From Octopus sinensis (taxonomy: Eukaryota), in NCBI RefSeq assembly GCF_006345805.1, contig NC_042998.1, positions 206,398,001 to 206,462,000 of the forward strand: 64,000 bases of DNA, written 5' to 3'. A model generated the notes under the pieces. The model did no database searches and was not told where the DNA came from. It worked only from the letters and a program-made list of their open reading frames with translations. The first letter of the stretch is position 1. Each line of letters starts with the position of its first letter. A program made the translations under genes and the position numbers. This document shows, one piece after another, positions 1 through 64,000 of this stretch.

Positions 1-24
1 AACCCAGATTCGAAATTTCCCCAG

Positions 25-70
25 GACACCTGAAGAAGGCTGGAGGGTTTATCAGCCGAAACGTTGTTTT
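25..70 (+). ncRNA. Minimal type I hammerhead ribozyme motif in a Penelope-like repeat
   Basis: GACAC-CTGAAGA-A-GGCTG(loop)CAGCC-GAAA-CGTT-GTTTT. The core is intact and stem I has one mismatch. Confidence 0.7.
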
Positions 71-666
71 ATCAACAAACATGATGAGGACAAATATCTG
101 TCAAATGTAAATAATGTACATGTGTGTGTGTGTGTGTGTTTATCTTTGCTGCCACCACCACCACCACTTGGCAACCGGTGTTGGTTTGATTACATCTCTA
201 TGGGTTTAATGTTTCCACAAAAGAAATTGACAGAAGAAGCACCAGATAAAATACATAACGGCTGAGGTTGATTTATTCAAAGCATTGCCCCAGCATGACC
301 ACAGTCCAACGACTGGAACAAGCAAAAGATGCTAAGTGAGATACTAGGAGGCTGAATGAGAAGAAAGAAAGCAAACGAAGAAGAAAACGTAAGACAGAGA
401 GAGAAGGAAAGAGAGAGAGAGAGAGGAGAAGAGAAACATCGTTAAGAGATTCCGTCTGTCGTTTCCATTTGCTACACATTTTAATGAATCCAGTCTGGTT
501 GCGTCTTCTGGAATTGTGTTATAAACAAGGTAGCTACGATACCTGTAAGTACTGTCATCTAAACGGCAGGTTGCATTGTTGCAGAGGTGACAGCCAGCTC
601 CAAGTACAAGGAGAGTTACGTAAGAGAGATGATAAATAGGTCTGTGTTATAGTATTACAGTATGGT

Positions 667-1305
667 GGAGGCGCAATGGTCCAGTGGTTAGGGCAGTGGA
701 CTCGCAGTCATAAGATTGCGGCTTCGATTCCCAGACCGAGCATTGTGAGTGTTTATCGAGTGAAAACACCTAAAGCTCCACGAGGCTCCGTCAGGGGTAG
801 GTTGGCGACTCCTGCTGTACTCTTTCACAACAACTTTCTCTCACTCTTTCTGCCTGTTTCTGTTGTACCTGTATTTCAAAGGGGCCAGACTTGTCACACT
901 CTGTGTCACGGTGAATCTCCCCCGAGAACTACATTAAGGGTACATGTGTCTGTGGAGTGCTAAAGGTGGCGAGCTGGCAGAATTGTTAGCACGCCGGGCG
1001 AAATGCTTAGCGGTATTTCGCTTGCTGTTACGTTCTGAGTTCAAATTCTGCTGAGGTCGACTTTGCCTTTCATCCTTTCGGGGTCGATAAATTAAGTACC
1101 AGTCACGCACTGGAGTTGATGTAATTGACTTAATCCCTTTGACTGTCCTTGTTTGTCCTCTGTGTTTAGCCCCTTGTGGGTAGTAAAGAAATAGGTACAT
1201 GTGTCTGTGGAGTGCTCAGCCACTTGCATGTTAATTTCACGAGCACGTTGTTCTGTTGATCGGATCAACTGGAACCCTCGTCGTCGTAACTGACGGAGTG
1301 CCACA
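667..1305 (+). mobile_element. tRNA-derived SINE family C (tail i), interrupted by a family B SINE
   Basis: A box TGGTCCAGTGG, B box GCTTCGATTCC and shared core to CTTTCTCTCACTCTTTC. Near-identical heads occur at 2940, 19805, 33860, 48200, 59255 and 63810. Confidence 0.85.
962..1193 (+). mobile_element. SINE family B (GGTGGCGAGCTGGCAGAA...AAAGAAATA) with 23-bp TSD
   Basis: Flanked by GGTACATGTGTCTGTGGAGTGCT at 939-961 and 1194-1216. Contains the GCCTTTCATCCTTTCGGGGTCGATAAATTAAGTACCAG central motif. Confidence 0.9.
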
Positions 1306-1618
1306 ATTACAGTATGTTTTAGTGTTATATGACAGAGTGTAATCAAAATAAGAAAAGGGCCAAAAAAGTCAGCCAGTTTCTTATTCCTGCCTGTGACAAA
1401 ATAGTCTTGAAGTTACAGAGAGCAGAGGAAGATATTCACAGGACACAGAACTCTACTTCTTTATACAACTGCAATAACTCTAATACCTTCTCTATCAATG
1501 GTGTGCACCTTTCTAAAAGTGCCATCAAGCTAAGGTCTGTCTTGCAAATGTCAGAGAAACAAAAAGTTTTATAGGGCTTAACTGAAAATATTTTTAAAAT
1601 GTAGTTCTCATAACATAT

Positions 1619-1822
1619 ACTCTTTACTCTTTTACTTGTTTCAGTCATTTGTCTGCGGCCATGCTGGAGCACCGCCTTTAGTCGAGGAAATCGACCCCGG
1701 GACTTATTCTTTGTGAGCCCAGTACTTATTCTATCGGTCTCTTTTTGCCGAACCGCTAAGTGACGGGGACGTAAACACACCACCATCGGTTGTCAAGCAA
1801 TGCTAGGGGGACAAACACACAA

Positions 1823-1857
<35 letters not shown>

Positions 1858-2031
1858 CGTATATACGACAGGCTTCTTTCAGTTTCCGTCTACCAAATCC
1901 ACTCACAAGGCATTGGTCGGCCCGGGGCTATAGCAGAAGACACTTGCCCAAGATGCCATGCAGTGGGACTGAACCTGGAACCATGTGGTTGGTTAGCAAG
2001 CTACTTACCACACAGCCACTCCTGTGCCTAT
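1619..2031 (-). mobile_element. tRNA-derived SINE family A, full length
   Basis: Head GGAGTGGCTGTGTGGTAAG...GGTTCAGTCCC, internal (TA)n(TG)n, tail ending AAGTAAAAGAGTAAAGAG. More than 15 copies occur in the window. Confidence 0.9.
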
Positions 2032-2819
2032 GTATGCATTCAGACATTTAAAAATCTGAGTTTAAAGAATGATAATAACAGTAATTATTATTAATGGATT
2101 GTTGCCAGTGTTGCCTTACCGGAACATGTGCTGCTGGCATGTGAAAGACAACATTTGAGCCTGGTCGTTGCCAGAACCACCTGACTGGTCCTCATGCTGA
2201 TGGCATGTAAAAGCATCCACTACACTCTCGGAGTGGTTGGCCTTATGAAGGGCATCCAGCTGTAGAAACTTTGCCAGATCAGACTGAGCCAGGTGCAGCC
2301 TCTGGTTCACCAGTCCTCAAACTGTCCAATCCATGCCAGCATGGAAAGCGGATATTAAACCATGATGATGATGATGTGTCTCTGGCACCTTAATTGCCCC
2401 AAAAGGTGTCACTTTTGTCTCCACGAAACACTTTGTCTCCTACTATAACCTTCAGCTTACCAATACCTTCTAGTTGAAGCTGGTAGGTGGAAACTGTCCA
2501 GAAGATTGCCAAATGCATGTTTGTGTTTGGTGTGTCAAGTTCTATTGACACCACTTTGGCAGCAGTGAGGTTGGTTTGTTTGTATTCCTCACAATCTATG
2601 CTCCACAAGTCAGGCAAAAACCATTTAGAATAAGGTTTCCTGCAAACAGAGATAGACACCAGGAAGGACATTTGGTCACAGAATACTGTCTCCAAAAAGT
2701 CTTGTCCAACCCATGCAAGCATGGAGAAGTGGATGCTTAGCTAAAGATGAAAAAATGATGATGTGTGCATATGTATATATTGTATATATATTTGTATATG
2801 TATATGAGTCGTCTTCTTC

Positions 2820-2915
2820 TTCTCAAGCATGACATAATGCCAAAGGTCTCGGCCATTGCCTCTGTGAGGCCCAACACTTGAAAGGAATTCAGCCACTTTG
2901 CCTCTGTGAGGCCCA
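2820..2915 (-). mobile_element. RTE LINE ORF C-terminal fragment
   Basis: Encodes LGLTEAM and RDLWHYVMLEKK, the same ORF end as at 54340-54425. Confidence 0.7.
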
Positions 2916-2939
2916 ATGCTGTATATATGTGTGTGTGGA

Positions 2940-3280
2940 TGCACAATGGCCTAGTGGTTAGGGTAGTGGACTCACAGTCATGGGATCGCAGTTTCAATCC
3001 CCACACCAGGTGTTTTGAGTGAAAACACTTAAAGCTCTACGAAGCTCTGCCACGGGGTGGTGGCAAACCCTGCTGTATTCTTTCACCACAACTTTCTCTC
3101 ACTCTTTCTTCCTGTTTCTGTTGTACCTGTATTACAAAGGGCCAGCCTTGTCACACACTGTGTCATGCTGAATCTCCCCCGAGAACTACATTAAGGGTCC
3201 ACGTGTCTGTTCATGAGCAGGTTGTTCTGTTTATCGGATCAACTGGAACCCTTGTTGTCATATCTGATGGAGTGCCACGT
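2940..3280 (+). mobile_element. SINE family C (tail i, internal deletion)
   Basis: Colinear with 667-1305. Confidence 0.85.
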
Positions 3281-3291
3281 GTATATGTAGA

Positions 3292-3560
3292 TCTCTTATT
3301 ATAAAAGGCAGATTTTATCTGCCTCCCTTTGTCAGTTATAGAAATCTACAATATAGGATTTCTTCAATTACAATTTACCTAGCATTTTTAAGAGTAGAAT
3401 GCATCGGGTTTTGCCAGGTCCGGTTTTTAAAATTTAAACTCCAATTAAGCAAAATTTACAGAAAACTCACATTCTGGTGTGTATGTCAAATGCTTTTCTT
3501 AGTCTGGTTTACAGCACACGCAAACGCACACACACAGTGTGCAACGAATAAAGTGAAACT
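3292..3560 (+). mobile_element. Possible Helitron-like 5' portion
   Basis: Begins A|TCTCTTATTATAAAAGG, like the other Helitron 5' ends here. No 3' hairpin found. Confidence 0.35.
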
Positions 3561-3745
3561 AGATGTAATATTTGTTTCTGTCTATCACGCTGATAGATAC
3601 ATGAGTAAAATGTATGGCAAGCTAACAGATAAGAGTGAGTGAAAATGTTCTTGGAAGAGAGTAAATAGCGACAGAGTGATTTGAGGAAGACTAAACTGAA
3701 AGTATGAAACAGTGTTTATGTATAAACAGACAACACTTATATAAA

Positions 3746-4071
3746 CCCTTTCGTTACCAAACCGCCCGAATTTACCTATTCATATTTAAATGAGAATATC
3801 AGAGTAAATCTCTTTAGTACATTCGTGAAAACACGTATTATACTTCGTAAACACTTCAAATACAGTTTTGTACAAAAATCGAAGTGTAATTTTAATTCCG
3901 TGAATTATGGGAGATTTTTTTCCGAAATTTGTTCCTATTGTGTTTTCAAAATTTGTAATTCTGACAAAAAATGGATACAAATTTCATTATATCAAGCAGC
4001 GAGTCAGAATTTGAAGGATTTTCTACTGAAGACCTTCATAAATCTAATTCTATGACTGAAAAAAAAAAGCA
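3746..4071 (+). mobile_element. piggyBac-like element left end with start of transposase, cut off where a Helitron begins
   Basis: TAAA|CCCTTTCGTTACC terminus, shared with the TTAA MITEs at 31975-32442. Acidic N-terminus MDTNFIISSSESEFEGFSTEDL from ATG 3971. Confidence 0.6.
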
Positions 4072-4466
4072 TCTTTATATAAGAGTGAAGTTGTGTGTCT
4101 GTCTCCTACGATTTAGATTCGTAACTACTCCCACATTTTGCGGTGCAGTTTAACCAAAAGCGGGTATCTTATAGTCGTGATTCATATCGAGCCCTTCTGG
4201 GTATTAGCGCGCGTCTACGATGAGTCTACGATTTAAAAAAAATTTACCATCATATTTTTCCATTTTAATGCATTTTTTCGCTTTTATATAAGGGAAGTAA
4301 CTCTCTGAAAATATCTACGATGTGTCAACGATTTAAAAAAAAAATTTACCTTAATTTTTTTTCAATTTTTAATGCATTTTTTTGCTATTTTTTGGCTATA
4401 ACTCTCTAAAAATGCTTATATAGTTATTTCCCTTACAACCCGAGCAACGCCGGGCGATACTGCTAG
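4072..4466 (+). mobile_element. Non-autonomous Helitron family 1, copy 1
   Basis: A|TC...CCCG-AGCAACGC-CGGG hairpin...CTAG|T, with no TSD. Confidence 0.88.
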
Positions 4467-4679
4467 TATATATATAAACTTTGCTTACAAAGACCTATTG
4501 AGGCAAGTGAAATCAAATCAAAATCACTGACATGCCCAATGACGGTACCACCTGATTGGCACGTGTGCCAGTGGAACATTAAAAGCACCATCTGAGTGTG
4601 ATCATTGCCAGGGCCACTGACTGGCTCCCGTGCCGGGGCACGTATAAAACACCTTTTGAGCATGGTGCAAAATTGTGAA

Positions 4680-4992
4680 TTTATTTCAAGTCCTACAATG
4701 TCGCCCAAACATTCTGCACCTTTTAAGGTTTCTGGCAGTGAACCCAAGTGCCAGAGGAAGATGCTTACTCCAGCTATGTCCCTCACCCGCAAAAACGGAG
4801 AAGACACAGGTACTCCTAAGAGTTTAGGGAGAGTTTATAAAAGCTTAAATACGTGAAAATAAAATTAATATATACAAATTATGAAAAAAAAAAAATATAT
4901 ATACAGTACAGTACCGTTTCTACTTTGCAGATTTTTACCTATCGTGGAGGGGTTTGGGAACATAACACCTGAAATAGTCGATGGATTAGTGG
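4680..4992 (+). mobile_element. Internally deleted Tigger/pogo-like DNA transposon
   Basis: MSPKHSAPFKVSGSEPKCQRKMLT (4698-4769) resembles a Tigger transposase N-terminus. It is joined to a 3' end similar to 34879-34971. Confidence 0.6.
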
Positions 4993-5223
4993 AGTAGTGT
5001 TTTAAAATATTGCTTAAACAGCAAAGCAATTTCATGAGTGATGGAAATTATGGATTTTGTCCAGCAAATTCCCTCACAAGATTTCTTCTTTGTAAGCCTA
5101 GTACTTAGTCTAGCAATCCCTTTTGCCGAACCGCTAAGTTACGGGGTTTGTAAACACACCAACATTGGCTGTCAAGCAATGGGGAGGGGGTAACACAGAC
5201 ACACAAATACGTACATATACATA

Positions 5224-5585
5224 TAGGAGTGGCTGTGTGGCAAGTAGCTTGTTTACCAATCACATGGTTCCGAGTTCAGTCCCACTGTGTGGCACCTTGG
5301 GCAAGTGTCTTCCACTATGGCCTCGGGGAGGAACAAAGCCTTGTGAGTGGATTTGGTAGACGGAAACTGAAAAGAAGCCCGTCATATATATGTATATATA
5401 TATATATATATGCATGAGTGTGTTTGTGTGTTTGTGTTTGTCCCCGTTACTTAGCGGTTCAGCAAAAGAGACCGATAGCATAAGTACTGGGCTTTCAAAA
5501 GAATAAGTCCCGGGGTCGAGTTGCTCGATTAAAGGTGGTGCTCCAGCATGGCCGCAGTCAAATGACTGAAACAAGTAAAAGAGTA
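5224..5585 (+). mobile_element. SINE family A
   Basis: Head, (TA)n and AAGAGT-ended tail. Confidence 0.85.
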
Positions 5586-5875
5586 TACACACACACACAC
5601 AATGGGCTTCTTTCAGTTTCTGTGTACCAAATCCACTCACAAGGCTTTGGTCGGCCCGAGGCTATAGCAGAAGACACTTAAGCCACGGTGCCATGCAGTG
5701 GGACTGAACTGAAAACCATGTGTTTGGGAAGCAGACTTATTAACCACACAGCCACATTTGCACCTGTGTGTGTGTGTGTGTGTGTTTACGTGTATAGATA
5801 TAATTATCTCTGTCTCTCTGAATGTGTGTGTAGGTGTTTGCAGAAATATACAGTACTGTATGTGTGTGTATATAC

Positions 5876-6287
5876 ACTTTACTCTTTTACTTGTTTCAGT
5901 CATTTGACTGCGGCCATGCTGGAGCACCGCCTTTAGTCGAGCAAATCGACCCCGGGACTTATTCTTTGTAAGCCCAGTACTTATTCTATCGGTGTCTTTT
6001 TGCTGAACCGCTAAGTGACGGGGACGTAAACACACCAGCACCAGTTGTCAAACAATGCTAGGGGGACAAACACAGACACACAAACACATACACACACACT
6101 TATATATATATACATATATACGACAGGCTTCTTTCAGTTTCCGTCTACCAAATCCACTCACAAGGCTTTGGTCAGCCCGGGGCTATAGCAGAAGACACTT
6201 GCCCAAGATGCCACGCAGTGGGACTGAACCCGGAACCATGTGGTTGGTAAGCAAGCTACTTACCACACAGCCACTCCTGCGCCTATG
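5876..6287 (-). mobile_element. SINE family A
   Basis: Full-length copy. Confidence 0.88.
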
Positions 6288-6460
6288 TGTTGAAGTCTTT
6301 GTGTATATGAATGTGAATTGTGTATGTGTGCATGAGGCTGTTAAAGCTTGTTTGTGTGTATAATTGTATGTATATGTCGCTGCTTGTGTGTATATACATC
6401 TGTGTCTTTCAATGTATATGAACCAGCCTATATATATATATGTGTGTGTGTGTGTGTGAG

Positions 6461-6491
<31 letters not shown>

Positions 6492-7454
6492 TGATGTATG
6501 CATATGCTTGTGTGTATAACTGCATATATGTGATCTTGTATGTGTGATTTATATTTGCATGTATGTATATGTGCACATATATATATGCATGTGTAACACT
6601 GCAACAAATTACCAATCTGTTCACGGATGTTGATCCGGAAATGAATGATACGTCCATAAATCTTTCTTAATGTGATGGCTGTTTTTGAGTTATTGTTCCT
6701 GGACATCATCATCATCATCAACTTCTTGCTCATCATCATCATCATCATCATCATCATGAGCAGCAGCGGCAACAATTATTGTCACATTATTATTCAGCAC
6801 CACCATTGAGAAGAATATCGCTTTTGTCCCCTTCATAATCATCTTAAATATTGCCGCTGTTCCTCTTTTTCTTTCTTCCCCGTCAGCGTCATCAGTGGCA
6901 GCATTGTTGTCATCACCCTCCGCCCTCCCCACATCGTAATCTCGACAAAGGCCATTGTCATCACCATGACCTTATCACCTCTGTCATCAGCTCCAGCTCA
7001 CTAAATTACTTACTCTCTCTCTCTTTCTCTCGTTAAGTTATATAACAATTCATTAAGAAACAGGAGCAAGTGTCATTGATACTCCATTGATCGCTGATAG
7101 AGGGGCAATGCTTCAACATGTCTACTTTGGTGTCTTGGAGTCAGGAGTCCACTTTTAATGAAAGGTGTCAGTTTGGTCTTCCATACCCTTTTCGAGATGG
7201 CATCATAGGTTTCTTGTTGCGGTCCTTCATGTTGAACAGCAACTGTCATCTCACTCTGACCCTTCCATAACCATGTTTTTACAGAAATACACGTTACCTA
7301 CAGGTTTCATATATTATTTAAAGCAATCAAGAAATTGGGGTCAGCCCGAGACTACAGTGGAAGACACTTGCCTAAAGTGCCACACAGTGGGACTGAACCC
7401 AGAACTATGTGGTTGGGAAGCAAGCTTCTTACTACACAGCCACTCCCGCGCCCA

Positions 7455-7830
7455 TATCATCATCGTTTAACGTCCGTTCTCCATGCTAGCATGGGTTGGA
7501 CGGTTCGACCGGGGATCTGGGAAGCCAGAAGGCTGCACCAGGCTCCGGTCTTATCTGGCAATGTTTCTACAGCTGGATGCCCTTCCTAACGCCAACCACT
7601 CCGTGAGTGTAGTGGGTGCTTTTTACGTGCCACCTGCACTGGTGCCAGGCGAGGCTGGCAACGGCCACAATCGGTAGGTGCTTTTACGTGCCACCTGCAC
7701 AGGTGCCAGGCGAGGCTGGCATCAGCCATGGTCGGATTGGTGCATTTTATGGAAGCCAGTCGAGGCGGCACTGGTTTCGCCTACGATTCGGATGGTGCTT
7801 TTCACGTGCCACCGACACGGAAGCCAGTCG
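7455..7830 (-). mobile_element. 5'-truncated RTE LINE 3' UTR with hairpin-unit array and (GAT)n tail
   Basis: Plus strand begins CATCATCGTTTAACGTCCG and has repeated GGTGCTTTTTACGTGCCAC units. Confidence 0.8.
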
Positions 7831-7993
7831 ACACACACACGCACACATATGCTTCAAGAGGATGCAGTTTAGATTTTAACCCTACCTACATAATGTGTGT
7901 GTGTGTGTGTGTGTATGTGTTTCCTTGTCTGGAAATTGCATGGTTGCATGATAAGGGTAAATGATAGTTATAGATGTCAAGCAAGCATGAATA

Positions 7994-8035
<42 letters not shown>

Positions 8036-8038
8036 ATG

Positions 8039-9418
8039 CAGAATGGCTACTGAAAATTTGAAGAGTTTGAAAAAGTCACAGCTTCTTTGTCTTCAATCTT
8101 TTTAATTTTCTGTTTTGTTTTTGCAGGTTATACCAGAATCCCTTGGAGATTAAAATGGCTACGTGTGATGTCCAGCAACAAGTAAAACTCCTGGAGTTTT
8201 TTCTATTCCAGTGAAAGATCAATTATTCAAACTCAGAAAATACCGGCAACATCTGTCAGAGCATCTCCAAGCAATGACATGTTTCAGAACCTAATCACCC
8301 AGTTTGAAAGAACTGGATCAGTTGGTGATCTTCCAAGAAGAGGTCCTGAGCACACTGGAATCTGTACGACAGAGTGTCCTTAAGAGGATCCATCAGCCTC
8401 GACCTATCGTTGCTCTGCTCAACAAGGCATCACCAGAACATCGCTTCAGAAGTTTCTGAAACTGGATTTAAAAGTGTTTCTATCCAAATAAAATAATTTT
8501 AAAAAACCCTCATAGGCGCAGGAGTGGCTGTGTGGTAAGTAGCTTGCTAACCAACCACATGGTTCCGGGTTCAGTCCCACTGCGTGGCATCTTGGGCAAG
8601 TGTCTTCTGCTATAGCCTCGGGCTGACCAAAGCCTTGTGAGTGGATTTGATAGACGGAAACTGAAAGAAGCCTGTTGTATGTATGTATATGTATATATAT
8701 ATATATATATATGTGTATGTATGTGTGTGTATATGTTTGTGTGTCTGTGTTTGTCCCTCTAGCATTGCTTGACAACCGATGCTGGTGTGTTTACGTCCCC
8801 GTCATAAGTACTGGGCTTACAAAGAATAAGTCCCGGGGTTGATTTGTTTGACTAAAGGTGGTGCTCCAGCATGGCTGCAGTCAAATGACTGAAACAAATA
8901 AAAGAGTAAAAGAGTATCATCATCGTTTAACGTCCGTTTTCCACGCTAGCACGGATTGGACAGTTAGGACTGGGAAGCCAGGTAGCTGCACCAGGCTCCA
9001 GTCTGATTTGGCAGTGTTTCTACAGCTGGATGCTCTTACTAATGCCAACCACTCCACGAGTGTAGTGGGTGCTTTTTACGTCCCACTGGCACAGGTGTCA
9101 GGCGAGGCTGGCAAGCGGCCACGATGGGATGGTGCTTTTTACGTGCCACTGGCACAGAAGCCAGTCAAGGCGGTGCTGGCATCGGCCACATTCGGATGGT
9201 GCAAGGGATCACAACTTGCTTTTTACGTGCCACTGGCACAGAGATCACAACTACGATTTCCATTGATTTTTGATGTTGATGTACTTCACTCAATAGGTCT
9301 CCTCAAGCGCAGTGTGTATATATATATATCATCATCATCATCCAAAATAATTAAAAAACCATGTGTTTGTAAAAGTTATTTTTGTTTTATATCATCCAGT
9401 CTTTCTGTGGTCACCCTG
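8039..9418 (+). mobile_element. Decayed Tc1/mariner transposon, interrupted by a SINE A (8513-8916) and an RTE fragment (8917-9310)
   Basis: FERTGSVGDLPRRG (8303-8344) and SAQQGITRTSLQKFLKLDLK are HTH-region motifs. Right terminus GGTCACCCTG|TA at ~9418, with a degenerate left TIR at ~8039. Confidence 0.65.
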
Positions 9419-9560
9419 TATAAACATATACACATACACATCCATCCACAAACGGATGGATGTGTATGTTTATACAGGGTGACCACAGAAAGACTGGATG
9501 ATATAAAACAAAAATAACTTTTACAAACACATGGTTTTTTAATTATTTTGGATGATGATG
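9333..9560. repeat. Near-perfect palindrome (~105-bp arms, 6-nt loop)
   Basis: The arms are exact reverse complements apart from an 8-nt insertion in the left arm. Loop ACAAAC at 9448-9453. Confidence 0.95.
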
Positions 9561-10098
9561 GTGTGCTCTGCGTGAGAAGACTTGGCAGGACAAGTGAAAC
9601 CATAACCCATGACCTCTACATGGGAAGTGCCAGTCCATTTATGCATACCTTTCCTTCTTAGGACACAAAACTACTTGTGAAGACCTGTTGAGGCAAGTGA
9701 GAATCAAAATCAATCAGCATCAATGGAAATTGCAGCTGTGATACCAGTGCCGGTGGCACATAAGAGAACCATCCGAACGTGGCTGTTGCCAGCGCTGCCT
9801 CAACTAGCCTCGTGCCGGTGGCATGTAAAAAACACCATCCGTTCATGGCCGTTGCCAGCCTCGCCTGGCACGTAAAAAGCACCATCCCATCGTGGCCGCT
9901 TGCCAGCCTTGTCTGGTACCTATGCCGGTGGAACATAAAAAGCACCCACTACACTCACGGAGTGGTTGGCATTAGGAAGGGCATCCAGCTGTAGAAACTC
10001 TGCCAGATCAGACTGGAGCCTGGTGCAGCCTTCTGGCTTCTCGAACCGTCCAACCCATGCTAGCATGGAAAGCAGATGTTAAACGATGATGATGATGA
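9560..10098 (+). mobile_element. RTE LINE 3' end (ORF terminus, 3' UTR array, (GAT)n)
   Basis: Starts at the ALREKTWQDK-like ORF end and finishes GTTAAACGATGATGATG. Confidence 0.8.
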
Positions 10099-10150
10099 TA
10101 TGTGTGTGTGTTGGTTAATGCAGAAGCTACCAGTTGATGAATAGCAAGTG

Positions 10151-10324
10151 AGGGTTAATGAGTACAGCAATTAAATTAGTATGCAGGTAGGTGTTCATTG
10201 GGGTTCAGTTATCAGTCCACTCCTATTTATGCTGATAGGCCTCCCAGTCATAAGAGAGGAATTTAAGACGGGTTGCCCATGGAAACTCCTCTAGGATGAT
10301 GACCTCACTCCTATAGCTGAAACA
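10151..10324 (+). mobile_element. RTE reverse transcriptase fragment (pseudogenised)
   Basis: VGVHWGSVISPLLF...EEFKTGCPWKLL*DDDL corresponds to the QGSVLSPLLF and LLYADDL RT motifs. Confidence 0.8.
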
Positions 10325-10327
10325 GTA

Positions 10328-10905
10328 GTCATCATCATCATCATCGTTTAACGTCTGCTTTCCATGCTAGCATGGGTTGGACGATTTGACAGGTCTTGTG
10401 AACCAGATAGCTGCACCAGGCTCCAATCTTGATCTGGCAGAGTTTCTATGGCTGGATGCCCTTCCTAATGCCAACCACTCTGAGAGTGTAGTGGGTGATT
10501 TTACATGCCACCGGCACGAGGGCCAATCAGGCGGTACTGGCAACAGCCACGCTCAAATGGTGCCTTTTATGTGCCACTTGAACAGAAGCCAGTTCAGCGG
10601 CATTGGTAATGACCTCGCTCGAATATTTTTTCATGTGGCTCCAGCACAAGTGCCAGTAAGGCGACGCTGGTAACAATCATGCGTGAATGGTGCTTTTTAC
10701 GTGCCACCAGCATGGATGCCAGTTCGTTGCTCTGGCAATGATCACGCTCAGATGGTTCTCTTAGCACTCCACTAGCACAGATGCCAGTCATCGAGATTTC
10801 GATTTCACTTGCCTGAACAGGTCCTCACAAGCAGAATTTAGTTTCCGATGAGGGAAAGGTATGCATTACATAGGTGGGCTGGTTACACCCCTGGCATAGG
10901 CCACC
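10328..10905 (-). mobile_element. RTE 3' UTR fragment with ~5 hairpin units
   Basis: Colinear with 16657-17250 and 26628-27126. Confidence 0.8.
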
Positions 10906-12009
10906 AGACGTGGAAGCAAAATCTGAAATAAGATATTGTAGCATAATATGCAAGTCCATTTAAACAGCATGTGTCTATATGAGAGGACCCCCTGAAGACA
11001 AATGCCGCAGCGTTTGGCATTCTGACAATATGTCCACTTTAAATGTGATATAAAGATTGCCTTTTATATATGTGCAAGCGTGTGTGTGTGTGTGAATGAA
11101 TAATAAATACATATGTGTGCGTGCGTGTACATATAGTTTGATTTGCTTCTTTGCTCTATCTCCATTACCAATATTCTCCCAGTTCTGTTTACGCTTCAAC
11201 TTTTTTTTCTTTACCATTTAATTATTCCCATGCCAATCCCATACTTAAGCTTGCAACAAAAATGACAAGTCTCCGTCTTTAAAACATAAAACCTTATAGT
11301 TCCGTCTGTCGAACAAATTAGAATGCAGCCAGGAGCCAACGCTGATAAGTGGGATATTGGCAGTGAACTGTGCCAGTTGAAATCATCCAAAGTTAAACAT
11401 ATTCATAAAGCTTTCTGGACATCTTCCTCTCTGTCAAACAATGCACAATGCAATTTATGCTTTAATCCTCTGGAAATTACACAAGAATTTTATGTGGAAG
11501 GACTTTTTTTATATATTGACATTACTTATCTGGAGATTTTTCTCTTTATTTTTTTTTTTTTAAAGAAACATACAAGATTTTTTGATTTGATAGGGAAAAA
11601 CCTTAATATATATTCATGAATATCATCATTGAAGCTCAGTGGTGAGACTGCTAGACTTGGCTCCTTAAGGTGCCGTGTTTGAGTCTTGTAAATAAATCAA
11701 GGATTTCCACACAGGTACAGCTGTAAGCTCAACAAGTTTGCTTCCCAAGCCCACAGTTCCAAGTTCAATCTCACTGCATTGCCCCCTGTGTCTTCTGCTA
11801 TAACCAAACACAGACATAAAGACACACACATATATATATTATAATAATATGAGGGAATATTATTCCAGCCAGGGAAAAATTCAATTTAGAAATACTAAAT
11901 CAGATTTCACAAAATATAATATACATATATATATATATATATATAAATTAGAAAAAACCCACCTTTTATCAATTCAATAATGAAAAATTAAATTATACCA
12001 TCTAGAAAA

Positions 12010-12615
12010 TTACATATACTTTGTGTAAGTACCTGCAATGAGATTTCAATCATCTCAGGTATGGCATCAATATTTGGAAACAACTAACGTCTGTGAGCAA
12101 ACATTTCCAAAAATGAAATGTGGACAATGCCAGTGCCACCTGGCTTCCGTGCTAGTGGCACGTACAAAGCACCATCTGATCATGGTCGATGCCAGCCGTC
12201 TCTGGCCCGTGCCGGTGGCACATAAAAAGCACCCACTACATTCACGCAGTGGTTGGCATTAGGAAGGGCATCCAGCTGTAGAAACACTGCCAGATCAGAC
12301 TGGAGCCTGGTGCAGCCTCCTGGCTTCCCAGACCCCGGTCGAACCGTGTAGTGGGTGCTTTTTTACGTGCCACCGGCACAGGGGCCAGAGGAGGCCGGCA
12401 TCGACCATGATTGGATGGTACTTTTTACGTGCCACCAGCATGGAAAATGGATGTTAAACAATGATGATGATGATGATAAAGAATGTGAAGTTACCATATT
12501 GAACAAGTTTGACTGATGAACATTTGAAAGCAGTTCTTTTGGTTGGATGCAATTCCAAAGCAAACATTGATGAGATCTTCAAAAACCAAACCTCAGTTTC
12601 ACAAATCTCACCAAC
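12010..12615 (+). mobile_element. hAT (Charlie/SPIN-like) transposase C-terminal dimerisation-domain relic split by an RTE insertion (12124-12478)
   Basis: MASIFG/TTNVCEQTFPKMK lies before the insert and VKLPY*TSLTDEHLKAVLLVG...KPQFHKSH after it. AATGTG is repeated at both junctions. Confidence 0.8.
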
Positions 12616-13340
12616 CATTTTTGCTGCTAAGGTTGTGAGATTCGGATATGTGTACACTGGGTATGATATAATTATCTTATTGCTAACGTCACCTTCTTTG
12701 ATAACTTTTTGGTAAATAAATATTAGACTGCGACCATGCTGGGGCACTTCCTTGAAGAATTTTAGTCAAATGAATCAACCTCATTATTTTTCAATCTGTT
12801 TTTAAAGCCTGGTACTTATTCTGTCAATCTTTTTTGCTGAACCACTAATTAAATAAATATATTTTTCATGTACACACTGTATTCATCATCATCATCATTT
12901 TTTAGCACCTGCTTTCTATGCTGGCATGGGTTGGACGGTTTGACTGGGGCTTGGAAGCCAAGAGGCTGCACCAGGCACCAGTCTGATCTGGCAATGTTTC
13001 TACGGCTGGATGTCCTTCCTAACACAAACCACTCCGTGAGTGTAGCGGGTGCTTTTTATGTGCCACTGGCATGGAGGCCAGTCAGCTGGCACTGGCATTG
13101 GCCATGTTCAGATGAAACCTTTTATGTGCCACTGGCACAGGGCCAGTCAGGGCAGGGGAGGCTGGTGTCAACCACGTTCGAATGGTGCCTTGTACGTCCC
13201 ACCAGCATGGGGAGCCAGTCAGGCAGCACTGCTCCACTCCACTGTATTGTATTGAATGAAATGGTTATGTGGCCCATGCTCGTCATTCTCGCACTTATCT
13301 GGCCTGTCATGAAAAAAGTTTGGTGACTCCTGGTGTAGAC

Positions 13341-13602
13341 GAATGGTTCTCAATTATTTAATTTACCTGTGAATCTCTTTGGTTCTTATTTTGCCCTACT
13401 GGATTCCAATAAACATTTGAAGTTTGAAAAAAAACTCATCATATTTTTCTAATTAAATATTATTAGAAATTGCAAAAAGAAAAACATTGTTGAAATATTT
13501 TGTTCCTTGCAGAACTAAAACCAGTTTATTGGACATAATTATTAACAACTAAATCTTATAGGGACCCCGAAGGGTCGTTTGGACCATTGTTGAGAACCAC
13601 TG
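13341..13602. mobile_element. hAT-type MITE with 8-bp TSD
   Basis: Termini (G)AATGGTTCTCAA and TTGAGAACCACTG, flanked by GTGTAGAC and GTATAGAC. A related truncated copy lies at ~37565-37750. Confidence 0.75.
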
Positions 13603-13760
13603 GTATAGACCCTCATCATCATCTAATGTCTGTTTTCCATGCTGGCATGGGTTGGATGGTTTGACAGGATCTGAAAAATGGCAGGATTGCACCAAGCTCC
13701 CAATGTTGGTTTTGGAATTGTTCCTATGACTGGATGTCCTTCCTGAAGCCAACCATTTTA

Positions 13761-14400
13761 TCTATAATATAAATTGGACGTGGGCGATTGTTGTATTCTT
13801 TCTTGTCTTGAGGTTCACAGCCAAACGGCTGGGTGGATTCGTGTGAAAAATGGCACACATATGGAGACGGGTGCACAGATTGGAATGCAGTTTGTATTTT
13901 TTTCCTAACCCCCAGACTTACCGAGAAAATCGATTAAAACTTTTTCTAATGGAATTCCCCTGTTTGTTCCGCTATTGAAACAACCAGTTGCTCACACAGC
14001 CGCACATACCATTTCGCTAGCAACAAGGGGAGTACAGGATGGCAGTCAGCCAAAACTTTAGCTATGCTGTCTCTCTTCTTCTCTCTCACATACACATGCG
14101 CAAGCACACACGCACATACATACACACACACATACACGCAAACACACATCCATTTCAAATCAATGTTTCAATGATTAGACAGAGGTTCAATAGAATAGCT
14201 CTCAGAAACAGACTACGTACAAATTGTTTCTTCATAACTCCTGAAGCTGTTTTCTGACAGTGGGGGGGGGGGGGGCTCCAATCGAAACAGGGGACCCGAA
14301 ATGATAAGGTTGAGTAACACTGTTATAGATTATGCCTAAACGCAAACGATCATAGCCACATCATCCAAACAGACCGGGTGAGACCAGGCTTAGCTGCTAG
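13761..14400 (+). mobile_element. Non-autonomous Helitron family 2
   Basis: A|TCTATAATATAAA...CCGGGTGAGACCAGG imperfect hairpin...GCTAG|T. Interrupts an RTE 3' fragment. Confidence 0.7.
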
Positions 14401-14656
14401 TATATATATAAATGCGTGTAGATATCTTTGTCTATGTCCGTCTTTAATTGCATTCACCGAAGTAAACCAGGTGTTTATATCATATTCCTTTTACGTAAAA
14501 ATAACTTAGAATTTTGGTAGAGATTGATGAAAATAAGAAGTGGGGCTTGATAGAATTGGCTAAAACTCTTCATAAGTCATGCCCCAGCATGGCCACAGTC
14601 ATTGAAAAAAAAACAGTAAAAGAATAAAAGAATTTCAGTTAAAAGGAAGAACTTAC

Positions 14657-14708
14657 CATAAGCTTCATTGTCTGAAGACATATCACTTTGAGGCCAATAA
14701 TAAGGGCA
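14657..14708 (-). CDS. RGS9/RGS11-like: R7-family RGS coding exon, DEP/DHEX junction: CPYYWPQSDMSSDNEAY
   Basis: ttgttttttcag|TGCCCTTATTATTGG...GCTTATG|gtaagt. The exon is 52 nt, phase 0 to 1, in frame after YRFQ. It corresponds to the R7 (T)PYFWP...NTDYA motif. Confidence 0.93.
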
Positions 14709-16188
14709 CTGAAAAAACAATTAGAAAACGATTTGTTAATTAGTTTAGTGAATGATTACAGCATACAGTCATTCTTATACATGCACACAGAGTTGTATGA
14801 ATGCGTGTGTGTATATGAGTGTGTGTGTGTGTGTGGAGGAATTTGGCTGGGGTGGAGGTAGAGGTATTTCAATAGCTAGGTTCAGTTCCTGAGCAAGACC
14901 CTTTATTTCACTTTGCTCCAGTCCACTCATCATCATCATCATTTAACGTCCGTTTTCCGCGCTTGCACGGGTTGGACGGTTCGACCGGGGTCTGGGAAGT
15001 CAGGGGCTGCACCAGGCTCCAGTCTGATCCGGCAGAGTTTCTACAGCTGGATGCCCTTCCTAATGCCAACCACTCCGCGAGTGTAGTGGGTGCTTCTTAC
15101 GTGCCACCTGCACAGGTGCCAGGGGGTTCTGGCATCGGCCACGATTGGTTGGAGCTTTTAACGTGCCACCGGCACGGAAGCCAGCAAAGACGGTGCTGGC
15201 AACGGCCACGCTCGGATGGTGCTTTTTTACGTGCCACTGGCACTGGAGCCAGTCGAGGCAGTGCTGGCATCGGCCACATGGCAAAACTGAGTTGTACCTG
15301 TAATTCAATGGGGGCCAGCCTTGTCACATTCGGTGTCATGCTGAATCTCCCCTGAGAACTACGTTAAGGGCACACATGTCTGTGGAGTACTCAGCCACTT
15401 GCATGTTAATTTCACGAGCAGGCTGATTGGATCAACTGGAACACTAGTCATTTGTAACCAAAGGAACGCTGTGAGTGTGTGTGTGTGTGTGTGTCGAGAG
15501 AGAGAGGGGGGGGCACAGGTATATCTGTGAGGTTAAAAAGTTTGCTTCCTAACTATGTGGTGTGGGGTTCAATCCCACTGTGCAGTACCTTGCACAAATG
15601 TTTTCGGTTATTGTCTTAGGCTGACCAAAGACTCGTGAACAGATATTTAGTTGATGGAATCAGTTGTGTGTTTAGAGAGGTGTCTGTGTGTCTACGTCTG
15701 CGCTTCTCCAAAAATTGGTTACTTACAACCGGTGACAATGTTGCCATTTCTCTGTCGACAATTCATCATCATCATCATTTAAAATCCACTGTCCAGGCTG
15801 GCATGGGTTCGATGGCTTGACCAGAGCAAGGAATCTTGGGAGCTGCATCAGACTCCAATCTGATTTGCCATGGTTTCTACAGCTGGATGCCCTTCCTAAT
15901 GCCAACCACTTTACAGAGTGTGTTGGGGCTTTTACGTGGCACTGTACAGGCATTTTTACACAGTGCCACACAAGTGCTTTTACACACCACCACATGGGCA
16001 CTTTTATGTGACACCACATGGGCGCTTTTATGTCACATCGACACAAGAGTCTTGCAGGCCAATCTTCAGCACTGGGGGGGGACCAGGCTCAACACTTTGG
16101 CTGAGGGATGCCTAACTTGAAAAAATAAGCAGCACGAAGGACATTCAGCTGTAAAACTATGCCTCAATCATATATTATATTATCATAA

Positions 16189-16350
16189 GGCGCAGGAGTG
16201 GCTGTGTGGTAAGTAGCTTGTCTACCAACCGCATGGTTCCGGGTTCAGTCCCACTGTGTGGCATCTTGGGTAAGTGTCTTCTACTATAGCCTCGGGCCGA
16301 CCAAAGCCTTGTGAGTGGATTTGGTAGACGGAAACTGAAAGAAGCCCGTC

Positions 16351-16406
<56 letters not shown>

Positions 16407-16612
16407 TTGTGTTTGTCCCCCTAGCATTGCTTGACAACCGATGCTGGTGTGTTTATGTCCCCGTCACTTAGCGGTTTGGCAAAAGAGACCGATAGAATAA
16501 GTACTGGGCTTACAAAAGAATAAGTCCCGGGGTCGAGTTGCTCGCTTAAAGGCGGTGCTCCAGCATGGTCGCAGTCAAATGACTGAAACAAGTAAAAGAG
16601 TAAAAGAGAGAG
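16189..16612 (+). mobile_element. SINE family A, full length
   Basis: Near-consensus copy. Confidence 0.9.
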
Positions 16613-16622
16613 AATATATATA

Positions 16623-16656
<34 letters not shown>

Positions 16657-16659
<3 letters not shown>

Positions 16660-17250
16660 TCATCATCGTTTAACGTCCACTTTCCATGTAGGCATGGGTT
16701 GGACGATTTGACCGAGGACTAGTGAACCAGATGGCTGCACCAGACTCCAATCTGATCTGGTAGAGTTTCTACAGCTAGATACCTTTCCTAATGGCAACCA
16801 CTCTGAGAGTGTGGTGGGTGCTTTTACGTGCCACCGGCACGAGGGCCAGTCAGGTAGTACTGGCAACAGCCACGCTCAAATAGTGTTTTTTATGTGCCAT
16901 CTGCACAGGAGCCAGTCCAGCAGCACTGGCAATGACCTTGTACGAATATTTTTTCACGTGCCACCAGCACAAGTGCCAGTAGGGTGACACAGGTAACAAT
17001 CACGCTCGAATGGATTTTTACATGCCAGCGGCACAGAAGCCAGGCAGCTGCTCTGACAACAATCACGCTTGGATGGTGCTCTTAGCGCTCCACTAGCATG
17101 GATGCCAGTCATCGAATTTGATTTCGATTTCACTTGCTTCAACAGGTCTTCGCAAACAGAGTTTAGTGTCCAATGAAGGAAGGGTACGCATGAGTGGACT
17201 GGTTACACCCCTGGCATAGGCTACGAGGTTATGGTCTCACTTGGCTTATA
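16657..17250 (-). mobile_element. RTE 3' UTR fragment
   Basis: (CAT)n start on the plus strand, with the hairpin array. Confidence 0.8.
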
Positions 17251-18077
17251 TATTCATATATCATTTATCGTCATCATCATTTAACTTCCGCTTTCCATGC
17301 TGGCATAGGTTGGATGGTTTGACAGGAACTGGTAAGTTGAAGAGCTGTACCAGTCTGATTTAGCACAGTTTCTATGGCTGGGATGCCCTTCCTAATGCCA
17401 ACCACTCTTGGAGTGGTTGGCATTAGGAGGGGCAATATATAGATATCTTTCATCTTTTCTTTTGTCTTTCACTTGTTTCAGTCATTAGGCTGTGGTCATT
17501 CTGGAGCACCACTTTAAAGAGTGTTTTGGCCGAATGACCTGACCCCATTTTTGGTTCTTGTTCTATTGGTCCCTTTTGCCAAACTGGCAAGTTATAGGGA
17601 TGTAAACGCACCAACACCAATTGTCAAATGGTGATGAAAGACAAACACAAAGACACTCACACACACATATATATTTTTTATAATAGTACTGGCACTCGAG
17701 CCCCGTGCTCGTAGAGTATTAAGAGCACCATCCGAGTGTGATCATTGCCAGAGAGGCTATCTAGCCTCCATTCCGGTGGCATGTAAAAGACACCATTCGA
17801 GCGTGATCATTACCAGCATCCCTTACTGGCACCTGTGCTGGTGGAATGTGTAAAAGATTCGAGCAAGGTCATTGCCAGTACCGCCTGACTTGCCCCATGC
17901 TGGTGGCACGTAAAAGCACCCACTACACTCTTGGTTGGCGTTAGGAAGGGCATTCAGCTGTAGAAACTCTGCGAGATCAAGATTGAAGCCTGGTGCAGCC
18001 ATCTGGTTCACCAGCCTTCAGTCAAAATCGTCCAACCCATGCTAGCATGGAAAGCGGACGTTAAACGATGATGATGA

Positions 18078-18830
18078 TGTAGAGCTAACACACGCGTAAG
18101 TTGATATTTATGAAAAAGAAGAATGAAAATATTACATTTTTAAAATTAGGTTCATTTAAATTTCTTTATATGAATACATTAAAAAAATTGCTTTTGTTAT
18201 ACATGTTTCAGTTGTTTATAAACCTTAACAAAAATATTTACTTAAATGAAAGATGTAGGCAAAAGAAATCTTTATATATAAAAGTGAAGTTGTGCGTCTG
18301 TCTCCTACGATTTAGATTCCTAACTACTCCCACATTTTGCAGTGCAGTTTAACCAAAACCGGGTATCTTATAGTCGTGATTCATATCGAGCCCTTCTGGG
18401 TATTAGCGCACGTCTACGATGAGTCTACGATTTAAAAAAGAATTTACCATCATTTTTTACCATTTTAATGCATTTTTTCGCTATTATATAAGGGAAGTAA
18501 CTCTCTAAAAATGTCTATGATGAGTCAACGATTTAAAAAAAAATTTACCATAATTTTTTTTCCATTTTTAATGCATTTTTTTGCTATTTTTTGGCTATAA
18601 CTCTCTAAAAATGCTTATATAGTTATTTCCCTTACAAACCCGAGCAACGCCAGGTGATACTGCTAGTTATTAATAAAATTATTAATAAAATAAACGTTTG
18701 TAGTGTACTTTTCTTTTTCCTGTAAGAGCACGCGGTAATTTTCATTAATTTTTGGGGCATTGCTAATAGCCACTTGAGCTGCTGTCTGTGATGGTAAATT
18801 AAGTATTGTGGTCAAGATTGCTTTCAAAAG
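18078..18830 (+). mobile_element. TIR-bearing non-autonomous element hosting Helitron copy 2
   Basis: 18120-18268 plus 18667-18830 is the reverse complement of 20780-21097. Both copies start GTAGAG(G/C)TAACACACG. Confidence 0.7.
18269..18666 (+). mobile_element. Non-autonomous Helitron family 1, copy 2
   Basis: Same termini as copy 1. The paralogous host element at ~20945 shows the empty site GAAA^TTATT. Confidence 0.9.
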
Positions 18831-18953
18831 GAGTGACCGCAGCAGTCAAATAAGCAGCAGCAGCAATAATAGTCATCATAAAGTTATCTCCCCTGAGGTC
18901 TTCACAGAAACGGATTTATTCAATGTCTCGTCTTTATTTCTTATGAATAATAT

Positions 18954-19110
18954 AGTGGCTGTGTGGTAATTAGCTTGCTAACCAACCACATGGTTCCGGG
19001 TTCATTCCCACTGCGTGGCATCTTGGGCAAGTGTTTTCTGCTATAGCCCCGGGCCGACCAATGCCTTGTGAGTGGATTTGGTAGACGGAAACTGAAAGAA
19101 GCCTGTCGTA

Positions 19111-19161
<51 letters not shown>

Positions 19162-19369
19162 TTGTGTCTGTGTTTGTCCCCCTAGCATTGCTTGACAACT
19201 GATGCTGGTGTGTTTACGTCGCCGTCACTTAGCGGTTCGGCAAAAGAGACCGATAGAATAAGTACTAGGCTTACAAAGAATAAGTCCCGGGGTCGATTTG
19301 TTCGATTAAAGGTGGTGCTCCAGCATGGCCGCAATCAAATGACTGAAACAAGTAAAAGAGTAAAGAGAA
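18954..19369 (+). mobile_element. SINE family A
   Basis: Head, (TA)n and tail. Confidence 0.88.
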
Positions 19370-19376
19370 TATAGGT

Positions 19377-20250
19377 TCAGTGTTCCGAGCTTAAAGAATT
19401 TAGACTCGGTCGATACTTCTTTTGGTTAGCATTGTCTTTCAATTCGTATAATGGAAAAGTTGTGAATTTGGGATATTTATTGGATGCACATCTGGCTATG
19501 TTGTTGCTTGTTCCTTCTTGAGCCATGCCTGGCTCATAAGGGCCGGTTTCCCGGTTTCCTTGGCATATAGGTTCCCCACCTGGACGGGACGCCGGTCCGT
19601 CACAGGTGAACTGCAAGATGTAGGAGGAAAGAGTGAGAGAAAGTTGTGGCGAAAGAGTCAGCAGAGATTCGCCATTAGCTTCTGCCAGAGCCACATGGGG
19701 CTTAGGTGTTTTGCTCATAAACACACACATCGCCCGGTCTGAGATTCAAACCTGCGATCCCTCAACTACGAATCTGCTGCTCTAACCACTAGGCCATGTG
19801 TTTGTCTATGTGTTTGCTGATCAATATTTTCTTGTATTCTGGAATTCTAATATGGGATTTGTGTACTGCCATCCTCTGATGTAGGCTGTTTTTTGTGTGT
19901 CCAATATATTGCCGTTTGCATCCCTAGCATGTAATTAAGTAAATCAAATTCTCTGATGCACATGTAAAGTTGGTTTTTATGGCAAAATTTTGGCCTTGTT
20001 CCAATTGGTATCCTGATCCTTCTATTATGTTGATACGGATCCCATAGTTGGGCCTTGCGCACTTTTTTACTGTCAGCTTTGTAGCTATTGTTGAGTGTAA
20101 TTTGGCCAGGGTTAAAATCCTCTTCATTGGTTTTGACTGTCTCTTACTTTGGACGATTGTGTGCGTTTGTAGGATTTCATTCATCTTTGGGTCCCTCTTC
20201 TGCTATGGAGTATAGTCTTGAAGGTCTCATTGTTATGTGGGTTGTGTATG
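19377..20250 (-). mobile_element. Penelope-like element GIY-YIG endonuclease relic split by a SINE C (19502-19805)
   Basis: NFTCASENLIYLITC*GCKRQYIGHTKNSLHQRMAVHKSHI...SKHI|ARCASNKYPKF...KKYRPSLN. CTATGT TSD at 19496-19501 and 19806-19811. Confidence 0.85.
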
Positions 20251-20729
20251 GAGATGTAAGGCATCATCATCATCATCATCATCATTGTTTAACGTCCGCT
20301 TTTCATGCTGGCATGGGTTGGATGGTTCAACCGGGGTCTGGGAAGCCAGGAGGCCGCACCAGGCTCCAGTCTGATCTGGCAAAGTTTCTACAGCTGGATG
20401 CCCTTCCTAATGCCAACCACTCCATGTGCGTAGTGGGTGATTTTTACGTGCCACTGGCACAAGGACAAGAGAAAGGCTGGCAACAGCTACGATCAGTTGG
20501 TGCTTTTTATGTGCTACCAGCACAGAAGCCAGTCAAGGCGGCGCTGGCATCGGCCACGTTCGGATGGTGCTTTTTATGTGCCACCAACACAAGGGTAACA
20601 ACTACAATTTCCATTTTGATGTTGATGTACTTGACTCAATAGGTCTCCTCAAGCACAGCAGGTCACCCTACGATCCAAGGTACGTTTGAATGAGCTGGGG
20701 CTGGTTATGTGAAACTGTTTTTTTAATAA

Positions 20730-21097
20730 TGTAGAGGTAACACACGAGTAAGTAGATATTTATGAAAAAGAAGAACAAAAATGCTGCTTTTATTAAAAGC
20801 AGTTTTGACCACACTAGTTAATTTACCATCGCAGGCAGCAGCTGGAGTTGCTACTAGCAACATCACGAAAATTCATGAAAATCACCACGTACTCTTGCAG
20901 GAAAAGTACACTATGAATGTTTATTTTATTAATAATGTTATTAATAATTTCTTTTCCCTACATCTTTCATTGAAGTAAATATTTTTGATAAGGTTTATAA
21001 ACAACCAAAACATGTAAAGCAAAAACATCTTTTTAATGTATTTATATAAAGAAATTTAAATGTACCTAATTTTAAAAAAAGTAACATTTTCATTCTT
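20730..21097 (-). mobile_element. Second, uninterrupted copy of the 18078 element in inverted orientation
   Basis: See the 18078 feature. Confidence 0.7.
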
Positions 21098-21125
21098 TCT
21101 ATATATATATATATATATTATATAT

Positions 21126-21525
21126 AGGCGCAGGAGTGGCTGTGTGGTAAGTAGCTTGCTAACCAACCACATGGTTCCGGGTTCAGTCCCACTGTGGGGC
21201 ATCTTGGGCAAGTGTCTTCTGCTATAGCCCTAGGCCGACCAATGCCTTGTGAGTGGATTTGGTAGACGGAAACTGAAAGAAGCCTGTCGTATATATGTAT
21301 ATATATATATATATGTATCTGTGTGTATGTCTGTGTTTGTCCCCCTAGCATTGCTTGACAACCGATGCTAGTGTGTTTACGTCCCCGTCACTTAGCAGTT
21401 CGGCAAAAGAGACCGATAGAATAAGTACTGGGCTTACAAAGAATAAGTCCTGGGGTCAATTTGCTCGACTAAAGGCGGTGCTCCAGCATGGCCACAGTCA
21501 AATGACTAAAACAAGTAAAAAGAAA
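21126..21525 (+). mobile_element. SINE family A
   Basis: Full-length copy. Confidence 0.88.
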
Positions 21526-21554
21526 AAATATATATATATGTATATATATAAAAA

Positions 21555-21960
21555 TCAAATTCGATGACTGGCGTCCGTGCTAGCAGGGTGCTAAGAGCAC
21601 CATACGAGCATAATCGTTGACAGAGTGGCTAACCGGCTTCTGTACCAGGGGCACATAAAAGGACCATTCAAGTGTGATTGTTACCAGCGTTGCCTTACTG
21701 GCACCTGTGCCAGTGGCATGTGTAAAAAGATTCGAGCGAGGTCATTGCCAGTTCCGCCAGACTGGCCCCCGTGCCGGTGGCACATAAAAAGCACCCACTG
21801 CACTCTCGGAGTGGATGGCGTTAGGAAGGGCATCCAGCTGTAGAAACTCTGCCAGATCAAGATTGGAGCCTGGTGTGGCCATCTGGTTCATCAGCCCTTA
21901 GTCAAATCGTCCAACCCATGCTAGCATGGAAAGCGGACGTTAAACGATGATGATGATGAT
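21555..21960 (+). mobile_element. RTE 3' UTR fragment (units A-B-C plus terminal unit)
   Basis: Ends GTTAAACGATGATGATG. Confidence 0.8.
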
Positions 21961-24659
21961 ATACATACAAAAACGGCTTGTTTCAGTTTCCATCTACCAA
22001 ATCCACACACAAGGCTTTGGGTTGGCTTGAAGCAACAGGAGAAGACACTTGCCTGATACTTAGCAGTTTGGCTAAAGAGATCAACAGAAAAAGTACCCGG
22101 CTTGAAAAAGAAAATAGGTACAGGGGTGGACTTGTTCAACTAAAACCCATCAAGGTGGTGCCCCAGCTAGGCCACAGAGCAACAAGTAATAGAAGATATG
22201 AAATAGAAGAATATAAATATATATAAGTAATATATATGAATGTATGTGTGTGTGTGTATATATATGTATATCATAGGTGCAGGAGTGGCTGTGTGGTAAG
22301 TAGCTTGCTTACCAACCACATGGCTCCAGCTGGATGCCCTTCTGAACACCAACCATGTTACAATGTGGACTGGGTGCTTTTTAAGTGGCACCTACATTGA
22401 CAGGGGTCACCAAGTATATATATATGTGAGTGTGTGTATGTATGATGATGATGATATGTATATATAGCCTTGGGCCAACGAAAGCCTTGTGAGTGGATTT
22501 GGTAGATGGAAACTGTTATTATATATATATATGTCAATATATATATATAATAACTAAGGGTAAAATTAATTAAGAAGTAATCAATAATTTCACCAAGTAG
22601 AATTCGGCATGAAAAAGGACCATTTCATGGTAAACTTAAGTTTACTTAGTTAAGTTTACTTAAGTTTACCATGTCTATATATATATATGTGTGTGTGTGT
22701 CCCAACATTGCTTGACAACCGATGCTGGTGTGTTTACATCCCCGTAATGTAGCGGTTCGGCAAAAGAGATCGATAAAATAAGTACTAGGTTTCTTACAAA
22801 GAATAAGCCCTGGGGTTGATTTCTTCGACTAAAGGCGGTGCTCCAGCATGGCCGCAGTCAAATGACTGAAACAAGTAAAAGAGTAAAGAGTATCATGACA
22901 ACCACACTCCACCCTCTGTGTGTGTGTATTAAATATATATGTGAAAGTGTGTGTGTGTGTATAAATAGATATTGATAGATATATGCATGTGTATGTAAAT
23001 ATACGTCTGTGTATGTATGTGGATGCAAGTGTGTCTGTTCAAACCGTTTCTCTCTTATTTCTATTGATACAATCCATTCACCAGGGAAACGTCAGAACAC
23101 ATCTTTGTCTGGAATGGCAAAAGAAACCAAGGAATCACCTGTCATCATCTTCTGTTTCAAACCTGGAAGGTGAAACTCGTTAAACTGATAACTAATTGCA
23201 ATAATGGATAAGAGTCAGGTTGTTGTATAAACAATAAGGCTATTGGGAATAGGTGTGGCTTAGTAAGAAGGCGAATGCTGATTGGTTGAAGTGGACAGTG
23301 GGGAGGAGCCTTTTCTGCTGTACACAATTTGGTCTCTTTTAATGAATGAATGAACATGTTTGCTTATGTGTTAGATTCTACACACTCTTAGTATAGAAAG
23401 GTATTCAAACAGGTGCTGGCATGACTGTGTGGTAGGGAGCTAGCTTCCCAACCACATGGTTCTGGGTTCAGTCTCATGTCTTCTATTATAGCCTCGGGCC
23501 GACCAAAGCCTTGTGATTGCACTTGGTAGATGGAAACTGAAAGAAGCCCATTGTGTGTGTGTGTGTGTGTGATCATCGTTTAACATCTATATTCCATACT
23601 GGCATGGGTGGGATGGTTTGACAAAAGCCGGCCAGGCCGAAGCCGGCACCAGACTTCTGTGACTTTTGGCAGGATTTTTACAGTTGGATGCCCTTCCTAA
23701 CACCAACCACTCAGCAGAGTGGACTTAATGCTTTTTACGTGGAACAAGCACAGGTGAGGTCAGTTTTGGAAAGGCTTTTACAGCTGGATGCCCTTCCAAA
23801 TGCCAACCATGTTACAATGTGGACTGGGTGCTTTTTAAGTGGCACCTGCACTGACAGGGTCACCAAGTATATATATTACATTCACCCGTTTAATACAATA
23901 AATAAGTTAATTGCATTGCAATTAAAAACTTTTATGTATTAAGAATTTGGGTACTTTACCAACAGTATATTGGATAAATGATATCCAATATCACCCACTA
24001 CACTCTCAGAGAAACTCTGCCAGATCAAGATTGAAGCCTGGTGCAGCCATCTGGTTCACCGACCCTCAGTCAAATCGTCCAACCCATGCTAGCATGGAAA
24101 GTGGATGTTAAACGATGATATATACGACTGGCTTCTTTCACTTTCTGTCTCCAAAATGCACTCACACGGCTTTGGTTGGCCTGAGCGCAAGGTGGCACAC
24201 AATGGAACTGAACCTGAAACCATGTGGTTGGGAAGCAAGCTTCTTACCACACAGCCATGCTTATGTCTATGAGAAGAAATCATCATCACCATCATCATCA
24301 TCATTTAATCTCCGTTTTCCATGTTGGCATGGGTCAGATGGCTTGATAGGAGCTGGTAAGGCCAGGGGCTGAAACAGACTCCACTGTCTGTTTTGATGTG
24401 GTTTATACATCTTGATGCTCTTCTTGAAGCCAATCCCTTTACAGAGTGTACTGGATGCTTCTTATGTGGCACAAGCACTGAGTAATTTGCAAAACAAAAA
24501 AAAACCCTCAGCTGGGAGAAGGGAGTCATAATGGTGGGATGGGATTTGAAAGAATAATCTCAAACGAAGTAGAGTTGACTAAGGACCACATCAAAGTGGG
24601 GCGGACGAGGTGAATGATGGAAAAACCTGGCCTTGAAATAGTCCTAAAATATGACTATG

Positions 24660-25086
24660 TGGATGATGACGATGATGATTATGATGATGATGGTGATGAT
24701 GATGACGATGACGATTATGATGATGATGGTGATGATGATGACGATTATGATGATGATGGTGATGATGATGACGATGATGATTATGATGATGATGGTGATG
24801 ATGATGACGATTATGATGATGATGGTGATGATGATGACGATTATGATGATGATGGTGATGATGATGACGATGATGATGGTGATGATGATGACGATGACGA
24901 TTATGATGATGATGGTGATGATGACGATTATGATGATGATGGTGATGATGATGACGATGACGATTATGATGATGATGGTGGTGATGATGACGATGATGAT
25001 TATGATGATGATGGTGATGATGATGACGATGACGATTATGATGATGATGGTGATGATGACGACGATGATGACGATTATGATGATGA
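24660..25086. repeat. Compound (GAT)n microsatellite with 30/36-nt higher-order period
   Basis: Units GATTATGATGATGATGGTGATGATGATGAC(GATGAC). Confidence 0.95.
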
Positions 25087-25635
25087 CAACTCCATCTACC
25101 GTTATTGCATGATTCCGTGCTGTTGGTTTGGTTTCTTCTCTGAAAGAATCCAAGTTGTGAAGATTGCCACTTGATAACAAGAATTTTAATTTTTTCTTTT
25201 TTTGGCATTTTGCAACTGAAGAAACACGAGAAGGAATCCTGGGAACGACCCCAGAATATTTCAAGAGTGGAATTTTGAAAGAAAAACAGTTTTCTTATTT
25301 AATGGTGATAAAAAACGGATTCTGAGAGAGAATGAGTCAACGATGACAAAGAAGAGAGGAAGAGAGCGATGTCTGCTGCGATGGTTTATGGATAAATTTG
25401 ATACGGAATGGTTTATATTTGATAATTATATTTGATATTTGATAATGTAGTTTTTGCATTTTATTTATTATTATTTTTATGCTTTTCAGATGTTGTTTTG
25501 GTGTTTTTGGTAACGTTTATATAAGATGGTTTCTTTGATATCCTCTATTTTCTTTGCCAGGGGGGAAAAATAACTTAGTACTTATTTTATTTCTATATTT
25601 TTTTAAATATAGACTAAATAAATAGATTGTAAATG

Positions 25636-25678
<43 letters not shown>

Positions 25679-26111
25679 AAAGCATTCATATACATATTCA
25701 CGCATATGCACATGACAAACATACATATGCACGTACACAATTATTCACTTCTAGTGAATTTTCAAGTCATATAAGCTTCTTAAATATCTATATGTAGGAT
25801 GATGTAAGTGTGTGTGTGTGTGTGTGTGTGATTGTGTATGAGTTAGTAAAGCTTCATAAAATAAGCAACTAATAAATATATATATAAAAAAAAAAAGAAA
25901 CCTAAAGCAAATTTATGAAGAAGATTTTATTCACATGTCTAGCAATAATTTTCTCTCTGCAATTTTGCTGTCAATGAGTAAGAGGAAAAGAATGAATGCC
26001 ACAGCAATCACTTCTTTACTTACTGCTTTAATAGTTGTGTATGTGTGTGCATGTGTGAGAGAGAGAAGGAGAGAGAGAGAGTATTTTTAATTCTCTGTTT
26101 ATTTCGTGTTC

Positions 26112-26147
26112 CTTTTTGATGAAGAGTGTAGGCTCGAAATGTAAAAG
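26112..26147 (+). ncRNA. Degenerate minimal hammerhead motif (Penelope-like repeat ~26085-26230)
   Basis: CTTT-TTGATGA-A-GAGT-GTAG-GCTC-GAAA-TGTA-AAAG. There is a C3>T change in the core. Confidence 0.55.
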
Positions 26148-26231
26148 ACTTTCTCACTTTTCCGAGTGTCAAACTAATACACCTGATTGTTCATACACCT
26201 GTCTTCATCTTTCTGTAAGTTTCAACTATAT

Positions 26232-26475
26232 ATGGAGGGATCCAGAGGTAGTATGCATTAACTGTTAGACATTATATTATATTCTGTCTATTTATTTATT
26301 TTAAACAGTTATCAGAATATATATACATGTTCTTTCTCTATTCTAGAAATTACTGGTACTTATATATGTAAAACACAATCCATACACGTGTATATATATT
26401 CTCAGAATTGTTCAAAATAAATAAATAGACATAATATAATGTCTAACAGTTGATGCATCTCAGGATCCCCTCCAT
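26232..26475. mobile_element. Foldback MITE with ~90-bp imperfect TIRs
   Basis: ATGGAGGGATCC...TGTTAGACATTATATTAT is matched by ATAATATAATGTCTAACA...GGATCCCCTCCAT. Confidence 0.75.
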
Positions 26476-26627
26476 TTTCTTCTTGCCGTATAACTAAAGG
26501 GTAAAACCACTTCTTACCCTCGCCCATTTATTACGCTCAATAATTGGGTATTCTACCAGCAGTATATTGGGTAGATACTATCCGTCAGTTGGATTTACGA
26601 CCTCTAACTCTCTTTGGGAATCAAACT

Positions 26628-27300
26628 TGATTGCAAAGACTTGTTGAGGCACGTGAAATCGAAATCAAACTTGGTGACTGGTGTCCGTAGCTAGTGGAGC
26701 ACAAAAAGTACCATACGAGTGAGACCATTGCCAGAGCAACAAGCTGGCCTTCGTGCCGATGGCACATTAAACACACCATTCGAGCATGATCATTACCTGC
26801 GTCACCTTACTAGCACTTGTGCTGGTGGCACGTGAAGAAAAAACATTCGAGCAAGGTCATTGCCAGTGCCGCTGGGCTGGCTCCTGTGCAGGTGGCACAT
26901 AAAAAGCACCATTTGAGTGTGGCCGTTGCCAGTACAACCTGACTGGCCTTCGTGCCAGTGGCACGTAAAAGCACCCACTACACTCTCGGAGTGGTTGGCA
27001 TTAGGAAGGGCATCCAGCTGTAGAAACTTTGCCAGATCAGATTGGAGGCTGGTACACCAGACCTCAGTCAAATCATCCAACCCATGCTAGCATGGAAAGC
27101 TGACGTTAAACGATGATGATGATGATATATATATAGGCGTTAGGAAGGGCATTGGCGTTAGGAAGGGCATCCAGCCGTAGAAACACTGCCAGATCTGACT
27201 GGGCCTGACGAAGCCTTCCAGCTTCACAGACCCCAGTTGACCCGTCCAACCCATGGTAGCATGGAAAGCGGACGCTAAACGATGATGATGATGATGATGA
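26628..27300 (+). mobile_element. Two head-to-tail RTE 3' fragments
   Basis: Tails at ~27126 and ~27300. The second begins with a duplicated GGCGTTAGGAAGGGCAT. Confidence 0.8.
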
Positions 27301-27309
27301 TATATATAT

Positions 27310-27353
<44 letters not shown>

Positions 27354-28050
27354 AGATAGATATGTTTATCTTTAACTCGTTTCAATCATTAGACTATGGC
27401 CTTGCTGGAGCACTCTTTCAAATTTTTAGTCGAATGAATCCGTCCCAATACTTATTTTTTTAAAGCCTGATATTTATTCTATCAGTCTCTTTTGCCAAAC
27501 TGCTAAGTTACTGGGATGTAACCACACCAACACCGGTTGCTAAGTGGTGGTGGTGGTGGTAGGGAATAAAAACAAAGACACATTACTCACACACACACGA
27601 TGGGCTTCTTTAAGTTTCCATCTACCAAATCCATTCACAAGTCTTTGTTTGGCCCAAGGCTATTGTAGAAGACACTTGCCCAAGGAGCTGTGCAGTGGGA
27701 CTGAACCCAGAACCATGTGGTTGGGAAGCACACTTCTTGCCATGCTATATATCTGGACTGCAAATAAAATGCATATTGATCTGGTATAGCTAGACAGAGA
27801 TCAATTTTTTTAGAATTGAATTGGAATAAAAATCAATCAGACTGTCTCTCATATATTCTCAATATTTACGTCATTGAACCTACGAAAGACAAGTGAACTC
27901 CAATGGATGCGTTACAAATTTAGAATGAATGCACACAAAATGGTGTTTGCTTTGAGAGGCTCATACTTTTGTGAACGTCTTAAGCAAGGCACAGGCGTGG
28001 TTTTCTAGTAAAAAGGTTGCTTCCCAACCGCATGGTTCTGAGTTCAATCC

Positions 28051-28464
28051 AGGCGAGCTAGCAGAATTGTTAGCACACCAGGCGAAATGCGTAACCCGTA
28101 TTTCATCTGCCGTTACGTTCTGAGTTCAAATTCCGTCGAGGTCAACTTTGCCTTTCATCATTTCGGGGTCGATAAATTAAGTACCAGTTACGCACTGGGG
28201 TCAATATAATCGACTTAATCCGGTTGTCTGTCCTTGTTTGTCCCCTCTGTGTTTAGCCCCTTGTGGGTGGTAAAGAAATGGGTATTTTGTCTGCAGCTAC
28301 TTTCTGAGTTCAAATTCCGCCGAGGTCAACTTTGCCTTTCATCCTTTTGGGGTCGATTAAATGAGTACCAGTTACGCACTGGGGTCGATATAATCGACTT
28401 AATCCGGTTGTCTGTCCTTGTTTGTCCCCTCTGTGTTTAGCCCCTTGTGGGTAGTAAAGAAATA
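28051..28464 (+). mobile_element. Head-to-tail partial dimer of SINE B inside a SINE A head
   Basis: The first unit ends AAAGAAATG at ~28280 and the second restarts at GGTATTT. The host SINE A resumes GGTTCTGA. Confidence 0.8.
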
Positions 28465-29352
28465 GGTTCTGACCAATCACACTCTGTGACACCTTGGGCA
28501 AGTGTCTTCTACAATGGCCATTTTAAAGCCATCATCATCATCATCTTCATTTCATGCCTATTTCCCATCCTGGCATCAGTTGAACAATTTGAGATCTGTC
28601 AGAGGGTTGCATCAGGCTTCAATAACTGCTTTGCTGTGGTTTCTATGGCTGGGTGCCCTTCTTAATGCCAACCACTTCACGGGGGGCACAGGGGGCTTTT
28701 GATGACGTGGCCCCAGCACAGTGCCATGAAATAAAATTTTAAAAGAAAAAACAGGAGTTAAGTACATTCTGTAAAGTGGATGGCATAGGAAAGGCGCCAA
28801 GCCATAGAAACGATGCAAAAGTCTGACATTGGAGTTTAATGCAATTCGACAGCTTGTTGGATCTGATAAAATCATCCAACCCATACCGGCATGGAAAAAC
28901 GGATGTTAAATGATGATGATGATGATGGACTTTAATTAGAAATATTGGTTTCACATCTTGGCACAAGGCCAGTAATTCCAGTGGGGAGTAGGTAAGTTAA
29001 TAATAGCTTACCTTAATGAGAATAATAACAATAATAATCCTTTTTATTTTAGGGACAAGGCCTGAAATTTTGGTTGAGGAGTGTAGTCGATTACATAGGC
29101 CCTCAGTGCATAACTGGTACTTATTTTACTGACCCCCAAAAGGATAAAAAAAATAAAGTTGATCTTGTCAGCATTTGATCTCAGAACATAGTGTCAGGCA
29201 AAATACTTGGCAGTATTTCGCCTGGCACGTCAACGATTCTGCCAGTTTGCCGATTTGTTTAATTAGAAATATCATTAGCAAAAGGTTAAAACAACACACA
29301 CACACACACATGCACGCACATGTATATATATATATATTGATGCAAATGTTAC

Positions 29353-29513
29353 CTGAAAGCGGTATAAGGATCCATCTTCTTTGACACTCAACGATTTCGT
29401 ATCGGTGATTGGGAAAATATATCCATAGTGACAGAGGAGACTGGCTAAGTGGTAGACTTCGTTAAGTTCTGTGATATCAAGTTTCTTCATCAACCAGTCA
29501 ATAAGATCACTTC
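29353..29513 (-). CDS. RGS9/RGS11-like: R7-family RGS coding exon, DEP domain core: (G)SDLIDWLMKKLDITELNEVYHLASLLCHYGYIFPITDTKSLSVKEDGSLYRFQ
   Basis: gttgttgttgttgcag|GAAGTGAT...CGCTTTCAG|gtaaca. The exon is 161 nt, phase 1 to 0, and joins the 47002 exon in frame (G|GA=Gly). GYIFP and DGSLYRFQ are R7 RGS hallmarks. Overlaps ORF 29275..29493. Confidence 0.95.
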
Positions 29514-29687
29514 CTGCAACAACAACAACAAAAACACATTTATAATAACAACAACAACTGTTTCTAATTTTGGCACAAGGTCAGCAATTTTAAGGGGAGG
29601 GGTGCAAGTATTTGACCAGTACATGTATGTTACCACACCCAGGGGCGATGAGTAGTATAGTTGACCTAAACTGAATCTGAACCCAGG

Positions 29688-29890
29688 TCCCCTGACTATA
29701 CCAGTGCCCCACCCCTGACTACATCAGTGACCCCTGACTATACCAGTGCCCGCTGACTATAGCAGTGCCCCTGCCTATACCAGTGTCCCCTGCCTATACC
29801 AGTGCCCGCTGACTATACTAGTGACCCTTGACTATACCAGTGCCCCCTGCCTATACCAGTGACCCTTTACTATGTCAGTGCCCCTTGACT
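29688..29890. repeat. ~18-19-bp minisatellite (CCCTGACTATACCAGTG) x~10 fused to an RTE 3' fragment (29880-30090)
   Basis: Directly visible. The last unit runs into CCTTGACTGGCTCATGTGCCGGTGGCAC. Confidence 0.85.
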
Positions 29891-30478
29891 GGCTCATGTG
29901 CCGGTGGCACATAAAAAGCACCCACTACACTCTTGGAGTGGTTGGCATTAGGAAGGGCATCCAGCTGTAAAAATTTTACCAGATAAGACTGGAGACTGGT
30001 GCAGCCTCCTGGCTTGTCAGTCCTCAGTCAAACCGTCCAACCCATGCCAGCATGGAAAGCGGACATTGAATGATGATGATGATGATGATGGTATAAAGAG
30101 CCAAAACAATTGCTGTTTAGTGTTTCATCTGATGAGCTAAAAATTCTACCAGCCAACATCATCATCATCATTTAACGTCCATTTTCCATGCTGGCATGGG
30201 TTGGACAGTTCAATGGAAGCTGGCAAGCCAGAGAGCTGCATCAGGCCCCAGTTGATTGTTTTAGCATGGGTTCTACAGCTGGATACTCTTCCTAATGCCA
30301 ACCACTTTACAGAATGTACTGGGTATTATTTTTTATGGGCCACTGGCACAGGTGCCAGTCAGGTTAGAATTAGTGACAGGAAGGGCATACACCTCAACAA
30401 ATTCCGTTTGTCTCACACACGAGTGGATGTTAAATGATGATTGATGATGCGGATGCTGCAGAGCATGACAAGTCAGGG

Positions 30479-31000
30479 TCAATAAATACTTGCCACTATA
30501 TTTTTTTCATCAACCAAACATGAACCATTTTGCTGTACAATGCTTCTCCATCTTTCCTTTAACTTGAAAATACCCTCTTCCCAGAATTGAGGTGGTTTCA
30601 TGGCAAAGAATTCATCAAGGTATCTTTTTACGGCATCCAAAGAATTGAAATTTTTACCATTAAGACTATTCTGCAGAGACCTGAATAAGTGGAAATCCGA
30701 AGGAGCAATATCTGGTGAATATGGAGGGTGGGGTAACACATCCCAGCCAAGCTGCAGCAATTTGTGTCTGGTTCCCAAAGCATCAAGTGCTGAAAATGAA
30801 CTTTCTTATCTTCCATTTTAAAGGGTTACAGAATTAACACAGGCTATAGGAACATAAACCCTCTTCCACGAAAAGATAGCTTAAACTGTGCTCTAAATGG
30901 AGGTGTAGTCAAATCTTATTTTATGGACTCAACCATGTTCTAAGATAAGTTGAAAGCTAAGCTACTATAAATTGGCACAAACTTTCTAGACAACCCAATA
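30479..31000 (-). mobile_element. Internally deleted mariner transposon
   Basis: TA|TTGGGTTGTCTAGAAAGTTTGTGCCAAT TIR at 30971-30998. N-terminus MEDKKVHFQHLMLW (ATG 30816) is fused to the C-terminus LGTRHKLLQLGWDVLPHPPYSPDIAPSDFHLFRSLQNSL. Confidence 0.92.
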
Positions 31001-31974
31001 CATTAAATGATGATGATTATAAGAGAATATGAGACAATGATCCCTTGCATTAGCACAAGACATTGCAGAGGAGAGAAATGGTTGATTGGTTGATGGAATC
31101 AGACTCCTGCTAATGTCTGCTGGTTATTTTAATAGACTCCAGAGGGACGACAGACATAAAACTGACTCTTCACTTTTCCCGATTGCTATCATCTCATTTC
31201 AAGATAACCGTGTATTTGTGCATAACAAAGCTGTAAATAAAGAATTCTTGTATATTTGGAATTATTCTGTGATACCGAAAGAGAAGCAGGTCTGTGAGAG
31301 AGAGAATCACAGTCCTCTGAAAAAATCATATCTTTTTTCTTTTTTTGGTTTTTTTTTCTGTTTTATTGTAATTCTTTTTCTGTTTTTTTTTCCTCTCTTT
31401 TATTCTGCAGTTGTCTTCAGAGAGAATTTCCATATATTTCTTTCTTTCTTTCTTTATTTATTTATTTATATCCTGTTTAATTCGGTATCCGGCAACTTTC
31501 TCCAGTTTCTCAAAGCAAAGATAGAGAAGCAATTCAACAGCGCCACTCCCCCCCCCCCCCGCCCTGCTAATGTCTTCTGCTGCTGCTGCAGTGGAAGACA
31601 GTCTCACAAGCAATAAACTTAATCAATGATAACCTCACTGAGAGAGAATCTCAATGCAGATAAATTGCCATTTCTTATTAGAAACCGTGCGACTCCCAGA
31701 CCCGCTCCACCCGACCCCAACCCCAAACCAAGACACTTCTCATTCTTGTTATTGTGTTTTACATTTAGATTTTTTTCAGAAGTATGTGGCTCAGTGGTTA
31801 AGGTACTCAGCTCACACTCATACAATTGTGAGTTCAATTCCCGGCAGTGTGTTGTATCCTTGAGCAGGACACTTGACATCACGTTGCTCCAGTCTGCTCA
31901 GATGGTAAAAATTAATAGTACCAGTAATTCAAAGGGAGCCAGCCTTGTCACACTGAATCTCCCTGAAAACTACA

Positions 31975-32442
31975 TTAACCCTTTTGCTACCGTATTTCTG
32001 TTGAGATGCTCTCTGTTTCTTTCAATTAATTTCAAATATAACAAAGAATTTAGTAAAATAACTTTGTTATCATTCAGCTAGTATTAGGAACATAATTGTG
32101 ACTAAGGTTTGGTAGAAGATTTTAATTCAAAACTTAAGAAAACAAGACAATTGTACTACAGAACCAGAGGTGGTTTCAGCCAGGGTTAAGAATTGTTTCT
32201 CTATTATATATTTTAACCCTTTTTTTACCATATTTCTGTTGAGATGCTCTGTGTTTCTTTCAATTAATTCTAAATATAACAAAGAATTTAGTAAAATAAC
32301 TTTGTTATCATTCAGCTAGTGTTAGGAACATAAATTGTGACTAAGGTTTGGTGGAAGATTTTGATTAAAAACTTATGAAAACAAGGCATTTGTATTACAG
32401 AGCCAGAGCTGGTTTCAGCTGGGTTGGTAATGAAAGGGTTAA
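31975..32442. mobile_element. Two tandem piggyBac-type MITEs inserted at a TTAA of a SINE tail
   Basis: TTAACCCT...AGGGTTAA twice (31975-32189 and 32213-32442). The host reads ACTACA-TTAA-GGGTACAC across the insert, as in the intact SINE at 929-945. Confidence 0.85.
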
Positions 32443-33564
32443 GGGTACACATGTCTGTGGAATACTCAGTGACTTGAACGTTAATTTCACAAGCTGGCTG
32501 TTCCATTCATTGGATCAACTGGAACACTTGTCCTCGTAACCAAAAGAGTGCCATTATCGGCACTAGGGAGGACACCAAGTAATTTGATTAAGTGTGGGGG
32601 TGTAATATTAAGGGTGGTGTTGAGACACAGAAAGAACAGGTGAATGGTTGAAGGGGGAGACATATAGTAACCCTTATTTGAAATGAAAGCTGATCAAGGG
32701 GAAGATGTATCAGAACAAACCCTCGAGTGATGGGAAGGTGAATATAAGTGGTATGAGTGGCTGGGTGGTAAGTGGCTTGCTTATGAACCACATGGTTCCA
32801 GGTTCAGTTCCACTGCGTGGCACCTTGGGCAAGTGTCTTCTACAATAGCCACGGGCCAACCAAAGCCTAGTGAATGGATTTGGTAGACAGAAACTGAAAG
32901 AAGCTTGTTGTATATATGTATATATAAATATATATATATATATGTTTATATGCATGTATGTGTGTGTATATGTTTGTGTGTCTGTTTGTCCCCCCCTCCC
33001 CCAAACATTGCTTGCCAGCCGATGTTGGTGTGTTTACCGCCCTGTAACTTAGCGGTTCGGCAAAAGAGACCAATAGAATAAGTACTAGTCTTACAGCGAA
33101 TAGGTCCTGGGGTTGATTTGCTTGACTAAAGGCGGTGCTCCAGCATGGCCACAGTCACATGACAGAAAAGAGTAAAGAGTATGGATGGCTGTGTTATTAA
33201 TATCCTGTAAGCATAGGAGTAGCTATAGCAAGAAGCTTGTTTCCCAACCACATGGTTCCAGGTTCAGTCCCACTGCGTGGCACCTTGGGCAAGTGTCTTC
33301 TACTATAGCCTCGGGCTGACCAAAGCCTTGTGAGTGGATTTGGTAGACGGAAACTGAAAGAAGCCCATTATATATATATATCTGTGTATATATTTGTGTG
33401 TCTGTGTTTGTCCCCCACCACTATCGCTTGACAACTGATGGTGGTGTGTTTATGTACCCGTTAATTTAGCAGTTCAGCAAAAGAGATCGATAGAATAAGT
33501 ACCAGGCTAACAAAGAACAAGTCCTGGAGTCGATTTGTTTGACTAAAGGCAGTGCTCCAGCATT

Positions 33565-33860
33565 GTTGTTGTTGTTTGTTCCTTCTCGAGCCATCCCTGG
33601 CTCATAGGGCCGGTTTCCCGGTTTTCTTGGCATATAGGTTCCCCACCTGGACGGGACACCGCTCCGGCGCAGGTGAGCTGCAAAATGCAGGAGGAAAGAG
33701 TGAGAGAAAGTTGTGGCGAAAGAATCAGCAGAAGTTTGCCGTTACCTTCTGCCGGAGCCGCGTGGAGCATATAAACACACACATCGCCTGGTCTGAGATT
33801 CGAACCTGCAATCCTTTGACCGCGAGTCCACTGCTTAACCACTAGGCCATGTGCCTCCCA
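33565..33860 (-). mobile_element. SINE family C (tail ii) inside a SINE A tail
   Basis: Colinear with 19502-19805. Confidence 0.85.
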
Positions 33861-34309
33861 CGATGGTGCTCCAGCATGGCCACAATCAAATGACCAAAAC
33901 AAGTTAAAGAACACAAGAATCTCTGACATAAATATGAACTTGTCACAATCTCAGATCCAAATCTTGTAGAAACAGGCCGTATTGATAAGACATCGAAAGG
34001 CGAACAGAAGGAAATGTGGGTTGTCTCTTGTGTCCATGACCAACACATTGAACTTACAAGTGATCAGTTTCGCTCACTTACTCTTTTACTTGTTTCAGTC
34101 ATTTGACTGCGGCCATGCTGGAGCACTGCCTTTAGTCGAGCAAATCGACCCCGGGACTTATTCTATCGGTCTCTTTTGCCGAACTGCTAAGTGACTTGCT
34201 ATCCATGATTTTCATTCATGATCATTGAATGTTTAGAGTTATCTAGGAGTACATTAGCTAATGTGTCAAGACGGGAAAGTGCGATGATCTGCGAGAAATT
34301 TGACTCATA

Positions 34310-34626
34310 CAGTAATCCGTCGCCTGATACAGTAATCCACTGATACAGTATCGTGGTTCAGCTATCGCGGTTTATTATCTAAGCTTACATAGATTCCTCC
34401 GTGGTGTTGTTCTACATTTATAATAAAATGAATATATACAAATTATAAAAATAAAAAAAAAATATACAGTATAGGCATAGGAGTGGCTGTGTGGTAAGTA
34501 ACTTGCTTACCAACCACATGGTTCCGGGTTCAGTCCCACTGCATGGCACCTTGGGCAAGTGTCTTCTACTATAGCCTCGGACCGACCAAAGCCTTGTGAG
34601 TGAAACTGAAAGAAGCCCATTGTGTG

Positions 34627-34672
<46 letters not shown>

Positions 34673-34971
34673 TGTGTGTTTGTCCCTCTAGCATTGCTTG
34701 ACAACCGATGCTGGTGTGTTTACATCCCTGTAACTTAGCAGTTTGGCAAAAGAGACCGATAGAATAAGTACTAGGCTTACAAAGAATAAGTCCTGGCATC
34801 GATTTGCTTGACTAAAGGCGGTGCTCCAGCATGGCCACAGTCAAATGACTGAAACAAATAAAAGAGTAAAAGAGAGAGTACAGTACTGCTTCTACTTCGC
34901 GGATTTTCACCTATCGCCGGGGGATGGGTGGGGTTTGGAACGTAACACCCAGGATAGTTGAGGGATTAGTG
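34310..34971. mobile_element. Tigger-like MITE (TA|CAGTAATCC...GGATTAGTG|TA) interrupted by a SINE A (34472-34878)
   Basis: Inverted termini with TA flanks. TACAGTA occurs on both sides of the SINE. Confidence 0.65.
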
Positions 34972-35319
34972 TATTTCTTGCAATTATAGAGATTATAGAG
35001 AGACATACTGGTAATGTAGTGGGGTCCATTTTTCTGTTTTGCCCTTTTGTCTTGCAAGGTACTTGGTGACCCTGTCTGAGATGATGCCATATAGAAAACA
35101 CTGGTGCTAATGCTGGGTGAAAAGCGCCGGTGCCAGTCCCACATAGAAAAAACACTGGTAATGGTGCCATGTAAAAAGGGCGCCCAGTGGACTCTGTAAA
35201 GTGGTTGGCGTTAGGAAGAAGGACATCAAGGCTGTAAGGGACCATGCCAAAACAGACCATGGGCTCTCAACCGTGCCAGCTGCTATCAAACTCATGGCAG
35301 CATGGAAAACGGATGTTTG

Positions 35320-35338
35320 ATGATGATGATGATGATGC

Positions 35339-35405
<67 letters not shown>

Positions 35406-35410
35406 GATGC

Positions 35411-35488
<78 letters not shown>
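35320..35488. repeat. (GAT)n microsatellite, tail of an RTE-type fragment
   Basis: Follows CATGGAAAACGGATGTTT. Confidence 0.95.
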
Positions 35489-35489
<1 letters not shown>

Positions 35490-36183
35490 ATCCTCCTGTA
35501 CCAACTTACAACTGATATCGAGTCCGGTCAAAAGAAATCGATATTTTACAATTATATTACAAATAAGCCTGGATTTGTTCCTGCGACATAGAGACACAAA
35601 TATATGCATGTGAGTGTGTGTGGATGTGTGTATAGATGCGTATGTACACAAGCACAGATACATGTCTCCATACATGTAGATGTTCGCATATATATACGCG
35701 TGTGTGTGTGTGTGTTTGTGTGTACCAGCACACGTCCCCATACATACATTCATATATCCAAGTATATCATATGTACGCATATATTTAAACCTATCAATAT
35801 ACACACTTCCATACACAGGCGTGCGCACGCACATAATTACACCACCACCTCCCCCCCTCCCCAACAATCTTGTCTGCTGTTCTTTTCTTTGTTTTTCTCT
35901 CTCTCTCGCTTTTCTCTTCGACCTACCCAGAGTTGATATTCAAGTCGATGGAGCAGATAGCCATAACAAGGATCAATTTATAGTCTCCGGCTGCAAGGAC
36001 TACTACCACTACTACTACCACTACTACTGCTATTGTTATTTCACATACACAATCACCCACACACACACGCAAAGAGGCCAAACAACACTTTTCTTCCTTG
36101 CCAATAAACCACCTGACCATCTCAACCATCATCATCATCATCATCATTCCCTTCACAACTACCATCACAACTATCAACAACAA

Positions 36184-36720
36184 CTGACCAGCATCTGTAA
36201 AATCTCCACCACCACCATCACCATCACAACCAACATCATCATCATCATCACCATCACAACTACCACCACCACCACCAACATCTGACCAGCATCTGTAAAA
36301 TCTCCACCACCACCAGTATCACAACCATATTATGACGACCACCACCACCGCCACCACCATCATCAACAACAACAACATCTGACCAGCATCTGTAAAATCT
36401 CCACCACCACCACCAGTATCACAACCATATTATGACGACCACCACCACCGCCACCACCATCATCAACAACAACAACATCTGACCAGCATCTGTAAAATCT
36501 CCACCACACCACCACATCACAACCATCATCATCATCACATCTACCACCGCCACCAGTATCACAACCATATTACGACCACCACCACCACCACCACCACCAT
36601 CTCAACCATCATCATCATCATCCATCACATCTACCACCACCATCATCAACAACATCTGACCAGCATCTGTAAAATCTCCACCACTACCATCACCACCACC
36701 AGTATCACAACCCTATTACG
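36184..36720. repeat. ~97-100-bp minisatellite with (CAC/CAT/CAA)n filler, 5 anchors
   Basis: CTGACCAGCATCTGTAAAATCTCCACCA recurs at ~36184, 36282, 36378, 36479 and 36656. Confidence 0.9.
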
Positions 36721-36824
36721 ACCACCACCACCACCCTTATTCTTTCCACTACTCTCTCCATCTCCACAACCAATATTACCACTTTAAATGTCCCTCATTA
36801 AAGCACTTTCCTTCCCCCCCTATC

Positions 36825-36855
<31 letters not shown>

Positions 36856-38066
36856 TGTTGTAGATTTTCATTGGTTTGTCTCTTTTTTTGTTTATTCTTC
36901 TTCATACTCCTATTGTTGTTGTTGTTGTTGTTGTTGTTGCTGTCTTCGTTTGTTTGCTGTCTTTGTCCTTGGCTCAATGCCCATCATCATGTGACAAGAC
37001 ATGTTCTGAATTCATTAAGGACCTAAGAGGCCCTCATTCATATTATTGAGTGTTCACCAAATGCCAAGAGAGAATTGGAAGAGATTTCAAAGAAATGGTA
37101 AAAACAAGAAAAGAAGAATTGATTGGAAAATGTCATTGAAGATAATTACCTCCCCGTCCCTTCACCAGCCATAACTCATTTCCACTGTGAATCCCTAAAA
37201 ACGATATCTCGAGCAATGATAATGAATTCGATGAGATTTATGGCCTGGCACAACACCAAATTTTATAAACTGAAAGATAATATTCTTCAATTAAAGTTCC
37301 CTGCAACCTGAAGATATCACTGGTACTTTGAGTCAACCATTTTGTATTTCCTTATGAAACAACATGCTGCTAGGGGTCACACAAACCATGAGGTGTACAA
37401 AATCTGGCAGCTAGGGGTCACACAAACCATGAGGTGTACAAAATCTGGCAGTAAGCTTTCGCTCCTTTAAATTCTCTTCCATGAAGCAACGTAAATAATG
37501 GCAGGAAGAAATCTCGTCGTAGACACACTCTACCGTTTAACTCTTGTAAACGTGGTTCCAGACCCAGTGGTTGTCAACCATTCTTTAACTGTGGATCCCT
37601 TAAATTCCTATTCCACACAAGTGGGCTTTTGTTAGCCAATTCAATGTTTGAAGAAAATTCCAATTAAATTTTTATAATTAAATATTTTTAGGAATTGTGT
37701 AAAAAAAATTGTCAAAAATATTTTGATTGTTGAATTAGAACCAGTTTATTATTCTTATATTCTTTTACGTGTTTCAGTCATTTGACTGTGGCCATGTTGG
37801 AGCACTGCCTTTAAATCGAACAAATCGACCCCCAGGACTTATTCTTTGTAAGTCCAGTACTTATTCTATCGGTCTCTTTTTGCCGAACCGCTAAGTTACA
37901 AGGATGTAGACACACCATTAAGCGATGATGGGTGGGGCAAAAACACACACACACACATATGTATACAGTGAATCCAAACAAAGAAGAACAAACAAGGAAA
38001 AACAATAACGCAAGGACGTGGCACAAGTTCTGCATTATCAGACGCTCAGGAAAGGAAGGAAAGAGG

Positions 38067-38102
38067 ATTTAACGTTTCGAGCCAAGGCTCTTCTTCAGAA
38101 AT
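38067..38102 (-). ncRNA. Intact minimal type I hammerhead ribozyme motif (Penelope-like)
   Basis: Minus strand reads ATTT-CTGAAGA-A-GAGC-CTTG-GCTC-GAAA-CGTT-AAAT. Stems I and II pair perfectly and helix III is the palindromic ACGT. Confidence 0.8.
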
Positions 38103-38909
38103 AGAAGAAAGTCCAAAAGAAGAGAAGACGGAGGAAGAAAATTGCCAATGATACACATGCGGTTATATTTTGAAATGACCAAAAGGGAATGGGTGAAGGA
38201 AAAGTTCTAAGATAGGAGAGCGCAAGAAAAGGAGGTATGCGTGTGGGTATGTGCCTGTGTGCAGGTCTGTGTAAGTGTAAGTGTGTGTGTAATAATAGCA
38301 TGTGTGTGTGAGTGAACTTGAGTCAATGTGCTAGGAAGAATTTACAGTAAGAATTTATAGTAGGAGTGGCTGCCTTTTAGTGTAGGAGAATGGTCGGGAG
38401 AAAGGTGTTTAACTGGTAGTTTGAAGTATGTGTGTGTGCACGTGTAAGTATATGTTTTGTGTGCAGTGTGTGCCTGTGTCTGTGCGTGTGTGTATGTGGA
38501 GTTGTGTTTTAAGTTGTGTCTGTGGAGTAAATGTGTATTACTCTGCATGTGTGCATGCGTTATCATCATCATATTAACATCCATGTTACCATGGTTGTAT
38601 TAAGTCAGATGGAATTTGTTGAGACACATTTTCTACAGCTGGATGCTCTTCCTGTCACCAATGCTCACCATTTTCCAAGTAAATTAATCTCTCTTCATGG
38701 TCGGACGACATTTTTCAAAGAAGCCCGAAAACAAAGGATGCTTGTTTGCAGCTATCATGTAATGTCAAGACAACAGTACACACACACACACACACGCACA
38801 CAGCAGGCTTCTTCCAGTTTCCATCAACCAAATCCACTCATAAGGGTTTGGTCGGCCCAACCTCCTTAACCACAGAGTCACACCTGCACCAGTCATATAT
38901 ACTCTAGAG

Positions 38910-39021
38910 CTGTGTTTCTCAACCAAGGTTCCCCGGAACCCTAAGGTTCCAGAAAAGGTTCCTAGGGGTTCTGTGAGAAAGAGGGAGATAAGCTAATGCT
39001 AATGCATGATATATATATATA

Positions 39022-39056
<35 letters not shown>

Positions 39057-39510
39057 TGGGGGGGGGGGCTTTGAAAGGGTCTCAGGGAGTAGTGTCCCAA
39101 CGTTCCTGAGTTAGTTTTCCACCACATTTCTTAAAAATAATCGTAGAGGCCTTGGTCTCAGGGACCACTCATGTTTAGAAACTGAGGTTGGGGGTAAGCA
39201 AGGACATGCTCCCCAAAGAAAATCCAGCTCCAAAAAGGCCTTATGATAGTAGGGGAGAATGAGCACCAGCCAGCCAGCCCAAAGGTTGGGGTGGGCTGCA
39301 CCTGCCTTGGTTGCTATGGCATTGAGGTAGATCCAGCCACCTTTGTTAACAGGGACAAAACCTGGATTTAAAACACTTGATGATGATGATGATGATATAT
39401 GATATTCACCACATGAATTACGATGAAAAAATATGAGAAAGATATGGTATATAATTTTTTTTTGGTGCAGGGGTTCCACGACACATGTAATTTATTTTAA
39501 GGGTTACACA
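38910..39510 (+). mobile_element. hAT-type element fragment
   Basis: CTCTAGAG target followed by CTGTGTTTCTCAACC. The right end is lost at a SINE A. Confidence 0.5.
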
Positions 39511-39908
39511 GCAGTGGCTGTGTGGTAAGTAGCTTGGTTACAAACCACATGGTTCCGGGTTCAGTCCCACTGCGTGGCATCTTGGGCAAGTGTCTTCTGC
39601 TATAGCCTCGGGCCGACCAAAGCCTTGTCAGTGGATTTGGTAGACGGAAACTGAAAGAAGCCCGTCGTATATATGTATATATATATATATATGCGTGTGT
39701 GTGTCTGTGTTTGTCCCCCTAGCATTGCTTGACAACCGATGCTGGTGTGTTTATGTCCCCGTTACTTAGCGGTTCGGCAAAAGAGACCGATAGAATAAGT
39801 ACTGGGCTTACAAAAGAATAAGTCCCGGGGTCGAGTTGCTCGATTAAAGGCGGTGCTCCAGCATGGCCGCAGTCAAATGACTGAAACAAATAAAAGAGTA
39901 AAAGAGTA
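39510..39908 (+). mobile_element. SINE family A
   Basis: Near-consensus copy. Confidence 0.88.
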
Positions 39909-40156
39909 AACGGTAAAAGGGTTGAGGAACACTGCTGGAAATCAAGCATAAAGCAACAGCACCATCCCCGCTGTGGAGGGCACCACTGACAGGCTTAACA
40001 GTCTCTTAATTCCGTTTCCCACTCGTTTATCTGATACCCAGCTTAACGAGGTCTGGTTTAGTGAGAGCTCACTTTATGTATCATCTCTTTTGAATAACAG
40101 CTGATATGAATCGTAGTTGGTTGGGTTCTCTACTCATGCTTTACATCACATATATA

Positions 40157-40387
40157 TATTTCTTTACTACCCACAAGGGGCTAAACATAGAAGGGACAAA
40201 CAAAGACAGACAAAGGGATTAAGTCGATTACATCGACTCCAGTGCATAACTGGTACTTAATTTATCGACCTCGAAAGGATGAAAGGCAAAGTCGACCTCG
40301 GCGGAATTTGAACTCGGAACGTAACGACAGACGAAATACTGCTACAAATTTCGCCCGGCATGCTAACGTTTCTACCAGCTTGCCACC
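40157..40387 (-). mobile_element. SINE family B with 16-bp TSD
   Basis: TTACATCACATATATA at 40141-40156 and 40388-40403. Confidence 0.9.
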
Positions 40388-41137
40388 TTACATCACATAT
40401 ATAGAGGGAGAGAGTAACAGAGAGAGAGGGAGGGAGAGAAAGAGGGAGGGAGAGAGAGAGGGAAGGAGGGAGGGAGAGAGAGTTAATACTAGCAGTGCAA
40501 GGTCAATGTCTGATAACTCTCTAAAAAATACACTTTTTTCTTTCATTCTTTTTTTTTAAAGGAAGTTTGCAGAAATAGGTTTTTAATGAAGTGAGCTGTG
40601 CAAACCAAATCCAAAAACGGATTAGTTATTGCAAATAAACAAATGAGAAATTTGTTTTTATTTAATTTTATTTTCAGGTAATATTTTCTTTTGAAAATTG
40701 GTATTCATTTCATGATTTTGTCTAAGCGTCAAGGGATTTGTGAGAAATGAAATTCCAATCAGCTAAAATGGATTCTCTTCCCCCAGTTTGGTTTGGTTTA
40801 ATAAGGGTTCAATGTAGAGATCTCTTTTGATCTTTGGCTTGTTCCAGTTATTGGAATGTGGCCATGCTGGGGCACCAGCTTGAACGGGTTTTTGTCAAAC
40901 AAATCAATGCCAGTACTTAGTTTAAAGTCTGCTAACTCATTCACTTTTGGTGAACCACTAAGTTACAGGGACATAAACAAACTAACACACCCACACATAC
41001 ACACACAAGCTGGGCATCCGGAGTTTCCGACTACCAATTTCATTCATAAGCAGTGGTGTAGCTAGAGTAAACCATGCCTGGGACAAGCCGCAAAAATGGG
41101 CCCCCCCCCACCACCAATTACAAAATCCATGATATTA

Positions 41138-41358
41138 CATAGTACTTTTGGAGTAAAGATTGTTTGCCAACATAACATGGCAGTCCTGGTTTAGGACGAA
41201 TGTTGCTGTAATTTAGCCTCAGGAGACATCGTCTCCAGCTGGCTCTACGACATGATCTGTGTCCTTATAGTTTTGAACAAGGGAATTACAGCAACATTTG
41301 TCTTAAACCAGGACTGCCATGTTATGTCGGCAAACAATCTTTTCTCCAAAGTACTGTG
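41138..41358. mobile_element. MITE with ~75-bp TIRs
   Basis: AGTACTTTTGGAG...TGTTGCTGTAATT is matched by AATTACAGCAACA...CTCCAAAGTACT. Confidence 0.85.
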
Positions 41359-41529
41359 GCTGAATATCTCTCGTTGTGAGATTTATAAACAGAGTTTTCA
41401 AAGTGACAACTAGTCACTGATCTATAAATTAGAAAATTACTACATTTCGAATGGGAATTTGGCAGCGCCACCTCTAGCCAAACAATTATTCTGTGCTCAT
41501 GAAGGGAAAAAAAAAACATTCTTATTTGT

Positions 41530-41820
41530 ATTGCTTTTACGTCCTGTTTTTGTCACTTTTTTTCTTTCCTTGTTTTACCCCTCTGCAAAGGAATTTTATT
41601 TAATTCTTTTGCAGGAAGGACTGGTTCGACCGGATCGTGTTCTGTCCTTACCTTCAAAACACGCATGGAGTCGAACCAGGGACAGCTGATGAAGGGGAAT
41701 ATTCCTTGTATTGTTTGTCTTGTACTCTGTTTTTTCGTTGTTAAAAAAAGTCTGTTTCCATGTTTGTTTTTATGTTTTCGTTTCATGTTGAGTTCTATGT
41801 CTATTTGTGGGGTCCTGTAC
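41530..41820 (+). repeat. Interspersed repeat, possibly Penelope-like terminal repeat; inverted copy at ~43682-43900
   Basis: Shared CTGA(T/A)GAAGGGGAATATTCCTTG...GTCTTGTACTCTG. Confidence 0.5.
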
Positions 41821-41894
41821 TCATATATATATATGTATGCATGTATATATACATGTAGATGTAGGTACGTACATATATGTATGTATGCATATAT

Positions 41895-41967
<73 letters not shown>

Positions 41968-42351
41968 GTATAGTTTCTGTCTACCAAATCTACTCACAAT
42001 ACTTTGGTCGGCCCGAGGCTATAGTAGAAGACACTTGCCCAAGGTGTCACGCAGTGGGACTGAACCCAGAAGCATGTGGTTGGGAAGCAAGCTTCTTACC
42101 ACACAGCCACGCCTGACAGACAGACATACATACATTACATTACATACATATATGTATATATGACATGCAGACACACACACACATTTACAAACAGGAAATG
42201 AGAGATCATAAAAAGTTAATATCTGCTAACAACAACAATAACAACAACAACAGAAATAGAATTGGTCTCTGCCAGTTCTGTTCCGCAGTTCTCAACCGAT
42301 TCTCTCTAAGCACATTCTCGCTTGAATCTGTTGTTAGCTGTTATATCCACT

Positions 42352-42672
42352 CCACCACCACCACCACCACCACCACTACTACTACACCACCACCACCACC
42401 ACTACTACTACTACCACCACCACTACCACCACCACCACCACTACTACTACTACCACCACCACTACCACCACCACCACCACCACTACTACTACTACCACCA
42501 CCACCACCACTACCATCACCACCACCACTACTACCATCACCACCACCACTACTACCACCACCACCACCACCACTACCACCACCACCACCACCACCACCAC
42601 CACCACCACCACCACCACCACCACTACCACCACTACCACCATCACCACCACCACTACCACCACCACTACCAT
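42352..42672. repeat. (CCA)n/(CTA)n compound microsatellite
   Basis: Source of the poly-P/H/T/G/V ORFs. Confidence 0.95.
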
Positions 42673-43057
42673 TGCCTACAGCAACCACACAAGCACCGTC
42701 CAACACTCGACTCCGGCGCCACTTTTCTACCCCCCTCTCAACCCCTTTGCTCCCCCCTCCCCCCGTAAACCACCACCACTGGCACGGCAACGGTTATTAT
42801 CACCTCCATTACTATCCTCCTGCTCCCACCACCCCACCCCACCCCACACCACACCACACCTCGTATATTCACTGGGAAGGAAAGCATAATGCCAGGAGGC
42901 GTGCATGCAAAGGTGCAGCCGCATTGCACCGAACATGCGCATGCAAACATGCATTTTAGAAAGGTCATCGTCAATGGAGATAATTAGATGGAAAGTTTAA
43001 AAAATAATTACACACACCTTTCACTTTCTCTCCCCTCTTCCCTCTGTTATTCTCACA

Positions 43058-43092
<35 letters not shown>

Positions 43093-43494
43093 TGTGCGTG
43101 TGTATAAAGATATACAAGCAGATTTGGCTGTGTAGTCAAGAAGCTTGATTCCCAGTTATACAGTCCCAGGTTCAGTTCCACTGCGTGGCAACTTGGGCAA
43201 ATATCTTCCGTTATAGCCCTGGGCCAACCAAAACATTTATGACGAGATCTGGTAGCTGGAAACTGAAAGAAGCCTGTCATGTGTGTGTGTATGTGTGTCT
43301 CCCACCACGGCTTGATAACTGATTTTGATGTTTACATCTCTGTGACATAGCGGTTCAGCAAAAGAGACTGACACAATACATACCAGACTTTAACAAACAT
43401 AAGTACTGGGAGTCAATTCATTCAATAAAAATTCTTCAAGGCGGTGCCCCAGCATGGCCACAGTCTAAAGACTGAAGCAAGTAAAGAATAAAGG

Positions 43495-43568
<74 letters not shown>

Positions 43569-44005
43569 CTTAGAAATGGATGTGTGGCGTTCGATCATAC
43601 AATAATATAAATAATATATAAACATATGCAAATATACATACCTATATGTACATACCTACATATATATGTATATATACATGCATAGATGTGTACAGGACAT
43701 CAAAAAAACGTTGAACACAATGAGAAACGAAAACATAAAAACATGGAAACGAACTTTTTTTTCAAACAACGAAAAAACAGAGTACAAGACATACAACACA
43801 AGGAATATTCCCCTTCTTCAGTTGTCCGTTTTATCTACTCCACGTTTCGAAGGTAAGGACAAGACGCGACTTCGTTGAAACAGTCCTTCCCGCAAAGCAA
43901 ATTAAATAGAATTTGGCATTTTTTGCTGAAGGGTAAAAGTGGTAACAAGAACAGGACAATGAGAACAAAACAAGACAGTAAAAACAATGCATATATATTA
44001 ATAAA

Positions 44006-44400
44006 CTAGCAGTATCGCCCGGCGTTGCTCGGGTTTGTAAGGGAAATAACTATATAAGCATTTTTAGAGATGTAAAGTATAATAGCCATCTCAATATGGC
44101 TAACCACAAAGGGGGGGGTGTTACTGTAGCTTTTTACGTTCTGAGATTTAATAATAAATTTTTAGAGAGTTACTTCCCTTATATAATAGCAAAAAAATGC
44201 ATTAAAATGGAATAAAATTATGGTAAATTTTTTTTAAATCGTAGACTCATCGTAGACGCGCGCTAATACCCAGAAGGGCTCGATATGAATCACGACTATA
44301 AGATACCTGGTTTTGGTTAAACTGCACCGCAAAATGTAGGAGTAGTTAGGAATCTAAATCGTAGGAGACAGACACACAACTTCACTTTTATATATAAAGA
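44006..44400 (-). mobile_element. Non-autonomous Helitron family 1, copy 3
   Basis: Reverse complement of 4072-4466 with A|TC and CTAG|T ends. Confidence 0.88.
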
Positions 44401-44689
44401 TATCAGGGTAAGAAAAATTTTGGAAATTTTTACTCCCAGTGGCCTAGCTTGTAGAAAACCAGTCAATAGACTAAATATTATTCATATAAATACAGTGTAC
44501 ATTTAAACACATAAGAGGTATCCATCATGGGATACCTGGCATGCTAGAAGGAACAGCCAAAATCCAAACCACTGTTAGGGGTAATTAACAGAGTGGGGTA
44601 ACGATTGAAGAAAGAAACTACAATAAAGGGAGAGGAGCAGGTTTCTTACTGAAGACATTGCTCTCATTAAAAATCAATTCCAACCATTT

Positions 44690-45180
44690 TATGGTTAGCA
44701 TTTTAATGCCAGACACTTTCTGTCAGGCGATCCAGCTAGGGTTATTCAAGCTCCCAGTCTGTGTCTGCTTAGTTTCCACTTCCTGATCCACAGTCCCCTT
44801 GGGGCAACCTTTGCTGCCCCCACAGCTGACCTGATGGCCTTGTACCTATTGGCCCCAGTGATACTCAGCATGCTGTAAGCTCTGCAGAGGGATTGACCTG
44901 CTAACCCTGTGCCTCACACTTTACTTGCCACTCTTTGCTTTCACATCAGCTCACCATATTTCCATCTCTTAATCATCTCCTCCTCAATGTGGTCCTTTCA
45001 AGGAACAAAGTCATCTACCTGGATGCTTCCGAGATCAGCCCCTTATCTAAGTTATGTAATGTTGAGACAGCAGCTTCTGGGGGACATCAGCTGCTTTTCC
45101 CGGTTAACCTTCACCTCTTAGTTTTTTGCCATTGCAAATAAGCCAGGTAAAGTGGACCAGGCAGCTGGCTTACCTGCAAT
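44690..45180 (-). mobile_element. HERO-like LINE (restriction-like endonuclease) C-terminus and 3' UTR, pseudogenised
   Basis: Frameshifted GLFAMAKN*EVKV..EKQL, DHIEEE..KRWKYGEL and LCRAYSMLSITGANRYKAIRSA..LWIRK, followed by a UTR similar to HERO 3' ends (recall). Confidence 0.7.
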
Positions 45181-45589
45181 GACATAGAAATCGACGATTA
45201 TCTTATGAACTTTGTTAGCTTACAGCCAGATGCCCTTCCTGAAGCCAACCAACCAATTAAGAGAGTGTACTGGGCGCTTTTATGTGGCACCAACACCAGT
45301 GAGGTAGCCAAGTACCTGCAAGATAACACCCCTTAACTAAAGGATTCATAGCTGAATGCCTGAATAACAACTTATAGTTTCATCAGAGCTTCAAATTTGA
45401 AGTGCGATTCATTTGGAAAAACATTTACATTTATGCATGTACACAGAAAGATATGTATATTGAGTTCTACACCATGTTATTAATATTGCAATGCCTAAGC
45501 AAAATGTGTGTGTGTCTCACCACTGCATGGCAACCATTGGCAGTTCAGCAAAAAAAAAAACCCAGATAGAACAAATACCAGGCTTATTA

Positions 45590-45920
45590 CTCCATTCATA
45601 TTTTCATTCGAGTTTTGGTCTACCTTCTGTAATCTGTCTGAGTGTCGTGTCTGTTCTAAGCATAAATAAGATCCTAACAGTTATGTTATCAACTGAGATG
45701 TTCTAATTGAGCATGTTAGTAGAGCACTGACAAGCTTTTCTTCTCCTTGAGCTCCTGCCAGTGTTCACTTATCTGCTCACCTATGCTACATGCTGTCTCT
45801 CCAGCATATGTCATTGTTCTGTTTCTGCACTGCTCCTCTGTACACCTTAGTCTATAGACTACATTCCTGGTTTTACAGTTTACTCTACACACTATACAGT
45901 CCTTGTTAGAAAGAAATTCT
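45590..45920 (-). mobile_element. Second Penelope-like GIY-YIG endonuclease relic
   Basis: CRVNCKTRNVVYRLRCTEEQCRNRTMTYAGETACSIGEQISEH follows the VVY...YxGET...EH pattern. Confidence 0.8.
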
Positions 45921-46303
45921 GTTGTTATTATTAAAAGCAGGAAACTAGCAGAATCATTACTGCGCCAGACGAATTGCTTACCAGCATTTCTTTTGACTTC
46001 ATGCTTTGGGTTCAAATGCCACAAGATCAAATTTGTCTTTCATCTTTCAAGGGGTTGATAAAGTACCGGTCAATTGCTGCGGTTCATTGAAACTAACACC
46101 TTCCCTACAACATTGCTGATCTTGTGCCTTCATAAAGAGGAAGGGGTAAAAATTTTCAGGGAAATTTTTGTGGGGGTGGGTGGGGCTAATTGCCATTTTG
46201 AGAATTTCTTCTTTGGCAGGCACAGACACAGTGTTGCAAGCAAGCATTTGGACCAGGTTTGGGGATTGAAACATGTTGCTACATGAATGAATGCATTACT
46301 TTT

Positions 46304-46462
46304 TTACTGTAGTAGTAGTAGTAGTAGCAGCAGCAGTACCAGCAGTAGTAGTAGTGGCAGTAGTAGTAGTAGTAGTAGTAATAGTGGCAGTAGTAGTAGT
46401 AGTAGTAGTATAGTGGCAGTAGTAGTAGTAGTAGTAATAGTAGTAGTAGTAGTAGTAGTAGT
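46304..46462. repeat. (AGT)n microsatellite
   Basis: Directly visible. Confidence 0.95.
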
Positions 46463-46637
46463 AGAAACAAGCCATTGGCCAGAGTCTATGCCACCTTTAA
46501 TGCCCATCCTGCAACACCAGTTTCAAAGACCTGACCTGAAGGCCACTGCAGTTGTAGCCATCCCTTCTTCATTCACCGAACCATTAAAAGAAAAAAAAAC
46601 CTAAAGTTGATATCTCAAAGACACAATAACCAATTCT

Positions 46638-46828
46638 GTTATGTCTGGGGAGAGTCATACTCTTTTTGTGCCTTATAATTTAACACACCCACTGGTAAAA
46701 TTTCCACTTATTTCTTCTTCAAAAATTTTCATTGCGTCTTGTAACCTTTTCAATAGTTTTGGAAATTTTACAGGTGCGTCTGTTAAATAATAAGGCACCA
46801 AAAGAGAATGACTCTCCCCAGACAACAA
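46638..46828. mobile_element. MITE with ~45-bp TIRs, ~80 nt 3' of the RGS exon donor
   Basis: TGTCTGGGGAGAGTCATACTCTTTTTGTGCCTTAT is matched by ATAAGGCACCAAAAGAGAATGACTCTCCCCAGACA. Confidence 0.8.
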
Positions 46829-46905
46829 AATATGCTTCAACACACGAACTCACATGAATCTTGCAAACCAAATCCAAAAACGAAATACAATAAGCAATGT
46901 TTTAC

Positions 46906-47002
46906 CTGTGAATGCTTTCGGAATCGTTGTGAGGAACTGTTTTTGTGTGCGAACTTGGATGCCATTACTCGGATCACTCATCTGCTTCACAAGCTGTTCC
47001 AT
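46906..47002 (-). CDS. RGS9/RGS11-like: R7-family RGS coding exon, start of DEP domain: MEQLVKQMSDPSNGIQVRTQKQFLTTIPKAFT(G)
   Basis: Minus strand reads gttgttgttgtttcag|ATGGAACAG...TTCACAG|gtaaaa. The exon is 97 nt, phase 0 to 1. The peptide matches the R7 RGS motif M-x-x-x-x-x-x-M-x-D-x-x-x-G-(I/V)-x-x-R-x-x-K-x-F-L-x-x-I-P-x-x-F-x-G. Absent from the ORF track because it is too short. Confidence 0.93.
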
Positions 47003-47919
47003 CTGAAACAACAACAACATCAAATAATTAGTGAATTAATTTACATTGTGCTTTAGTTACTTACATAAATGTTTTCTTATTTTCTTAATTTAATTAGATT
47101 ACATTTTTGGTCATTGTAAAAGACAAATTAGAATTCATCATCACCATCATCATCATCACCATCATTCCCTCTCTCTCTTTCGGAGAGGCACTGAGCTATA
47201 CACACACATACACACACGGCAGTAACTTCCACCTACCAAATTCAATCACAAAGCTTCGGTCGACTCGGGGCTATAGCAGAAGACACCTACCCAAAGTGCC
47301 ACGCAGTGGGACTGAACCCGAAACCATGTAGCTAGGAAGCAAGCTCCCTAACCACACAGCCATGTCGTCACCATTTTAATATATGCTTTTATGTGCTGTA
47401 GATGGATTATCTACAGCTGGATGTCTATCCAGTCACCAACCTTCACCTGTTTCCAAGCAAAGTGATATTTCTCCAAGGCTAAACATGTTTTTCACAGAAG
47501 AATAAGAATCAATGACACTGCTTGTATGACAGTGAAACTCATTTACAACTATCATATGATGTCAAGACAAGGGTACACATACATACACACAACACATGCA
47601 TATGGGTGTGTGTGTATATATATATGTGTGTGTGTGTGTGTGTAGGATGGTTAGTTTGCCAATAAGCACATGCAGTTCATGTAATCTTCATTTTAGCTTC
47701 ATTATTATTATCATTATTATTGAGTGAAAGAACAATTCATGCCATGAAAGTGACACTGGGGTAAAATATATGAAGCCCAGTATACCCATTATGACTACCC
47801 GTCTGATAGGGGTACACCAGACACATGCAAAACTGTTCAACAAACGGAAACATGAAACTCTGAGTAACAGTTTTTGTGATGCTGTTGCAGCTTTATTAAG
47901 TATATATTATCATCATCAT

Positions 47920-48200
47920 GTGACCGACCAGTCCATCAGATGTAGTTACACATCGCTGGTCACAATGCGTTCGCATTGTTTTAGCCTTCGAATGACGCCA
48001 CCCCGCTGGCTAAGCGAGCAGGCCAACAGAAGAAAGAGTGAGAGAAAGTTGTGGCGAAAGATCACCACCCCCTGCCGGAGCCTCGTGGAGCTTTTAGGTG
48101 TTTTTGCTCAATAAACATTCATAACGCCCGGTCTAGGAATCGAAACTGCGATCCTACGACCGCGAGTCCACTGCCCTAATCACTAGGCCATTGCGCCTCC
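47920..48200 (-). mobile_element. SINE family C (tail iii)
   Basis: Colinear with 63520-63810. Confidence 0.85.
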
Positions 48201-48837
48201 ACATTAAGTATATATATATAAATAATGGGCCCTTTCGCACACAACCTCTATATATAGCTTATGCCAGCATGGAAGGTGGACGTTAAACAATGATGTTAAA
48301 CTAGGCTTACAAAGAATATGTTCTGGGGTCAATTTGTTCAACTAAAGGTGGTGCTCCAGTATGGCCACAGTCAAATGACTGAAACAAGTAAAAGAATAAA
48401 CAAATATATATATGTAACAGGTTTCTTTCAGTTTCCATCTACTAAATCCAATCACAAGGCTTTGGTCGATGTGAGTCTATAGAAGACACTTGCCCACTGC
48501 ACCACGCAGTGGGACTGAACCTGGAACCATGTGGTTGGGTAGCGAACTTCTTACCACATAGCCATGCCTGTATCTTGTCTCACACACACATACTGTGTCA
48601 CAGTCATTCTGCCAAACAATTTCCTTAATGGTACATGGGTCTGAGGTATACTCAGTCACTTATGTGCATTAATTCTGGTGATTGAACAACTTGAATATTC
48701 ATGATTGAAATCGATGGAGATCCCTTTAGATAATCTTTAACATGGATTAACACATCAGGTCAATGTTCTGCATGTTTATACATGCAGCACACACATGTAT
48801 ATAGAATATGTACACACACAAACACATCTTTAGTCGA

Positions 48838-49337
48838 CTGTGAAGACCCTGCAAATAAAGCGAGTTCACAGCTGTAACCTACACCAGTGTCGCATAACCA
48901 GCTCCAACCCACTCAAAAGTACCTTGGATCGTAGGGCGACATGCTGTGCTAGGGTGACGTGCCATGCTTGAGGAGACCTATTGAGTCACGTACATCAAAA
49001 TCAAATGTAGTTGTGATCCCTGTGCCAGAGCCACGTAAAAAGTACCATCCGAACGTGGCCGATGCCAGTGCCGCCTTGACTGGCTTCTGTGCCAGTGGCG
49101 TGTAAAAGGCACCAACCGATCGTGGTCGTTGCCATCCTCCTCTGGCCCGTGTCGATGGCACGTAAAAAAAGCACCCACTACACTCACGGAGTGGTTGGCA
49201 TTAGGAAGGGCACCCAGCTGTAGAAACACTTCCAGATCAGACTGGAGCCTGGTGCAGCCTCCTGGCTTCCCAGACCCCAGTCAAACCGTCCAACCCATGC
49301 CAGCATGGAAAACAGATGTTAAACGATGATGATGATG
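48838..49337 (+). mobile_element. RTE 3' end
   Basis: ORF-end-like 5' part, hairpin array and (GAT)n. Confidence 0.8.
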
Positions 49338-49931
49338 AACCTACTATCTCACACACACAGATGTTTAATGAGATCATCACCAGCACACATAACTCCTGCC
49401 CCACCTCCTCTTCTCATTAAAAAAAAAACCTTTGAAATTTAATTTTAATTTCTTTCTATTTGAATATTGAAAATAAGAGATAAGAGTCTTATGTAATTAG
49501 CATCGTTATCATCATCGCTCTTGCTTCCATCACCACCACCATTAAAATAATTAATACATTTGTGCCAGATATATAGAATCATCATCGTTATCATCATTTG
49601 CATCCGTTTTCCATGCCGGCATGGACTGGATGGTTTGACAGGGGCTGGCAAGGCTGAGTGGCTGTACCAGGCTCTGATTGTATGTTTTGGTTTGGTTTCT
49701 ACAGCGGGATGCCCTTCCTAATGCCAACCACTTTCCAGAGTGCACTGGGTGGGTTTTTTTGCTTTTTTTTTGATGTGGCACCAGCACCCATAAGCTCACA
49801 AGACAAAGAACTCTCAGCTGAGAAAAGGAGCAAAACTGACAGATTAGAGTTTGATAGAATGGTATGATTACCATTTCTCATTACAACACTGCAACCAATG
49901 CTGTTTATATCATTGTTGTTATTATTATTAT

Positions 49932-50436
49932 TGAGTGAGAGAGCAGTGCATGCCATCAAAGTGACACTGGGGTAAAATATACGAAGCCCAGCATACCCAT
50001 CATGACTACCCGTCTGATAAGGGTACACCAGGCAAATGCATCACAACTATATGTGCGCAACATGGTGATCTCATATCAAGACAAACAGCACATGACCTTG
50101 CAGGTGGGGCCCAGTTAGAATTTTCTTCTGGTCGAGTAACCCTTCCCACTCGAAAGGTCTCTGAATAAGGGTTATTTAAGGATGTTGAGCAAAACACTTA
50201 TGTTTCCAAAGGTGAATTATTCAAACCCCCAAAATCCTTCTCAATACATGGCTATGATGCTCCCCCATTACTTCTGCTCGTGATCAGAGATGCACATATC
50301 GTCAGCCACGAAGGGACATGCTCAACTGGTTACGGTCAAACAACTGACAAGCAAATCTGTGGTATTGAGCAGAATATTTGCTGTAGCCCATCTTTTGTAA
50401 CAAGACAAAACAATGTACATGATAACACTTCCAATC
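49932..50436. mobile_element. ~555-bp (ATT)n-associated element, truncated copy
   Basis: Colinear with 57986-58541. Confidence 0.8.
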
Positions 50437-50786
50437 AGTGACTGAGTATACCTCAGACCAGTGTACCATTAAGGAAATTGTTTGGCAGAATCACTGTGAC
50501 ACAATGTGTCACAGTGTGTGTGAGACAAGGCACAGGCATGGCTATGTGGTAAGAAGTTCGCTACCCAACCACATGGTTCCAGGTTCAGTCCCACTGCGTG
50601 GTGCAGTGGGCAAGCATCTTCTATAGAATCACATCGACCAAAGCCTTGTGAGGGGATTTGGTAGATGGAAGCTGAAAGAAGCATGCTGGGCAAAATACTG
50701 CTACGTTCAATTAACTTATGCTTGCCCTCAAAATTTCAGGTCTTGTGCCCTATAGCAAAAAGGGTTATGATTATTATCATTATTAT

Positions 50787-51526
50787 TGAATGAGAGAGCA
50801 GTGCATGCCATCAAAGTGACACTGGGGTACAAATATACTTCTCGTCTAATAAGGGTACATCAGGCACATGCATCACAACCATATGTGCACATGACATTGT
50901 AGGTGGGCCCAGTTAGAATATTTTCTTCAGGTCGAGTAACTCATTCTGCTGAAAAGGTCCCTGAATAAGGGTTGTTTAAGTATGTTGAATGAACCACCCA
51001 TGTTTCCAGAGGTGAATTATTCAAACCCTAAAGAATTCCTCTTGACTGTGGCTATGATGCTCCCCCACTGCTCATGATCAGAGATGCACATATCGTCAGC
51101 CACTAAGGGACATGCTCAACTGGTTAAGGTCAAACAACTGACAAGTAAATCTGTGGTATTGAGCAAAATAGGTGGCGAGCTGGCAGAATCGTTAGCACGC
51201 CGGCGAAATGCTTAGCGGTATTTCGTCTGCCGTTACGTTCTCAGTTCAAATTCCGGCGAGGTCGACTTTGCCTTTCATCCTTTCGGGGTCGATAAATTAA
51301 GTACCAGTTATGCACTGGGATCGAGGTAATCGACTTAATCCATGTGTCTGTCCTTGTTTGTCCTCTCTGTGTTTAGCCCCGTGTGGGTAATAAAGAAATA
51401 GGTATTGAGCAGAATATTTGCTGTGGCTCATCTTTTTATACCAAAGACAAAACAATGTACATGATAACCCTTCCAATCAGTTAAGATCAGAATTTGTAAC
51501 AGCCACTGCCTGGCAACACATCAGGG
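50787..51526. mobile_element. ~555-bp (ATT)n-associated element with SINE B inserted (51171-51400, TSD GGTATTGAGCA[A/G]AATA)
   Basis: Colinear with 57986-58541. TSD at 51155-51170 and 51401-51416. Confidence 0.8.
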
Positions 51527-51781
51527 AAGAATATTAGTAATATTTTAAAAGTTTTGAGATTAAGTCCGTTCAAGTGAGCTTTGTTTTTCATCATTTCAGT
51601 GCCGTTAAAAATTAAGTGGAAGTCAAGCACACGGGGTCAATTTAACTTACAACTTCTAAATTGATTTCGGAATCATTAAAACCTTCATAATTTACTTGTA
51701 ATCAAAATCACTTTTGTTTATTTGTAATTAATTCTTGTTTTCTTAATTATTCCCATTAGGGCAAATGGAAACCGATCATAG

Positions 51782-52065
51782 TTATTATTAAAGCTGTTGT
51801 ATGTTCCGCTATTTAGCAGGAATGATGTCTTGAGATTCAATAACAACAAGTCTCCTCAAAACTGAAGAATCTTTCTTGGAATTCGTGCAGAATCTTGAAT
51901 GGCACTGCAGGTCAACAACGCAGATCCCAATTCCAAGTCCAATTCAAATTCTTCAATAGCAGTTTCGGTGTGTTGTGCCAAGTGTACCAAATTACCATGA
52001 GAGCAATTCTCGCATCTGTGTTCCACAATCACTTCGTCTCTCTCGCTAGGTCCTAATATTTGCAA
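51782..52065 (-). mobile_element. R4/Dong-like LINE 3' end with (TAA)n tail
   Basis: Frameshifted KLWNTDARI..VIGTLGTT, ICVVDLQ and SARIPRKILQF*GDLL, followed by TAATAATAA. Confidence 0.65.
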
Positions 52066-54129
52066 TATCATCATCATCAGTAGTAGTAGTTGTAGTAGTA
52101 GGAAGGAAGCAGTTCTTTCAACATTTTACATTCTGAGTTCAAATTCTGTTGCGGTCAAGCTTGCCTTCCATCTTTTTTTTGGAGGCAGGAAGAAGGGGGG
52201 AGGAAGAACAGGAGGGGGAAGAACAGGAGGGGGAAGAACAGGAGGGGGAAGAGCAGGAGAGGGAAGAGCGGGAGGGGGAAGAGCGGGAGGGGGAAGGGGT
52301 GATAAAAAGTACCAGTCAAGTACAGGGTTTGTTGTAATCAACTTACGGCCCCTTTAAAAATTGCTGGCTTTGTGCCAAAATTTGAAAGAACAACAACAAT
52401 TCTAATACTAATAATTATTATCATCATTCTTCTTTTATTTACTCTAGTCATTTGACTGCAGCCATGCTGGAGCAGGACTTATTCTTTCTAAGCCTAGTAC
52501 TTATTATATTGATCTCTTTTGCCAAACCACTAAGTTACGGGGATGTAAACACACCAACATCGGTTGTCAAGCAATGTTGGGGGGAACAAACATGGACACA
52601 CAAACATATACAACAGGCTTCTTTCAGTTTCGTTATCATCATAGTCGTTTAATGTCTGCTTTCCATGCTGGCATGGGTTGGACAGTTTGACTGAGGACTG
52701 GTAAGCCAGGAGGCTGCACCAGGCTCCAGTCTGATCTGGCAGTGTTTCTACAGCTGGATGCCCTTCCTAACACCAACCACTCCATGAGTGTAGTGGGTGC
52801 TTGTTATGTGCCACTGGCACAGAAGCCAGTCAAGCGGTACTGGTATCGGCTGTGACAATGATTTCACTCAACTCAACAGGTTTTCTCAAGTTTCCATCAA
52901 CCAAATCCATTCGCAAGTCTTTGGTCAACCCAAGGCTATAGTAGAAAACACTTGCCTAAGGTGCCACACAGTGGGACTGAACCCGGAACCACGTGGTTGA
53001 GAAACAAACTTCTTACCACACAGCCATGCCTGTTAATATAGTACAGATGCAAATATCAAACAGTTTTTTAAGGGAGCATGCTGCTGGTGGAGGCATTAGA
53101 GGATCAGAGAAAATATTTTGTGGTGCTCCTCCTGGCCTTTTATGTTCTGAGATCAAATCATACCAGGGTTAACCTTGCCTTTTATCCTTTCAGAAGTCAA
53201 TAAGATAAAGTACCAGTGATGTATTGGGGCCAACAATATTGACTAACTCTCCCTTCAAAATTGCTGGCCTTGTATCTGAATTAGAAGCCACTATTTTTGT
53301 TTGTTTGTTCTAAGACACATTACTAACCAATCATTATTTGATCATTTTAATTAATTACGATAGCTATTACTGTTATGTAATTATAATTATTAATGGTGTT
53401 AATTAAATATAGAAATAGCTCAGATAAATTATTGTTAATACAATTATGAATTTCTGTCTGTTAACTTCATCTTTAAAACTAAAACATTTCCCAATATTTA
53501 TACACACAGACACACACAAAGGCATGCATATAAACACACACATATATATACATACACATATGCAGTACTAGGGACTGTAAGAGAGACAGAAGTTGAATGG
53601 AGAGAATAATTCTTTTGGGACATGTCTTATGCGTTCTGAGACAACTTGCAGTTAAAATGTATCTTTATCAATGAAGGCCCCTATTTCCATGCTGGTGTGG
53701 GTTGGACAGTTTGACAGGAGCCGATAAGGCCAGAGAGATGCACCAGGCTCAAATTGTCTATTTTGGTCCTTCCTCTCACCAACGCTTACTTGTTTCCAAG
53801 CAAGATTATATTTCCCCCGTGGCCGGACATGTTTTCATGGAAGATTGGAAATGAATGACACTGCTTGCATGTGGCTGACATTCACATACAATCATCACCT
53901 GAAATCAGGGCAAGGAGATAACAACACACACACACACACACACACACACACGATGGGCTTCTTTCAGTTCTTGTCTACCACCACTCACAAGGCTTTGGTC
54001 ATTCCAGAGCTGAAGTAGGAGACACTTAAGGGGTCACACAGTGAGACTGAATGTGCAGCCATGTGGCTGATGCTTTTTATTACATTCCCAGGCTGACCAA
54101 AGCCTTGGGAGTGGATTTCAAAGACAGAA

Positions 54130-54425
54130 ACGGAAGCCAGTTGGCTGCTCTGGCAACAATCACACTCATATGGTGCTCTTTGCACCCCGCTAGCACGGAT
54201 GCTAGTCATTGAATTTGATTTCACTTGCCTCAACAGGTCTTCGCAAGCAGAGTTTAGTGTCCAAAGAAGGAAAAGGTACGCATAAGCGGGCTGGTTACGC
54301 TCCTGGCATGGGCCACAGTTTATGGTCTCATTTGGCTTGCTGGGTCTTCTCAAGCACAGCATATTTCCAAAATTCTCGGTTGCCAGTCATTTCCTTGGTG
54401 AGGCCTAATGTTCGAAGGTTGTGTG
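54130..54425 (-). mobile_element. RTE ORF C-terminus joined to the 3' UTR
   Basis: NLRTLGLTKEMTGNREFWKYAVLEKTQQAK* runs directly into the UTR seen in the many (GAT)n-tailed fragments. Confidence 0.8.
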
Positions 54426-55179
54426 TATACTTGTTTACAATGTGCAGTCTTGTTGATGTCGGTTCCTTGCCAACAAATCACACTTTTAATGTTGCATGGA
54501 ATAAGACGTAAGGGTTAGCAGCAGGAAGGGGATCCAGCCGTGAAACAATGCCTCCGTAACATGTTTATCTAACCCATGCCAGCATGGAAAAAAACAGACG
54601 TAAATCCAACTAAAAAAAGTTTGGTGGATTAGCAAAATTGATGGAGTGGACAAATGAATTTTGGCATTTGTTCCATCTCTTTAAGTTGTGAGTTCAAATC
54701 ACACAGGAGCTGATAAAATAAAGTATCAATGATGATGATGGTGACAAGAGAGATGGTGAAAACAGTTAATGATGACTGATGATTAATGATGATGATCATG
54801 ATGACTGATGATGATTGATGACGCACATGATGTTGACAAGGATGTTAAGTTTCTTCCTGTAGCTTCATTCTATGTTGTTTATCAACTTTTCTATTTCTTG
54901 TTTCACTTTCACTTTTGTCTGCTTACCCCACCCTCCTTCCTCTTTGTTCTTATTTATTTTATTTTATTTTATTCTATTTATTTCAGTGAATAAAAGATTT
55001 CATTATGACAATTCCACATCATCTTTATCTTGATGCAACAAGAAATTCATGCGTTGGATGGAGTTTTTTCATTTTTTTTTTTCTCTCTTTGTTTTGTTTT
55101 TATCTTTTTTCAAGATATGATCTTTCTTTAAAAGAAATGGAGGAAGAGAGAGAGAAAGAGAGGATGATGAAAAACGAGG

Positions 55180-55465
55180 AGTAGTGGTGGTGGTGGCAGT
55201 TGTATTAACAGTAGTGGCTGTAGTAGTAGTAGTAGTGATTCTTGTAAAGGTGGTGGTACTGGTGGCAGTTGTAGTAGTAGTAGTGGCTTTAGTAGTAGTA
55301 CTAGTAAGTGGTTCTGGTACAGGTGGTGGTGGTGGTAGTAGTAGTAGTGGCTTTAGTAATAGTGGTTCTGGTAAAAGTGGTAGTATAAGTAGTAGTGGCT
55401 TTAGTAGTAGTAGTAATAGTGGTTGTGGTAGAAGTGGTGGTGGTGGTAGCAGTTGTAGTAGTTGT

Positions 55466-55550
<85 letters not shown>
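55180..55550. repeat. Compound (GTA/GTG/TAT)n microsatellite
   Basis: Directly visible. Confidence 0.95.
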
Positions 55551-56268
55551 AAAGCAAAAAAAGAAATCAAGTGGTGTTTCTTCGTATATGCTGCTTCCAG
55601 CGCTGGCCTAGAAAGTTCTAACTACCCCACCCACCCACCACCCTTCCCCTGCAACTTTAAAATCAATTGATTTATTGTTTTGTTACTTAGCAACAAGATA
55701 TTTTGCACGAAAGGAATCAAGAATTAATTATTATTCAATATGGACTTTTTAAAAACATTTTTTTCTTTTTTTAAAAACATAAAAAAAGAAAGAGAAGAAC
55801 CATTGATGCAAAATGATGGAATATTCAAAGAAAAAAAACAAACAAACAACAAGCAAAAAAAAAACTGCTTTAAGCCTTGTACACAGGTTGAAAGGATCTT
55901 TAACACAGGTTGAAAGGATCTTTAAATTTACATTATTATATTGGATATTTATTGTGTTCAGTGCCCTTAGCAGGCCGTGTAATTCTTCTCCTTATCTCCG
56001 TAAGTTTGCCAAACAGGCTCCGGTTCTTATTACGGCAGAGCTGAAGTTAAATGGTTAGAAATATAAAAAGGAGATGCCAATTAAAGTGGTGTGAGGTGGG
56101 GGAGAGAGAGAAAAAGAATAATGGCTTTTTATAAGGTCAGGCCATTATCACAGAAGATTATGTAAAACAATATTTATATATATATATATTATATATATAT
56201 ATATATATATATGTGGTGCCCCAGCATGGCCACGGCCTTCGGCTAAAACATTTTTAAGGATTTTAAGG

Positions 56269-56321
<53 letters not shown>

Positions 56322-57952
56322 TATGTATATATATGTGTGTGTGTGTGGCAGAAACGTTAGCAGGCTGGGCGAAATGCTTAGTCGTATTTCGTCTGTCTTT
56401 ACATTCCGAGTTCAAATTTAGCCGAGGTCAACTTTGCCTTTCATCCTTTCAGGGTCGATAAATTAAGTACCAGTTGCGTACTAAGGTCGGTCTAAAGGAC
56501 TGCACCTTCCCCCCCCAAAAAAAAATTGGGGGCTTTGTACCTAGAGTAGAAGAGACTATATCATCACTGTCGTTTAATGTCCGTTTTCCATGCTGGCATT
56601 GACTAAATGGTTCGACACATATGCTAATTGCCTTTCCAAATGCCAATTAGCATACAAAGTGTTCAGGATGCTTCTACAAGTCACTGGTACTTTAATACTG
56701 ATAATAAAACTCCTTCTAACTATTTTGAGGGGAGGAGTAGTCTCAGTGCCAGTGTATGAAAGTGGGAATGACCACACTAATATTTATGTTTCCATATTCT
56801 TGGAAATGTGCAAAGATTACTTAAATAAAACATCATACAGGCAACAGTGAATGTGATAAGTAAAAGTCTTCATTGCACAAAATATTCAAATTTTTATGAA
56901 AATTGTTCATAGTTATCAGAATAAATAGAAAAAGTGAAAACACCTCATCACAAAACTGACCAACAGAGTTCTGTGTAGTACCTGAGATTGTTTTGTTTGG
57001 GTGTTCAATATTCCAGCTTTTTATAACATTTAGTCAAACTTCTAGAACTTTTGACAAAACTATTTGGTGGGGAAATTCATAAAATTTACTTTTAAGTCTA
57101 CCATTTATTTGCTAAAACACCAACCAATCTGATTTGTGGAACCATATTCATGTAGGTGTTAATGCTTTTAATAGCACTATAATTAGGAAACAGTCCTAAG
57201 CTGGGAGATTTGAATGAGTCAGGTGTTCATTGATTAAACAATTGAACACAGACAGGGAAATTCTGATTGAGATCCTTTAATTGTTGTTGTTATTATTTTT
57301 TAGTTCTGATAGGTGCCCTCACACCTTCCTCCAAGATGCAGCATGCTGAACAAAGAGGGGAGCTGGTTTAGTCACTGATGACCTGACCATGACTGACAGG
57401 AGTGGGAGTACATGGTTACCCATTGTCTCCCGGAAGAGACCTCAGGGTACAGGAGCGCTGACCTTGTCCCTCACCACACCAAACTATGACCCTAATGGTG
57501 GAACAAGCAGAGGACGATAGATTTCTGAACTCAACGATTGATTCTTGCAGAAGAGGGCAATGTCAGACGAACTGGTTAGAAAGGTGCAGCTCTAATAAAA
57601 TTGGAGCTAGCAGCATTCCATTGCTACCCATCTTCCAGACCCTATGTGACTCCAGGGGGGCCTCCCCTTGGCAGCAAAGAGATCTCCACCATAAACAAAC
57701 TCACACCATTGGCTGGGTTTTTTTAAAATCCAACTCCCCCACCCTTTTTTTGCCTAACAGCAATGGGGTAAGGATGGTGGGAGCAGGCTTCGGTGAAACT
57801 ACAGGCTCCTAGTTGGGACCTGCATGCTGGTGGCAGATGCAAGATAGTCGCCTTCCTGGGACCTGGTGACAACCCAGGGACTTGGTCCTACATCTGTGAC
57901 TGGGTAGGCCTATTTGGGAACATTGCTGCTCATCCTGAATGAGGGGGAGGCC

Positions 57953-57985
<33 letters not shown>

Positions 57986-57986
<1 letters not shown>

Positions 57987-58541
57987 GAGTGAGAGAGCAG
58001 TGCATGCCATCAAAGTGACACTGGGGTAAAATATACGAAGCCCAGTATACCCATCATGACTACCCGTCTGATGAAGGTACACCAGGCACATGCATCACAA
58101 CCATATGTGCGCGACATGGTGATCTCATATCAAGATAAACAGCACATGACCTTGCAGGTGGGACCCAGTTAGAATTTTCTTCAGTTTGAGTAACCCATCC
58201 CGTTCAAAAGGTCCCTGAATAAGGGTTGTTTAAGGATGTTGATAGAACCACCCATGTTTCCAGAGGTGAACTATTCAAACCCCAAAGAATCCCTCTCAAC
58301 ACATGGCTATGATGCTCCCCCACTATTTCTGCTCGTGATCAGAGATGCACATATCGTCAGCCACTAAGGGCCATGCTCAACTGGTTAAGGTCAAACAACT
58401 GACAAGTAAATCTGTGGTATTGAGCAGAATATTTGCTGTAGCCCATCTTTTATACCAAGACAAAATAATGGACATGATAACACTTCCAGTCAGTTAAGAT
58501 CAGAAGCCATGAGAGCCACTGCCTGGTACTGCTTCAGGGCA
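57986..58541. mobile_element. ~555-bp element flanked by (ATT)n on both sides, complete copy
   Basis: TGAGTGAGAGAGCAGTGC...CAGGGCA between ATT repeats. A fourth partial copy lies at 47721-47826. Confidence 0.85.
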
Positions 58542-58864
58542 TTTTATTATTATTAATATTATTATTATTAAGGTCGTCGACTGGAATTCTTTTTGGTTCT
58601 ATTTGTTCAGATTTAAACAAAACAAATTTTTCATTTGTATAACCCCTCCCAGGACTACTCTTTCATTTACTCTCACTCCTCCTCTTCTGTTTCTGTGATA
58701 CTTTTTCTCTCACTGTAAAGTGTACCTCTATTCATTGCCTGCCACCAAGCCTAGTATGTGCACCCATCCTGCACCTTTCATGTTGACACTATCTCTCTCT
58801 CTCTCCCTACATTATGTAAAGTACAACTGGAGAAATCAACAAACTGACCAATCAATAATAGTGG

Positions 58865-59255
58865 CTATCATCATTGTCATTGTTGTTGCTGTTGAACAAA
58901 GTGGTCTTCGTCCCATGTCTGTAGTGGGAGAAGTCCGAAACATGGTCCTTTGCTATTCGTAAGACCCGCAGAAGAGAAAGCAGGTCAACCCCCGACACCG
59001 AGAGCATCGACGGATGGATGAATGCGCATCCAGGCTCAACGGTTGCGTAGGAAGTCGGGGACAAGAAACAGGAAGAAAAAGTAAGAGAAAGTTGGAGCGA
59101 AAGAGTACAACAGGGGTCGACACCACCCCCTGATGGAGCCTCGTGGAGCTTTTAGGTGTTTTCGCTCATTAAACACACACACAACGCCCGGTCTGGGAAT
59201 CGAAACCGCGATCCTCCGACCGCAAGTCCACTGCCCTAACCACTGGGCCATTGCA
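58865..59255 (-). mobile_element. SINE family C (tail iv)
   Basis: Family C head and core followed by a tail not seen elsewhere in the window, ending (CAA)n. Confidence 0.8.
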
Positions 59256-60577
59256 ACTTCACTGTTGTTGCTTTTATCGATCACACAGTTAAATGATTTA
59301 AGTAAAAGTAGCTTTCAGCCGAGACAATACAAAGGAAGGCAAAAGTCTCATAACAAAAGGACCAACCATTTATTGTTCATACTCGAGTATGTGTGTGTGT
59401 GTGGGGGGGAGAAGGCTTAGGGTAGTGGCGGCGGCGGAGGTGGTGGAGAAGAAAGCCATGCATTTCTAACCATCGAGAGGAATCAAAGAGTTTTCCGAAG
59501 GAAAGTCTTTATGTGACGAGTTATTGAAGTTATACGGGTTTTATAAGAGACACAGTTGCCTACGATACCAGCGAATAATAAGACACCAGCTTGGGAGATA
59601 TCGTCTGTGAAGACGATTGGGTGTAGGTGGGTGGGGGTGTGAGTGTGGGGGGGGCATGTGTGGGTGTATGAATGTGCGTTTACAGAAATATGTTGGCCTC
59701 TCTTATCTTTTACTCACTGCAGACGTTATGCTCTGGCCATGCTGGGGCACCGCCTTGAAGAATTTTTAATTGAGTGAAAGAACCCCCAGTACTTTTTTTT
59801 CTTCTTCTAAGCCTAGTACTTCTATCAATCTCTTTTGCTGAACTGTTAAGTTACGGGGATGTAAACACACCATCACCAGTTGTGAAGTGGTGGTGGTGGT
59901 GGTGGTGTTGGTAGGGGAACAAGTACAGACACAAAGGAATACGTTCAAACACACTCCCAAACGCACACATACACAAATACGGTGGGCTTCTTTCAGTTTC
60001 CATCTACCAAAATCCACTCACAAGGCTTTGGTCAGCCTGAGGCAACAATAGAAGACACTTGCCCAAGGTGGCACACAGTGAAACTGAACCTGGAGCCATG
60101 TGGTTGGGAAGCAAACGTCTTACCACGCAGCCACACCTTTTGGTCCTTTTCATTTAAAATGTTCATATTTTAATATTTATTTATTTCATCTTCCTTCAAA
60201 CATACAAGTAGAACCCATACTCTTCAACTGACCGTACACTCATGCCAAGGAGCTGTCACTACTCATTAGAATTAGACGGAAATGGAAAAGAACAAGTTGT
60301 CAACATAGAAACCGCAGTCCACGAAAGACAAAAAAAGAAATGGCAATTACGGAGACTTCATTTCTGGCACAAATACAAACCAAGAATCGAAGATTTGTTG
60401 CAGAGATTTCCAAGGAAAATACTTGAGCCAAAGAATTATTGTAATGTATATAAAATTAGCACACACTCATATATATATATATATATCGGGAGAGTTTATG
60501 AAAAAAACAAAAGACGAAGACAGGTGGTGTACAAAACAAACAGATGTATTAGTATAATGCTCAGGAATTGAAAAAGT

Positions 60578-60613
60578 CTTTTATGTTTCGAGCCTACGCT
60601 CTTCTACAGAAAG
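60578..60613 (-). ncRNA. Variant minimal hammerhead motif (same repeat family as 26112)
   Basis: Minus strand reads CTTT-CTGTAGA-A-GAGC-GTAG-GCTC-GAAA-CATA-AAAG. The core has A6>T. Confidence 0.55.
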
Positions 60614-60876
60614 GGACACAGAAAAAACAAGGAGAGAAAAAAATGTGTGTAGTGGCTAACGATCTATCATGGCGACTGATATATATGTATGTATATGTAA
60701 TTATAAATATAAGTAATTATATGTAATTATAAATAAGGGCAAAAAGAAAAAGCAAGGATGCAGAGACACAAGCAATGCGAGGAGGAGATGAGGATGTAAA
60801 TATTCTCTGCCTGGGTCTACACTTTATTCAGGGCTGATTACAGATCAATGAAGTCTGCAATTGTTGTCCTTAGACA

Positions 60877-61368
60877 ATGAGCGTGATCGTTGACAGAGCA
60901 GCTAACCGGCTTCCGTGCCAGTGGCACATAAAAGGCACCATTCGAGTGTGATCGTTACCAATGCCGCCTTACTGGCACTTGTACCCCGTGCTTGTGGGGT
61001 GCTAAGAGCACCATCTGAGCGTGATCGTTGCCTGAGCAGCCAACTGGCTTCTGTGCCGGTGGCATGTAAGAGGCACCATTCAAGCGGGATCGTTACCAGC
61101 ATCGCCTTACTGGCACCTGTGCTGTTGGCATGTGTAAAATAAAAAAAGTTCCAGCGAGGTCGTTGCCAGTACAGCCTGACTGGGCCCCATGCCAGTGGCA
61201 CGTAAAAGCACCCACTATACTCTCGGAGTGGTTGGCTTTAGGAAAGGCATCCAACTGTAGAAACATTGCCAGATCAAGATTGGAGCCTGGTGCAGCCATC
61301 TGGTTCGCCAGCCCACAGTCAAACCGTCCAACCCATACCAACATGGAAAGCGGATGATGATGATGATT
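60877..61368 (+). mobile_element. RTE 3' UTR fragment with A-B-A-B-C unit array
   Basis: Five GAGCGTGATCGTT-anchored units, then the terminal unit and (GAT)n. Confidence 0.82.
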
Positions 61369-61971
61369 GGAGATGATTGAATGCCGGAAAGAAAAACAAA
61401 AGAAATGCTCTATAGATGCAATGTCTGTTTACTGAAAGTTAGTTACAACAATTGATGCAGCATGGTTGAACTCACGTGAGTTCAATTCCCGGTGACATGT
61501 GTGTCTTTGAGCAAGACACTTTATTTCATGTTTCTCCTGTCCACACACCTGGCAAAAATGAGTTGTACTTGTAATTCGAAGGGCCAGGCTTGTCACATTG
61601 CGTATCACACTGAATCTCCCCAAGAACTATGTTAAGGGTATGCGTTTCTGTGGAGTACTCAACCACATGCATTTTATTTTCATGAACAAGTTGTTCTTTT
61701 GAGTGAATCAACTGGAACCCTCCTGGGGTTTCAATTTTTTAAGTGTTGACTAATTGCAGTTGTTGTTGATGTTTAACACCAGGTCATGGTTGACTGAGCA
61801 AACTTATCATCAAAAGCCATTCCGCACACATACAAACATTCACATACCTCCCTTGTACACGCACAGACATATATTCACACAGAGTTGAAACGCTGTTTGA
61901 TTTTTTTTCACTGTAGAATTTCCATCATCCCACTGCCAGGTTTGCCATATATATATACACACACACACACC

Positions 61972-62002
<31 letters not shown>

Positions 62003-62126
62003 TGAAATAGAAAGATGAATAATCTTGTTGCAGATTAATCAATTGTGCCTTTCGAAACACGTGTAGAATGCAATAAAACGATTTCTGTTCAATCTTCGTT
62101 CAACTCCATTTCTTCAATTCACTAAT

Positions 62127-62162
<36 letters not shown>

Positions 62163-62388
62163 GTATATATACATACACACATCTCATCATTTAATGCCCA
62201 TCTTCCATGCTAGCATGGATGGGACAGTGCCACAGGAGCCGGCCAGGCAGAAGCCTGCACCAGACTTCTGTGACTGTTTTGGCAGGATTTTTACAGCTGG
62301 ATGCCCTTCCTAACACCAACCACTCAGCAGAGTGGACGTAGTGCTTTTTACGTGGCACAAATACAGGTGAGATGAGTAGTGCTTACCT

Positions 62389-62452
<64 letters not shown>

Positions 62453-63037
62453 GATATTGCTTTCAAATTTTGACACAAGGCCAGCAATTTTGAGGAGGGG
62501 GATACGTCAATTACATTGACCCCAGTGAGTACCTGGTACTTATTTTATAAAAGGCAAAGTCAACTCTGGAAGAATTTGAACTTAAAAAGTAAAGTTTAAA
62601 AGAAATACCAACAATCATTTCTTGTAGCACCTTCTTCTATATTCCTCTGAATACATTCCTTAATCTGTGAACACTTTAGTACAAGAATCAGAACAGGAGA
62701 AAATAGAAGACATCTTCGGGGGAAGACATTCGTAAACTGGAGAAACGATAAAATCCATAATTGTTAACTTGTACACTATCTGTGGCAAGTGATACACTGG
62801 CACGATATTAAACCGAAATGGATTATTCAAACCTAATTATTAGATTACAGATTCTTAGAAAGTTAATCCTCTTAAATCACCGGCTTTCAGCAATTAATAG
62901 ATTTCTTAATATTGTAATTATTATTATTATTATTATTATCATTTTGACATTTTTGTTATACAAAGTGTCACTTCTATAATGGCGGTCGAAATGTAATTAT
63001 ATTTGTGTCCTGGTGGGCGTTTCTGTGTGAACACATC

Positions 63038-63068
<31 letters not shown>

Positions 63069-63089
63069 CACTGCTTCAATGTCCACTTT

Positions 63090-63420
63090 TTCATGCTTGC
63101 ATGGATTGGTCAGAATTTGTCGATGCAGATTTTCTATAGCCAGATGCCCTCTCTGTTGCCAACCTTCGCCTGTTTCCAAACAGGGTACCATTTCCCCATG
63201 GCCAGGTGTCTCTTCCCCAGAAGACTGGAAATCAAAGACTCTGCTTGTATGACAGGGAAACTCATTTACAAATAGGAATGCAATGTAAACACAAACACAC
63301 ACACAAGGGGCTTCTTTCAGTTTCTTTCAGATTCACTCACGATGCCTTGGTTGACCCGGGGCTATAATAGAACACATTTGTCCAAGGTACCACACAGACT
63401 GAACCGGAAACCCTGAGTGT
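63090..63420 (-). mobile_element. SINE family A head with alternative RTE-type tail
   Basis: Same architecture at 53690-54075 and 38570-38885. Confidence 0.7.
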
Positions 63421-63519
63421 GTGCATATATATATGTGAGTGTTTATGTAGATGTGTGCATACATTTATGTATATGTACACACATCTGTCTAAGACACAGT
63501 TGTATGTATAACTGTTTAT

Positions 63520-63810
63520 CACGTGATCGACCAGGCTCTCTGATGTAGCTACAGATCACTGGTCACAATGCGCTTCGAATTGTTTTAGCCTTCAAATGAC
63601 GCCACCCTGCTGGCTAAGCGAGCAGGCCAACAGAAGAAAGAGTGAGAAAAAGTTGTGGCAAAGGAGTACAGCAGGGATCACCACCACCCCCTGCTGGAGC
63701 CTCGTGGAGCTTTTAGGTGTTTTCGCTCAATAAACACTCACAAGGCCTGGTCTGGGAATCGAAACCACGACCCCCCGACCACGAGTCCGCTGCCCTAACC
63801 ACTGGGCCTG
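63520..63810 (-). mobile_element. SINE family C (tail iii)
   Basis: Colinear with 47920-48200. Confidence 0.85.
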
Positions 63811-64000
63811 TTTATATAAATACATATGTATGTTGTTAGGCACGTGTGTAAGTCATGCCAGCATGGAAAATGGATGTTAAACGATGATGATGATACACAC
63901 ACACATATACATATGCATACATACACACACACACATACATACACACACATACATACACCTTTGCCAGCACTGCCTGACTGGCGCCCATGCCGCTGGCACG

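What the first reader, a model, noticed from the sequence alone, without database searches (positions are those of the whole stretch)
38067..38102. Intact Penelope-type hammerhead ribozyme on the sense strand of an RGS intron
Seen: the minus strand reads ATTT-CTGAAGA-A-GAGC-CTTG-GCTC-GAAA-CGTT-AAAT. This is a complete CUGANGA/GAAA core with paired stems I and II, a palindromic ACGU helix III and a GUU cleavage triplet. It lies in the 17.4-kb intron, in the orientation transcribed with the RGS gene. Known: Penelope-like elements carry minimal type I hammerheads that cleave poorly as monomers and better as dimers. Inference: RGS pre-mRNA contains a potentially self-cleaving site, perhaps pairing with another copy, which could affect co-transcriptional splicing of a long intron.
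Basis: partly seen in the sequence, partly recalled or inferred. Interest (0 to 1): 0.72.

Follow-up and report, generated by a model that had tools for sequence, protein, structure and literature searches.

The report
Penelope-type minimal hammerhead relic in intron
The 36-base hammerhead-ribozyme motif is real, but it is an ordinary decayed leftover of a common Penelope-like retrotransposon sitting in a long intron of an octopus RGS7-like gene, and nothing suggests that it cuts the gene's RNA.

Summary
The minus strand at 38102-38067 reads ATTT-CTGAAGA-A-GAGC-CTTG-GCTC-GAAA-CGTT-AAAT, with every hammerhead core base intact. It lies in the sense orientation inside a 17,392-bp GT..AG intron of an R7-type RGS gene of an Octopus close to O. 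bimaculoides. It is not a chance match: none of 2000 shuffles fitted a full descriptor. The window also holds two homologous 36-nt copies (26112-26147 +, 60578-60613 -). Each has one core mutation and a CpG-decayed ACGT palindrome, and both share flanking sequence with the candidate. The units are about 200 bp long and end in (TA)n/(TG)n microsatellites 84-104 nt past the predicted cut site. That is the geometry of Penelope-like element 3' ends. The motif shows the published hallmarks of Penelope minimal hammerheads: a 4-bp helix I, an extra base before stem II, a G10.1-C11.1 pair, and no helix III beyond a palindromic ACGU. The functional inference is not supported. Helix III cannot form within one copy, helix I is four A-U pairs, and upstream UUCUUC pairs with the core. 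No usable partner copy lies on the transcribed strand. Published single minimal hammerheads show no detectable cleavage. Verdict: a new member of a known kind, of low interest.

The parts
38067..38102 (-). Minimal type I hammerhead motif with an intact core. It has a 4-bp helix I (all A-U), a bulged A between A9 and G10.1, a 4-bp stem II with a CUUG loop, palindromic A15.1-C-G-U16.1 with no loop 3, and U17. The predicted cut lies between 38071 and 38070.
   Evidence: Sequence read. Descriptor hit with 0 of 2000 shuffles. Covariance model 53.4 bits, by construction.
37956..38137 (-). Repeat unit carrying the motif: a short 5'-truncated 3'-terminal fragment of a Penelope-like or PLE-dependent retroelement. 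Weak homology to the 60.6-kb copy may reach about 38160.
   Evidence: nhmmer profile of the three copies matches 38137-37956. Three-way alignment. Pairwise BLAST.
37944..37967 (-). (TA)/(TG)n microsatellite that bounds the 3' end of the unit. It starts 104 nt after the predicted cut site.
   Evidence: The other two copies do the same at 84 and 95 nt.
26112..26147 (+). Decayed sister copy, CTTT-TTGATGA-A-GAGTGTAGGCTC-GAAA-TGTA-AAAG. It has C3->U and the ACGT palindrome decayed to ATGT. The unit spans 26057-26236. It is antisense to the RGS gene, in the next intron.
   Evidence: Relaxed descriptor, nhmmer, covariance model 53.9 bits.
60578..60613 (-). Decayed sister copy, CTTT-CTGTAGA-A-GAGCGTAGGCTC-GAAA-CATA-AAAG. 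It has A6->U and the palindrome decayed to ACAT. The unit spans 60478-60668. It is on the same strand as the gene but 13.6 kb upstream of exon 47002-46906.
26..69 (+). More distant minimal-hammerhead variant of another lineage, CTGAAGA-A-GGCTG..CAGCC-GAAA-CGTT. Helix I is interrupted. It is followed about 55 nt later by (TG)n.
   Evidence: Covariance model 16 bits, E 0.32.
29514..46905 (-). The 17,392-bp GT..AG intron of the R7-type RGS gene that contains the motif in sense orientation.
   Evidence: Splice sites read. The spliced product is a full DEP domain.
46906..47002 (-). RGS7-like exon MEQLVKQMSDPSNGIQVRTQKQFLTTIPKAFT(G). This is the start of the O. bimaculoides protein model.
   Evidence: tblastn, sequence, 99% identity to A0A0L8FYL9.
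29353..29513 (-). RGS7-like DEP-domain exon (G)SDLIDWL...GSLYRFQ.
14657..14708 (-). Next RGS7-like exon, CPYYWPQSDMSSDNEAY(G).

Best explanation
The motif is the hammerhead of a roughly 200-bp, severely 5'-truncated 3'-terminal fragment of a Penelope-like element, or of a short non-autonomous element mobilised by one. The fragment inserted long ago into a (TA)n/(TG)n microsatellite that lies inside an intron of an Octopus RGS7-like gene.

In the parent element the ribozyme sits in the pseudo-LTR. It works, if at all, only when two tandem copies pair through the palindromic ACGU to build a shared helix III.

Here it is a solitary copy. It is transcribed passively within the pre-mRNA, cannot build helix III, and is expected to be catalytically silent. 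Its intact core is what one expects for a fraction of a large, neutrally decaying family.

Shown: the sequence, family membership, flanking homology, microsatellite boundaries, gene, strand and intron. Inferred: Penelope origin, by architecture and by analogy with published elements, and catalytic inactivity, by folding and by published assays on other minimal hammerheads.
For: 1. All published non-descriptor hallmarks of PLE minimal hammerheads are present (PMC4209133; sequence). [quoted passage not shown]

2. It belongs to a dispersed family. Three copies in 64 kb share 27-30 of 36 bases in the ribozyme and 47-69% identity over about 100 nt downstream. Helix I shows one compensatory A-U to C-G change, and all 24 helix cells pair.

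3. The sister copies each carry one core mutation and CpG->TpG or CpA decay of the ACGT palindrome. This is neutral decay.

4. Each unit ends in a microsatellite 84, 95 or 104 nt past the cut site. In the Anolis Poseidon PLE, reverse transcription starts 111-118 bp into the ORF and the cut site is 26 bp after the start codon, which places insertion ends about 85-92 nt past the cut (PMC11167929). PLEs prefer microsatellite targets (PMC8557442).

5. GIY-YIG endonuclease remnants are in the same window (Pfam PF01541, E 6e-5). PLEs are abundant in Octopus, with an old burst at Jukes-Cantor distance about 0.2 (PMC13282606).

6. Inactivity. The monomer minimum-energy fold is stem II only, helix I probability is about 0, and the core is sequestered by upstream UUCUUC. 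The double-hammerhead dimer scores -4.1 against -21.5 kcal/mol. There is no partner. Published single minimal hammerheads show no detectable cleavage and dimers only low cleavage. No RNA-seq ends were found at the cut site of the Anolis element.
Against: - No RT/GIY-YIG ORF adjoins any of the three copies, so the physical link to a Penelope-like element is not shown here.
- Searches meant to supply that link found nothing.
- Stem II is 4 bp, whereas several published PLE families have 6-8 bp.
- Nearest-neighbour folding is a poor judge of hammerhead activity.
- Host chaperones have been proposed to help these motifs in vivo.
- The ribozyme segment is somewhat better conserved than its flanks (75-83% against 47-69%). 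This could reflect selection in the master element or, less likely, selection after insertion.
Confidence: 0.8

Rival explanations
1. A functional, possibly domesticated, intronic self-cleaving ribozyme. The sense-strand hammerhead would cut the RGS7-like pre-mRNA, alone, with a chaperone or by pairing with another copy, and so influence splicing of the 17.4-kb intron. This is the first reader's inference and resembles the RECK and CTCL intronic hammerheads of amniotes.
For: The core is fully intact, in sense orientation, in a long intron. It is the only intact copy of three. Intronic hammerheads with proposed roles in mRNA biogenesis exist in amniotes (PMC6155905). The ribozyme is a little better conserved than its flanks.
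Against: - Helix III cannot form within one copy, there are no loop 1-loop 2 contacts, and helix I is four A-U pairs.
- The core is sequestered in the predicted context fold, and the catalytic dimer is not competitive.
- There is no partner on the transcribed strand in the intron. The weak hit at 46726-46678 lacks stem II and GAAA.
- The 60.6-kb copy is mutated and mismatched.
- Single minimal hammerheads are inactive in vitro.
- One intact copy in three fits neutral decay at roughly 15% divergence per copy.
Confidence: 0.04
2. A solitary monomer of a non-LTR retrozyme: a short non-autonomous, hammerhead-bearing element that spreads through small circular RNAs, rather than a truncated autonomous Penelope-like element.
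For: The unit is short (about 180-210 bp), carries a type I hammerhead and encodes nothing. Two copies may share a 5' boundary near -60. A 2026 preprint derives animal retrozymes from PLE pseudo-LTRs and finds evenly dispersed monomers, about 43% of them intronic in Xenopus.
Against: - There is no tandem arrangement at any of the three loci.
- Classical retrozyme hammerheads are canonical, with a helix III stem and loop, not this minimal form (PMC7229834).
- The 3' ends sit at a fixed distance from the cut site, as for PLE insertions, rather than being circularly permuted.
Confidence: 0.13
3. A chance match to a short degenerate motif in AT-rich intronic DNA.
For: The bare pattern CTGANGA..GAAA occurs 7 times in the window against 2.9 expected. 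No Rfam model matches.
Against: The full descriptor hit 0 of 2000 shuffles. Two homologous copies share flanks with the candidate. One helix I pair shows a compensatory change.
Confidence: 0.01

Closest known systems
Minimal hammerheads (min-HHR) of metazoan Penelope-like elements (Cervera & de la Pena 2014, PMC4209133)
   Same: Type I topology, helix I of 4-5 bp, one unpaired base between A9 and G10.1, a G10.1-C11.1 pair, and no helix III or loop 3 beyond palindromic 15.2-16.2. Both occur as heterogeneous sequence families, mostly as solitary copies from truncated elements, and are expected to work only as dimers.
   Different: Stem II is 4 bp with a tetraloop rather than the 6-8 bp of the Schistosoma and Drosophila families. 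No PLE ORF or second pseudo-LTR adjoins this copy. I found no published description of cephalopod examples.
Poseidon PLE of Anolis carolinensis (PAc; PMC11167929)
   Same: The distance from the hammerhead cut site to the 3' end of genomic insertions is similar: about 85-92 nt in PAc and 84-104 nt here.
   Different: In PAc the ORF starts inside the hammerhead. A test for the same arrangement here found nothing, and the family consensus has no ATG at that place.
Non-LTR retrozymes of animals (PMC7229834; bioRxiv 10.64898/2026.07.22.740005)
   Same: Short non-coding units with a type I hammerhead, probably PLE-derived, with dispersed monomers common in introns.
   Different: Retrozymes are defined by tandem units and canonical hammerheads with helix III. 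This copy is single and minimal.
Conserved intronic hammerheads of amniotes (HH9 in RECK, HH10 in CTCL; reviewed in PMC6155905)
   Same: A sense-strand type I hammerhead inside an intron of a protein-coding gene, thought to derive from retroelements.
   Different: Those are full hammerheads with helix III and loop-loop contacts. They are active as monomers and ultraconserved across species. None of this holds or could be shown here, and Rfam HH9/HH10 do not match.

Membership tests
Hammerhead ribozyme (catalytic core) | Conserved boxes C3-U4-G5-A6-N7-G8-A9 and G12-A13-A14, with A15.1, U16.1 and H17 not G | tested here: met
   CTGAAGA at 38098-38092, GAAA at 38078-38075, U16.1 at 38072 and U17 at 38071.
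Hammerhead ribozyme (catalytic core) | Three helices (I, II, III) around the core within one molecule | tested here: not met
   Helices I and II (4 bp each) can be drawn. Helix III would be A-U closing a 2-nt loop, which cannot form within one copy. The monomer minimum-energy fold is stem II only.
Hammerhead ribozyme (catalytic core) | Mg2+-dependent self-cleavage 3' of H17 | not testable with these tools
   Needs an in vitro transcription and cleavage assay or RNA-end mapping.
Rfam hammerhead families (type I, II, III, HH9, HH10) | Score at or above the family's gathering threshold | tested here: not met
   No hammerhead hit at gathering on the whole window, nor at E<=10 on 37800-38400. The Rfam models expect a helix III hairpin.
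PLE minimal hammerhead (min-HHR) | Short helix I (4-5 bp) | tested here: met
   ATTT/AAAT. The sister copies have CTTT/AAAG, a compensatory change.
PLE minimal hammerhead (min-HHR) | Unpaired nucleotide between A9 and G10.1, and a G10.1-C11.1 pair | tested here: met
   A at 38091; G at 38090 pairs with C at 38079. The same holds in all three copies.
PLE minimal hammerhead (min-HHR) | No loop 3; palindromic 15.1-15.2-16.2-16.1 that allows a dimeric helix III | tested here: met
   ACGT at 38075-38072. It has decayed to ATGT and ACAT in the sister copies.
PLE minimal hammerhead (min-HHR) | Enlarged helix II (6-8 bp in the Schistosoma and Drosophila families; typical rather than universal) | tested here: not met
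   4 bp plus a CUUG tetraloop.
PLE minimal hammerhead (min-HHR) | Member of a genomic sequence family with covariation | tested here: inconclusive
   Three copies; 24 of 24 helix cells paired; one compensatory and one wobble change. 176 of 500 shuffles do as well, because three sequences are too few.
PLE minimal hammerhead (min-HHR) | Lies in a pseudo-LTR flanking an RT plus GIY-YIG ORF | tested here: inconclusive
   No ORF adjoins this or the sister copies. All are roughly 200-bp units between microsatellites, as published for most genomic min-HHRs. GIY-YIG remnants elsewhere in the window are not linked to them. Searches for a link failed.
PLE insertion architecture | 3' end of the insertion at a fixed short distance past the hammerhead (about 85-92 nt in PAc), with a microsatellite target | tested here: met
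   Microsatellites begin 104, 84 and 95 nt after the cut site. The comparison is with one characterised element only.
Non-LTR retrozyme | Head-to-tail tandem units, each with a canonical type I hammerhead | tested here: not met
   Single copy, no tandem repeat at the locus. Helix III is absent.
Domesticated intronic hammerhead (HH9/HH10-like) | Conserved in the orthologous intron across species | not testable with these tools
   No other cephalopod genome could be reached. Exact-ORF look-ups found nothing.
R7-family RGS gene (RGS6/7/9/11, EGL-10) | N-terminal DEP domain most similar to RGS7 and RGS9 | tested here: met
   Pfam DEP E 2.7e-18. PDB best hits are RGS7 at 1.3e-21 and RGS9 at 2.9e-18, against 3.6e-9 for PREX2.
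R7-family RGS gene (RGS6/7/9/11, EGL-10) | RGS box | tested here: inconclusive
   No RGS-box exon was found in the window, by regular expressions or by tblastn with an RGS7 probe recalled from memory. It presumably lies beyond position 1.

The most novel reading that the evidence does not exclude
Octopus long neural-gene introns may be seeded with sense-strand minimal hammerheads that still cleave in vivo. Cleavage would depend on an RNA chaperone, or on transient pairing with the many transcribed sister copies through the ACGU palindrome. Intact copies such as this one would then act as co-transcriptional break points, or as sources of small circular RNAs, and would tune the processing of genes like RGS7.
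Probability: 0.03. Interest if true: 0.6.

Novelty: new member of a known kind. Interest (0 to 1): 0.14.

Why it matters
It matters little on its own. Minimal hammerheads of Penelope-like elements occur by the thousands in many animal genomes, and many must lie in introns by chance. The result does document such a family in an octopus genome: three copies and one variant in 64 kb, which suggests a very high copy number. It also shows the same distance from the hammerhead to the insertion end as in a lizard element, which supports the generality of internal initiation of reverse transcription in these elements. If the functional reading were true, it would be a rare case of a ribozyme acting on a host pre-mRNA in an invertebrate. 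Nothing here points that way.

Tried and rejected
- **Rfam.** No hammerhead match on the whole window at gathering threshold or locally at E<=10. The only local hit was a chance snoRNA match at E 2.2.
- **RGS-box search.** Regular expressions found no RGS box. The gene was identified through its DEP and N-terminal exons instead.
- **Alternative helix III within one copy.** ACGU pairing with the downstream GCGU before C, with a 26-nt loop, leaves a poor helix I and is not kept in the sister copies. I rejected it by inspection.
- **Exact-ORF look-ups to reach other assemblies or species.** Four window ORFs and the O. bimaculoides protein were all not on record.
- **Homology search with the GIY-YIG remnant to fetch PLE loci.** No candidate was found.
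- **Test that a PLE ORF reads through the hammerhead, as in Anolis.** I searched a peptide alignment KSVGSKRKR...; 12 word-sharing candidates appeared and none scored. The family consensus has A, not T, at N7, so the ATG seen in copy 26112 is probably secondary.
- **Pattern scans of public collections.** The metagenome scan gave 2 hits, about the chance expectation. One lies inside a GC-rich bacterial ORF and one has no helix I. The viral contig scan gave 0 hits.
- **Covariance-model search with filters off.** The weak hit at 46726-46678(-), in the same intron and on the same strand, lacks stem II, GAAA and the family flanks. I rejected it as chance.
- **Papers not held.** Lunse et al. 2017 and de la Pena & Garcia-Robles 2010 are not in the library. 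I cite them only through reviews.

Full report
**Observation.** The minus strand from 38102 to 38067 reads ATTT CTGAAGA A GAGC CTTG GCTC GAAA CGTT AAAT, exactly as reported. In standard hammerhead numbering this gives C3-U4-G5-A6-A7-G8-A9 and one extra A. A 4-bp stem II follows, opening with G10.1-C11.1 and closed by a CUUG loop. Then come G12-A13-A14-A15.1, C15.2, G16.2, U16.1 and U17, with a 4-bp helix I made only of A-U pairs. The predicted scissile bond lies between 38071 and 38070.

**Chance.** The bare pattern CTGANGA..GAAA is common: 7 sites in the window against 2.9 expected. I wrote a general minimal-hammerhead descriptor requiring helix I of at least 4 bp, stem II of at least 3 bp, a bulge of 0-1 base, a palindromic 15.1-16.1 segment and H17 not G. 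It hit this site only, and none of 2000 dinucleotide-preserving shuffles. A looser version hit 1 of 2000. Rfam gave no hammerhead match, either at gathering threshold on the whole window or at E<=10 on 37800-38400. The Rfam models expect a helix III hairpin, which this motif lacks.

**Gene context.**
- A tblastn probe, an RGS7 sequence recalled from memory and used only as a lead, located two minus-strand exons.
- Reading the splice sites gave exon 47002-46906 and exon 29513-29353. They are separated by a GT..AG intron from 46905 to 29514, which is 17,392 bp.
- The spliced 86-aa product covers the whole Pfam DEP model, positions 1-72 of 72, at E 2.7e-18.
- Its best matches among solved structures are RGS7 (1.3e-21) and RGS9 (2.9e-18). 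Other DEP proteins score far worse, 3.6e-9 or weaker.
- It is 99% identical to an Octopus bimaculoides protein, UniRef A0A0L8FYL9. Single-residue differences there and in a third exon (14708-14657) suggest a sister species or another haplotype.

**A repeat family.** The site is unique in the window at up to 3 mismatches, and BLAST self-comparison found no repeat over it. An abundant SINE copy lies next to it at 37750-37917. A relaxed descriptor allowing one core mismatch found two further 36-nt copies:
- 26112-26147(+): CTTT TTGATGA A GAGTGTAGGCTC GAAA TGTA AAAG
- 60613-60578(-): CTTT CTGTAGA A GAGCGTAGGCTC GAAA CATA AAAG

They share 27-30 of 36 bases with the candidate. One has C3->U and the other A6->U, both at essential core positions. 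Both have lost the ACGT palindrome by CpG->TpG or CpG->CpA change. The outermost helix I pair is C-G in these two copies and A-U in the candidate, a compensatory change. All 24 helix cells pair, but three sequences give no statistical power: 176 of 500 shuffles do as well.

**Flanks and boundaries.** The flanks are homologous over about 30-60 nt upstream and about 100 nt or more downstream. A profile of the three copies finds only these three in the window. Each unit is bounded by (TA)n/(TG)n-type microsatellites, and the downstream one starts 104, 84 and 95 nt after the predicted cut site. A fourth, more distant minimal hammerhead lies at 26-69(+). It shares CTGAAGAAG and GAAACGTT but not the flanks.

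**What it is.**
- Cervera and de la Pena (PMC4209133) defined the minimal hammerheads of Penelope-like elements (PLEs). [quoted passage not shown] All are present here.
- They also report that most genomic copies are solitary and stem from truncated elements.
- PLE hammerheads lie in pseudo-LTRs near the 3' end, and PLEs favour microsatellite targets (PMC8557442).
- In the one PLE studied biochemically, the Anolis Poseidon element, reverse transcription starts 111-118 bp into the ORF and the cut site is 26 bp after the start codon. Genomic insertions therefore end about 85-92 nt past the cut (PMC11167929). The 84-104 nt found here agrees.
- The window also holds GIY-YIG endonuclease remnants (19792-20202, Pfam E 6e-5; probably also 45719-46039). 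Octopus genomes are rich in old PLE copies (PMC13282606 and PMC8967140).
- I therefore read the site as the hammerhead of a roughly 200-bp, 5'-truncated PLE 3' end, or of a PLE-dependent non-autonomous element.
- The physical link to a PLE ORF is not shown, and the searches meant to supply it failed.

**Does it work?**
- Helix III would be an A-U pair closing a 2-nt loop, which is sterically impossible, so a lone copy cannot fold into a hammerhead.
- The 36-mer's minimum-energy fold is stem II alone (-4.7 kcal/mol). Adding helix I costs energy (-3.0 kcal/mol).
- With 20-100 nt of native flanks, helix I has pairing probability about 0, and the upstream UUCUUC tract pairs with core GAAGAA.
- The intended double hammerhead of two identical copies scores -4.1 kcal/mol, against -21.5 for a non-catalytic dimer through stem II.
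- No second intact copy exists in the window.
- The only same-strand relative, at 60.6 kb, lies outside the intron, carries A6->U, and mismatches helix III and both helix I duplexes.
- A weak covariance-model hit in the same intron (46726-46678) lacks stem II and GAAA and is a chance match.
- Published single minimal hammerheads show no detectable cleavage, and dimers only low cleavage at high Mg2+ (review PMC6765202).
- In the Anolis element, core mutants do not affect insertion, and no RNA-seq ends map to the cut site.
- Folding energies are weak evidence for hammerheads, and helper proteins have been proposed, so inactivity is an inference, not a demonstration.

**Intactness and selection.** The copies differ by roughly 30% in the flanks, or about 15% per copy since insertion. 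The chance that about 11 invariant core positions all survive is then of the order of 0.1-0.2. One intact copy in three needs no selection. The ribozyme is better conserved than its flanks (75-83% against 47-69%), which is expected if the master elements were under selection for it.

**Comparison and novelty.** The closest known kind is the PLE minimal hammerhead, and the motif meets its sequence-level definition apart from a shorter stem II. It is not a retrozyme as defined, because there is no tandem array and no helix III. It is not of the conserved amniote intronic type (HH9/HH10), which are full hammerheads that are active as monomers and ultraconserved (PMC6155905). I found no paper describing these motifs in cephalopods, but their presence there is expected. 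This is a new member of a known kind, of low interest.

Noticed in passing
window 26-69 (+): A second, unrelated-flank minimal hammerhead variant lies at the very start of the window: CTGAAGA-A-GGCTG..CAGCC-GAAA-CGTT. Its helix I is interrupted, and (TG)n follows about 55 nt later. It probably comes from another PLE lineage. Its upstream part is cut off by the window edge.
   Followed up: partly
window 19792-20202 (-) and 45719-46039 (-): Two ORF remnants carry GIY-YIG endonuclease signatures typical of Penelope-like elements (..NLIYLITC / GCKRQYIGHT.. and ..VVYRLRC..YAGET..). Pfam GIY-YIG confirms the first (E 6e-5) but not the second. No hammerhead of the family lies next to either.
   Followed up: partly
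window 38103-38125 (-) relative to 38098-38091: A polypyrimidine tract UUCUUC just upstream of the motif is complementary to the core's GAAGAA. It forms a hairpin in the predicted minimum-energy fold and would compete with the catalytic fold.
   Followed up: yes
window 37750-37917 and more than 20 other places (e.g. 5877-6037, 19206-19371, 34712-34873, 39743-39909): An abundant SINE-like repeat of about 165 bp (core ..TTTGACTGCGGCCATGCTGGAGCAC..) is present at 75-89% identity. About 49% of the window is repeated within the window. ARAGORN finds no tRNA-like gene.
   Followed up: partly
window 30482-30805 (-): An ORF remnant reads ..DVLPHPPYSPDIAPSDFHLFRSLQ.., which from memory is the hallmark of mariner/Tc1 transposases. 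Pfam gave no hit at E<=0.1.
   Followed up: partly
window 36109-36750: A tandem array of 97-100-nt units rich in CCA/CAT runs, including a perfect 100-nt duplication (36304-36403 and 36404-36503). A long (GAT)n lies nearby at about 35310-35490, and a 41-bp tandem duplication at 37366-37447.
   Followed up: no
window 41147-41213 and 41284-41350: An inverted repeat with 67-nt arms, 94% complementary and 70 nt apart, lies inside the same intron. It may be a MITE or a hairpin-forming element.
   Followed up: no
window 42320-42790: A long low-complexity CCN/CAY tract translates as poly-Pro, poly-His or poly-Gly runs depending on the frame. It coincides with a strong GC-skew excursion.
   Followed up: no
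window 26119-26121 (+): In the 26-kb copy, N7=U makes the core box CUGAUGA supply an ATG that opens a 49-codon frame (MKSVGSKCKRL..). This recalls the Anolis PLE, whose ORF starts inside the hammerhead. The G-S-K encoded by stem II plus GAAA would fit the G-x-K of the PLE N-terminal GxKF/Y motif. A database test found nothing.
   Followed up: partly
L001 1662-1688 (-) (metagenome contig MDSQ01052127.1): A eukaryote-like 3-kb metagenome contig holds CTGAAGAAGAGCGTTGGCTCGAAACGTC, nearly the same core and stem II, but no helix I can be drawn. It may be a chance match or a related motif from another animal.
   Followed up: partly
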